This document shows, piece by piece, positions 1-64,000 of a stretch of 64,000 nucleotides of DNA. The stretch is from Microthyrium microscopicum. Its lineage: Eukaryota. The DNA is taken from the NCBI GenBank assembly GCA_010405405.1, contig MU004233.1:2334539-2398538 (forward strand). The letters are read 5' to 3'. How positions within the stretch are numbered: the stretch's first letter is position 1; each line of letters begins with the position of its first letter. Below the pieces are notes generated by a model that saw nothing but the letters and a program-made list of their open reading frames with translations, was not told the DNA's origin and made no database searches. The position numbers were made by a program, and so were the translations under genes.

Positions 1-563
1 CTCACGCGTGACATCAGCGAATCAATATCACAGATGAAGGCAAGGTTACGACATATATATGCAGTGATTTCCACATTGAGCGCTATATCGAACTATTGTA
101 ACATTAAAAGAACGCCCAGCCAGCTTTTTTCCCTTCCATGCTGTTAGCTGGGCACGAACAATGGTATCTTAGTAAAAAAACATATCCATACATGACAGGA
201 CCCCGAAAACTCCGAACAAAGGTCCCTTGAACAACCTGGGTATGACAGAGCAATAACGCCAGGTTTGGAAAGAAAACGCCAGTGCATTGAATAAAACAGT
301 GCAACAGGAAGCAAATAACCCGTAAACTCCACTCCTAGTGGTATTTCTCCTTGCTTTGAGACCAGGACACCGAATTGGTACGAACAATTCAACCATTGAC
401 CCGGATTTTTCGTGAAACGGACATAATCATATAAGCGCCATTAAAAAGACATACATTGTGTACCATGCGGGTACACGTTACGCGGCATTTTTGTCGAACA
501 ATAAAAAGGACAGGTTCCGCCAGGGCACAAGAGTCTGGAAATGAGCATAAGGGAACAATGTTT

Positions 564-2440
564 TTAGCAAAACATGTGCCAAATACGCTTCCATCGAGGC
601 CAGGACTGGCGTTCGCGCTCTTCCTCGGCAAGAAGCTCGGTGAGGTTGAGTTCACGGATTCCAGAATGGAGATCCATATTGTGAGTTCGCACGACTTTAG
701 TCCGAAAGTATAGTTTGTGAGGGATGTAGAAGGCTAGCACGATAGGCAGAGCAAGGTAATCCTGAAACCAGTTCGATGTTCGTGCAGCAGCGGTCATCTG
801 TTCCCAGCCAACGGGGGCAAAGCCAGTCCAAAACTGGGCAATGAGGACGAGAATGTTGAGGATGAGGCCGACCCAGCTTCCATAGACACCGCATTGGGAG
901 CGGAAGGCAAGTTCACTGAGGGTATGGCCTTGAAGAAGCCAAGCTTTGCGGAAGCGAATGTGTGCAAGGCAAATGCTGCCCCAGGTGAAGACGGACGATA
1001 GACCGGACACGGCTATCATCCAGCGAAATACATCAGTCTGCTTAGAAGAGCCAGCTAGGAAGGCCAGGAATCCGAGAAGTGAGGCGAGCAAAATTCCGAC
1101 GAGCGGTCGTCCTTTGCGATCAATGTATCCTAGGATACGAGGGGCTTGCTTTTGTTCAGCAAGTGCTGCTAGAGTACGAGAAGATCCGTAAATAGAAGAG
1201 TTCCCGACTGATAGTACAGCAATCATGATGACTCCGTTCATGACGGAAGGCAATCCCTTAATGCCTGCGTTTTGAATGGCAATGACAAATGGAGAAGCCT
1301 TGGCATCCGCATCGTTGTCGCCATTAAGCAGACGTGGATCAGTGTATGGCACAAGCAGGCCGACCAGAGTTAGAGAGATGATGTAGAAAAGAGTAATACG
1401 CCAGAACACTTGCTTTGTAGCGCGAGGAAGTGACTTTCGAGGGTTGAGAGTCTCTGCGGCAGCAAGGCCGACGAGTTCCGTTCCAGCAAATGCGAACGCA
1501 GCGGTGACGAAAGTTGAGCAGAGTCCTTTGAAGCCATTGTTGAAGGCGCCTGGGTTGCGCCAGTATTTACCTCCAATGTAGGCACCACCTGGGCCTCCTC
1601 CAATGTCAAGAATGACACCAAGGATGATAAAGCCCACGACAGCGACGACTTTGATGATGGAAAAGACAAACTCAGCTTCACCATAACCTTTGACACCGAA
1701 CAAGTTGATGGTGAGAATAAGCACTAGGAAGATGGCAACCCAAGCGTCGTTGTTGATACTTCCATGATTCCAAAATTCGATGGTCAAGGTTGCAGCAACA
1801 ATTTCCAGAGGTAGTACAACAAGCCACTGCAGGGCGTAGCTGTCAAATGTCAGTGAATGCAAACTAGAATTACAAAATTGGATCATACTTCCAGCCCATT
1901 GCATATCCCCATGATGGACACAAGAATCGAGTGCTGTAGGCGGAGAAAGAACCAGCGACAGGGTAGAGAGTGGCTAATTCGCCCAATGCCTGAACAGTGC
2001 AAAAGAGCATTATACCCACTATGGTAAATGCGATGACTAGTGAGGCTGGACCACCATTTGCAAGGGCTTGCCCGGATCCGACGAACAGACCCGTTCCTGA
2101 GATGCAATTAATTTCCTGGTCCAAGCGTGATATGTTAAGAGATCAACTTACCTATAGAACCGCCAATGGCGATCATCTGAAGATGTCGACCTTTGAGCTT
2201 GCGTGCCAAAGGGGACTGAGACGTTGCAGCAACAGCGGCTTCGACATCGTAGACCTTTGCGCCGGTTTGAGTGTTTTCAACGCGGGCTGGACGACTGCTG
2301 GGCTCTGGCTTGAAGCTGTCGACAAATCGCTGAACGAACGTCTGCTTTGGGGCGCCATCATCGTAGTTGTCGTACATGGAGTGAGGCTGGCTCCCAGTAT
2401 CATCCGACACCTCGTAGAGTTTCTCCTGACCTACAGCCAT
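564..2440 (-). CDS. GAP1: General amino acid permease (APC/YAT family, Gap1-like); exons 2440-2152, 2096-1889, 1839-564
   Basis: Motifs [69 protein letters not shown]; many TM segments; two GT-AG introns (2097-2151, 1840-1888) join three ORFs in frame. Exact orthology within the family is inferred. Confidence 0.9.
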
Positions 2441-4061
2441 GACGGGCGAGTGCTTGTCTGGCTTTGTGGCGGAGAAGGTTGAATTGTCGTAATTGATCCA
2501 CGTTTGCTAGCACGTTGCCTTGCCAGAAAAGGAGAGGAAGTGAGGTGGGACCTCTGGAGGTTATCAGGTGGCGTGGTCTTTTGCTATCTCGGAGCCTTGG
2601 GGAGGAAGGCACGACGGGTAGTCGTAGACTCGCAGGGAAACAGCGATGGAGGAGTGCGCTCACTTCATCGGGCAATGCGAGGGGAGAGAAACTGCAGGCG
2701 CGATGCTCTTGAGGGAAGCAGCAACTGCGACGGGAGGAAGGAGCGATAGGGAGTCAAGGGGAGTAGACCTGGTAAGATGGCAACCACCATACATTATGCG
2801 TCGGAGGTGAGCATAAGAGTGTTTAAAGTGTACGGTACTGGCACACCCACATTAGGTGCTACTGTACAATCTCCAGCAACGCGGGTAGGCGGATTGGCGG
2901 GTTGGCGGACTCACTATTTCGCAGTGGGACTTGCAGCACTCTCACTGATTCTGCACCTCAAGCCACCCTGCATGAGCATGACGGTCGCCGGGGACGCCTC
3001 CAAAATCTACGACTCTCCTCCCGCCACCCAACTGTACTCCACCATAAACCTGGGTGAAGACGAGAGAGTGCATGCAAAGCCGGGAACAGCAAGGCTAGTA
3101 GTGGGTCGCTGCTATCTGATACGTTTCATTGGCCGTTGATCAGCTTCAGCCCTCTTATCCATGCTTCCAGAAGCCGCGGATGGAACTGGCCATCGCAGCT
3201 TATCGAACCGCTTCAATAGTTGCCATCTGTCCTGGTATCTGTACTACACACCAAGCAAATAAACAACTCTTCCTGGACTTTGCCCGGACGGCTCACCATA
3301 AAGCATCGCGACCAAGGCACGTCTACTCTTGCACAGTTACACCCTTCGGTCGTGTGCCAAATGCAGACATGCATCGCTGAAACCAACCTATCACTTGGTT
3401 CGCCTTACTGATATGCAATGCTCTAGGACTTGTGGGTAAAGAGCCGCATATCAAAATGCTGCATATCTTTACTTTTTTACCGTTTCTTTACCTTCCTTCC
3501 ATTTTGGATCTAAGACATGCACTCGTTATCATCCGCGCGTGTCTTCCTTCTCTTCTGCTTTTGTGCGACATATTTGTGTGTTTTTTGCACAAAGGTATTG
3601 CAAATGTCCGACCGCGGGATTCTTCTCCCTTTGGATCTCCTACTTTCCTGGTCTGCACGACTCGTGTGTGTATCAACTTCCACTTCTTCCAATCACATTG
3701 CCAAATTGCAGTGCATTTGTCCGCACACCGTTTGTCAGAATAACTGTGCAATTTTAGGAGTATCCTTGTCGTATTCGGGCCCCTGGTGCGGTATCAGCCT
3801 TTTAGCTGTGACAATATCCGTGGTGTACGGTCGTGCGGATTTCGTTGATGCCGAGATTGTGCTGGGTAAGTTGAGCAAAGAGCAGAGTTTCAATACCTTA
3901 GTGTCTTCATTACTATAGAAAAGACTGGTCTACTGACATTGACTACAAACTCCTTGCGTGGCCAGTGTTTGGAGCCAGACACAGTACGGCTACGAAATTG
4001 GGTGATTTCAATTCAGCAAATTTCCCCTGTTACCGGTACATAAACTTTGCTGATTGCAACA

Positions 4062-6094
4062 TCAAGCTACCTTACCAAGCGACCGCCATTGCTTGTTTTC
4101 CCAGTTCATATGATAGATCTCATAATCTCGCCCCTTGCAAAAGATATCGAGCCTCTTTTTAACTAGACATATCACCGTTGGGGCTGATATAAAATCTCCC
4201 CCAAGCTGCTCCCAATCACTCCACCATCCTCGCCAAGATTTGTGATGGAGTTGATTATCACTTCCTACACAGAAGAGGTCGAGCGAGTCGCCATCTTGAG
4301 ACACTACACAAGGACGACTGATGAACTTCCTTCCAAGGGACTCCCAGTCTCCCCAACTACAATTCCACCACCTGTGAATTACTTCACCGTCCGGACTGAG
4401 ACCAAATACATTAAAGTCTAGCAGTTGGCGCGATGCAGCAGCAAACGGCGTTATTGTTTGCGTGTTTCCCAAGTCCTCCCACTCAGCTCCTTCAGGAAAC
4501 CAAGCTCCGTCCAAAAACCATTTATACTGCAGTGTGTGAAGCGGTCCTCTCATGAACACGTCAATACGCCCAGAGTCACAGGATACCGCTTCTGGAGGAC
4601 CAATGACGCTACCGCCAAGACAATTCCACTCCTCCTTGGAAGGAAACCATTCTCCATGTTCGAACGTTTTATGATATAGCTGTTTATCCGCTCCCACGCC
4701 AAAGATATCGAGTCGAGCAAACCCAGGGGAGATTGCAGTGAGCGGGCTGACCATGCTACCTCCAAGATTCTGCCAGCTATCTTGTGAGAGCCAACCGTTT
4801 TGCTTAGCCAGATAATGCACTTCACCAGTGGTCGTTGGGGCGATTAGTTCGAATTGTGGCTCGCCTCTTGAAAATGCGATGGGCGCATTAGAGTAGGTGC
4901 CAGCTTCGGTTTGCCAGTAGCTTGGTAGCCAGCTTCCGTCTTCGATCTTCAAGTGTTTTATCTTGCGGTCACTTCCTAGGACCCAAACATCCACTCGATT
5001 GGGGGATGAATACGCGGCTGAGATGCGCGAATTGTGTAAAAGAGATACTGGCTGGAAGCTCGTTTGTCTCATGATCGTTGACGGGGCCTTTCCTCAAGTC
5101 AGTAATACGTACAACGACCTCAGGTCATGACATATACCTGTGCGAAACTTTGGTATTTAGAAGGGCCTACAGAGTCCCTGTTGTTCTCCTCAATCGCTTT
5201 ATGCAGCCTTGTTATTGCTTTGTTCAAACCTTCTCCATATATAAGAGGCATAAAAACGTCAAAAATTCCCATTGAGGAATATGCCATATCTTCTTCTCTA
5301 GTTGTCATGCGGCCATTCTGCCATGACAGCCGATCATTGACGCTGAATAGAGATAGATCCTGTGCCTGAAGGGCGTCTGGTGTCAAGTTTGTGATCTTAC
5401 TGATTGATTCCGCAAGCGATTCTTTATTGCCTAGTAGTTCACCTTCGCTAGAAAAGAATTCCACTGTTTCAGGGGCAAGTAATTCCTGGAGAGTCCAGCC
5501 TCTAGTGAACCATCTGCTGGACTCGAATTGCTGTTTCCAGGGAATGCCATTTGAGATTGTGACGTCTGTGAGGTAGACATAACATCTTTCCGCATCGCGA
5601 TACCAACGAAACATGGAATTGATTGCTTCTGACAGCTCCGCGCTACTTGACTTGTCGATTGCTATATTCAGTCAGCTCTAGATCGATCGCTCATATGTCT
5701 CCTTGAGCAGATCTGCACAAAATATTGCATCTCCAGAGAATTATCAGACTGCGTTTTTGAATGGAAGACGGCAGCATACACAGAGGGGTGGAGGTACTCA
5801 ATTTCCGTGAATTATAAATGCAGCTCTCACCTAATGAGAGGGATGTTAAAAAGACTTACCACAGGTGTCTATCCAAAAGTAGTCAAAGCCGTCTTTCGCT
5901 GCTTGTTTGGCACAGAACTCAATCTTTTTATAGCCTGTCTTACTCTTTCCAGCACCGTCAACTACATCGCGGAATGAGACTTCTTCACCAGCCGCTCCCC
6001 ATGTGAGAGAGAGTATGGCATAAGGCGGGATGTCACAGGCAAGGAACTCGGCTAGTGTCAACTCGCCTGTTTGTTCAAGCTTGAGAAGACGCAT
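4062..6094 (-). CDS. HET-domain (heterokaryon incompatibility) protein fused to a C-terminal 7-repeat lectin-like beta-propeller; exons 6094-5860, 5661-5138, 5087-4062 (~594 aa)
   Basis: HET motifs PPYAILSLTW, YFWIDTCAIDKSSSAELSEAINSMFRWY, SRWFTRGWTLQELLAP. Intron 5662-5859 (GTAAGT..GCTGAC..TAG). Intron 5088-5137 (GTATAT..TACTGAC..AAG) joins FAQ|APSTIM in frame to an ORF with seven W-x-x-LGG..P.(A/V)....(R/S)LD(I/L)F..G.D..L.H-type repeats. Confidence 0.8.
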
Positions 6095-7345
6095 TCTGAT
6101 AAGCGTTGTTCAAAAGACCTTTGGGAACTGTTGAAAGTTCGGACGTGATTCTCTTGGAGCTTTGATAAATCATGTCCACGATACTGACATTAAGGCTGAA
6201 TGATAAAAGTTAGCGCAAGACGAAGGCACCGTCAAATGAGTCTAGGTTGTACACCGGCCTCCGCTACGGTCATGCATATACCTATGCGAGGGGCAAAGCT
6301 CAGGTTTACTTGAAGTGTGGCTGATCTGATTATCAAGTCTCTGTGATAACTATTGGTTGCTGAATTGAGACGCAGCCTACAATATTCAATTACTGTACCT
6401 CGCAAGATAACCTGCATAATTCTAATCCTTTCCCAATCTGCCTGCCAGGTACTTCAACTTACTACCAGCTGTATTTATGCAACTCAGTTCTAGAGAAGCG
6501 CTTGATGCAGCAAGACAGATTTCTTCCTTCCATCAAGTACGATATTAACTTCACGTCGACTGGTTTTGGTTGATATTACTGGAGTTGAATATCACATTGA
6601 GAAGCACGTTGCCACCTAAATGCTTCAAAACAGACCATAAGAACCAGATAAGTTGTCCGTGAATTAACATAATATTGCATATTGTGAGAGAACAGAAAGC
6701 ACCTGAATCTTTCTCCATTGCCCAAGGTAACAAAGCTATCAGAGCCTTCGACACTTTCACAAATTGTTGTATTTGCGGAGCTGACATGAGGCAAATGTCA
6801 CGATTGAAGAATATATTTCCCTCTTGACCGACGACAGTGTATTCCATATGCCCCATATCCTACGCCATCATGATTTTCTTGGGTTCTGCCCCTGGATGCT
6901 GCCTGGAAGGCTTCTCTGAGTCGATACCACCTACTATGTGTAAGTGGAGCCTACACGCCGACTGACCTGCTGCTTAAGAGATCTAATCTGGCTGCCTGAC
7001 CAAATGGGATGCTATCTTACAATCCTGAGACCTGCTACTTCGATGGAGCTCCAGCGAATGCAAAGCACACTTCTCTGTAAGGCGCCAGTCAATGGGGCAG
7101 TTTAGATCACTGGATATCACACAGAAGTCAATCTTCCAGAAAGTGGGAACTCTCAGTCACATATAAACTGGACATTAGGTCAAGAAGTATCTTCATTCTG
7201 GTCGGGTGTCTCTTCTCACGCAGTGACCAAGAACTTCCTCATCACTCCAAACACCGCCTTCATAGAATTTCCATACCGGCCCCTGAGCCAGGACAATATA
7301 TTCATCGCTCAACTCTCACCAAATCAACCCACATCCACCAGCGCA

Positions 7346-8104
7346 ATGGCGGCTCATACAACGCTGACCGTCCAGATGCTCTCCTCTGGCTCTAGTACAT
7401 TCCTCCAAGCCATTACACCCATTACACTGGCCACTGGACCCACAGTACCAGCAACTACATTCCCAACCATGTCTGATTTCCCAACGATATCAGCCACACC
7501 AGACGAACCAACAATGACGACCTCCACAACATCAAGTTCCGTGTCTCCAAACCCATCCGCCTCAGAGCTACCAACCACACCAACAACGATAGAAGGACCT
7601 TCCGTAACAGTAATCCTCTTCTCCAACAGACCACCCCTAACAATAAACCGCTCCCTAACAGGTCCACCAGCACCAACACCAACACCATCAAACTCAACCG
7701 CCGCCACACCAACAACAATAGTAACAACCATATCCAACGGCGTCCCCATAACTCTAATCCTGACTCACTCCTCCGCCGGTCCAACCCGAACTCTCACCGT
7801 CGTCCAACCAAAAGTTCCAAGCCGCACACACACCGGTACAGATCCCGTCAGCACCATGACTGTCACTATGCCAAGTCCCACGATTGATAATCCGTATACG
7901 TCGATGACGTTGGGGACGTTGTTGTCGACTGATTATATGATTGATGCGCCGACGGGGGGCACGGTGACGTTTCCGTGTGCGGTGTATCCTGGATATACGG
8001 CGATGTGTGTGTCGGGTGGTGAGAGGGAACGGGTTCCTTGGACGGTTGGGTGGGTGGTGGGATTTTTTGGGACTGTGGTGGTGGTTCTTTGGGTGGTGCT
8101 GTGA
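7346..8104 (+). CDS. Thr/Pro/Ser-rich mucin-like protein with hydrophobic C-terminus (GPI- or tail-anchored)
   Basis: Open frame with extreme T/P/S bias and C-terminal VSGG..VPWTVGWVVGFFGTVVVVLWVVL. TATA-like CATATAAA near 7160. No clear signal peptide, so the start is uncertain. Confidence 0.6.
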   Translation: MAAHTTLTVQMLSSGSSTFLQAITPITLATGPTVPATTFPTMSDFPTISATPDEPTMTTSTTSSSVSPNPSASELPTTPTTIEGPSVTVILFSNRPPLTINRSLTGPPAPTPTPSNSTAATPTTIVTTISNGVPITLILTHSSAGPTRTLTVVQPKVPSRTHTGTDPVSTMTVTMPSPTIDNPYTSMTLGTLLSTDYMIDAPTGGTVTFPCAVYPGYTAMCVSGGERERVPWTVGWVVGFFGTVVVVLWVVL

Positions 8105-8367
8105 TGGGCAGTTTGGGTGTGGCTTTTGGATAGCATCATCGACATAAGTGCATTAGTGGAGATATTTGGTAGTAAGTGAACGGTTGCCAGCCAATTTATT
8201 CCATTGCCCGAGATGTCTAGTCCAGTATGAATGGTCCTTACCATCTACTCCGCTCAAAAAACAGCAGTGACACTCCCTCAATGCACCATCGCCGCATGAA
8301 CCTCCTGTGAATTTCTACCCGTCACAGTAACATTAGCTCGCAGTAAATCTTCCAATTACCAAACGAC

Positions 8368-8556
8368 CTACCAAGCATGTCGTTCTTCCAACTCGTGGTC
8401 TTCTTGCTGACGAGCAGGGACAGTTGCAGCATTATTTGGATCAGCCTGCCGCCTCTCGTGCACCATTTGCAACCAGCATATCGCAGAAATAAGACCTATG
8501 ATGAGTATCAACTCCACAAAAATAACAATGACCCATATCCACGTGGCGTCTAGCAT
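8368..8556 (-). CDS. Putative 62-aa single-pass membrane micropeptide
   Basis: MLDATWIWVIVIFVELILIIGLISAICWLQMVHERRQADP...HELEERHAW: one TM helix followed by RR and a polar tail. Confidence 0.4.
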   Translation of the reverse strand: MLDATWIWVIVIFVELILIIGLISAICWLQMVHERRQADPNNAATVPARQQEDHELEERHAW

Positions 8557-9458
8557 AGTGACTTTGAGCTGTCGGATGGCGCGTACAAAGGTAACTTTGC
8601 GGATGTGAATTCGTGGATTGCGGAAGTTACAGAGTAGTAGGGGATGATGATAGAAGAGAAGACATATCAGCTCCCCATAAATATCCAACAACACTCATGA
8701 GTATTAAGACGTTGTTCAAAGTAATCACTTTCATCTTGAGATGTAGTCACCAACATCTAAGCCAGACAAACGAGTCTACCCTAGCAAGTAATGGCATTCG
8801 CGCGTCACATAACCAGCACAAAAACAAGACAAAATTAGGCAAAGAGGTTTGGTATTGTCACATCAATTAAATAAAATCAATAGTTTTTCGTTTCATGTCC
8901 CATCCATCTGATCCTACACCATCGCCAACGACAACCGCCCTTTTAGTCCCAATCCAGCACGCCAAGAATAGTCTATTGGAAGCGAACATCAAGGCAAAAA
9001 GACAAGATTTGCCATAGAAAAGACAGAAAAGGGGGGAATGTTATTGACAAAGTGACCACAGGATAGATTTGAAGAGAATGATTAACAAAAGGATGATATT
9101 TTTGAAGAACCAACACCTTCATACTCTTTGGACCGCCTTGGTTTTATTGCAAAATTACACGATAAAACAATCAACTCCTTTCGCCTTTGAGGTACATGTA
9201 CAAGGTTTCGCCCAACACACCAATGATGCAGAGAAGAAGGTTTTAGATCCAATGCTGTGAGGAGTGGCGGACTCGCAGCAGAAAACAGTACAGGTCGTGG
9301 GGTCGTGATAGTAATGAGATTTGGGGAATTTGTTAGAAGGCGCTCAATGATGGCGTCCATGTCAAAGCAACTTCGGTTTATCTCCCGCTAAACCTGGTTG
9401 CCCGACCGGAGCCGACTATTCCATGTTGCGGTGGTGGATGGCTGATTGGCCTGTCGTT

Positions 9459-12400
9459 CTAAACAGGGGCCAATGGTCGAGGGCCTTGGTGAATGTGATT
9501 GTTGAGAGTTGCAAATAGCTTCTCGACTTCGGGGCTTGCTTTGACAAATGGCAATTCCCAGAATTGATAACCCGGGTTCTTGTAGAGTTCAAGCAAGACA
9601 ACGATTACGCCCCAAGGATGTGGACGGTGCACGTGTAGTCGTTCGATGAGGGTGCGCACAATCAACTCCATGAGACCTCCGTGTAGCTCGTCGGCAGATG
9701 ATGTGTTGACGCCGAATAGATCCATCAAGGCACACATGAACCAATGGGTGTGCGAGTTGGGGAATCGCAGTTGGTCGACCACTGCATTGACAAACAGATG
9801 GCGGTCATCCAAGTCAAGAGCCTGACCCAATTGCTGGAAGAGCTGAGCATGCGGAGATGACTTATTATATCCGTTAGCTAGCTCAAGAGCCTTGACGCCA
9901 GTGTGAAAGACAACGGCATTGATAATGGATCGATGATACGATTCGCCTTTGATGGTCGCTTTCTTGGGAGCTGACACACTTTCATGCAACAATTCGCAAA
10001 AGTTGGCAATGCCCTGTTGTGATGGTTGCGCATTTTCAAGAAGAGACTCGAGTGATTTCATCACGCCAGATTCATTGAGAATGTTGACATAGTCTTCTCG
10101 AAAAGCTGGGGCACTGAGCATCTCTTCGATGTGATCCAATTTCAAGCTTCCAGCAAAAGGATTGGGAAGTTCAGCCTGTTGAACCGGCACCGCGCTCAAT
10201 ACCAAGTTCTTGGCTTGGACAAAGTAGTCAGGTAGCCGGTTGAGCAGTGTTAGATGGTTGGAGCTGAAGAAATCCGGGAAGTCGTGATGAAGAATAACCA
10301 ACAGTCGTAAAACGCCGCGGTAAAAGTCTTGACCGCGTGCATATAGTTCTGGGTTACCCGATTCAGGAGCATTCATTAAACCGGTGGCCGTGTCAAATAC
10401 GATATGCAGAAGTTGAAGGTATTGGTCAGTCGACTTGCGGAGATTGGAAACCGTCATATCTTCATCCATGTCAGTGTTTACAATTGGATTTCTCATGCCC
10501 AGCATTGCCGGTATGAAGATGCGATGAGATATCAGACTAAGCCAAGCAAAAGCAAAACCTGGAAGGTAATTTGGTTGCATGGCCATGAAGCCTTGCGCCA
10601 CGGTAAGATATAGATCGCTTTGCTGAATATATGGCGAGTTCAAAGAGTGGATTTCCGAGAGCAGGCTGGAATAGAAGCGGAAGAAGATCTTTTGATTGGC
10701 AAGATCTTGTCGATGCTTCCAATGATCGCACTGGTAAAGGATCGCAACGCTAAGCATAGAATCAAAGAATGATATGCTGTCCAATTTGACTTCTCCATCG
10801 GTTTTCACACCATGATAGACAGTCAAAGCCACGATAAGCCCAGCAAGAGCATCGATGTGGATGTAAGCTTGGTCTACTGAACCACCATATGGTGTGGCCT
10901 CTTCTTGTTCGTATGCCATGATGGAGAGATCCAAGCACAGACGAATGAATACGGCGAGCTCTTCGGCGTTTTTGAGCACATCGCGATGGTGCAGTTGGTG
11001 GATGAAAGACGCAACAGTCTTGTCGGTTGCTTCCGGGCGACTTAGTTGAAGCCATTCCTCAAAGATATGCTCAATCTCATCTTGCTTGTTGGATGAGAGG
11101 GTTGCCATCTCATTGCTTGGTGTTGGAATTCGAAGTTTGTCAAACAATTCTTTACCAGCGTCAAGATTTGGATCTTCGTGGACCCACTGTGTCATAACCT
11201 CGAACGAGCTAGCAAAGTTCGCTCTTATCGCTAGCGGATGCTCGCTCAACAAAAGCTCATCAACGAATCGAGCCAGACACACAATGGCTATTTCATGCCG
11301 ATTACGAAGACCCTTGGCAATAATCGCATCTACTTTTCGCAAGTCCATCAGGCGGGCGTTGACAAGATGAATGGTGACTGGAGATGAAAGAATTCTGTCG
11401 TCCTCGAGTGAGGCAAGCCACAAAATGATTTGTCGGGCGGCATGCATGGAAAGCTGACAGAGATGAGCCAACACTTGGACGGCAACTTCGATCTCAAGTC
11501 GTCCTTCGGCCTCATCGTACATGGTAATTGGGAGGCGGCCTGCAATAAAGAGAGCAACCTGATCACGCTGGTTGCCAGAAGCATCAACAAGCTGGATGAG
11601 TTGATCGTAGAATTCTCGGACCGCGGAGTTTGGAGAAAGAAGCTTGATGCTGTCTTCAGGAGCGTCTCGAGCACTTCGAAAAAGCTCTACATACAAGGCT
11701 TCTATTCGTTCACCAAGAGAAGCAGGCTCGCTGTATCCATTGAGCTGAGGTTGTGGGGTTGAAATTCCTTGTGGGTTCATCATTCGAGAATTGGGAACTT
11801 GGCGCAGAACAGCTGGAGCTTCAGCCGGGGTTGGAATGGCAGACGTGAACTGTTCTTGAATCACATCTGGTGGCAATTGCTGTCTAGTATCCTGTCCTAG
11901 GCCCTGATGCGGCCCAGCGATATTGCGAGTGGCACCAAAGTTTTCATAGATTGCAAGCTGTTCGGGGCTCAGATTGCCGTAGCCTGAAGGCTTGAAAGGA
12001 TCTGGGATGGCATAGGCGTATTTTGAAGGCGGCGGGTAGGAGTATGGCTGATCAGGCTGTGCTTGCTGGTGCATTTGACGGAGTTGGATCGAATCACGAA
12101 TCTGATTTTCGATTTCGGCAACCGAGTACTTTTCAGCAGCCTCTTCGATGACCCGACAGACAACGTCAATATTATCGTTGACAAACATGAGAATCACGCC
12201 CTCAGGAAAACTATCCCCAGGAAGAGTGCGGGAGTTGTTGCGAACGTGATTGGTAATACTCATGCGGAGTGGCTCTCGACAAGTGACCATGGCCAAGCTA
12301 CCGGACAGCGACTTGACCATGTTCTGCGCTGCATCACGAAGTTGATCTTCACGAGATTCTGTGGCATAGTCTTTGGTAACCAGCTGCGACGCTGCTATGG

Positions 12401-15400
12401 CTGCTATCGTTACCGACCGCTCGACCACAGGATATATGATTTCGGTGATAGCTTGAGTAGCAGCTTGAGCAAAGACTTGATGAACTTGATCATCTGCGAG
12501 AATTGTGCTGGAGTTTGGTGGATACTGAAGACGTTGGCTAATGTCCGGCAGGTTTTCGGCAAGAGAAGCAGGAGAAAAGGATCCTCGATTGACTCGAGGG
12601 CGGGGAATCAAAGACATGTCGTGGAAGCCGTCAAGTCCTTCGGGAATACCCGTGCCAAACTCTCCGTGATCCGCGAGGGCCTCACTCTCTCGAATGACAG
12701 TGGCGGGTTCAGCCTTCTTCATGTCAAACTTCAATGCTCCACAGAGGGCTTCAATTTCAAACTTGAGGTTTATTCGAAGTTCGGAATATGTGTAAAGCTC
12801 GAGTAGCACTCGGAGAATCTCGACAGTCCACGGATTGGGTGGTTGGAAAATCTCACTCTTTGTGGCTTCCGCGAGTACCTTTGCCGTGAAAGGGATTGCG
12901 ATGGCTAATCGTTTGGTAGCATTGGCTTCAATAAGAAGATCCTTGAAGGAGAGGTTCTTGATCTTGATGGGAACGTCACGAGCCAGAGTTATGGAGCCTA
13001 GCCAGGAGCCTAGGCTTTTCAAGTGATTCTTTTCAGTCGCTGAGGTCATCGTAGCCTCCATATTGAGTAATCGAGCTACAGAGACATAAGTCTCTCGTAT
13101 GATCTCTTGCCATAAAAGGCTATCGTTGAACAAATCAATCAACCTAAGGTAAAGACCTTGGAAGTTCGACTGAAGTTTGGCACGTTCCTCAACGATATAC
13201 TCGGCAAACCATTGATGATGTTTCTGTTCGAGAACTTCCATGATTCCTGGTTGTTTTTCTTCAATATTGGCGGGAGAGACATTGTTGAGAATGAATAGTA
13301 TCTTGTCTTGAACATCTTCGGACGGGGCTTCATAGGTCGAGTCGTGAAGTGGAGGATCGGCATGGATACAGCTGAAGCCAAGCGATGGCACCTCTGCATA
13401 GTCTTCGCCATTGCCATTTGGGAGCAATTTCGGGCTTGTGACATGCTCTTCACCATCTGGTCGACCGTTGCGGACAACATCTTCTGCAATGATCCATACA
13501 TCAGTTTCCTGGAGTTCTTCGATCCTTAGTAGTCGTTCGCAGAAAGTGGGCCAGTCTGCTAGTCTGCTTTGAAATTGTTTCAGGGCTTGCAGGCCGAACT
13601 TATACAGCTTTTCTTCCCGTGACGCGCTTGATTGAATAGCCTCCAGAACCATTGCCAAGCCCACTTGAAGCGCAATTGACGATAAGAGATTGAAGTTGAT
13701 TATACCGCCAAATAGAACCGCAGTGGTGGATAGAGCATCGACTGGGTATTCGGCGAAACAATTATATTCGTCGAATAGACCATTGATCATGCACGCAAAG
13801 AGCTCCTGCTCTTGTGGGTTATCGGATTGCTTGAAGCGCTGCAAATACTCGATGACATCTCGAACTTTGCTGTCACCATTATACAGCTTCTTGAAATGTT
13901 CGTTCATGATTTGATCGGCTTGTGAAGACAATTGATGACCTTCTTTTCCGTTGGCCTCGATCACATCATCAAAGCCTTCGCCGTAATTTATCAGCCGGGG
14001 GTATGCGTTGATGCAGATCTTGAGGACGGCGACCAGAGACTCCTCAGGTAGATGAGGTTGGAGAAAGTTCAAGAAACCGAAGACAGTCTTTACAGATAAT
14101 TGAACGGTTCGCGGAGCAGTAGGATCTCGCTGCATGGCCAATTCGCTTCTAGCTTTGGCCTCTACAATGCGAGCTAGTCCAGTAGGGAAGGCAGCCGGTA
14201 TGGCGTTGTATTGTACGTCAAGCCAGGCTTCCAGATCCAGAGTCCCTTGAGAATGCGCTAAAGCGGCTAGATCAACACCAAACTCGTTGGAAATCGATGT
14301 TAGTGTTGGAATCCATCCGTGCTCATTGGCATGTTCGTAAATGAAATACAGATCTTGCGGGTTTTGTTGATACATTTCGATGAATTTAGAGGCAAGCCAG
14401 AGGTTGTTTTCGCGTTTCCATAGCCCATGAAAGACGAATTTGTCGCCTGGCAGGCGCTTTCGGAGAAATGGAGTGAAGAGTTGATTGAAGGCTTGCGACT
14501 GTAAAGAGCCCCAAGGACTGGGTACGGCACCAGTCGCGAGAACGAAATAGTCGGTGTGAGGATTAATGATGGTTTCGGGTATGCGCATCGAATTGGCTTT
14601 GGCGTATTTCTCAGGAGATTCGAAGATCATGCTGAAAAGCGCGGCGGTCGCATCGAGAGAAACAAAAGGGTGTCGTACTGCCAGTTCAGCATGTGCTTTC
14701 ACCTCGTCAGTCGCGTCCTCAAAGGTTTCGAGATCGTAGGCCTTGCGGAGCCGGGGTATAGTAGAAGCATCTAGCTCGTCAGTGCTACAGGATAGGAATG
14801 CGGCGACAAAGGATAATTGAGTCTCGGTGTTGAGCCATTCCCCGCCCCAGAGTAATTGAATATCGAAATTTTCATATTCTTGGCCAAGGGGTAGAAGAGC
14901 GTGGTAAAGAGCCAAGAATTGGCGCTTTGATATTCGCAAGTCTGGCCGGTCAAATGATCCAACAACATCTTGCCAATCTGTTCGCTTGCTAATTCGATGA
15001 TCCTTCAAGGTATTTAGGAAAGTTGTCGCGTCGTAAGTCATTCCTAGATCCTGACTCAGAACCATGTAGAGGAGTACGTTGGCGATATGGGTAATTGAGA
15101 CATCTCTAGTATCGATGTGGCTCAGCATTTCTTTGCAGCTTTCGAATGAGGCCGTGGCACTCGGACGAGACTTTTGAACGAGCTTCAATAGTAGGTTGGT
15201 TGTATCAAGAAGTGCGGAGAGCTGTAAGAGGTTCATGATTTCTGGTGGGACATCGGATTGAAGCTTATCAAAACGGGACCGAATGACGAAAACGAGATTG
15301 GCAGGGCTCTCTTCGGTCCAGTTTCGTGGCGGGTCATGGATGATATGTTCAAGGAGGGAGTATAGATAGGCGATTGGTAGGTCATCACCTGCTTCTGAAG

Positions 15401-16280
15401 TGGGGCTGGCGATGATCATCAAAAGGTGTTGATAATTATTTGCCAGTATGGCATCAGCTGCGAGGTGTTAGCATATTAAACAGTTGGGGATGAGCGTTGG
15501 GTACCCTTTGTCCGTAGGTCGGGTTTTGACGCGTTCTTGAGGGACAGCGCCAACATGCATTTAGCCACGGCATCCAACTTGAAATGTTCCATGAACTTTG
15601 AAACATCGAAATTCTTGAACAATTCGCCTTCGGTAGTATCAATGGACTCGGCAATTTTGTCTGCTTCATCGGGATCTATCCGTATCTTTTGAACATATCT
15701 CGTGAGGAGGTCATAGCTTCCTTGTGGTTGTGCGGCATTGTTGAAAATGTAGTCGGCATTGAGTTGGAGAATTCGACGGAAGAATTTAGGATACACGTCC
15801 ATGCCGTGCTGCGATATCATCTAGATGTAATTGTTAGAATATTGTTTTTGCGTGATGGATGGACATGTTTACGTCGGAGATTTGCTCAGCTTGTGATTCG
15901 CGCTTGACCGTGTCCTTTTCCTGATTGATGGTACCCAACAGTATAAAGATCTGAGTCAGAACCAATCTCGACAAGCCTGATGGATTGGCAGCAGAACTAG
16001 GAGAGGCAGTTTGTGATAGAGCGGGAGAGGCACGAGGTATTCGCGTCGAGCCCCCTCCGCCGCCAGTCGCACTAACACCTCCTTGTGAAGCGGTAGGCAG
16101 AGCTGCGGCGGCGGAGGCAGGAGGCTGCGAGCTCGCGGAGGACGCTATTCTGGCGCGAGATTGCAGCTGGCCCGATGAAGGCTGCTGCGAACTTTGCGGC
16201 GAAAAGGGTGAGGGATTGGTGGAGGATTGGGTGTGCGAAGCTGGCTCGGTATAGATTGGAGGCAGGCGTCGTGGTTGCAT
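9459..16280 (-). CDS. NOT1: CCR4-NOT scaffold subunit Not1 (Cdc39); exons 16280-15873, 15820-15505, 15457-9459 (~2240 aa)
   Basis: Conserved Not1 motifs QDKILFILNNVS, FQPPNPWT, PVVERSVTIA, PGFAFAWLSLISHR, LHHDFPDF, DQLRFPNSHTHWF, RPHPWG; two canonical introns restore the frame. Confidence 0.96.
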
Positions 16281-17534
16281 GAAGACATGCGCGCAACTCG
16301 AGGCGGATGGGCACAGGTGCCAGGAAGAGGAGGTGAGAGAGAAGGAAGTGAAGCAGGCGGTAGAGGGAGGAGAATGGGTGGGCGGGAAGAGATAGCTTAT
16401 GAGATGGATGGGGGAAATGGATTGGTGTTGGAGAGATGATGATGGATCTTGATGGTGAAGTTGGGAGTAGTGTGAGATGTCGCATTGTCAGTCAGCCAGT
16501 TGGGAAAGAACAAGCCAAGTCCTGCGCTTGTATGGCAGGAGCACCTCTCAGTGGGCAAGCACGACACGACTCGCTGTCTTTGATTGGTAGGAACGAGTCG
16601 ACCACCCGCCTGTTCACGTGACTATATCGCAATTGCCCTGAATTCTGTCACAGACTGTCAGTGTCGACTTCAAAATTGAACGTCTTCTCAAAATATCATT
16701 AACCAAGATATAAGACAGTACCAGTCAGATATGGCAGCAATTGCCTGGATATCTAGCTGGACCATGGCGACCTTGCAGGCTGTAACACTTCTTCTCAGCT
16801 CATCAACGTAGCCTAGGATCATACATTGAGTCGTGTTTTCTCTTCCACTGCGCGTTCTACAGTACAACTTTAGAGCTTTTGCTCACGAGTCACGAAGCAC
16901 TTGTCTCATCAGTCATCATCATGCATACCAGCACCAAGTAGGGCTTGAATGACAGTACTTTATCGAAATCAGCTCCTAACTCTTCATGATCTATATCAGT
17001 CATCATATGCCTTAACAGTTATGACTTGGATTTTTCCCGCATTGTCTGGAACTCGATCAGGTGTCTGGCAACTTTGGATCTTGATATATCAGTTCTGGTG
17101 CGACCAACATAATTCTTGCAAGCTTGAACCTCCTATTTCGAGTAGATACAGCCTTGAAAACACACGAGAACAATAGCGCTTTTAAGCATGGTCTCTAGGA
17201 GAAATTATTCAGCTCAGATCTTCGTCCTTGATCTCAGGCTTTCGTCTGTCTTTAGCTTTCACGCTGCGCAGCTGGAGTTAGTGTTCTTTAGCAGTCGCGT
17301 CAGCGTGTTACTGCTGTGCGAGCAACGGCAAAACATTGCAAACAACCTTCTCAGTATCTGAACATCAGTAGCTTAAATAATGAAAATCAGCATAAAAGTA
17401 CACTGTTACCTTTTAATCGATTTTAAAAAAGTGAAACTTCTGATCTTCTGCATGCAAATCGCAAGAAGGAAAGTGATGAAGGTGTTGGAGCGTTGGCGCC
17501 AAAAAGAGCTGGAGTGGGGTTGCGGGGGCAACGA

Positions 17535-17543
17535 GTAAACAAA
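17535..17543 (+). promoter_or_regulatory. Forkhead (Fkh2/Sep1-type) consensus site upstream of HOF1
   Basis: GTAAACAAA about 220 bp before the HOF1 ATG; yeast HOF1/cdc15 are forkhead-regulated mitotic genes. A single short match. Confidence 0.35.
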
Positions 17544-17756
17544 CACGCCTCTCCAATATCATCACTTGCACAAGAGCATCACTCTCAATACCCGTTCACC
17601 CTGGTCCTAGCAGTGAGAATTCCATATTGCCTTTCATTCCTGTGTTCTCACCACCGAATCTCAATTGTCCTCTTTTCCTTCTGCTCACTGCGATACCTAC
17701 ATTCCGGCCAAAACTAAGCAGACACTGCCGCTGCTGAACAAGAATATCCACCCAAG

Positions 17757-20700
17757 ATGCCAGCTGCTGCTGCTGGTGACGCTCCGGGGGTGTCCTATTC
17801 TTGTGAGTAGACTTCATCCTCGCGCTAGATATGTCTAATAAGCTATAGTTGCGAACAATTTCTGGGGAAAGGACGATGCTGGCGTTGCTCCGCTGTTGGA
17901 GCGCATGCACAATGCCAAAACTACCTGTGACGAAATCAAGACATTCTATTCAAGTACGCTCTATTATTCCACGCAATACACCTTTTGCTAACATCAATCT
18001 AGCTCGCGCTGCAATAGAAGACGAATATGCCCGCAAACTCGCCGCCCTCGGAAAGAAGCCGCTCGGATCAGGCGAGTCTGGCACCCTGCGCATGTCCCTC
18101 GATACGATCCGCAAAGAAGTAGAGTCCATGGCCAAAGAACATCAAACTGTCGCCAATCAGATGAAGTCCGAACTCGATGAACAACTCGCTATAAATGCTG
18201 GGGGCCTCAAAGAGCGACGGAAAGTTATCCAGACTGCCATCGAAAAGCTGTACAAGCTCAAATGCCAACAAACGGCTACACTCAACAAGACTAGGGAAAA
18301 ATATAAGCAGGATTGTTGGAAAGCAAAAGGATACTCTGCCCAGTCGCATATGGTCATGGGTCAAGAAGAGCGGAAGAACAAGGCCAAGTTGGAGAAGACA
18401 TATGCGCAAATGGCGACAACTAGTACGGACTACCAAGATGCGGTTGCTGCTCTTCAGGAAACTACTGGCCGATGGAACCGAGAATGGAAGAATGCGTGCG
18501 ACGTGAGTCCATGCCACGAACAACGATGGGACAGTAACTAATGAGCACACAGAAATTCCAAGATCTTGAAGAGGAGCGCATTGAGTATCTCAAAGATAGT
18601 TTGTGGATCTTTGCAAACATATCATCCACCGTTTGCGTAACTGATGATCAGGTTAGTAACTTGAGGCTATCAAATTACCATGCTAATGCTGCTACAGTCT
18701 TGCGAGAATATGCGTTTGTCCCTTGAAAAATGCGACGTAGACGACGATATCATGTCATTTATCAAAATCCAAGGAACTGGACAAGAAATCCCCGATCCAC
18801 CAAAGTTTATCGACTTCCGTCGCGATGATGCTGATGACACGGCCTCTGAAGTCTCTGTTGCCAACAATTGCTCTATCGCTCAATTTCCACGAGCCTTGAA
18901 TCCATCCATTCGACCTGGAGCTTCGTCTCCACAGCCTTCTGTTTTCGAGTCTCACCATGATCCAAATTCGGCCCTGGCACGAGAAATGGGCATTGGTAGT
19001 TCGCCTCTTCAAGCTACAGCTGGCTCGGAAATCCCAGAGCCGATAAAGAAAATGAAGTCTCGCCAGCCATCGGTGGAGCCTGAGAGTCCATATGGCCAAC
19101 CTACCTTCGCCACTTCATACGTTGATCCCAAGCCGGCTGCAAGAAATTACCCTCCAGATCAATTCTCGAGATCTGTACCCCCTCTCAATGGCTCAGACAT
19201 GAGTTCGTCGTCAGTGAGCTACAACCGACGACCATCTCAAGACTCTCATAGCGAACTCTCTCAAAACTCCTTCACTAGCTATGAAGCATCCAGTGTTGGC
19301 CATCAATCGCCCGTCAAACAGATGGCCGACGAGCCAGCAAAGAAGAACCCTTGGTACAAGAGCCCCTTCAGCCGATCCAAAGCATCTGGTCTCGACAGCG
19401 CAGAATCAACACCAACACCTACCAACCGCGCCGCAAGCCGCAATACCTGGGGTCCCGTCGCAGCCCGTCAAGCAGGCATGGACAGCACACCCTCCCGCAA
19501 CGCACGCGGCGCCCTCTTCTCCAACCAACGCACCGCCTCTCCCGACCCTATGATAGATCCCTCCGCCAAAACCCAACTCAACATCGGCTCCAACATCTTC
19601 GACGTCTCTCCCAACGCCCACCGCCAACACCAACAACCACCATCAACACAGCTCGGCGACCCAGCAGACCCCCTCGAACAAGCCCTCGCCGACCTCGCCG
19701 ACATCACCAAAGGCCCGCGCGACCGCGAATCCGCAGACCACCATCTCGGCCTCCACACCCCAAACCCAGGCTCTCCCCTCCCCGGCGCCGTCCCAACCCC
19801 CTTCGCCGCCTCCACCGCCCGCAGCACACCACCACCCGCCTACGCCGCCGCGCCCATCGGCCACCTCGGTGCCCCACCAGCAGCACATACAGCGCGCGAC
19901 ATGCACGCCGCCAAAAACCGCTACGTAAACCAACGCCGCACAGTCTTCGACGACGGACGCGCAAGTCCCAACCCCGTGCGCGCAACAAGTCCCCGTCCAC
20001 CGAACCAACAGCAACCACAGCAAGGAACCTACAACCGCCCACCCAGCGCCCAAGCATACAACCGCCCCGCCTCCCGAAACACCCAAGCCTACACCACCAC
20101 CCCCGTCCCACGCGCCACATCTCCAAATCCCTACGCATCCCGCCCACGCGCAAACACAAGCACACCGCAAAAGAACTACAACAACACCGGTTCCTGGGGT
20201 TCGCGCGGCCGAAACAACGCCTCGCCTGCACCACCCACCAACCTCCCTCCACGAGCGGTATCACCTAATCCAGCTGCATATGCGAGCTCGCAGAGTAGAC
20301 CGGCCAGTCGAGTCGCGAATGGGAGTGGCGAGATTGTAACTATGCGTGGTAGACCTAATAGCCAGTACTATCCGCCGGAAGCTGCTGGACAGGGACAAGG
20401 TGGACAGGTTAGTACGCGCGTGCGGAGTAAGAGTGTGGCGGATGGGAGACAGTTTACGAAGGATGGGAGGGTTATTTTGCATTTTAGTAAGTTATACTTG
20501 CCCCTGATACGCCAGTGAGGGTGACCGGAGCTTGCGAGGGATCATCAGCTTGCGAGGGATCAGTCACTATCCTCTGAAGTGGACAAATCAGCTAACGAGT
20601 ATTCAACAGCACGAGCAATGTACATGTACCAAGCCCAAATCCCCGAAGAACTAGGATTCGGCAAAGGTGACGTCTTGGCCGTCCTACGACTGCAGGATGA

Positions 20701-20779
20701 TGGCTGGTGGGAGGCGGAGAGTGTTAATCAGCCGGGGAATAGAGGGTTGGTGCCGAGTAATTATTTGCAAGCTTGTTGA
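17757..20779 (+). CDS. HOF1: F-BAR/SH3 cytokinesis protein Hof1/Cdc15/Imp2; exons 17757-17802, 17849-17953, 18003-18502, 18553-18651, 18698-20486, 20610-20779
   Basis: N-terminal FANNFWGKDDAGVAPLLERM, RAAIEDEYARKL, KFQDLEEERI, GTGQEIPDPPKFI; P/S-rich linker; C-terminal SH3 RAMYMYQAQIPEELGF..DDGWW..GLVPSNYL; five GT-AG introns. Confidence 0.93.
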
Positions 20780-21334
20780 TGCGAGCTTGCGAGTATGACG
20801 AAGGCTGGATGAATAGGAAGGAGGAAGTGGATGGTTGTGGGTTCAGGCGTATGGGGCCGTTTTGCTGTTAGATTGTATATACAGCGCTACCGTTTTGCGC
20901 GATTTGATGGCGTGGTGCTGGCGTTGGTATGGCATATGAACGGCGTCATAAATGACTGATTGACTACTTGTATTGTTCACGCTGAATACAGTACCTAGAG
21001 TATCACAAGTTTAACTAGTATGGCAGAATATGACCGGTCTGACTCACAAGATAAAGATAAACGGGGTGAAATAAGAGTAAAAAGGGTGTCTTGATATGCC
21101 AAAAGGATCAATATCAAAACACCATGTTATCCATTCTGAATCATCAACAACACTACCAGTAGTAGTGATGATATAACCAAACCCAATCCCGCATAAATAA
21201 ATAGCAAAGTGGTATCTCAAGCTAGACATCCATTCCCAATGTCCACCAACGCCAAACAAATTTTTGTTCCAAATCATCACCATTCCCATCATCATGAACC
21301 CCTCCACCCGTCATTAGGTGTGTCATAATCATGC

Positions 21335-23176
21335 TCATGCGCGTCGAATATCAGACCACCGATCAGCAATCCTCTCCACCACAAACACCAACCGTTCCCT
21401 CGCACTCCCCATCTCCAGCAACGCCAACCGATCCCGTTCCTGGCCTAAAAACACACCCGCTACCCACCAGCCCAGCGCGCCAACGTCTTCGATTTCTCCG
21501 TCGGTGATGGATGGCATTGCCCCGCGACTACCTTCGATGCCGCGTTTCCAGACATCTTCGCCCACTCGCCCGCGTTGCACGGCAAGGAATTCGCAGAGAA
21601 GTCGAACAAGTTCCTGTGTGCGTAGCCTCGAGACGACGCCAGAGTAGCTCCGTTTTGCGCGTGCCAACCAGTCTAGACAAAGCGCGCCAGGCGTCCCATC
21701 GAATTGTACGCCCTGTAGCCGTGAGTCTAAGGCGCGCATGTAGCCTACTTGTACTCGTTCTTTTTCTGCGTCTAGTTCGGGCGTGTCGTCTGGGATGACG
21801 GTACAGGCTGCTGTCCAGTAACCTGCTGGCGCACGGGCCCAGTTTGAGACGTGGACGCGCGCCAGACCGGTGGTGAAGACGTAGATCTCCATATCTTTAG
21901 TCGGTGGGTTTGTAGCGAGAGTGAGCGGTTCGTAGACGACGCTGTCGATGCGAAGGAGGACTGCCGTGGTGTGAAATGGCGGCGCGCTCGGATTCAGGGA
22001 CGACGAGGGTGCTGCCATTGCGAAGGTACGTGATGGCGTGCGTAGTATTCGCCGTAGCATGGTGCGATATCGTGGCTCGAAGATGCGTAGATTCGTCGGT
22101 TGCGTTGGTAATGCGGGCGTGCAGACGAAGAGCGGATGTGTCATGGTACTGGGCGCAAGGCGCGAGGAGTCGAGGAAGTGTATTTTCGAGTCGGCGAGCT
22201 CAGGACGCCAGCAGACATTTATCACGCCCCAGAGAGCCATGTTGTTTGTCCAGTTCCAAGTATTTTCATGATGTAGTGATTCGCCGGACGGAAGGAGGAC
22301 GCCAAGAGAGACTCGGCAGTTTGGACATGTAGGTTGAACCATACCGAAGCGGGGGTGTATAGATGTTTGGTCGATTTGTTGATGGAGACATTCGCGGCAG
22401 AAAGTGTGGCCGCAGCGGAGGGTCATGGGCTCGAGGTAGCAGCAGGAGCAGATGGGACATGTGAAGGCGGATTCTGGGACACCGGGGCGGACGAGGCGAG
22501 AGATGTCTTTTTCTGGAGCGTTCATTGTAGGATCTGAGGAGTCGAGAAGAAAACTGTCGTAGCGTCGTAATGAAGGAGGTCGATGTTCGATGACCATGGC
22601 GTCTGTTTTGAGGTCGTGGTCTTCTGATGGTTCCGAGTCTTCATCGTAGAGACCTTGTAAACATGCGCTGGTAATGATGTTGGTGATATGTTCTATCAAG
22701 TCCGCAAAGATGACATCCCGAGGACAATCAGTTTCCGTATATGTCCTACACCCATCGATGGGGCATTTTTCCGACTCCAAGACACAACTCCGACAAAACG
22801 TATAACCACATCGTGTGGTTACTGGCCAAGTGCCTAGCTCCGATGAACATTGTGTACAAAGTAATTTATCCTGAATGTGAAATTTGTCGAAATGGTCCGG
22901 AACTCGCAAAGAACGGTTGATTAGACCTTTGACTTCCATAAGATTAGAGGTCAGGTCATATAACGAATATGTGTTGTGAAGTAAAGTATATATATTGTTG
23001 CTTATACAAGAAGCAGAAGACGAGCGAGATCTATGTGTATGTATTAGCATTCTGTTATTGCAAAGGTGGCACACTCTGGTCATGGATGTTCCATAATGAC
23101 GTTTACATAAAAATGAAAAGAGGGTAACAGAGGCTGAAACGGGTAAACTTACAGTAGAAGGAGCTGACGAGGCCAT
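21335..23176 (-). CDS. LON peptidase N-terminal domain and RING finger protein (LONRF-like E3 ligase); start uncertain (ATG at 23176 or 22939)
   Basis: Two RING-like motifs (CTQC..PVTTRCGYTFCRSC; CPICSC..PMTLRCGHTFCRECL..CPNCR) and the LON substrate-binding motif PLFVCTPALP..LRIFEPRYRTMLRR. Confidence 0.82.
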   Translation of the reverse strand: MASSAPSTVSLPVSASVTLFSFLCKRHYGTSMTRVCHLCNNRMLIHTHRSRSSSASCISNNIYTLLHNTYSLYDLTSNLMEVKGLINRSLRVPDHFDKFHIQDKLLCTQCSSELGTWPVTTRCGYTFCRSCVLESEKCPIDGCRTYTETDCPRDVIFADLIEHITNIITSACLQGLYDEDSEPSEDHDLKTDAMVIEHRPPSLRRYDSFLLDSSDPTMNAPEKDISRLVRPGVPESAFTCPICSCCYLEPMTLRCGHTFCRECLHQQIDQTSIHPRFGMVQPTCPNCRVSLGVLLPSGESLHHENTWNWTNNMALWGVINVCWRPELADSKIHFLDSSRLAPSTMTHPLFVCTPALPTQPTNLRIFEPRYRTMLRRILRTPSRTFAMAAPSSSLNPSAPPFHTTAVLLRIDSVVYEPLTLATNPPTKDMEIYVFTTGLARVHVSNWARAPAGYWTAACTVIPDDTPELDAEKERVQVGYMRALDSRLQGVQFDGTPGALCLDWLARAKRSYSGVVSRLRTQELVRLLCEFLAVQRGRVGEDVWKRGIEGSRGAMPSITDGEIEDVGALGWWVAGVFLGQERDRLALLEMGSARERLVFVVERIADRWSDIRRA

Positions 23177-24580
23177 GTATATATTTGAAAATCGCTTCAG
23201 AAATGTATGTATTTGGTTGCTGGTTTCGTGTATTTGGTTGTAAAGGTAAGTTATGTAGAGATGTTGGTGCACGATAGAATGCGCAAGACTGGAAGCTATA
23301 GAGGTGGTCGAGAGGCGAATAGGTGACGGCTAGGGTCCGATGGCAACGAACCAAACAAATTGCAGAAAGAAAAGGGAAGCTGCAGCTTTAGCTAATAGCG
23401 GAGGAGTAAGCCGAGAAACGAGATTGGTGGAGAGAAATAGCAGGAGCCAGGTTGACAGGTAGATAGTTGGTGATGGTAGAGTAGGATTTGAATATAGATG
23501 ACGAGCACAAGCAGATCTAGGGCAGTTGTGTGTGTGTTGGTGTGGACAAGCAAATCTTTGATGTTACGGTGCCTCCATCTAATAATGGAATGGCAGCTTA
23601 TTATGAAAGGGGGATACAGGTTGCAATGATTACATGATTATTTTGGTGCTTGAATATTATTCAGACCAAGCGAATGGTCATGACAGCGGACCCGGTAAAC
23701 GACATGAATGTTGTGGAAATGGGTTGTGGATAGAATAATGGGAGGAGAGTTCGGAGGAAAAGAACAAGTACCAGGCGGTTGGGTGGTTGGATGGTTGAGG
23801 AAGAAAAGAGGATTAAAACACCACAGAGTAGCCAGGCCGAGGATCGCGTGCATTCAAATCCAGATCGACGATACAGTCTTGACCCCTTTGAGCTCGGGGT
23901 GCTTGCGTTTCAATCCAATGAACATGTCTCAAATCTCGCTTATTTTACCAGTCTTGAACGACTAGCTTCGATACACATTCATTGACTTGTCAGTCTGTAT
24001 CGATCCCATCGAACATGGCTTGTCAAGCTGTCAGTCCAACCTTATGCGAACTCCGAAGCTCTCGAGTCTCGGCAAGCACGGCCATCTTCGTATCCGTACC
24101 TTCAAAATACACCACTCTAGATACACCTGTACACAATTAATTATTCAGCCCCATACTCCATCAAGCATTATCAGAGTAACAGTACCCAACATAACAAGAG
24201 AGAAAAGAAACCCCACAAACCATATCTTCCAAGCTCCCGATCAAGGCACGAAGTCAGCTTAGGTGGCAAAGTCAAGTCAAGGTACAATGCATAATCCATC
24301 TCAACCAACCCCACCCGTATCGGAGATTACTCCGTACCAAGACCCTGGCACGCCAGGCGACCACGAGCCTCAACAAACTCTGCACAATACCGGTCCTGTT
24401 CCGCCATACATCAACAACTAATCCATATCGATGACGCCTCGATAATCAACTTCTAGCATTCAACCATAATTCATGTGCCTCAACTATCCTTTTGCCTGAA
24501 TCCTTCAGCTTCTAATAGTTACCAAAGCACCATGTGTATCGATGAGCCAGCACGATGTCGATGGACAAGCATAATATTTC

Positions 24581-24900
24581 TTCAAGCACAATATCTTTAG
24601 AACCAAACCGCTTCAAGCACAACATCTCTACAAGCACAACAGTATGACAGCACGTTTAAAACCCCATAGCATCAAGCACAACATTTCTAGCACCCAGTCG
24701 CATCAACCACAATATCTCTAGAACCCATTCTTCAAGGACCCCAAGTCATGAAAAATCACAATATCTCTGACGACTGGATCGCAACTTCACAAAATTAAGC
24801 GGTACTCATCAAAAAAAAGGACCCGTAAATCACTAAGCGGTACCCCTACGACCATAATGTCAGCCTACAAGGGTACTTTCAAGCACAATATCACAGAAGG
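24581..24900. repeat. Cluster of ~6 degenerate TCAAGCACAAYATCTCTAGAACC-like motifs
   Basis: Copies start near 24581, 24612, 24671, 24702, 24755 and 24878. Confidence 0.55.
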
Positions 24901-25173
24901 TCAAACCATGAAACAGCATAGGTGCCTTCCATCCTCTTTAAAATCAAGCTTCAATCACAAACCAGACACTTGACAATTGGATGAGAGATAATAAGTATTA
25001 CACTTCAATACATATATCATGCCACAAGTGAGCGAGTCGCCAGAACTCAAAACTCCACATATAACTATCCAGCTATCTTTTTCAAAAAATGCGCGCCATG
25101 CAGATAATAACAATCAAAAATGCCAATCGCTAAATGCAACTACAGTTCCACAAAATCTCCGCTTGTCAAAGGA

Positions 25174-27039
25174 TCAGATCAACGCAGCTCCAAGATACTC
25201 AAATTCATCCATCAACCTCTCCATCTGCGACCCCCCAGTAGCACCCTCAACCTTACTCACCACCAACGGCGCCACTCCCCCAGGCACTCCCACAGGCAGA
25301 CCAATCGGCGTCTTCTCCCTACTCGCCTCAAGTTCATTCGCAGCACTAACCCTAGCAGCCCAGAAATTATCCGAAAACGCCATAGGACTCGTATGTCCAC
25401 TATCCTGAATATCGCTAAACGTAGAACTAAGTCCATCATGACAATCACTCTCTTCTCCATCATCGGACATTAGCGTCCAGGTACTGAAGCGGCTTTCTTG
25501 GAAGGACGACCAGTCGCGTGCGAATTGTGATGGGGAGGCTGGGTTGGGGTCTGGTAGGACTTCGTTGTTGTGGGAGAAGAGGGGGGAGGGGATGAGGTAG
25601 GTGGGGAGGGCGGGGAGATCTTTGTTGAGGTTGGGTTTTTCGCTGGTTGTGGGTGAGATGGTTGGTGGTGAGATGGGTGTTGGTGTGGATTCGCGGACGG
25701 TGAAGGTGGGTATGTGCATGCCATATAGGTTTAGACCGCCGGTTTCTGAGCGTGGTGCTTGAGGTGCGCGGGGCGGCGAATCGACTTCTGTGATGCTGTC
25801 GGGGATGGAGAGGATGGGTGGTTGTGGTGCGCCGGCGAATGCTTGTCGCATGAGTGCGTTTTCGCGCAGTCGGCCTGTGGATGAGACGCGGCGGATGACG
25901 CTCTCGTGGGAGATGGCGCGGCGGTGGGTGGGCTGGTAGATGGGGCGGTCGTCGACTGCTGTCGCTGCTCTGCGTTCAACGAAAGGATCCGCGAGGCGCT
26001 TGATCAGGGAATCGACTGTCATCGACTCAGCTGTCTGACCGCTGTGCAGGTGTTCAGTTGATCGTGAGTATGGATTGGTCCGTTTTGGTAATCTAATGGG
26101 GTCCAGTTCGGTATGTGTTGTCGATGTGGGAGAAATGAGGATAGGATAAGAGATTTCGGCCTTGATAGGGCTTGTGCATTGAGATGATGCGCTTCTTGAT
26201 TGTAGACTTCTCTGGCTGGGCTTGAGCTTGATGCTTCTTCCGCGACCTCCAACTCCAGGTAGGCGGGCTGAGACTGGTGACTTGACACGATCCATAGCCA
26301 TGGAGAAGACGTTGGTTGGTACACTTGATGCTGACTTGATTGTGCGATGGCCAATAGCGGATGCTGGAGTATCTGGAAGAGTTGCTGACCATGCTCTTAT
26401 ATCGCTCGCTGTCATATAGGTTAGATTGGAGTTGTTATAGATAAGATTCACACTCACCATCTATCTTGGTCATAAGCTTCGGTAGTCTTGGCTTTGGTGC
26501 CGGTCGAGGATTGCGATATCTAAAGTCAGGATTCAACGTGTGAAACTCAGTCACGAGTGCCACCGAAGAAGACCTGCTTCTGCTAACGAATCGCTTCTCC
26601 CAGGGAACATCCAGGACATTGAGATATTGTCCAGGTAGTAGAGGGCAGCTGCTCGTTGATGGCTGTGAAGGATCATAATACTCTTCATGACCGTCTATGC
26701 GATACTGGCGAATGTTAATATCAATCAGGCAGAACCAATGTGAAACTTACGTAATACCAATATGTTCCTCCCATCTTCAATCCTCCATCTCTCTTCTCAT
26801 GAAATCCTGAAGAATCGCCATCATATATGATATTGCGAAACTTGTGACACCCAGTCCAGTTACCCCAACCGCGACGGCTGTCACGTTTCATTTCCCATGG
26901 CTCGGAAAAGTTATCCCAACTTCCCCACAGCTCAACGAGACAAGCTGCAGGATGGTGGCTATAAAAATCAGTCTCAAGGCTCTTTGGTAGATCATCCTTG
27001 TACTTACAGCATAAAGGTGACCAAAGTGGTAGACTCCAT
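25174..27039 (-). CDS. Fungal protein with N-terminal CBM48/AMPK-beta-like (glycogen-binding-like) domain and a long disordered S/P-rich tail; exons 27039-27008, 26958-26751, 26704-26458, 26408-25174
   Basis: Spliced N-terminus MESTTLVTFMLHHPAACLVELWGSWDNFSEPWEM..GGLKMGGTYWYY|YRIDG..YDPSQP..CPLLPGQYLNVL; three canonical introns join in frame to the 428-aa ORF ending ERLMDEFEYLGAALI. Confidence 0.8.
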
Positions 27040-27988
27040 GATGAATTCGTTCCAGCTAATGTGTGAGGCTGAAAATAAATATCTCTAGACGATCTTGGTT
27101 GCTTAGACGTCAAATTCCACGGACTGGTGTAGGGATAATATCCTTGGTCCTAGAAACCCCTAGAATAGTACGAAGCTAATGTTTGTTTCAGCGATTTTGC
27201 GTCGTTCCAGTGGTAACCAGAATTAAGTTGATAAGATCTGGCCAGCCAGTGAATAAGACTGGAAGTTTGTTAGACAACAGCATCAACGAAACAATGCAAA
27301 CAGCATCGGAGGCGCATTAAACCACTTACGTCAGAAGGAGTTGGGATTAATAACGAGAGGATGTTGGCTGTGCAAGTAAATTTAGACTGCAGAAACCTTG
27401 ATTTTGGGTATAAAACGCCAAATGGGAAAAACGAAGGTCGAAGGCTGTCAATCGAGTATGCAACCTGTTGGAAAAGGCTGCATTACTGGAAGCCAGGGGC
27501 TAAACGAATGAAAAGCAAGATCTCCTGAGTAAAGAAGTCCTGAACCAAGTCCCAGCCGGAACAAAACAGACAAAAGATGGGTCCCAAGAGTTTATAAGGA
27601 CGTTTTTCTGCGCAAACTTAAGCGTTTGTTGTTTTTGCCTTGCAATCAAAGTTCCAAAGCAGTGTTCTTTGGTGGTGTGGAAACAGTGATTTGAGGCTCT
27701 TTTGGTTGAGACGTCTTTTCAGCGAACGGCCGGCCGTTCTTCCGTCAACGCCAAAACTTGCAGCCAGCTGGCGTAGGCTGGATGGACAGTTGTGCAGCGG
27801 AGGAGTTGTCGCGAAATGGGCTGAGAACCCAAGTGGTTGGATGACAGGCGTGCAGCTGCGCGAACTTGTTGGCCTCGAAGATGTTTGAAGCTGCAGGCTG
27901 TCAGAGCCAATGGATGAGGCTGAAGTCCAAAGGGGTTTCGTTAGTGGGCGCGTCAGATTGGCTGGGCTGTTAGGCTCACGCTGGTGTA

Positions 27989-29369
27989 CTAACTCACGGC
28001 GCAGGGACTAGGTAGCCCCTTTTCCCCTATCACCAAAATATTTGTATTATCTTTAAATATTAATTACTTAACCAAAATGGGTCGTAATAACTCTAAAAGA
28101 TAAGAATATGATACTCCTTAAAAAGCTTATTTTATTGAAGCTTTAAAAAATAAAGAAAACTTCTCTTCTTTTAACGTTCTTTATAAATCTAATAGAATTA
28201 ATATATCTATATCTATAGGTCGCTATTAGGCTTTAGAATTTGAATAATATAGTAAAGAAGCCTGCTAAAGTATAAGAAAATAATCTATAAAGCTAAGAAT
28301 ACCTAAAAGAGTCTATAATAATAAGCTATAAGCTACTCTAAATTCTTTATATTCTCTTTATTAAATACCCTATAAAATAATGCCCTTCCTCCTTAAAAAA
28401 TGAGTCCTTTAAAAGCGATTCTTAGCGATTAGAGCCTATAGGCATAAACGTTAAATTACTAAGAAGATATCCCCTAAAAATAAGCTACTTTATATTACCT
28501 ACGATAAGAGATATAAGGACGAAACTATTATAGAGTTTTAGAGAGATGTTTACTTTATGGATAAAGCCTATTTTAACTCTCTTAACTTAGCAAACTATTA
28601 GGATTATAAGATATTAAGGCTAGGCTATTCTAAGGATTAATTACCGCCTTAAGAACTTAATAAATCCTCTTTAAATATAACCCTTTACGTTATAGGGGGG
28701 GTATTCTATAGAAGGAAGGGATTCTTTAGCTTTTATAACGATCCTACTAAATTAACTCTTCTAAAGCCTTAAGTACTACTAAAACTATAATAAAGAAAGA
28801 TAGAGATAGAGGAATAGTTTAAATAATAGTATTTAGATTATGAAGTAAGGAAACTACTAGAGGTTAAGATAAAACTAAAGAGTAATTTAATAACGTAGAA
28901 ATTTTATATTAAGAAGATTCTACTAAAGTATATTGAAAAGATAAAGGCCCTTAAAGAGAAGTATAAGTATAAGATATAGTTTTAAGAGGATAACGATTTA
29001 AGCTATAGAATAAGGTCTAAAAAGAATATAGTAATTACCTATAAAATATAGGTAGGACTTTAAATTATTACTTATTCTACTTAATCGCTAAATCTTAATC
29101 TTATAGAAGTAGTTTAGAATATTATAAAGGGCAGATTACGAGGTAAATAGTTCTTAAACGTTAATAATTTTAAAGTAGCAATTTAGGCTAAGTGGTAACG
29201 AGTAATAATCATAGAGATTTGGCGACGAATCTCTGAGATGCCTTAAAGGTGTATTGATATAATAAAGCAAGAAGGAGAGCGTTTAAAGTCTTCGTTATGG
29301 TGATAATCAATTTTATATAGAATCTAATATATTGATTTTTGATGTTGTGGCCCCTGCGCCGTGAGTTAG
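27989..29369 (+). mobile_element. RIP-inactivated Tc1/IS630-like DNA transposon, ~1.38 kb
   Basis: 18-bp perfect TIR CTAACTCACGGCGCAGGG (27989-28006 / 29352-29369) flanked by TA on both sides. AT-rich interior. Relic ORF from ATG 28077 reads FMDKAYF (=FTDEAHF), F*EDNDLSY (=FQEDNDPSH), *SLNLNLIEVV*N (=QSPDLNPIEAVWN). Confidence 0.88.
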
Positions 29370-30197
29370 TACACCGGCTGTGGGCTGGGTAAAACACACA
29401 TGGATGATGGAGAGAACAAGTCGATGAGGAAGGCTATAGAAAATGGAATGAAGGTTGAATGCTGAATTGGTGGTAAAGGAGCGACATCCACTACTCTCTA
29501 GAGAGATGAGATGGGGAGAAGAAGAAGGCTTATGAAGATGGAGATACAAGATGAATTGTAAGCCAGTCTAACCAAAGAATATCTGAGAGGGAAAGCGCAT
29601 TCCCCGAAAAGGGGTGGATGCATCCAATTGTCTCAACCAAATTATCGAATCCAAATTTCCCTGCTTTGTTCCTTAAATTCTGCCCCATATTCGAGTTTAT
29701 TGATGTTGAGTTCAAGCGTCTGTTAACCTGTGGTTTCGCATGGTTTGTTCTAGATGAATATCACATATCAAACCCCATCCATCGCCTAATACAGGCCTCT
29801 CAATTACCCTTTCACCACCCAAGATTCTTTGTAAAATGCAAATTAGCTTTGATTTCATTTCCAGTTGCCAAGTTATCGAATGCGCCATTGGCCATTCCCG
29901 ATAGTTCCTCGAAAGTGGCGTTGTCGACGCCCGAACTCGCCTCCTCCACAACCTGGAAACACAACCGCCAACTTAGCGCATCTCAAAGCGACGCGCCGCG
30001 CCCAACTCCACGCGGCTCAAGATCAAACTCATCTCCAAATAATTATAGCAAAACTCAACTCCTTCGCTCCCTTCATCTCACAGACGCCTAATCATACCCC
30101 ACTGAGACCCCGCAAAGCGCGAATCTAAAGAAAGCAACGGACTACCATCGAGCGTTACGCAAAGTGTCGAACAATGCCCGTAACCGCGCGGTAGACC

Positions 30198-30715
30198 ATG
30201 TCTAGAGATCCCGTTCCAGCTGTACTCATCTTCCTTTCCGATCTTACTCGTTTCACAACTGAAACCAAAGTTCGGTTTCTAGGCTGGTAGGCGCGCGAAC
30301 CTCTTCTCCAAAAAAAGCAACCTCCCTTCCTTTACCACAACTCGTCCTAGCAATTCCTGGTCCGCTGTTCTAACCTCACCTCGTTCCCAGTGTTGCCGAT
30401 TATGATAGCGGCAACGTCCTGCTCACGCACCATTATCCAAGAGCTACGGCAACGCAGGTGGTAGCAAAGGTCAATCTTGACCATGTGCTTGAGTCTGCGC
30501 GCCCGGTAGAACTGCAAAAGGGTGCGTGGGTTAATGTCGTTGGATACACGGTGGGACGATCCGAGGACCCGGTCTATGTCGCCGATGTAGGCAAGACGGC
30601 CGTCGAGGCGGTGGTTTGCGTCAAGGCTGTTATGCTCTGGGGAGATGGAGACTTGAATCTTGACGATTATGAGCAGGCGCTGCAGGGTCGAAAGGATACC
30701 GGAACCGCCGCATAG
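30198..30715 (+). CDS. TEN1: CST telomere-capping complex subunit Ten1; exons 30198-30286, 30391-30715 (137 aa)
   Basis: KVRFLGCV across the intron and the GAWVNVVGY motif; typical size; intron GTAGGC..CTAAC..CAG. Confidence 0.85.
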
Positions 30716-30907
30716 TCATGGACCACTTCTGAGGCGGAGCTTATATCAATCGCAACAAGCTCAACTCGATAGTTTACGGAAAACTCGAGGAGACTTTGCA
30801 CGATTTCTTTGTCTCGTGTAGCCGAATGCCCCATGACTTGGAACAATGAAATGCAGTGCCATTGGGATGGCGCAAACATGCTAAGCGCAACGACCAAGGA
30901 CTTTTCT

Positions 30908-33265
30908 TCATCCTCTCTGGCCATTATCACTTTTTGATTTGCGCTTCCAAAATGGCGCCTTTTCACCCATAGCGTGCCATTTGGTTCTGATCCCGCTCTT
31001 GAGACTGCTGCCCTTCTCTTTAAGACTGCTGACAGTCTCTTTAGTCTTCTCTTTGAGGCTGCTAGACTTTCCAGCCGGCTCCTCAGCACTTTGAAATCGA
31101 GATGTCCAAAAATCTCCATCAAGAACTCGAAATACAGGGCGACAGGCAAAATCAGTGAAAGAGTCATCCAGGGCGGCCAATTTGGTTTCCATCCCACTCT
31201 TGAAACCGCTGCCCGCCTCCATAACACTATTAGCCTTCTTCGCAACCTTGATCGCTCCCTTCACTGTGAGGAAACTAGCCTGGTCCATGGCATTGCTAGT
31301 CTTCTCCGCAATTTTGTTCCCTCCCTTCTCCGTGATGCTGGTAATCGACTCTGTAACGCTACTAGCCTTCTCCGCAAGTTTTCTCCCTCCCTTCTCCGTA
31401 ACGCTGGTAATCGACTCTTTGACGCTGCTAGCCTTCTTCGCAACTTTGTTGCCTCCCTTCTCTGTGAGACTGCTAATCGTCTCTGTGACGCTGCTAGCCT
31501 TCTTCGCAACTTTGTTGCCTCCCTTCTCTGTGAGACTGCTAGCCTTCTTTACAACTTTGTTGCTTCCCTTATCTGTAAGACTGCTGATCGTCTCTGTGAC
31601 GCTGCTAGCCTTCTTCGCAACTTTGTTGCCTCCCTTCTTTAAAAGATTGGCAATCGTCTTTTTGACGCTGCTAGCCTTCTTTGAAATATGGCTCTTCTCT
31701 GTGAGACTGCTCGTCTTCTTCTTGAGGCTGCGCCCTATGCCCCGCATTCTTTCTTTGGTTTTACTGGCTTTTCTGGGCTTGGGTATGATATGCTCCGTTG
31801 GGTACTCCTCCTCCTGCTCCTCCTCCTCGTCGTTGTCCTCTTCCTCCTCATTGTCCTCACCCTCCCCGTTGTCCTCTTCCTCGTCATCGTTGTCCTCTTC
31901 GTCGTCATCGTTGTCCTCATCGTTGTCCTCATCGTTGTCGGTGAGCTCTGACTCGGGTGGTGGTACAAAAGTACGCCCGGCCTCGAGCGCTGGATAACCA
32001 AATTCAACCATCCATTTCGATTTTAAAAGATCTTCGGCGGTTGGTCGATCGGAAGGATCCCATTTTAACATGCTCATTAAGAGCGCAATGAGGGCTTGCC
32101 ATTCCTCTTCGGAGAAGTCGCTGCGGTTATCAACCGACGGGAAGCTCCCATTACCGAAATCGCCACCGTCCCCTTCTGGCCCATAGATGCCCCTGAGTCG
32201 CTGCTCGACTGATTTAACCATATCTTCAATTTCCGAGTCTTTGTAAGAGCCATCTTCGTTGAAGTGCTCAGATTTACCCTCCCAGGCATCCCATACTTCC
32301 TGGGGTGGTTTGCCAATAGCTGTAATCCAGCCGATCATCAAATCATCTGGCTCCGGAGACCAATGGACAAAGAGGTCTTCGGGCTGTACGATGTTAAATA
32401 AAGTACAGGCAAGTGTCCATATGTCGGCTGGACGTCCGACTGGACCCTTTTGACAGATGAGAACTGACTCTGGGGGGATGCTGCAAGCCCCAGTAAGGAG
32501 CTCTTGAGGCTCTGATTCTTTAAATCCGACACCAAAATCGCTAATGGTGATTTCGATGTTCTGGAGTAATTTTGTAGCGGGTAATAAAAAACACCGAGGC
32601 TCTACGGCGTATCGAGGCGATTCTGGTCCCAGCGGTTGCCCATCGATTCGAGTTATCGGAATGACCTCTGGATTACCAATTCGCTTGTATACCTCGTCCT
32701 TCGTCATGGTGGCGATATCCGGGTATTGGATGAGCATGTTTGACGAAGTAAGATCCGCATGGACAATACCGCATGAATGAACGTAAGACAGAGCCAGAAT
32801 AGCCTGGGCCATCATCACTCGAGCGGTCGTCATCTCGAATCCTTCAGTTGACCGAGCGCCCATTACGGACATAGCTGCGACATCCATAACAAGGCACAGA
32901 TGGCGTCCATTTGGACCATCTACAAAGAACTTGTCCAGTAGTGTGTTGACGTAGCGCTTTCCAGTATGAGTATCATCCCCATCTGTCAAAGTTTGTAGTA
33001 ATTCTGCCTCTGGGTCGTTCTCCATGAAGTCTGCTCCAGTAACTTTTAGCGCCACATTTCGACAGTCTTTTGTGTCATAAGCAAGCCATACGGTGGAGTA
33101 GCTGCCAAAGCCAATCTTGTGGAACACCTGATATCTATCGTGAAAAACATCCCCCAGGTGGACGGGGTGATATCCGCCTTTGCGATACTGCTCGAGGGTT
33201 TCGACCTCCGTGATGAGGTTGTAAATCGGCTGGAACGAATCTGAATTATTGGTGCTAGAATCCAT
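30908..33265 (-). CDS. SRPK-like (CMGC) Ser/Thr protein kinase with acidic tract and Lys/Ser/Thr-rich repeat tail
   Basis: EQYRKGGYHPV, HKIGFGSYSTVWLA, VALKV, GPNGRHLCLV, HADLTSSNML, ISDFG, ADIWTLAC; intronless 785-aa ORF. Confidence 0.88.
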   Translation of the reverse strand: MDSSTNNSDSFQPIYNLITEVETLEQYRKGGYHPVHLGDVFHDRYQVFHKIGFGSYSTVWLAYDTKDCRNVALKVTGADFMENDPEAELLQTLTDGDDTHTGKRYVNTLLDKFFVDGPNGRHLCLVMDVAAMSVMGARSTEGFEMTTARVMMAQAILALSYVHSCGIVHADLTSSNMLIQYPDIATMTKDEVYKRIGNPEVIPITRIDGQPLGPESPRYAVEPRCFLLPATKLLQNIEITISDFGVGFKESEPQELLTGACSIPPESVLICQKGPVGRPADIWTLACTLFNIVQPEDLFVHWSPEPDDLMIGWITAIGKPPQEVWDAWEGKSEHFNEDGSYKDSEIEDMVKSVEQRLRGIYGPEGDGGDFGNGSFPSVDNRSDFSEEEWQALIALLMSMLKWDPSDRPTAEDLLKSKWMVEFGYPALEAGRTFVPPPESELTDNDEDNDEDNDDDEEDNDDEEEDNGEGEDNEEEEDNDEEEEQEEEYPTEHIIPKPRKASKTKERMRGIGRSLKKKTSSLTEKSHISKKASSVKKTIANLLKKGGNKVAKKASSVTETISSLTDKGSNKVVKKASSLTEKGGNKVAKKASSVTETISSLTEKGGNKVAKKASSVKESITSVTEKGGRKLAEKASSVTESITSITEKGGNKIAEKTSNAMDQASFLTVKGAIKVAKKANSVMEAGSGFKSGMETKLAALDDSFTDFACRPVFRVLDGDFWTSRFQSAEEPAGKSSSLKEKTKETVSSLKEKGSSLKSGIRTKWHAMGEKAPFWKRKSKSDNGQRG
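31200..31690 (-). repeat. Coding 66-bp tandem repeat (22-aa unit KKASSVTETISSLTEKGGNKVA, ~7 copies)
   Basis: Repeated gctgctagccttcttcgcaactttgttgcctcccttctc on the + strand; one shortened 15-aa unit. Confidence 0.9.
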
Positions 33266-34462
33266 TGCGTTGGATGAGGGAGATCAGACAGAAGAGATTG
33301 TTTCGAAATGGATCTAGAGACGGTATTGGGCTGGTGTACGGATAGTCTTGGGTTAGCGTATGGATGGTATTACGCTGGTGTACGGATGGTGTTTGCCTGT
33401 TCAACGGAGGGTGCTTAAGCTGGATTACTGGAAGTTTGTGTTTCTCGATGATCGATTTATATCAGAAGTGGGTGGGGCTCTGCAAGTGAAGAGGTGAGAA
33501 GTGAGATTTCTAGGTAGTCGCTCTTGCACCTTAAATTTCTACGCGGCGTTCTTTCTGGTAAGTCTGAATGGATGGGTTGCACCGCAACAAAGGGCAAGTA
33601 CAATCTTGAAAAAACCAGAAGGTCCCTGCCATATATGATCTACTAGGACACGCACAAAGCTTTGTAACTTGGTCTTCTTTGTTAATCCAGAAAGCAAGCA
33701 TTCAACCTTAAAATAGTGATGCAAGTAACTTTCGGTGGTTTTAGTACCAGAAGTTTGTGTGTCACTTGCCCGATTGTGGAACACTTTAGTGACATCGAAC
33801 TTCACATCGCCAAAATTATCATGACATAGATTGGCTACCGCCAGTCGGGGACATAACTCCTTAACAACCTGCAACCAATGATTGAATCGCCAAAAAGCCA
33901 TTATGAACGACTACCGATATTCTTAGTAGAACATGTTGGATATTGCACATCACAACAGCACGTACACACTGAAATCTAGTCTAATAGATGAAATCTTCCC
34001 AACAGCTCTTCTGGCTCTGCGACTATTAGCGAGGTGGAAATCGCAGATGTTCTTATAGTATATATATTTCACTTGAACCGACACACTATGGTGGCGCATA
34101 AGCAGTAAGATATATCGGGACATGCCTCTTCACTGCCTGGATGCGGTTCCAATAATGAGGTGATAGAGCATCACAGAGGTAGTCCACCTTTAAAAATGTA
34201 GGATGCTGGGTCATGCTCTGCATTACACCTTAACGGGAGTCTGTGTCTGATAGTTTCACTGCTGGACAACTGCTGCCTCTGCACTCAATCTAGACTTAAA
34301 GCCATGCCATCTTCTCCAGATTCTTAAACACAACAAACACCATCAACCCACCAAACCCTCCGAATTGCACACTGCGATTTCATTGCCTATCGCCTTCGTC
34401 TTGCATACCAACTTCAAACTGCAGTCTAAACAAAACGCAATCATTCTCCTACCACCACCGAA

Positions 34463-34990
34463 ATGGCTGGCGAATGGATCACCGAAAAAGAAAACCGATT
34501 GTCGTTACCCCGAGGTTCTAAGGGAATCCCGAAGGCATCGAACATCCCCCATCAACGCTTGATCGAAGTGCAGTGGAAGATGGCCACTTACAAGATCAAG
34601 AAAAGTGAGCGACAGGAACTGGCCCGGCTGGCCATCGAAACCGGGTTGAAGTTCAAACCAGACCTGGCAGTGGTGCTGATACGATCCACAATGCATGCGA
34701 CCACAACTAGACGCGGCAATACCAAGAAGGACCCTCTCGGTTGGCATGTAACCGTTTCCTTCAAAAACGCCACCGACCAGGCCAACGGTCAGCATCTCAC
34801 TGCTCATGGATATACCAAGGGCAGTTCAAACCTCGAGTTGAACAGCTGGACTTCCGACCAGAACCACAAGGCCGATACGTTTCAGGACTATTACGGGAAG
34901 GAGATCTGGCCAACTGCCTGTTCGGGAAAAGGGGTCGTGGTGGAATTCCAGCCTGATGGAAAAGTCATTCTTCGATCCCCAGCCTATTAG
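34463..34990 (+). CDS. Hypothetical 175-aa protein with three spaced His motifs
   Basis: Intronless ORF with GC3-rich codons and a good start context (accgaaATGG); motifs IRSTMHATT, DPLGWHVTVSFK, HLTAHGY. Confidence 0.7.
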   Translation: MAGEWITEKENRLSLPRGSKGIPKASNIPHQRLIEVQWKMATYKIKKSERQELARLAIETGLKFKPDLAVVLIRSTMHATTTRRGNTKKDPLGWHVTVSFKNATDQANGQHLTAHGYTKGSSNLELNSWTSDQNHKADTFQDYYGKEIWPTACSGKGVVVEFQPDGKVILRSPAY

Positions 34991-35059
34991 TGCTAAGTTA
35001 CGGTCGTCAAAGAGCTTGTACACTGGGTCTTGATCTAGTTACGTCTCACCTTACGGACT

Positions 35060-35168
35060 GCATCGCCTGCTGCTTTGGATCACCTGTTAGATGGCATCGC
35101 CTGCTGCTTTGGATCATCTGTTGGATGGCATCGCCTGCTGATTTGGATCACCCGTTGGATGGCATCGC
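35060..35168. repeat. 34-bp tandem repeat, ~3.2 copies
   Basis: Unit gcatcgcctgctgctttggatcacctgttrgatg at 35060, 35094, 35128 and partial at 35162. Confidence 0.9.
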
Positions 35169-36099
35169 GTATTGGACTGGAACGCGTACGGAAACGAATC
35201 GAGTTGTAGAGTTGGCCGAAGTCTAAAGCAATGAATGTCTTCCCTTGCTAGGAAAGAAGAAGAGTCTGGTCAACTCAAGTTATGGAATGGTACCCTGATA
35301 GAGCATAGTAATAAACTGAGATGCTCTTTGAAAACCTGCAGACCTCTCCCACGTCACTGACCATTCATTCATGAAGAGTAAGCATTACCGTAATAGGAAA
35401 CTATCCAGCGTACTTTAGTAGACGAAAAGTATTTCAAGAGGCCCAATTACATGGATTTTCCATATCATCCATCGTCCAAGAGAGCAGATAGTGGAGGGTT
35501 TGCTTCGTCGTGCAGAACCAACACAGCATTATGACCATGCGATACACTGGGTTTATCTGTAATTGTGCGAGGACGCAGTATATATGGTTATAATCAACTG
35601 ACACCAACAAAGGTCTCATCGCCTGGAAAGCGATGGAGTTAGAAGACTGCCCGTGTGGGGAAATGTGTTTGTTTACTACCCCTGAAATTTCTAAACCCTG
35701 CGCAGTTTGGGTGGGACATATTGAGTAGCGGGCCCCCATCAGCTTATTTAGCTCCCACCCGCTGCGTTCAATCATCGACTATTATATCTCCTATGGAAGA
35801 CAGAAAAGTCACAAATTATCGAGTACGATGGGAATCAGAAAGTATGCTCTTGATAATGTGCAGTGGCAGAAATCACACCCGATGGGAGCGTGCCTCTGAT
35901 TTTGATGACCCGTTTTGCACGTCGTCCCCCCTTTTACGCATGGTGATCCTGTGTACAAGATTAGTCATACAGTGATTTTATTGCATAATATTAGGATTGT
36001 TTTCATGGTATCATTTATCTTACTGCAGTGATAGCTGCTTGTATATTCTCAACGTGAGCGATCCCACATCTCCGCTTGGTATGCAGAGCCCCATTTTGA

Positions 36100-38299
36100 T
36101 CAGCAAAAGAAACTTATAGACATCGACACTGATAGAACAAGGGCTATTATGGCCATTCTACCATAGCCAGCTGAGCCCTTTCCAGCACCACTTCTGCCCG
36201 TCGTGCTAGGCCGGGCCGTGGATCCTGTCGCCAACATCCCAGCAGTAACCGTCGTCGTTGGCAGAGCAATATTACTTGCTGGCCCACCAATATTACTCAT
36301 CTTTCCATTGACCACCGCCTGTGTTCCACCAGGCAAGACCGTGAATGTCGTTCCATCTACCACGCCCGTTGAGCCAGGCATGACTGTTATCCCGCCGCCA
36401 ATATACGCGCCTGCCTGGCCCGTCAGCGTGACGCTACCGATGGTCAGGGGCGCATACCCGGGAAGGTACTGGGTGTTGCCGTTGACTATGAGTGCAGTGG
36501 GCGTTGCGGGAAGCGCGAGTGTGTTGCCATCGGCGAGAATGATAGTGCCGCCTGGGAGAAGAGTGTTGCCGCTGATTACATAGCCGGGTACGCTGGTTGC
36601 TGGATAGATGATGGAGTTTATTGTTAGTAGTGGAAGAACAGAAGGTGTCAGGAGAATGGGTTGTCCATTGATGGTTATGGCGGTAGGGTTGGCGGCGAGA
36701 CTGAGAACGGTGTTGGCGATAGTGAGAACGGAGCCAGGAAGGAGTGTAGCGCTACCGATTACGACTGCGCCATTGGGGATCTGGGTTGCTGTGGTCGAAG
36801 CAACTGTGATGGTAGGAGGTCGTGTTGTCTGAGAAAGTTGCGAAGGCGTATTATTAATTATGATCTGACTTGGCGTCGGACCGGACGGTAGAGAAAATGT
36901 GGTGCCGTCCACGGTGATAGGATTCCTCGCATCCAGAGTTGAGCCACCGATTACAAATGAAGGTTCGGCATTGTTGGGACTTATGGTTGAAGAGCCAATG
37001 ATGAGAATTGGCGACTGAGTGGACGTGGGAACCGGGGGCGAGGTCACAACATTAGTTTTGGGAATGTCTGTAGGCCCTGGTCCGTCCAAAGTCCCCGTGT
37101 CTGTCTGTTCTACATGGACAATGTTGATCTGGAATCGTTGCTCATATGTGATGTCTACAATGACAACCATGGTAGGCTCTGGAGCGCGCCAATAGCCTGG
37201 CACACAACTAGCAAATCCACTTGGAAGCTGGAAATTTTGCATAGCTCGTGTATTGAGTTTTGCGCTTGGTGTTGGCCAATATGTCAATTGATCGGTGAGA
37301 TCATCTGGGAATGATACCCTCTGGGGCGCTACAGACATGGTCGAAGTTTGCGGTCGAGGACATGAGCTATTTCGAGACCCCTGTTCATTGACAATGCTAT
37401 CATATTGAATGATCTCGACTTCGGTTATGTAGAGGACTGGATCACTCGGAGTGCTATGGGAATTGGTTAGTACTCAAGTTATTGTTTGGGCGGGTACTTA
37501 CGCAGTGAGGCCTTCCGCAAACGCAGATATGGTATAGGTGGGATCTGGCGGCAGTGTGAGGATGCTCTGGCGTTGCTCGGCATCGAAGAAACTGTTTCCC
37601 GACGCATTGGGGGCAATTTGATAAACTGTGGAAACAGCAGTACTATGAGCAACAGGTGGAGGAAGAGTTGTCATTATGTAACCGGTTGTGTACTCGTTCT
37701 CGATGCTTGTATAGGTGATGTCCAGGGAGTCGATGGCATCAGCGATGTTGATAGTCGATGTTGGGTAATATGTTAAGGAGTATAGATCCTCGTCACCATC
37801 GAAAGTGGTAACAACCCGTGCGATGATATCGTACATTGTCTCTGGAAACCACCAGACCAACCCTGCTACGGCGTTAACAGTGCAGTCGCAATCCGTGTTT
37901 CCATCATCCTCGTCGCCTCTCCCATTTCCGCCGTTGGTAGAGACTTTTGTGCCATTATTCGATTGATCTGGACTTCTCGGCTCTGTTCCTGCCGGATCGT
38001 GAGACTTATATGGAGAAGAAGACTGAGCGATTCGCGGGGGAGCTGATTGCGATGCCGGCGAGGAGACAGAATTTTTTATGAAAGCTGTAGATGGCTCCGT
38101 CTGTAAGGCTCCGTTCGAGGATTTCGCATCACGAACTGTTGCTTGTTAGTATGACATAGGTAACGACATTCCAATCGAAATATTTACCACTTCCCACATC
38201 CCTCCTATCTCTCATATAAACTCGATTCAAATTTTCATCCCCCGCATCCACAAATCCTAGGAAAGCTGCGAGATTGACTACCAGCAGCCATAGGCGCAT
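36100..38299 (-). CDS. Secreted Ser/Thr/Gly-rich cell-surface protein, probably GPI-anchored; exons 38299-38188, 38135-37502, 37453-36100 (~699 aa)
   Basis: Signal peptide MRLWLLVVNLAAFLGFVDA; two canonical introns join the ORFs in frame; repeats of the type (I/V)IG(S/G)xTL.PG..IT(V/I)DGTT.SL; hydrophobic C-terminus after SGAGKGS. Confidence 0.8.
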
Positions 38300-41200
38300 G
38301 TCGCCGAATTTAGTAATCAAGCGAAAGTGTCATGGAAAGGATTTACGGGAAGGATCATAGCATTGTGTGAGCGACTAACACTTTGCAAGCAAACGAAGGT
38401 GTAGAATCACTGAGTGATCAAAGATTAAGCATCGGTTCAGTAGAATCTCCAAGGCAAGGAGTCGGTCATTTCATATCGTCACTTTTGTTCTGATCTAAGC
38501 CATGTTTTCCACATGGCGCACTAGGGGTAATCGTACAAGTCTAATTCCATCGGAACCGGCACTTCCTTCCCGTCCTAGAATATTCTATCATCAGTCTTGT
38601 CTTGCGGTAGGCAACCAGACGACCAAGCGACATCCATCGCTTAGTTAAGCCATTTTGATAGCAGTTTGGGTTGGAGGCGTGGTAAACCCCTCAGAACGAG
38701 GCTTGAAGTTGGCGATACAAAAGGAGTACCTTCCCCAATACGGTTAGACCATTGAGCTAAACACCACGAGGCTGACAACGCGCCGCTCACACGCGACTTG
38801 AAATTTCCAATTCTTTTCAAAAGGAGAATTCCGGTCAAGTTTCAGAAGGGACTTGGTGTTTAAAGATCCAGTTAGGTACTTACATAATGGCGGAATCCAC
38901 ATTGTCAACATGTTTAACATATCACTATGGTATGATCCTCACATTTGCTGCCCCTTCAACTATTTTGTACAGGAGATGCTGATTCTCAACAGTTAACGGG
39001 TGTTGCGGAAGCTTGAGAAGTCTAAGAAGCACCGGAATCCGCATTACTTGAAGCATTTGCGGATACGGTAGTGTTTGTACATCAAGCACCTTACTTAGTT
39101 CATAGACTAGGGATAAGGCTTTTAAGAGTGGAATCGCTTGACTCGAAGATGATATCATACAGCAAAAAAGGATTCTCCTTGATTATCTTCATAATTGAGA
39201 TTTGATCCAAAATCATGATTCGGCTTCAATCTGGTGGTCATGGCCAAGATAGTATCATTCCAGCTGGAGTTGCTGAAGGCTGTACCCTGTGTACAGCAGT
39301 GTACTCAATACTCATCTTAGATTCTTAACAACCGGAAATTATTTGACGTCGATCCCTTCGTCTACAGTCGACACCGTGGCGCTTTTAGGTGCATCTCTGG
39401 ATCCACCGTCCCAATCCTAAAGCGGTTACCACCACCTAATTTTTGCAGGGTATAGCCGAAGGGCTATTATCTAAAGGGGCGTGATAATTATTCACATCTT
39501 TAAAGCATAAATTATTACATATAGGTTAAATTTAAGTATTAGTATTACTAAATCTACTACTGCTCCCTAATAACTCGTTTAAGATTAATATAATCCCCTT
39601 CTATTACTATAAGATTATTTAATTAGTTCTTATCCAAAATACTAATAAAATATATACTTACAATGCTTATAATACAATCTAAAACATTCATAACAAAGTA
39701 GGACGATATCTAGACATTTTATATAATAAAATCTAATAGTTAAAATATATCTTTTAGGTTAACCATTTGCCTTTAGCTAACGGTAAAAGAAGCATATTCC
39801 TCTTCTACTATTGCTAAAGAGCATTATAATATGCTTACTAGCTGCGAGTTATATTATAGGAAGCTTACTACCTAAATAAGCAATTATCTAAGATCTATAA
39901 CTTTTAAAGTAGTATTTTACCTTTTCGTAAGCCTATACTATTAAATACTTTATATATTCGATTCCTTTATCTTTAATAATACCTAAAACACATAAATTCT
40001 AGGCCAAAATAGTACGGAATTGCCTTACATTTAATAGATGTCATTAAAAGTAGTTTTTATTAGCTCTAGCGTAGTATAGTTGCATGTCCTATTAAACCTC
40101 TAGAGCTAAGATATACGCATTTCTAACGGTTGCATTAAGGTTAAAAAAGAATAGAGGGAACTACGTTTAATAGCCTAAAATAAAGATGTATTAGTACAGA
40201 ATTTTAAGAGCTTTCGAATAGTACTATTTTTAAGAAAAAATATTAAGAATTAACTTCTATAAAAACTCTAGCGGCGTTCTCTTACTTTAGTAGTAGACTA
40301 TATAATAAGCTTGCTACTAGTTCGTAATATTAATACCGCCTATAAATAAATTATAATCTATAGCTACGGTAGGCTATTTAAGATATTTATAAGAATATAA
40401 AGAATAGTTTAAAGTAAGGGAAATAGATTCTAAGAACTAGTATTAAAATAAGACTAATACTTAATCTCTCTAGAGATTAAGTTTATTCCTTTACTTATAC
40501 TCTTCTCTATCTTCTTTTTAGTAAGGCTACCTCTTTTTCTTATTCTTAGCTCTATTTAGCTTTATTTTATTATAGTAAAGAATAGATACTATCTATATTA
40601 ATTTAGTAGTTTACTAATAAAAAGCTTTTCTATAGCATATTATAAAAGTAAAGAAAGTAAAAAGGTAATAAAATACTTACACCTTTATAGTAAGTTTATA
40701 AGAGTCTATAATAAAGCTTCTTTTTCTAAAGAAAGTTACTTTTAATAACTTAGCTATTATATCTTTTTTTTTTAGTAAGTATAGTCTTAATTTATAATAT
40801 TCTTATCTTTAAAGTTACTATAATATTTATTATATAAGTAATAATAACTCTATTTATTATAAGAGTATTATATATATATATAATACTAAAATATTTTAGA
40901 ACTATAATACTTTATCTTCTTAATACTATAACTTTTTCTTTTTATAAGTAATTTATAAGTATATTATTTACTTAAAATCTTAAAAGTTTTAAAAACTATA
41001 TTTTTTTAGAGTCCTTAATTTAACTTATATTCTTTTTATATTCTATTTATACTCTTTTTACTTATCTTTAATACTTTTAGCTTTTTAATATATATTCTAA
41101 TAGTATTTTAATTATTCTTCTATAATATCTTTTTATTATTATTCTAGTAGTTTATATAGTAATAGTTTATCCTATTAAGACTTTATTAACGTTAATTTCT

Positions 41201-44200
41201 TTAGTAATAATAATTTTATTAATAATAATAATTTATAAAAGAGTAAGTAGTTAGTTAATCTTAACTTAAGTAATTATTCTTTAAGAATATATTATACTTT
41301 TTAAAAGTTTTAATAGTCTTAATAGTAAAGTAGCTAACCTTTTAAGTATATAACTTACTAATATTCTATTACTCTTTATACTTTATAGAGTTCTTAGTAT
41401 ACTTTTAAGAAGCTTAAGTTATATAATTATAACTTAATTTAACTTACTAATTAGATAGCCTTCTTAGAGCCTTAAGGAAGCTTATTAACTCCTTATATCT
41501 TATTACTCTTAGGCTATATTATTACTAATACTAATTTACTATTTATTTCTTATTTAGCTTAACGTAGTATAGATAGCTTTATTTACCCTATTTAAATACT
41601 TATTAGTACTATAATAGTTAACTTAATTACTAAATTTACTCTATAGCTAGCCTATACTTCTTAAGCTAATAAAAAATATTATTATAAGAATACTCTATTA
41701 CTAAAGCCTTTATAGCTACCTATTACTTATTTTATAATTAAAAAGTAAACTACTTATTAAAGTACTTCTATACTACTTTATATATTATCTCTAAAGAATA
41801 AAGAGTCTAAGTTAAATAACTTACTTAATAAGCTAAAAGATATAGACTTAGGTTTTATAGCCTAAACTACTTAGTAGTAAGCCTTTATAGTAAATATATT
41901 ATAAGTAACTTACCTAATTCTTTTACTAACTTATACTTTTATAAAATATTACTTAAATTATATCTTATTCTTAAGCTATATTTATTCTACTTTTTTTTTT
42001 ATATTATTTCTAATATTTATAAAATATTATTAATAATATAGTTTACTATTATTTTAATAGTAGCTATATTTTATAGAGTACTATATATAGTTATAAAGAT
42101 AACTTTACTAAATACTATTACTATACCTATTAAAAGTATTATTATAATATTATAAGTATTTTATTAATAATTTAGATATAGCTTACATACTAACCTCTAT
42201 TTAAGTATCTATAGTCTTTAATAAAGTTATAAATAACTTAATCTACTTATATATCTATTTTATATTTCTTAACTTTATAAGTTCTATTATAGTTATTATA
42301 CTTTTAGGTTCCTTTATTAAGTTTTATTAATATAGTAATATATATTATATTTATAATAAAGAGTTAATACGTTATTAATAAGCTTATAATACTTTTATTA
42401 TAGCTTAGTATTATATAGAGAGTTACCTAAGAGGCTATAGCTATTTTATAGCTTTAGATATAATATTCTATATTTATATTATACTTAGTTATATTAAAAA
42501 TATATTAAAATAAGCTAATAATATTTAGTATCTTAATATAGGTTCTCTTACGTTTTATCTATAAGTTATACTTTTATTAACTATTATTTTTAGAATTATC
42601 TTCTACTTATATTCTATACTTAGTTATAAGTTTAAGTACTTATCTAGCTTATAAGAATCTACTTAGAAGGCTTTAAATTACTTAATTCTTATTAAGAGCT
42701 AAGTCTTACTACTAATAACTTTTTATTATCTTTACTTATTAGTAGTTTATTTATATAAAGTAATTATCTTTATATCTATTTTTTATTTTCTTTAGTCTAA
42801 AATAGAGAAAATATTACTATATTTAGGACTTATATACTTCTTAAATTTATTTTAGATATTAATACCTTATACTTTATAGTATATTTATTTATTATAGAAA
42901 AGATTAAGGATAAGAAAGTAGGTAGTATATAAACTAAGTAGTCTAATAAAGAGACTATACTACTCTTTTATAGCTCTTTTCTAGCTACTTAGGCTTAGGC
43001 TTAATATATTAATAAAATAGCTTACTCTTTTTATTAATTTTAGTAGTATTATATTATTAATAAAGTAACTATTTACTATAACCTAGATAGTAATATTAAT
43101 TCTATTAGTACTAATTCTAACTATTTTTATTCTTTTTCTATACTTATAGTATCTATAACTTATAATATTCTTTTATTTATTTACTTATCTACTAATAGCG
43201 TACTAATTACTTTAACTATATTTATTATATACTTCTTTTTTAGTAATCTTAAAGTAATTAATAGTATCTAATACTTACTTTTAAAGTTATAGTATCTTAA
43301 TATATAGAATTAGGATCTAGTAATTAGATTACGTTTTAATTATATAAATATTATATTTATTTATTTCTTTAGGTATAAGTTACTAGTCTTAATATCTTTT
43401 AGGATTAGCTTTTTTATTAACTTATTATTTATAGTTATAATATTTAGAAAAAATTCTTATTTTTTATTATATTTACTAGTAGTTTATTTTTTCTATCTTT
43501 ATAAAAAAGAGTCTTTTTTTTATAGTATTAGTTTATTAGTTTCTTATAAGACTTTTTAATTTTATTTAAGTTTTATTTATATCTTACTAGTAGTTTACTT
43601 AGCTATAATTTTTACTATTTTTATTTTTAGTTTTCTATTTTTTATTTTATTAGTTAATTACTTTTCTATAGTAAATAAAAAGCGTATAAAAATCTTCTTT
43701 TTCTTATAACGCCTTTTTTTATAGTTTTATTCTTCTTTTTTTCTTTTTTTTATAATAGTAAACTTAAGTCTACTAGCTTCTTTAAAAACCTTAATTAAGT
43801 CTTATACGTTTTTATAGTTTTTTTCTTATTTCTAAGAATTATAGGTTAAAAAATAGCTTTATTAATAAATAAAGTATTTAACTTTCTTTTTCTATTTCCT
43901 TTTATTTAAGATAGTTCTTATTTCTTATTCTTTTTTATTTTTTAGCTTAATAGCTATAAAGAGCTTTAGTTCTTCTTAACTTTCTCTTTAATAATATAGT
44001 TTAAGTTTAAATATATAAAAAATATTATAGATTTAGTAGCTTATTAAAAGGTTTAGTTAGTAAGCTTATTCTCTAACTATATCTTAAATACTAAATAGTT
44101 TTATATAGTAAAAGGCTAGCTTCTTACTTAATAGTTTAAGTTTAATATTCTCTATTAATAGTAAGACCTTATTTTTTATATAGAATAATATTAGAATATA

Positions 44201-47200
44201 CTTTTTATTATAGAACTTAGCTTAGTATTTTATTACTTTTTCTTAGCATTTTATTATCTTTTCTTAATCTTATTCTATTTTTATTACTCTTTACTTTACT
44301 ACTATTATCTTACTTCTCTTTTTTTTAAGCTTATTTTTAGAGTCTATAAAGAAATTTACTAAAAAAGTTAGTTTATATTTTATTTTAGCTATATTTAAAG
44401 TATAGTTAAGTATCTTATTATAAGACGTATTTATTACTTATTATACTATAAGTAGAAGGCTTAATTAATTTATTTAGTTTTTAGTAGTAAAGGCTTATAA
44501 ATAATATCTTAGTACTAAGTTTTATTACTTAGTTTAGCTATTAGTTTATAGATATTAAGCTATAGATAGCTTATATTTTACTTTTCTTACTTAGTATAGT
44601 TTAGTCTAAAATTTATTTATAAAGATAAATTCTTTATTTAATATAATACTTATTAGTAAGCTTTTTTTTAAGAAAATTCTTTTTTCTATAAGTTTTACTA
44701 ACTCTTTAATAATTATATCTTTTATAATTTTAATATATCTTATTTATTTAGTATATTAATTTATAATTACTAGTATAGTATTCAATATTATAAATTTATA
44801 TTTATAAAGTAGTAAACTTATAATAAAGTTTATAATAATTTCTTATTATAATTAAATTAGTTAAGGTAGAGACTTTAACTTACTATAAAGTTAATATTAT
44901 TTTACTTTTATTCTTTAATAAACTAGGTAAGTTTTTATATATATCTATATATTCTTTTTTATCTTTAGCTAGTAAAATTATTTATAAAGTAGTTTTATAA
45001 TACCTTAAACCCTTAAGTATTTTATTAATAGATTATTATAATATATTACTAAGAGTTTATTTCTTAAGATAAGCTTATAAAGTATATATAGTTAGCTTTT
45101 ATAGTAAAGATAGTTTCTTTAAATTAACTAAGTATTTTTTAGTTATTAAGTTTTTTTAAACTCTAGCTATATATTAAGTACTTTTTAAATATACTTAAAT
45201 TCTTTATTACTATCTTAAGTAACTTAAACTAAGATAATTAGTATATTTAAAGCTTCTTTATTTATAATATATAAATTTTATATTACTTCTCTTACTATAG
45301 TTTTTAGAATATAAATATAGTTTAAAATAGTAACTACTTTTTAAAAGCTAAAAGAGTCTTTACTCTCTTTATTTATAATATCTTAGCTACTTATTTACTT
45401 ATAAAGTATCTTACTTATTCTTAATATATTTAATACTAAGTAGTACTTAATATTAAATATCTTATTTATAAGGTTATACTTATTTATTATTAGTATTTTA
45501 TTAGTAAGTTACTTTATTAATTTAAGATTATTTATAAAGACTAACTTTTTTTATTCTTTTTCTAAAAAAAGTCTTAACTTTTTCTAAAAAGTAGATAGTA
45601 AGTTATTTATAGCTTATTCTATAGTAGTATAGTTAAGTTATCTTAATAGTATATTTATAGAATTTATTTTTTTACTTTAATACCTAATATAGAAGTTATA
45701 CTTTATTAATATAATTACCTAGTATACTTAGTATCTATTTAAGTTCTTTTATTTTATAAACTTTATTAAATTATTATAGTTAGTTAAAATCTTAATAAAG
45801 TAGTAACTATTCTTAAAATAATATTATTAATATTTTATAGCTTTAATAATAATAAGAAGCTTTTAGTTATAGATTTAATAGTTAATTTTAGCCTTTATTA
45901 ATTTTCTTAATTAAAAAGTAATAAAATACTATTAGCTATTTTTTTATAACTAAGAAAAAATACTTATAATAATATATTAAAATATATTAGTTTTAAGGTA
46001 AATTCTCTTCTCTAAGTTAAAATATATAAAAATAAAAATTTTATTAAAAACTATATAGAGTATATAAAATACTTATACTACTTTCTTTATTTAAATAAAA
46101 GGTTTATATTTCTTTTTAAGTTATATATTCTTAAATAAGTTAATTAAGAGTTTTATTATTTTTAAGTAGCCTTTAATAAACTTATAATAAAAATTTATAA
46201 AGCTAATAAATACTTATATATTATTATAGCTTTTAAGCTTTAGCTATTTTATAATAGACTTAACTTAATTAAGATTTATTTTTACTTTTTTTATAAAGAC
46301 TATAAAACTAAGAAATTTTACCTTATTAGTAAAGAATTAGTATTTTTTAGGATTAGTATAAAGCTTAATAGCTAGTAAGTATTTTAATATAGTATATATA
46401 TTATAAATATAATTCTTATATATTTTAGAAAAAATAAGAATATTATTAAAGTAGATAATATAAATAATATCTAAGAATTTTATTAATACTTTATAAATAT
46501 AGGCTTAGAATATAGTTAAAGTATTAGTAAGTTTAAAAAATATAACTTAATATTTATAGTATTTATATTAAATATAGAATATTATCTTTTATTAATCTTA
46601 TTCTCTAATAAATATCTAAGTATAGATATTCTTAAAATTTATTTTAGTATAGTATATTACTTTATTAAGTTAATTTAATATTTTACTTATTAAAGAAAGT
46701 AAATAATAGTTCTTAATAGTAACTATATTAAGTAAGTAGTAGTTTATATAAAGTTATAATTCTTTATTCTTCTTAAATATAAAAAGTATAAATACTTTAG
46801 CTAAGCTAGTTAATTCCTAAATCTAGCCTTTTATAAAAGCTAATTTAAAGTATTTTTATAGTACTTTAAGTTTTATTACTAATAAATTATAAATAAGTTT
46901 AAAAAAAGGGTTTATAGTTATTTTAATAATATATTTAATATCTTTAGAGATAGGTTTACTCTTATCTTTAGCTTTAACTTAAGAAACTAAATCCTATAGC
47001 TTTTATAATAGTCTATTCTTTAAATTAATATTTACTTATAAGCTTAGCTTAAAGCTAATACTAGAAATTTTTATTTTTCTACTATTTAAGTATAAATACT
47101 TATTAAATTTTATAATTAGTTTAAATACTTTACTATATTTTTATAGCTTTTTTTTAAATATACTCTAGTTTATAATCTTATATTTTAGCTTCTTTTTCCT

Positions 47201-50176
47201 AAATAGCTACTTCTTTTATTTTAAATAAATAAAGATATTATATTTTTCTTATAGAGAAGTTCTTTATATTATAGAGTAAGTATATTTAGTTTAATTAAAA
47301 GAAAAAAAATAGTATTTAATATCTTTATAAATACTAGAAGAGTCTTTATAATAAAAATATAGTTAATATATATTATAATATTTACTTTTTATTATATTAT
47401 TAATAAAACTTATAGCTTAAATACTTTCTATAGTTACTTTTTTAAAGCTATAATATTATATAAGTTATTTATTAATAATATTAATTTAACTATTAGTATT
47501 TAAAAGAATATTTATAAATTAGTTTTCTATAATAAAAGGAAGGTTAGCTATTATCTAAATCTATATTTCTATAATTTAATTTAGTATTATAAAGATAAGA
47601 TTCTTAACTTTTATAATACTTACTTTTTTTTTAGATTAATTCTAGATTCTAATAAGAAGAAGATAATATTTAAGTTTTTTCTTTAGTCTTTATATTTTAA
47701 AAAACTTTCTTACCTTTAAGTAGCTTAAGAGCTTCTTAAAGGCTTATTATACTTATTTATATAATATTTAAATAAGTTATAATTATAATAAATAATTCCT
47801 TTATATATTTTACTATTTTTTCTAGGCTTTATACTTACTAGTAGGTAAGTTAATAGTATATATTTTATATAACTTTTATATTTTTATTATTTACCTTAGC
47901 TACTTTATAGATTATAATTTAATTATAAGAATTAAGAATTAATATTACTTAATAAGTCTTTTTATAAGTACTTATAAATAATTTACTAAAAGTATTTAGT
48001 AGCGTTAATTATATTTAGTCTAATAGTTAGAATATATTTTATTAATTTAATTTATTTTTATAGTTTTAGGGTTAGCTTAGTAAAGAATTTTAAGTATTAT
48101 TTATCTCTTTTATAAGTTATATTAATATTAAGTTAGGTCTTTAATAAGTTTAAGTAAATATTAAACTTTATAAAAGTCTAAGTAGAATACTACTTAGCTT
48201 TTTTAAGTTTTTTAATAACTAAAAATTTAGCTATAATAGAGTAAGTATATTAATATTAAAGCTATTTTATAAACTTTTCTTAAGTCTAAGTTAATAGCTT
48301 AATTTTCTTTTTCTTTAGGTTTTATTAAGTTTATAAGTTAGGACTTATAAATTAGCTAATCTATTTAATATAGTTTTCTTATATAGTAAATTAAAAAAGT
48401 ACTAAATAAAAAATATTTTTTATACTTATAGTCTAGTTAATAAGTTCTTATTAAGTCTTATATTAAAGAACTATAAGGTTAGTAGGTTTTAGTTCTTTTA
48501 GTTAAAAAGAAGAAAAAGGATTTTATTAAGAGGCTTATAATAAGGCTATAATTTTATTATAAAGCTATTACGTTTTAGCTACGTATATTTATTTTTATTT
48601 ATTAATTTAAGCTATTACTATATAAAAGATAGCTAAAGTAGCTTCTAAGTCTATTAGTAGTAATAGGCTATTATATTAACTTAAGTTATTATTTAAGTTA
48701 TTATCTAAGTTATTATCTAAGTCTTTATTTTTATCTTTATCTTTATTTTAGCCTTTATTAGAGTTTTTTATATTTCTTATTATTATAAGAATTTATTAAA
48801 CTTATTACTATATAGTATATATATAAAAAATAGTTTAAAGTAAGAGAAATAAATTCTAAGAATTAGTATTAAGATAAGACTAATACTTAATCTTCTAAGA
48901 GATTAAATCTATTTCTTTACTTATACTCCTCTTTATTTCTTTTTTAGTAAGGCTATCTCTTTTTCTTATTCTTAGCTCTATTTTAGCTTTATTTTATTAT
49001 AATAAAAAGTAAGTACTATCTATATTAATTTAGTAGTTTATTAATAAAAAGCCTTTCTATAGCGTATTATAAGAGTAAAGTAAGTAAAAAGATAGTAAGA
49101 TATCTATGCCTTTATAATAAGTTTATAAAAGTTTATAATAAAGCTTTCTTTTTTAAAGAAAGTTACTTTTAACGACTTAACTATTATATTTTTCTCTTTT
49201 AATAGGTATAGTCTTAACTTATAGTATTCTTATCTTTAGAGTTACTATAATACTTATTATATAAATAATAATAATTCTATTTATTATAATAGTATTATAT
49301 ATATATATAATACTAAATATTTTAGAACTATAATACTTTATTTTCTTAATACTATAATCTTTTCTTTTTATAAGTAATTTATAAGTATATTACCTACCTA
49401 AAATCTTAAAAGTTTTTAAAACTATATCTTTTTAAAGTTCTTAATTTAACTTATATTTTTTTTATACTCTATTTATACTTTCTTTACTTATTTCTAATAT
49501 TTTTAATTTTTTAATATATATTTTAATAGTGTTTTAATTATTTTTTTATAATATCTTTTTATTATTATTTTAGTAGTTTATATAGTAATAGTTTATTCTA
49601 TTAAGACTTTATTAATATTAATTTCTTTAATAATAACAACTTTATTAATAATAATAATTTATAAAAGAGTAAGTAGTTAGTTAATCTTAACTTAAGTAAT
49701 TATTCTTTAGAAATATATTATATCTTTTAAGAGTTTTAATAATCTTAATAATATAATAGCTAACTTTTTAAGTATATAACTTACTAACGTTTTACTACTC
49801 CTTATACTCTATAAAGTCCTTAATATATCCTTAAGAGGCTTAAATTATATAATTATAACTTAGTCTAACTTATTAACTAAGTAGCCCTTTTAGAGTCTTA
49901 AGGAGGCTTATTAACTCCTTATATCTTATTACCCTTAGGCTATATTATTACTAGTACTAATTTACTATTTATTTCTTATTTAGCCTAATATAGTATTAAT
50001 AGCTTTTATTACTTACTCTAAGTATTTCTTAGTACTACTATAATTAACTTAATTACTAATTTTATTTTATAGTTAACCTATACTTTATACGTCTTTTAAG
50101 CTAATAGAAAATATTATTATAAGGATACTCTATTATTAAAGCTTTTATAACTACCTACTACTTATTCTATAATTAA

Positions 50177-50941
50177 NNNNNNNNNNNNNNNNNNNNNNNN
50201 NNNNNNNNNNNNNNNNNNNNNNNNNNNNNNNNNNNNNNNNNNNNNNNNNNNNNNNNNNNNNNNNNNNNNNNNNNNNNNNNNNNNNNNNNNNNNNNNNNNN
50301 NNNNNNNNNNNNNNNNNNNNNNNNNNNNNNNNNNNNNNNNNNNNNNNNNNNNNNNNNNNNNNNNNNNNNNNNNNNNNNNNNNNNNNNNNNNNNNNNNNNN
50401 NNNNNNNNNNNNNNNNNNNNNNNNNNNNNNNNNNNNNNNNNNNNNNNNNNNNNNNNNNNNNNNNNNNNNNNNNNNNNNNNNNNNNNNNNNNNNNNNNNNN
50501 NNNNNNNNNNNNNNNNNNNNNNNNNNNNNNNNNNNNNNNNNNNNNNNNNNNNNNNNNNNNNNNNNNNNNNNNNNNNNNNNNNNNNNNNNNNNNNNNNNNN
50601 NNNNNNNNNNNNNNNNNNNNNNNNNNNNNNNNNNNNNNNNNNNNNNNNNNNNNNNNNNNNNNNNNNNNNNNNNNNNNNNNNNNNNNNNNNNNNNNNNNNN
50701 NNNNNNNNNNNNNNNNNNNNNNNNNNNNNNNNNNNNNNNNNNNNNNNNNNNNNNNNNNNNNNNNNNNNNNNNNNNNNNNNNNNNNNNNNNNNNNNNNNNN
50801 NNNNNNNNNNNNNNNNNNNNNNNNNNNNNNNNNNNNNNNNNNNNNNNNNNNNNNNNNNNNNNNNNNNNNNNNNNNNNNNNNNNNNNNNNNNNNNNNNNNN
50901 NNNNNNNNNNNNNNNNNNNNNNNNNNNNNNNNNNNNNNNNN
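50177..50941. other. Assembly gap (N run)
   Basis: Run of Ns. Confidence 0.99.
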
Positions 50942-53900
50942 TTTACTTCTTATCTCTTTTAGTCTAAAATAGAAAAAATATTACTATATTTAAGGCTTAT
51001 ATACTTCTTAAATTTATCTTAAATATTAATACTTTATACTTTACTATATATTTATTTATTATAAAGAAGGTTAAAAATAAGAAGGTAAGTAGTATATAAA
51101 CTAAGTAGTTTAATAAAGAGACTATATTATCTTTTTATAACTTTTCTTTAGCTATTTAAGCTTAGGCTTAATATACTAACAAAATAGCTTACTTTTTCTA
51201 CTAATTCTAGTAACGTTATACTACTAGTAAAGTAACTACTTATTATAATCTAAATAATAATATTAATTCTATTAATATTAATCTTAGCTATCTTTATCTT
51301 CCTTCTATACTTATAGCATTTATAACTTATAATATTTCTTTACTTACTTACTTATTTATTAATAGCGTATTAATTACTCTAGCTATATTTATTATATATT
51401 CCTTTCTTAGTAGTCTTAGAGTAACTAATAGTATTTAATACCTACTTTTAAAGTTATAGCGTTTTAATATATAGAATTAAAGTTTAGTAATTAGGTTATA
51501 TTTTAGTTATATAAATACTATATTTATTTATTTCTTTAAGTATAAGTTATTAGTCTTAATATCTTTTAAAACTAGCCTTTTTATTAATTTACTATTTATA
51601 GTTATAGCATTTAAGAAAAATTCTTATTTTTTATTATATTTATTAGTAGTCTACTCTTTTTATCTTTTTAGAAAAGAATTCTTTTTTTATAATATTAGCC
51701 TATTAGTTTTTTATAAAACTTCTTAATTTTATTTAGGTTTTATTTATATCTTATTAATAGTTTACTTAGCTATAATTTTTACTATTTTTATTTTTAGTTT
51801 TTTAGTTTTTTATTCTACTAATTAATTATTTTTCTATAGTAAATAAAAAGTATATAAAAATTTCCTCTTTCTTATAATGCTTTTTTTTATAGTTTTATTT
51901 TTCTTTTTTTTTTCTTTATAATAATAAACTTAGGTTTATTAGCTTCTTTAAAAACCTTAATTAAGTTTTATATATTTTTATAGTCTTTTTTTTATTTTTA
52001 AGAGTTATAGATTAGAAGATAGCCTTATTAATAAATAAAGTATTTAACTTTCTTTTTTTATTTTCTCTTATCTAAAATAGCTCTTATCTTTTATTCTTCT
52101 TTATTTTCTAGCTTAATAGTTATAAAAAGCTTTAGTTCTTTTTAACTTTTTTTTTAATAATATAGCTTAAGTTTAAATATATAAAAAATATTATAAATTT
52201 AGTAGCTTATTAAGAAGTTTAGTTAGTAAGCTTATTCTTTAATTATATCTTAGATACTAAATAGTTCTATATAGTAAAAGGCTAGCTTTTTATTTAGTAA
52301 TTTAAGTTTAATATTTTTTATTAATAGTAAAACCTTATTTTCTATATAAAATAATATTAAGGTATATTTCTTATTATAGAACTTAGTTTAGTATTTTACT
52401 ACTTTTCTTTAGTATTTTATTATTTTTTCTTAATTTTATTTTATTCTTACTACTCTTTACTTTACTATTACTACCTTATTTTTCTTTTCTTTAAGTCTAT
52501 TTTTAAAGTTTATAAAGAGGTCTATTAAGAAAGTTAGTTTATATTCTATTTTAGCTATATTTAGAATATAATTAAGTATCTTATTATAAAATATATTTAT
52601 TACTTATTATACTATAAGTAGAAGGCTTAACTAGTTTATCTAGTTTTTAGTAGTAAAAGCTTATAAATAATATTTTAATATTAAGTTTTATTACTTAGTC
52701 TAGCTATTAGTTTATAAATACTAAGTTATAAATAGCTTATATTTTATCTTTCTTACTTAGTATAGTTTAGTCTAAAATTTATTTATAAAGATAAATCCTT
52801 TATCTAATATAATACTTATTAATAAGCCTTTTTTTAAGAAAACTCTTTTTTTTATAAGTTCTACTAGCTTTTTAGTAATTATATCTTTTATAGTTTTAAT
52901 ATACCTTATTTATTTAATATATTAATTTATAATTATTAATATAGTATTAAATATTATAAGTTTATATTTATAAAGTAATAAACTTATAATAAAGTTTATA
53001 ATAATTTCTTACTATAGTTAGATTAATTAAGATAAAGATTTTAACTTATTATAAAGTTAATACTATCTTACTTTTATTCTTTAATAAACTAAATAAGTCT
53101 TTATATATATCTATATATTCTCTTCTATTTTTAGCTAGTAAAACTATTTATAAAGTAGTTTTATAATACCTTAGACTCTTAAGTATTTTACTAATAGATT
53201 ATTATAATATATTACTAAGAGTTTATTTTTTAAGATAAGCTTATAAAGTATATATAGTTAGCCCTTATAGTAAAGGTAGTCTTTTTAAACTAACTAAGTA
53301 TTCTTTAGCTATTAAGTTTCTTTAGACTCTAGCTATATATTAAGTACTTTTTAGATATACTTAAGTTTTTTATTACTATTTTAAGTAACTTAGACTAAAA
53401 TAATTAATATATTTAGAGCTTCTTTATTTATAATATATAAGTTTTATATTACTTCTTTTACTATAGTTCTTAAAATATAAATATAGTCTAGAGTAGTAAC
53501 TATTTTTTAAGAATTAAAAAAGTCTTTATTCTTCTTACTTATAATATCTTAACTACTTATTTATTTATAAAGTATTTTACTTATCTTTAATATATTTAAT
53601 ACTAAGTAGTACTTAATATTAAATATTTTATTTATAAAGTTATACTTATTTATTATTAACGTCTTACTAATAAATTACTTTATTAGCTTAAGACTATTTA
53701 TAAAGACTAGCTTTTTTTATTTCTTCTTTAAGAGAAATTCTAACTTCTTTTAAAAGGTAAGTAGTAAGTTATTTATAGCTTATTCTATAGTAGTATAGTT
53801 AGGTTATCTTAATAGTATATTTATAAGATTTATCTTTCTACTTTAATACCTAATATAAAAGTTATACTTTATTAATATAATTACTTAGTATATTTAGCAC

Positions 53901-54693
53901 TTATTTAAGTTCTTTTATTTTATAAACTTTACTAAGTTATTATAGTTAGTTAGAATCTTAATAAAGTAGTAACTATTCTTAAAATAATATTATTAATATT
54001 CTATAGCCTTAATAATAATAAGAAGCTTTTAGTTATAAGTTTAATAATTAATTTTAGCCTTTATTAATTTTCTTAACTAGAAAGTAATAAAGTACTATTA
54101 GCTATTTTTCTATAACTAAGAAAAAATACTTATAATAGTATACTAAGATATATTAGTCTTAAAGTAGATTTTTTTCTTTAAATTAAAATATATAAAGATA
54201 AGAGTTTTATTAAAGGCTATATAAAATATATAAAATACTTATATTACTTTCTCTATCTAAATAAAAGGTTTATATTTTTTTAAAAGTTATATATTCTTAA
54301 GTAAGTTAATTAAGAGTTTTACTACTTTTAAGTAGCCTTTAATAAACCTATAGTAGAAATTTATAAAGCTAATAAATACTTATATATTATTATAGCTCCT
54401 TAGTTTTAGCTACTTTATAATAAACTTAACTTAATTAAGATCTATTTTTACTTCTTTTATAAAGACTATAAAACTAAGAAATTCTACCTTATTAATAAAG
54501 AATTAGTACTTCTTAAAATTAATATAAAGCTTAATAGCTAATAAATATTTTAATATAATATATATATTATAAATATAATCTTTATATATTTTAAAAAAGA
54601 TAAAAATATTATTAAGGTAGATAATATAAATAATATCTAAGAGTTTTACTAATACTTTATAAATATAGGCTTAGAATATAGCTAAAATATTAG

Positions 54694-55342
54694 NNNNNNN
54701 NNNNNNNNNNNNNNNNNNNNNNNNNNNNNNNNNNNNNNNNNNNNNNNNNNNNNNNNNNNNNNNNNNNNNNNNNNNNNNNNNNNNNNNNNNNNNNNNNNNN
54801 NNNNNNNNNNNNNNNNNNNNNNNNNNNNNNNNNNNNNNNNNNNNNNNNNNNNNNNNNNNNNNNNNNNNNNNNNNNNNNNNNNNNNNNNNNNNNNNNNNNN
54901 NNNNNNNNNNNNNNNNNNNNNNNNNNNNNNNNNNNNNNNNNNNNNNNNNNNNNNNNNNNNNNNNNNNNNNNNNNNNNNNNNNNNNNNNNNNNNNNNNNNN
55001 NNNNNNNNNNNNNNNNNNNNNNNNNNNNNNNNNNNNNNNNNNNNNNNNNNNNNNNNNNNNNNNNNNNNNNNNNNNNNNNNNNNNNNNNNNNNNNNNNNNN
55101 NNNNNNNNNNNNNNNNNNNNNNNNNNNNNNNNNNNNNNNNNNNNNNNNNNNNNNNNNNNNNNNNNNNNNNNNNNNNNNNNNNNNNNNNNNNNNNNNNNNN
55201 NNNNNNNNNNNNNNNNNNNNNNNNNNNNNNNNNNNNNNNNNNNNNNNNNNNNNNNNNNNNNNNNNNNNNNNNNNNNNNNNNNNNNNNNNNNNNNNNNNNN
55301 NNNNNNNNNNNNNNNNNNNNNNNNNNNNNNNNNNNNNNNNNN
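54694..55342. other. Assembly gap (N run)
   Basis: Run of Ns. Confidence 0.97.
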
Positions 55343-58300
55343 NTATAGTTACTTTCTTAAAGCTATAGTATTATATAAGTTATTTATTAATAATATTAAT
55401 TTAATTACTAGTATTTAAAAGAATATTTATAGATTAGTCTTCTATAGTAAAAGGAAAGTTAGCTATTATTTAAATCTATATTTTTATAATCTATTCTAGT
55501 ATTATAAAGATAGAGTTCTTAATTTCTATAATACTTATTCTTTTTTTAGATTAGTTTTAGATTTTAATAAGAAAGAAATAGTATTTAGGTTTTTTCTTTA
55601 GCCTTTATATTTTAAGAATTCTTTTTACTTTTAAGTAGCTTAAGGGCCTCTTAGAAGCTTATTATACTTATTTATATAATATCTAAATAGATTATAATTA
55701 TAATAAGTAATTTCTTTATATATCTTATTATTTTTTTTAGGCTTTATACTTATTAATAAGTAAGTTAATAGTATATACCTTATATAATTTTTGTATTCCT
55801 ATTATTTACCTTAGCTACCTTATAAATTATAATTTAATTAAGAGGATTAAGAATTAATATTACTTAATAAGTCTTCTTATAAGTACTTATAAATAATCTA
55901 CTAAAAGCGTTTAGTAGTATTAACTATATTAGGTTTAGTAGTTAGAATATACTTTATTAATTTAATCTATTTTTATAGTTTTAGGATTAACTTAATAAAG
56001 AATTTTAAATATTATTTATTTTCTTTATAAATTATATTAATACTAAGTTAGGTTTCTAATAAGTCTAAGTAGGTATTAAACTTTATAAGAGTCTAAGTAA
56101 AGTACTACTTAGCTTCTTTAAGTTTCTTAGTAACTAAAAGTTTAGCTATAGTAGAGTAAGTATATTAATATTAAAGCTATTCTATAAATTTTTCTTAAGT
56201 CTAAGTTAGTAGCTTAATCTTCTTCTTCTTTAGGTTTTATTAAGTTTATAGGTTAAGACTTATAAACTAGTTAACTTATTTAATATAGCTCTCTTATATA
56301 GTAAATTAAGAGGATATTAAATAGAAAACGTTTTTTATACTTATAGTCTAGTTAATAAGTTTTTATTAAGTTTTATATTAAAGAACTATAAGGTTAGTAA
56401 GTTTTAGTTCTTTTAGTTAAAAAAGAGAAGAAGGATTCTATTATAAAGTTTATAATAAGGCTATAATCTTATTATAAAGCTATTATATCTTAGCTATATA
56501 TATCTATTCTTATTTATTAATTTAAGCTATTACTATATAAAGGGTAGCTAAAGTAGCTTCTAAGTCTATTAGTAGTAGTAAGCTATTATATTAACTTAAA
56601 TTATTATCTAAGTTATTATTTAAGTTATTATCTAAGTCTTTATCTTTATCTTTATCTTTATTTTAGCCTTTATTAGAGTTTTTTATATTCCTTATTATTA
56701 TAAGGATTTATTAGGCTTACTACTATATAGTACGTTAAGAAGTATTAGAATTATAAAGGATAGTTTAAAGTAAGAGAAATAGATTCTAAGAACTAGTATT
56801 AAGATAAGACTAATACTTAATTTTCTAAGAGATTAAGTCTACTTCTTTACTTATACTCCTCTCTATTTCCTTTTTAGTAAGGTTATTTCTCCTTCTTATC
56901 CTTAGCTCTATTTTAGTTTCGTCTTATTATAGTAGAGAGTAGATATTATTTATATTAATCTAGTAATTTACTAGTAAAGAGCCTTCCTATAGCGTATTAT
57001 AAGAGTAGAGTAAGTAAGGAGGTAGTAGGATACCTATACCTCTATAGTAAGTCTATAGAGGTCTATAATAATATAGAGAAGTATTAGAATTATAAAGGAT
57101 AGTTTAAAGTAAGAGAAATAGATTTTAAGAACTAGTATTAAAATAAGACTAATATTTAATCTCTTTAGAGATTAAGTCTACTCCTTTACTTATACTTTTC
57201 TCTATCTTCTTTTTAATAAAGCTACTTCTTTTTCTTATCCTTAGCTCTATTTAGCTTTGTCTTATTATAGTAAAGAGTAGGCACTATCTATATTAATCTA
57301 GTAGTTTACTAGTAAAAAGCTTTCTTATAGCGTACTATAAGAGTAAAGAAAGTAAGGAGGTAGTAAGATGCCTATACCTCTATAGTAAGTCTATAAGGGT
57401 CTATAATAGAGAATTAGAACCCTAAAGACGATTAATATTCTCTTTCTTATACTTTATTATCTTCTTTAGAATCGTAGGTTTAGTTTAAATAGCTTTTTTA
57501 GTAATTCCTATACTATAAGATATAGTTAGGAAGCGCACAAGAACATAATCTCACTATACTAGAGATAATACATCTTAAATGACTAACTTATTAGTCTCCT
57601 CCTAGGGCTATTTATTATTCTTCTTATTATAAGAAGCGTACTCTTTAGGGTATTCTTTCTAATTAGTATAAGCAGTACCTACTATAGTAATTCTATACCA
57701 CTATAAGGCGCTAAACAGGCGTATAGATATAAAGAAGTTATTACAAAAGACGATAAAGTTCTTATACTAAAAGGGAAGAGATAAGTATAATTAGATTACC
57801 GCTTAAGCCGTAGGGCTTAATTCAGTAAAGAAGGTAGGTATATCTCTAGATAGACTCTAGCTTAACCTATAGGCAGGAATATTAATATTCTCTCTAGTTA
57901 ATTAAGGAGATCTAGAGCGTATAATATAAAGCAGATCGTAGACGTATTTATAATTATATAAAGCAAGTATTTTAAACCCTTTTAGGATTAGTTTGCCCTT
58001 AATATAAATCGTGTCGCCTAATCTACCCGTGTATTTTACTATTATCTTATTAATTAAGATATAGCTAAAGGGCGTAATATAAATCTTAAAGCAAGCTTAT
58101 AAAATTAAAGATAATAGCTTAATTTTAGTAAAAACAAGCTCTCTTTAATAAATCTAGGACGGTATAGGCAATAGTAAGGTTATTAAAGAGGTTAGAGTAA
58201 TATCTATAATAGAAATAGGACTAACGTAAAGATATCTTTTAATATACTAGAACTCTACCTAAGATAGAAACTATTAAATAGAGTAATATAAATTATTACT

Positions 58301-60249
58301 ATCTTTAAGCTATAAATCCTTAACTCTAGTAATCCTATAGGTACCTATATAAATATAAATTCTATAGAATATCTTAATCTAACCTATAATAATAAGTATT
58401 TAAAGCGTATCTTTAGAGTAATAAAATAATTAGTAATCTAAAATATTCTTATAAATAGTTTCGAAGTCTTCTTATATCTAAAATAGACTAAAGAAGAGTA
58501 GCGGCATATCGTATCTCGTTATATAGTCGTTAACACTAATAAGCGTCGAGCGAGCTACTAATAGAGCAATATTAATAGTTCTAGCACCTAATTCTATAGT
58601 ATTACAAGCAGGAATAGTTACTATTAAATTAATAAAGCTATTAGGTAGTTTAACTAACATTTTAGTATATTCTAGCAGTAGTATTAGGTAGTAGTACTTA
58701 CTATTATACCTATAGATTACTAGTTTAGCTCTATTAGCTTTAGAAAGTTAAATATTAAGAGAATTGTAGTATCCTAGCTCGCCTAAATCTAGTTAGTATT
58801 AACGATAGAAGATAGTATCTTAGTTATTAGATAAGACTTCTAGATTATATAAATCTTTCTCTTTAGAGTCCAAAAAGGTATCTATCGTATTCTCCTAGTC
58901 TTAGGCTTTAACCTCGTAGTCTCTATCTTCTAATTAGTCTTTAGACTATGTATCTATAATTTTTAGAAGATTTAGTATTTCTTACATAATAGGCTAGTCG
59001 TAGAAGTGCAAAGGAAAGATCTAGGCTGTAGGATAGGATCTAGTAGAATGAGATCTTAAAAAAACGAGGAAATTCGTTACTAAAGTACTATAATACTAAA
59101 ACTTATCTAAAATATTTAATATTCTATACATAACATCTATAAGACAAGACCTATCTAACAAACATAAATTTATATAGGGCAAGATACTAAGGGTTAAGAA
59201 CTAATTAAAAGACGCCTTAGATTTAAAGTTCACAATTCTCTCGCGACTCCACTAATTAGGCCGCATTAGGTAAGGAACCCGCGCACTACTGCAGTGTCGA
59301 TTGGTAGTAGAAATAGACGAAGGGATAAGAATTCGAAAGTAAACCAAACCTGGATTTGAATGGACCACTAACAATTCGCGACAGCAAGCCGCATACGCCC
59401 CAGCCGTTTAGATACTTGTCAGCTCGCTAATGATTTGTTTTATTGAACGCCTTCACACTTGTCAAAAAGCTAAGACCTCAAAAAGACCTCAGAGAATCAC
59501 CCGAACCTCGATTTCCATTCGGAATTTCGGAAACAAGCGTGTTGCCCGAGCCCCTAAAACGTTTATGCATTATCTCCCGGTGAAGAATCCCCACAAATCA
59601 GTGCTTCGGGTTGGCAAGGTTCGATTCGAAACCACTGCATTGCTGTTACACCTTCCGTCGTGGCTTTCCCCCTCGTCAACCTTCTTCCATCATTTTTCGT
59701 TAACAACGATCGCTGAACAGAAGTTGCAGGAATCGATACTTCAATACCATGATGAATTATACAGATTAGCGTCTTGAATCGGGCCATCAATATCTTCTGG
59801 CACATCTCTATACTTTCGCGAGTTCACCATAGTTGCCCCCAAATAGATTAACTGGAACGCATCAACTTCTATTATTGTACTTCCCCAGCAATTGCATCAT
59901 GCTCCCCTCACGAAATTGACCCATCATCCCGGCAGTGACAGGCTGTTTAATCTATTCGATATTGGTCTCGCCACCACTTCCCACCCACATGTGTGCCCTG
60001 CGCTTGCGCCTGGACACCAGCAAAGCTTTCAAAAGATCTCAAACCATTGAGCTATACATCAGCTGTTATTCGGTACTTTGTCGCATCTTCTGCAGCATCT
60101 AGAGCAGTCTCTGCCCTGGATACCCTTTAGGCTTTCGCATCGGCACTTGGAAAGAAAGACTTCTTTCCCACCTGGCTGGACTTGAACACCTAGGACTCCA
60201 GGAAACGGAAACGCCATGACTTTTCTTGCTGTCTAAAGCTCAGGATGAA

Positions 60250-62329
60250 ATGGAGAATATGAAGCTGTTACTTACACTCCTTTCAGTGCTGGCTTACATC
60301 TCCAGTACCATTGCGGTAAAACCCACTGTCATATCAGTTACGCCCGCGCAGAACTGGGAGGGTATAGATGGATCATGGAATACCTTTGCACTTCGAGTTG
60401 GGACTCCACCGCAAGTGGTTCGAGTATTGCCTTCGACGAATTCGCAAGAGACGTGGGTGATAGCTCCCAGAGCTTGCCTCTATGAGGACGACAAAGATGC
60501 ATGCGCAGAAGCAAGAGGTGGCGTTTTCAACACTAATGCATCGACTACCTTCGCGCAACAAGGACTTTACGATCTTGGACTTGAGAAGCAATTGAACTAT
60601 TCTGGTAATGCCATATTTGGATATGATACTGTCGCGCTTGGATATGCTGGAGAAGGTGGTCCATCTCTCAATCACCAGATTGTTGGTGCTTTGGCTAAAG
60701 AGGATTACTGGTTTGGGCATCTTGGATTGCATCCCAAGTCAACGAACTTTACAAACGTCACTCAAAATGTTCCGAGCTTTGTGGCTAGTCTTCGGACTGA
60801 AGGATTGATCCCCAGCGTCTCGTGGGGATATACCGCTGGAGCTCCTTACAGTAAGGCATAACTTCATGTCTCTGACGATATCTTGCTAACAGAGACAGGA
60901 TTCGCGAAAGTTCAGGCCTCATTGAGTCTAGGGGGCTATGACCGAAACAGGTTTATACCAAACAATATCACGTTTCCCATGGCACCAGACAATGAACGAG
61001 ACCTACTTGTCTTTGTCAATGGCATCACTGCAGTCAACAACCATAATATTCACGATTCACTACTTCCGATACCCATATATGCTTTCATAGATTCCACGAT
61101 AGCAGAGATATGGCTTCCAGTCGACGCATGTCGCGCATTCGAGAGCGCATTCGGCCTCTCATACGATCTAGCAACAGGACTTTACTTTGTCTCCGATACA
61201 CTACATAATGCACTTATCAGTGCCAACCCAAACATCACATTCGTTTTATCGTCCGCGCCAGGACTACAAACAACTCAAATAACTTTACCATATGCCGCGT
61301 TTGATTTAACAGCGAAGGCACCATATCGCGGATTGGCGGCCGATCAGCGATACTTTCCCCTTCGAAGGGCAGCAAACGACACTCAATATACTCTAGGCCG
61401 GACGTTTCTACAAGAGGCATACATCTCTGTAGATTGGGAGCGCCAGAACTTCTCAGTATATCAATGCCTGTGGAACCCCAACGCGCCGCAGCTACTCGTA
61501 CCTATAGCATCCCTTGATGGCCACAAACCGCGAAACAAGAAACGACCCAGTCCACTGAGTACGGCTGTTGTAGTTGGCATCGTTTTTGGCGTTGTCATTC
61601 TTCTTGGCACAATCATTATATTATCATTTCTACTCTGGCGCAGCAACCGACGCCGGAAACAAAGAGAAGCAGACGTTCTTGTCAAGGAAAAGAATGACGA
61701 TGTTGAAGCCCGAGATGATCGTGTCATCGCCAAAGTAGAACTCGACGCTGGAGATTCGCAGATTCCATCACAATTCCCAATGGAGAAGGGAATGCTAGAA
61801 AAAGGCAAGTTTCATGTCTCCAGGGCCTTGAGCTTTTCTTACTAACATAATATTAGCACCTCTAGTCGAAGCGCCTGACGAGAACGAAGTCTTTGAACTA
61901 CCTGGCGACCTCCCAGACCACCCCGAAGCAGACGGTCGCGAACTCTCAGAAAAAGAAGCCATCCGAGTCCGCGAACACCGCTACAACGGCATCGAGGAAC
62001 CACCCCTCGAAAATTCCCCCATATCACCCGTCTCTCCCAGCACAGGCACCGGTCTTACACGAAATATAACATCCGCCACAGTTGGCATATCACCCATCAC
62101 ACCATCCGATGGCACAAGCAGTCTAGCCTCGCTCAGAGGTGGAGCAATAAGAGGTGGTCCCTCGAAGAAGCGCATAAAGGCCTCCGACGTCCACATAATA
62201 GGCGGCAGTACACGAAGAGCAGGGAGTGCTCATGGGACGCCTGGAGAAGCATTGGAAGGCGATACTGGGCCAGCACTAACAGATACGCCCGTTGATAGGA
62301 AGCGCTTCAGCTTTGAGAGGAAGTTGTAG
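60250..62329 (+). CDS. Type I membrane pepsin-family (A1) aspartic protease-like protein, probably catalytically impaired; exons 60250-60850, 60899-61804, 61857-62329
   Basis: Signal peptide; WEGIDGSWNTFALRVGTPPQVVRVLPST, SLGGYD, AFIDST, TLGRTFLQEAY; TM AVVVGIVFGVVILLGTIIILSFLLW followed by RRRK; second intron is GC-AG. Confidence 0.85.
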
Positions 62330-63326
62330 ATGAAGAAGGACGCATGGCATGAATTAATTGATATATTTAGCATTTGGTTTTGGTAAGGCATTATTTTATT
62401 CCCCAGGTTTGGACGTTGGAAAATGGACTTTTGAGATATACCAGGTCCATGGTGGTACGTAACATGACAATTTCAAATCAGCATAAACACTGCGGGTATA
62501 AATTATTGATATCGTGAATCCTTCTACAGGCTTTGATGGTTTGCCAATTGACTTGGCTGGAGATAAGGTTCGGAGTGTTTGTAGGCGGTATACAACCCCT
62601 GATACAAGCAGATGTATGTAGTAAGATTGAGGCACAGCAACGATGGGAACTTCCGTTCAATCGATTTCACCAGGTTCTCATTGGCATTATCCTGAGACTC
62701 GAGGCTCAATAATACGACATAACGATAGGAACCTAGATACGATCAGAGCGATCATGGTAAGGCAGAACAGCAAAGTGCCAATATTGCAATGGACCCAGGA
62801 CGGACACTGCATAATGAGGCTGTGACAAGTACTCTCTCGAGCAAATTGAGTGGTTGGCTACAGTAGGCGCCTATTCCGGGGATTGAAATTTGATGGTGAG
62901 AACGAGTACAAGAAGAGAGGGAGGGGCAGAACAGATCCCCCACCACCACCAAGCCAGTCAGTCTCCATCCTTTTTACCTCTTCGGGCCTGCCGACATCTC
63001 AACCGTCAGCTCTACCGCGACTTGACCGCTCTGTCTATATCATCTCGCCTCGTTGTTGCTCTTCTGGCTTACATTATCACCCTATCTTTTCGCAAAATCT
63101 GAACCTGCTGCTGGAGCACTTTTGCCTCGTCTTTTCTGTGCCTCGCCAACCCAATTTCCAAGCAACTTAGCGCGTACGAGGACCGGTGTGTCGTCAGGCG
63201 CAAACAATCGCTACTCTCAGCGCTGTGAATATCATCTACTTCCTATCTAAGCTCACGCGCTGCTGTTGATATATTGCCACCATTTCGAACCGTCCTACAT
63301 ACACTATCCTCGACCTATCTCTAATC

Positions 63327-64000
<674 letters not shown>

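Follow-up and report, generated by a model that had tools for sequence, protein, structure and literature searches.

An expressed HET-domain gene with a C-terminal PLL-type beta-propeller in Microthyrium microscopicum

The window analysed here, a stretch of 64,000 nucleotides of Microthyrium microscopicum (assembly GCA_010405405.1, contig MU004233.1, positions 2,334,539 to 2,398,538), contains on its minus strand a gene that is expressed as one spliced message covering both a HET domain and a beta-propeller of the PLL lectin family. We read it, with a probability of roughly 0.55, as an ascomycete-type gene for a cytosolic HET death protein that is not an NLR, and in which the propeller would be the ligand-recognition module. 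Of the interpretation given in the initial annotation, the gene itself, the HET domain, the PLL propeller and the lack of a NACHT domain have stood; the idea that HET belongs by habit to NLRs has not, and the proposal of glycan sensing gets no backing from the residues of the binding sites. Few domains of filamentous fungi are as abundant as HET and at the same time as little understood, and the C-terminal parts of most HET proteins have no known fold, while here this part comes from a lectin family whose structure is well studied and for which pockets and assays are known. Because the protein is short, has two domains and carries a propeller of such a well-studied type, it offers a tractable system for recognition by HET proteins outside the NLRs and for activation by ligand only.

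Gene structure and transcript evidence

The coding sequence is divided among three minus-strand exons (6094-5860, 5661-5138 and 5087-4062) that add up to 1785 nt, i.e., 594 residues plus the stop. It starts with the ATG at 6094, which is the first one in frame past a stop at 6112-6110, and ends in exon 3 with the TGA at 4064-4062. Exon 1 (5860..6094) codes for residues 1-78 and opens codon 79 with one base. The HET domain begins in this exon, with the ILSLTWG and FWIDTC blocks (positions 1-54 of the Pfam HET profile), and the junction of exon 1 with exon 2 is crossed free of gaps in the alignment with four homologues of the same fused architecture. Exon 2 (5138..5661) covers residues 79-253, that is, the remaining HET sequence up to about residue 245 (ca. 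5162 in the window) and the beginning of the linker; positions 127-146 of the HET profile and the motifs AIDKSSSAELSEAINSM and SRWFTRGWTLQELLAP were found here. What remains of the linker, together with the entire propeller, is coded by exon 3 (4062..5087; residues 254-594 and the TGA). Intron 1 (5662..5859) is 198 nt long, with GTAAGT, GCTGAC and TAG as its signals, and lies in phase 1. Intron 2 (5088..5137), which links the HET part to the propeller, has only 50 nt, with GTATAT, TACTGAC and AAG, and lies in phase 0.

A contig from a public sequencing run (X1; 2599 letters, depth 186, 0 other letters) maps to 6156-5860, 5661-5137 and 5086-3900, with some 590 more letters extending past these segments. 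It leaves out 198 and 50 bases, with ends that read CT..AC on the plus strand, i.e., GT..AG on the strand of the gene, and the cut at intron 2 appears with an offset of +1 (edges 5137/5086). In a second run (X2), a contig of 213 letters identical to the window also carries the 198-nt joint. That these runs are RNA is our guess, and the precise removal of both introns is shown by the joined form itself, which occurs in the X1 contig. The joining of three open reading frames by two introns into a protein of about 594 aa, as proposed in the initial annotation, is thus borne out, including the 50-nt intron with all the signals and the phase described for it. The same contig runs unbroken over 3900-5086 and extends the transcript on both sides of the coding sequence, with a 5′ untranslated part at 6095..6156, whose upper end is the edge of the spliced contig, and a 3′ untranslated part at 3900..4061, a lower bound of its extent (both on the minus strand). 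Other ways of cutting intron 2 were also considered. With an alternative acceptor (AG at 5094-5093) the reading meets a stop, while moving the donor by 6 nt downstream would leave a 44-nt intron with a poor GTCATG; the contig gives no support to either of them.

Both domains are found in this single copy only within the window. The larger neighbours of the gene comprise an amino-acid permease, an unassigned Ser/Thr-rich ORF and Not1, and a Pfam search of nine small flanking ORFs, in which intron-bearing genes could be missed, gave no family.

The HET domain and the propeller

To judge from its sequence, the HET cell-death domain that occupies residues 1 to about 245 is intact and belongs to the type found also at the head of the HET-NACHT NLRs, as had been recognised initially. 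Once spliced, this region shares 57.7% of its residues with a HET domain of metagenomic origin (246 aa aligned, E 4e-105), and 40 of the 42 columns that are invariant among 38 related HET sequences are retained. The conserved blocks of HET domains, known as ILSxTWG, WIDxxCIDK and W-x-RGWTLQE, are present in the 594-aa protein apart from the two departing positions, His30 (the His of ILSHTWG), which is changed to Leu, and Leu216, changed to Ser. Since the intron splits the domain, the exon pieces scanned alone (13.7 and 20.5 bits) stay under the Pfam HET cut-off of 22.5; one of the relatives, P0036, passes it with 39.7 bits. Regulated cell death through HET domains has been reported for other HET proteins (PMC12881547, PMC10197012), and the protein described here probably has the same activity.

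For the structure of this domain we used a proxy HET model (L013, AF2; pLDDT 91.8). Foldseek gave no match to it in the PDB at E ≤ 0.001, and the best VIA-align hit had a Z of 4.7 (rmsd 3.8 Å over 102 residues), which is under the level at which the tool is to be trusted. About 19 of the 50 rows listed by VIA-align were TIR-domain chains, the others being mostly nucleoside 2-deoxyribosyltransferases and SEFIR domains. A remote homology of HET with TIR has been reported, and both domains head NLRs (PMC10890737, PMC10197012). However, HET is about 100 residues longer than the TIR-domain NADases (SARM1, the TIRs of plant TNLs, the bacterial ThsB/SpbK), and NADase activity has been shown for no HET domain (PMC10890737, PMC10197012). 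The statement that HET domains are usually carried on NLRs does not hold, as most HET genes are of other kinds (PMC10890737, PMC10197012). Podospora anserina has 132 genes with a HET domain, of which just four are het genes, and in Neurospora the HET proteins TOL, PIN-C, HET-6 and HET-e are all non-NLRs (PMC10890737, PMC10197012).

The C-terminal half (4071..5045 on the minus strand, residues ~268-592) is, by its repeats and by its modelled fold, a seven-bladed propeller with genuine homology to the PLL/PHL lectins of bacteria (DUF346 / Beta-prop_PLL). All seven core strings of the Trp-rich repeats listed in the initial annotation were found, within seven units of 42–49 aa (4899-5045, 4758-4898, 4611-4757, 4464-4610, 4329-4463, 4197-4328 and 4071-4196), each ending in W-x-x-[LE]-[GA]-x. 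Pfam gave DUF346 on exon 3 with an E of 1.3e-12, and phmmer matched the propeller to PHL, PLL2 and PLL with E values from 3e-39 to 6e-28 (PHL being the best, 3.2e-39). The AF2 model of the propeller has a pLDDT of 89.8 and a pTM of 0.88. In Foldseek its 18 best rows were all PLL-family chains (PLL, PLL2-5, PHL), with TM scores of 0.82–0.84 (ca. 0.83), versus only ~0.55 for the six-bladed fucose lectins. The resemblance to Photorhabdus PLL lectins noted at the outset is therefore sustained by the sequence matches and by the model. As in the known members of this family (PLL, PLL2-5, PHL; UniLectin class PropLec7A; PF03984/PF26607), there are seven blades of Trp-rich repeats of ~47 aa. However, in bacteria those lectins stand alone, as proteins of about 370 aa, while the propeller described here makes up the C-terminal half of a HET protein from a eukaryote, and the identity between them is ~25%.

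Between the HET domain and the first blade there is a spacer of only ~23 residues. Neither NACHT/NB-ARC nor any other NTPase domain was found, as Pfam on the three exons gave HET and DUF346 only, so that the description of the protein as NACHT-less is correct. There is no hydrophobic N-terminus or transmembrane segment either (the top Kyte-Doolittle mean over 19 residues is 1.35), in agreement with the absence of a signal peptide claimed before. Elsewhere the same propeller family is an accessory module: it was found on peptidases in 14 of 96 relatives scanned with Pfam, and precomputed Pfam data add GH18, amidases and Ser/Thr kinases to its carriers. Such a use would fit a fold that serves in binding or as a sensor.

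Relatives and known systems of similar design

The search for other proteins that combine HET and propeller, suggested in the initial annotation, revealed four, P0036, P0165, P0167 and P0168, all of 637–652 aa and colinear over their full length with the protein described here. P0165 comes from Cladophialophora chaetospira (KAJ9615047.1 / UniRef100_A0AA38XKA2) and the other three are metagenomic. Their database names go no further than “hypothetical” or “heterokaryon incompatibility domain-containing”, i.e., the architecture exists, unnamed, in the public protein databases, and there is a small family that shares it. The 594-aa protein is 53–56% identical to these relatives over the HET domain and 36–40% over the propeller, and in all ten pairs of the five fused proteins the propeller diverges faster than HET, as expected of a recognition module. 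The fused proteins have clade motifs in common, e.g., FCKG-D-EIY-M in the last blade. In the relatives the linkers are longer, accounting for ~40–60 residues in total length, and there are insertions in the loops of blades 5/6.

Outside this small group the combination is rare. Among the 150 best representatives of the propeller, HET was found on a single one, P0036. Pfam was run on 96 of these representatives (44 at E ≤ 1e-5 and 52 at E ≤ 1e-8), and the other 54 were checked for HET by phmmer with the N-terminus of P0036, a search in which one of 164 proteins matched, P0036 itself. Looking from the opposite side, when the alignment of fused proteins was run against metagenomes, a scan whose seeds were all HET motifs, it gave at least 80 HET loci (query residues 1 to ~276), and a PLL-type propeller was found in 0 of 80 (tblastn, E ≤ 1e-3). 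A Walker-A regular expression matched downstream of HET at 19 of the 61 loci with at least 1.5 kb of downstream sequence (a crude and intron-blind hint), the other 19 of the 80 being too short. In the ESM Atlas, queried with P0165, no cluster of at least 50 members joins HET and Beta-prop_PLL, and the feature scores (≤0.83) are leads only. The structural neighbours of P0165 in the Atlas include HET/NACHT clusters and one cluster named for HET-E-1.

We have found no description of a HET protein with a PLL propeller in the literature searched. However, a HET protein that lacks NACHT and has a C-terminal recognition domain of lectin fold is already characterised, namely the Bh product of het-B. 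The BH proteins of Podospora anserina (Bh1/Bh2) consist of HET, HAD and a fold of the fruit-body-lectin type, and their HET has ~45% identity with that of the NLRs HET-D, E and R (PMC10890737). It is at the C-terminal end that they diverge more, and the domain there determines the specificity of recognition, a protein being what is recognised (PMC10890737). The lectin fold of BH is an actinoporin-like beta-sandwich, while here it is a propeller, and the C-terminal halves are not related in sequence. In addition, the intervening HAD domain of BH takes ~140 aa, for which the linker of ~23 aa leaves no room, and the gene for BH has a PII-like partner next to it, while neither a PII-like nor an NLR gene was seen as a candidate partner beside the gene described here. 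The theme of HET plus a lectin fold, first shown for het-B, is thus extended to a second and unrelated lectin fold, and this suggests that lectin scaffolds have been recruited repeatedly as recognition modules in fungal cell-death proteins.

The HNWD NLRs (HET-E, HET-D, HET-R, i.e., HET-NACHT-WD40) are alike in having the same kind of HET at the N-terminus and a beta-propeller at the C-terminus. However, they carry NACHT and a WD40 propeller, instead of a PLL-family propeller without any NTPase domain. The rapidly diversifying WD40 repeats of HET-NLRs are marked by high internal repeat conservation (PMC12881547). In contrast with the highly similar WD repeats of the hnwd genes, the blades described here are old and diverged, with only 17–39% identity to each other.

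Sugar-binding positions and possible ligands

Our mapping of the binding sites was done manually and combines the HMMER alignment with PHL, the alignment of the blades and the residues named in the literature (PMC5584973, PMC12203525). Two Trp residues are essential for the stacking of fucose in PLL lectins (PMC12203525), and in PHL the hydrophobic site is formed by Trp199, Trp214 and Thr194 and the polar site by Arg91/Glu93/Gln155/Trp107/Trp163 (PMC5584973). At the first stacking position (PHL Trp199) the seven blades have K, H, Y, Q, I, H and Y, i.e., Trp in 0 of 7, while at the second one (PHL Trp214) all seven have Trp. Each of the seven units also keeps the Trp at its end. The position of Thr194, which hydrogen-bonds fucose in PHL, is occupied by S, T, A, P, P, S and R (Thr in one blade and Ser in two). 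As for the polar site, four of the seven units have Arg-x-Asp, not Arg-x-Glu, and one has Gln-x-Glu; the Gln position reads I, K, F, F, W, W and E (Gln 0/7), and a complete Arg/Glu/Gln set was found in none of the seven. These positions are variable also among eight members of the clade. In PLL3 the loss of the first stacking Trp has been taken as disabling the site (PMC6943638). Since the canonical PLL sugar sites are not retained, the sequence does not imply a ligand of the lectin type, and the binding residues give no backing to the glycan sensing that had been proposed.

In the reading that we favour, a non-NLR HET death protein with the propeller as its recognition module, the propeller would recognise a ligand, binding of this ligand would gather the HET domains or release them, and HET would then carry out regulated cell death. 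This is the scheme put forward for the HET-NLRs and for the BH protein of het-B; a sensor role for the propeller and activation by clustering are inferred. A glycan bound in a non-canonical way is a possible ligand, although at clearly less than even odds, and in that case we would be dealing with an intracellular immune sensor of a new kind. By analogy with what has been proposed for BH, a protein might equally be the ligand, at similar odds, which would make this a further example of the het-B logic. What is left goes to some other ligand, or to no sensing role at all.

The strict form of glycan sensing, in which foreign fucosylated or O-methylated glycans held in the inter-blade pockets would cluster the protein and activate HET without a nucleotide-binding domain, appears doubtful to us. 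Among the homologues of the propeller are lectins whose inter-blade sites bind L-fucose and O-methylated sugars (PMC6943638, PMC5584973), DUF346 is classed as a PLL-like lectin by LectomeXplore (PMC7778903), and the family is often joined to secreted hydrolases in the manner of carbohydrate-binding modules. Within the sites, the second stacking Trp of every blade, with Tyr or His at the first position in four of the seven, would also speak for a sugar. However, the missing first Trp affects one of the two residues that stacking requires (PMC12203525) and a loss of this kind was taken as disabling the site of PLL3 (PMC6943638), the Thr is kept in a single blade and the Gln of the polar site in none, and all these positions vary within the clade. 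Besides, what the sole characterised lectin-fold HET protein specifies is the recognition of a protein (PMC10890737), and there is no known route here for foreign glycans into the cytosol. We regard as rather unlikely a new class of fungal pattern-recognition receptor, a one-chain, NOD-less switch in which the propeller would sense foreign or damage-exposed self glycans in the cytosol via re-modelled Tyr/His/Trp pockets and directly license the TIR-like HET. If this were true, a class of ligands would for the first time be defined for a HET protein. An allorecognition (het) gene of the het-B/tol/pin-c kind, whose propeller would read a polymorphic protein of an unlike strain after hyphal fusion so that HET kills the heterokaryon, is quite improbable. 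Non-NLR HET proteins do determine incompatibility in Neurospora, Cryphonectria and Podospora (PMC10890737, PMC10197012), the specificity of BH lies in its lectin fold (PMC10890737), and the propeller outpaces HET in divergence in every pair compared; against this, no linked partner gene was seen, the 213-letter contig of the sole second run is identical to the window, and the gene sits between conserved housekeeping genes.

Cytoplasmic lectin toxins such as MOA, CCL2 and tectonin 2 are known from fungi, and by analogy with them the protein could be a chimerolectin toxin against fungivores, with the propeller binding gut glycans of nematodes or insects and delivering the TIR-like HET as the toxic part. 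The N-terminus, which is not signal-like, would suit such a protein, as would the protection that fruit-body lectins give against micropredators (PMC10890737) and the O-methylated glycans of nematodes that are targets of fungal lectins (PMC6943638). We nevertheless give it a very small chance, since the canonical sugar sites are gone and HET has been described only as acting within fungal cells (PMC12881547, PMC10197012). It could finally be argued that there is no fusion, i.e., that HET and propeller are made separately or that the gene is a decaying pseudogene. This is what the gene call of the database (P0007, 336 aa) would indicate, a prediction of the propeller alone that starts at an internal Met of exon 3, and there are propeller-only predictions elsewhere (P0008, P0027 and P0166). 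Intron 2 also departs from the donor consensus, its GTATAT being without the usual G at +5. This alternative is, however, largely refuted by the X1 contig, in which exons 2 and 3 are joined in frame, by a frame that is open over 594 codons and by the annotation of the four colinear homologues as single proteins. The N-terminus of P0166 is linker-like in sequence, as that of a truncated gene call would be, and if intron 2 were retained, HET would end at the stop at 5122-5120, just 55 nt away from the internal Met.

A spliced gene for a HET domain and a propeller

The minus-strand gene at 6094..4062 had been read in the initial annotation as three ORFs joined by two introns into one protein of ca. 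594 aa, and this model is borne out by an open frame and a spliced contig. The CDS of 1785 nt (594 codons plus the stop) consists of exon 1 (6094-5860, with the ATG at 6094), exon 2 (5661-5138) and exon 3 (5087-4062). Intron 1, between the first two exons, has 198 nt (GTAAGT...GCTGAC...TAG, phase 1), and intron 2, between exons 2 and 3, has 50 nt (GTATAT...TACTGAC...AAG, phase 0). A public sequencing run that contained 82% of the words sampled from the stretch gave one contig of 2599 letters with zero mismatches, mapping to 6156-5860, 5661-5137 and 5086-3900. Exactly 198 and 50 bases are missing from it, and on the strand of the gene both gaps have GT..AG ends; a 213-letter contig from a second run has the 198-nt joint too, both runs being classed as RNA by guess only. 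Since the longer contig is joined, both introns are removed as predicted, including the 50-nt one whose junction had been singled out for checking, and the HET domain and the propeller lie in frame on one message. The GTATAT donor of intron 2 is atypical at +5 compared to the consensus; in the contig it is in use despite this. An alternative acceptor of the same intron at 5094/5093 was discarded, as the frame would run to a stop. Past the stop codon the spliced contig has ca. 750 nt (window ~3310-4061, minus strand), which is either a 3' UTR of unusual length by fungal standards or a sign of further structure in the message.

An intron divides the HET domain, and for this reason neither of its two exon pieces reaches the Pfam cut-off when taken singly; they match the profile at positions 1-54 and 127-146. 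A local comparison of the spliced domain with a metagenomic one gave 57.7% identity over 246 aa (E 4e-105), and the domain retains 40 of the 42 columns that never vary among 38 aligned HET sequences related to it. The exceptions are Leu216, replaced by Ser, and the His of ILSHTWG, replaced by Leu (CTC, codon 30, window 6020-6000; the assembled contig agrees); the latter replacement may alter how the death domain works. This HET type also heads NLRs: among the Atlas neighbours of the Cladophialophora chaetospira relative P0165 are clusters of HET/NACHT proteins and one that bears the name of HET-E-1. The annotation's premise that HET domains are usually carried on NLRs is incorrect, most HET genes being non-NLR (PMC10890737; PMC10197012). 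Of the 80 metagenomic loci listed as nearest in their HET domains, 61 had at least 1.5 kb downstream, and in only 19 of these did a crude screen of the next 2.4 kb find a Walker A motif, so that many HET domains of this type may sit on non-NLR proteins.

HET is described as remotely TIR-like (PMC10890737; PMC10197012). We modelled a metagenomic HET domain (L013) in place of the one studied here (AF2, pLDDT 91.8). Foldseek gave no match for it at E<=0.001. Of the 50 rows that VIA-align listed, some 19 are TIR chains (SARM1, SpbK, MyD88 and ThsB among them), with a best Z of only 4.7, a weak value. These searches are consistent with TIR likeness, short of proof.

The propeller and its sugar-binding positions

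The C-terminal part contains seven repeat units of 42-49 aa with mutual identities of 17-39% and matches Pfam DUF346 (E 1.3e-12). Against PDB sequences, phmmer recovered only Photorhabdus lectins (eight distinct sequences; PHL 3.2e-39, PLL2 1.8e-36, PLL 4e-28). The AF2 model (29 sequences) had 28 strands, pLDDT 89.8 and pTM 0.88, and its best 18 Foldseek matches shown were all PLL-family chains (TM 0.82-0.84). On this evidence the fold and family are as first guessed. The TM against AAL-type fucose lectins, which have six blades, was only ~0.55.

The fucose site of PHL is formed by the Val172 backbone, Thr194, Trp199 and Trp214 (PMC5584973). The loss of a stacking Trp in PLL3 was interpreted as disabling one site, and the two Trp are essential in PLL according to a 2025 paper (PMC12203525). 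We mapped these positions by hand, from the HMMER alignment to PHL and the blade alignment. Trp214 is conserved in all seven units, the Trp199 position is K, H, Y, Q, I, H and Y (Trp in 0/7) and the Thr194 position S, T, A, P, P, S and R; in the polar site Arg-x-Glu appears as Arg-x-Asp in 4/7 and the Gln is retained in none of the seven. These positions vary across eight clade members. To judge from these residues, the PLL-type sugar sites are lost here. A sugar could still stack on Tyr or His, and binding could take place, but sequence alone offers no argument for PLL-like recognition of fucose or O-methyl sugars, and these residues give no backing to the multivalent sensing of fucosylated or O-methylated glycans that had been proposed.

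Relatives and known systems

The propeller family has 7663 representatives at E<=1e-3. A Pfam scan of the 96 best propeller relatives found a peptidase domain in 14 and HET in one, and phmmer with the HET part of P0036, a metagenomic fusion, found no further HET among 164 proteins. A word search seeded on the P0036 propeller gave four HET plus propeller proteins among the 120 matches listed: P0036, P0167 and P0168, all metagenomic, and P0165 (KAJ9615047.1) from C. chaetospira, of the Chaetothyriales. The five fused proteins are colinear, and in each of their 10 pairings conservation is lower in the propeller than in HET. Three propeller-only predictions (P0008, P0027 and P0166) have clade motifs in common and look like truncated gene calls. 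The PLL-type propeller was absent from all 80 listed loci, and no Atlas cluster with at least 50 members has both domains. Given these relatives, their colinearity and these absences, the architecture is real, conserved in at least two lineages, and rare. PLL-type propellers are also found, by precomputed Pfam, on bacterial Ser/Thr protein kinases (P0223, P0229, P0231, P0274 and P0278), a second joining of the fold to a signalling domain.

In the literature searched we found no paper describing this joining of HET to a PLL propeller; a fungal lectin survey lists fungal DUF346 homologues as undescribed (PMC10481521), and LectomeXplore classes DUF346 as PLL-like (PMC7778903). HET proteins that lack NACHT and recognise through a lectin fold are already a known kind. 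According to PMC10890737, BH, the het-B product of Podospora anserina, carries HET, a HET-associated domain (HAD) and a C-terminal fruit-body-lectin (actinoporin-like) fold that determines how specifically BH recognises BP, a PII-like protein, an arrangement present in 13 of 132 Podospora HET proteins. Compared with BH as described there, what is new here is the PLL propeller fold, the direct junction without HAD and the fact that no linked partner gene was seen.

Possible triggering and genomic surroundings

The observation is confirmed and its initial interpretation partly supported. We infer, with a probability of about 0.55, that the propeller would bind a ligand, that binding would license HET by proximity or release, and that the licensed HET would trigger regulated cell death, as proposed for HET-NLRs and BH (PMC10890737). 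A glycan and a protein ligand are about equally likely. A strict glycan sensor, as originally envisaged, is doubtful, the canonical sugar sites being gone. That the gene is a het gene appears improbable, and a chimerolectin toxin more improbable still, while separate HET and propeller products are scarcely credible given that the 2599-letter contig joins them in frame. The gene offers a compact, assayable way to study how HET proteins outside the NLRs get triggered.

The gene sits in DNA of normal GC (47-51%), with an amino-acid permease on one side and, on the other, a Ser/Thr/Pro-rich ORF in divergent orientation and then Not1. Nine small flanking ORFs matched no Pfam family, and these surroundings showed neither a PII-like gene nor an NLR, nor a further gene with HET. 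The Ser/Thr/Pro-rich ORF (7106-8104, plus strand, 332 aa), ca. 1 kb from the HET gene start, matches no Pfam family and is hydrophobic over a stretch at its C-terminus; its product may be mucin-like and belong to the membrane or the wall. Not1 (9459-15467, minus strand), the CCR4-Not scaffold, is an uninterrupted ORF of 2002 aa with all expected domains. Farther away, a block at 39000-59000 has a GC content of 10-25%, versus 47-54% elsewhere in the window, and is without long real ORFs, only 50151-50980 and 54671-55418 being open in all six frames; its appearance is that of an AT isochore or of repeats degraded by RIP. Aspartyl-protease-like pieces with weak Pfam Asp matches extend over three consecutive ORFs (60220-62329, plus strand), a split for which introns could be responsible, or the decay of a gene beside the AT-rich block.
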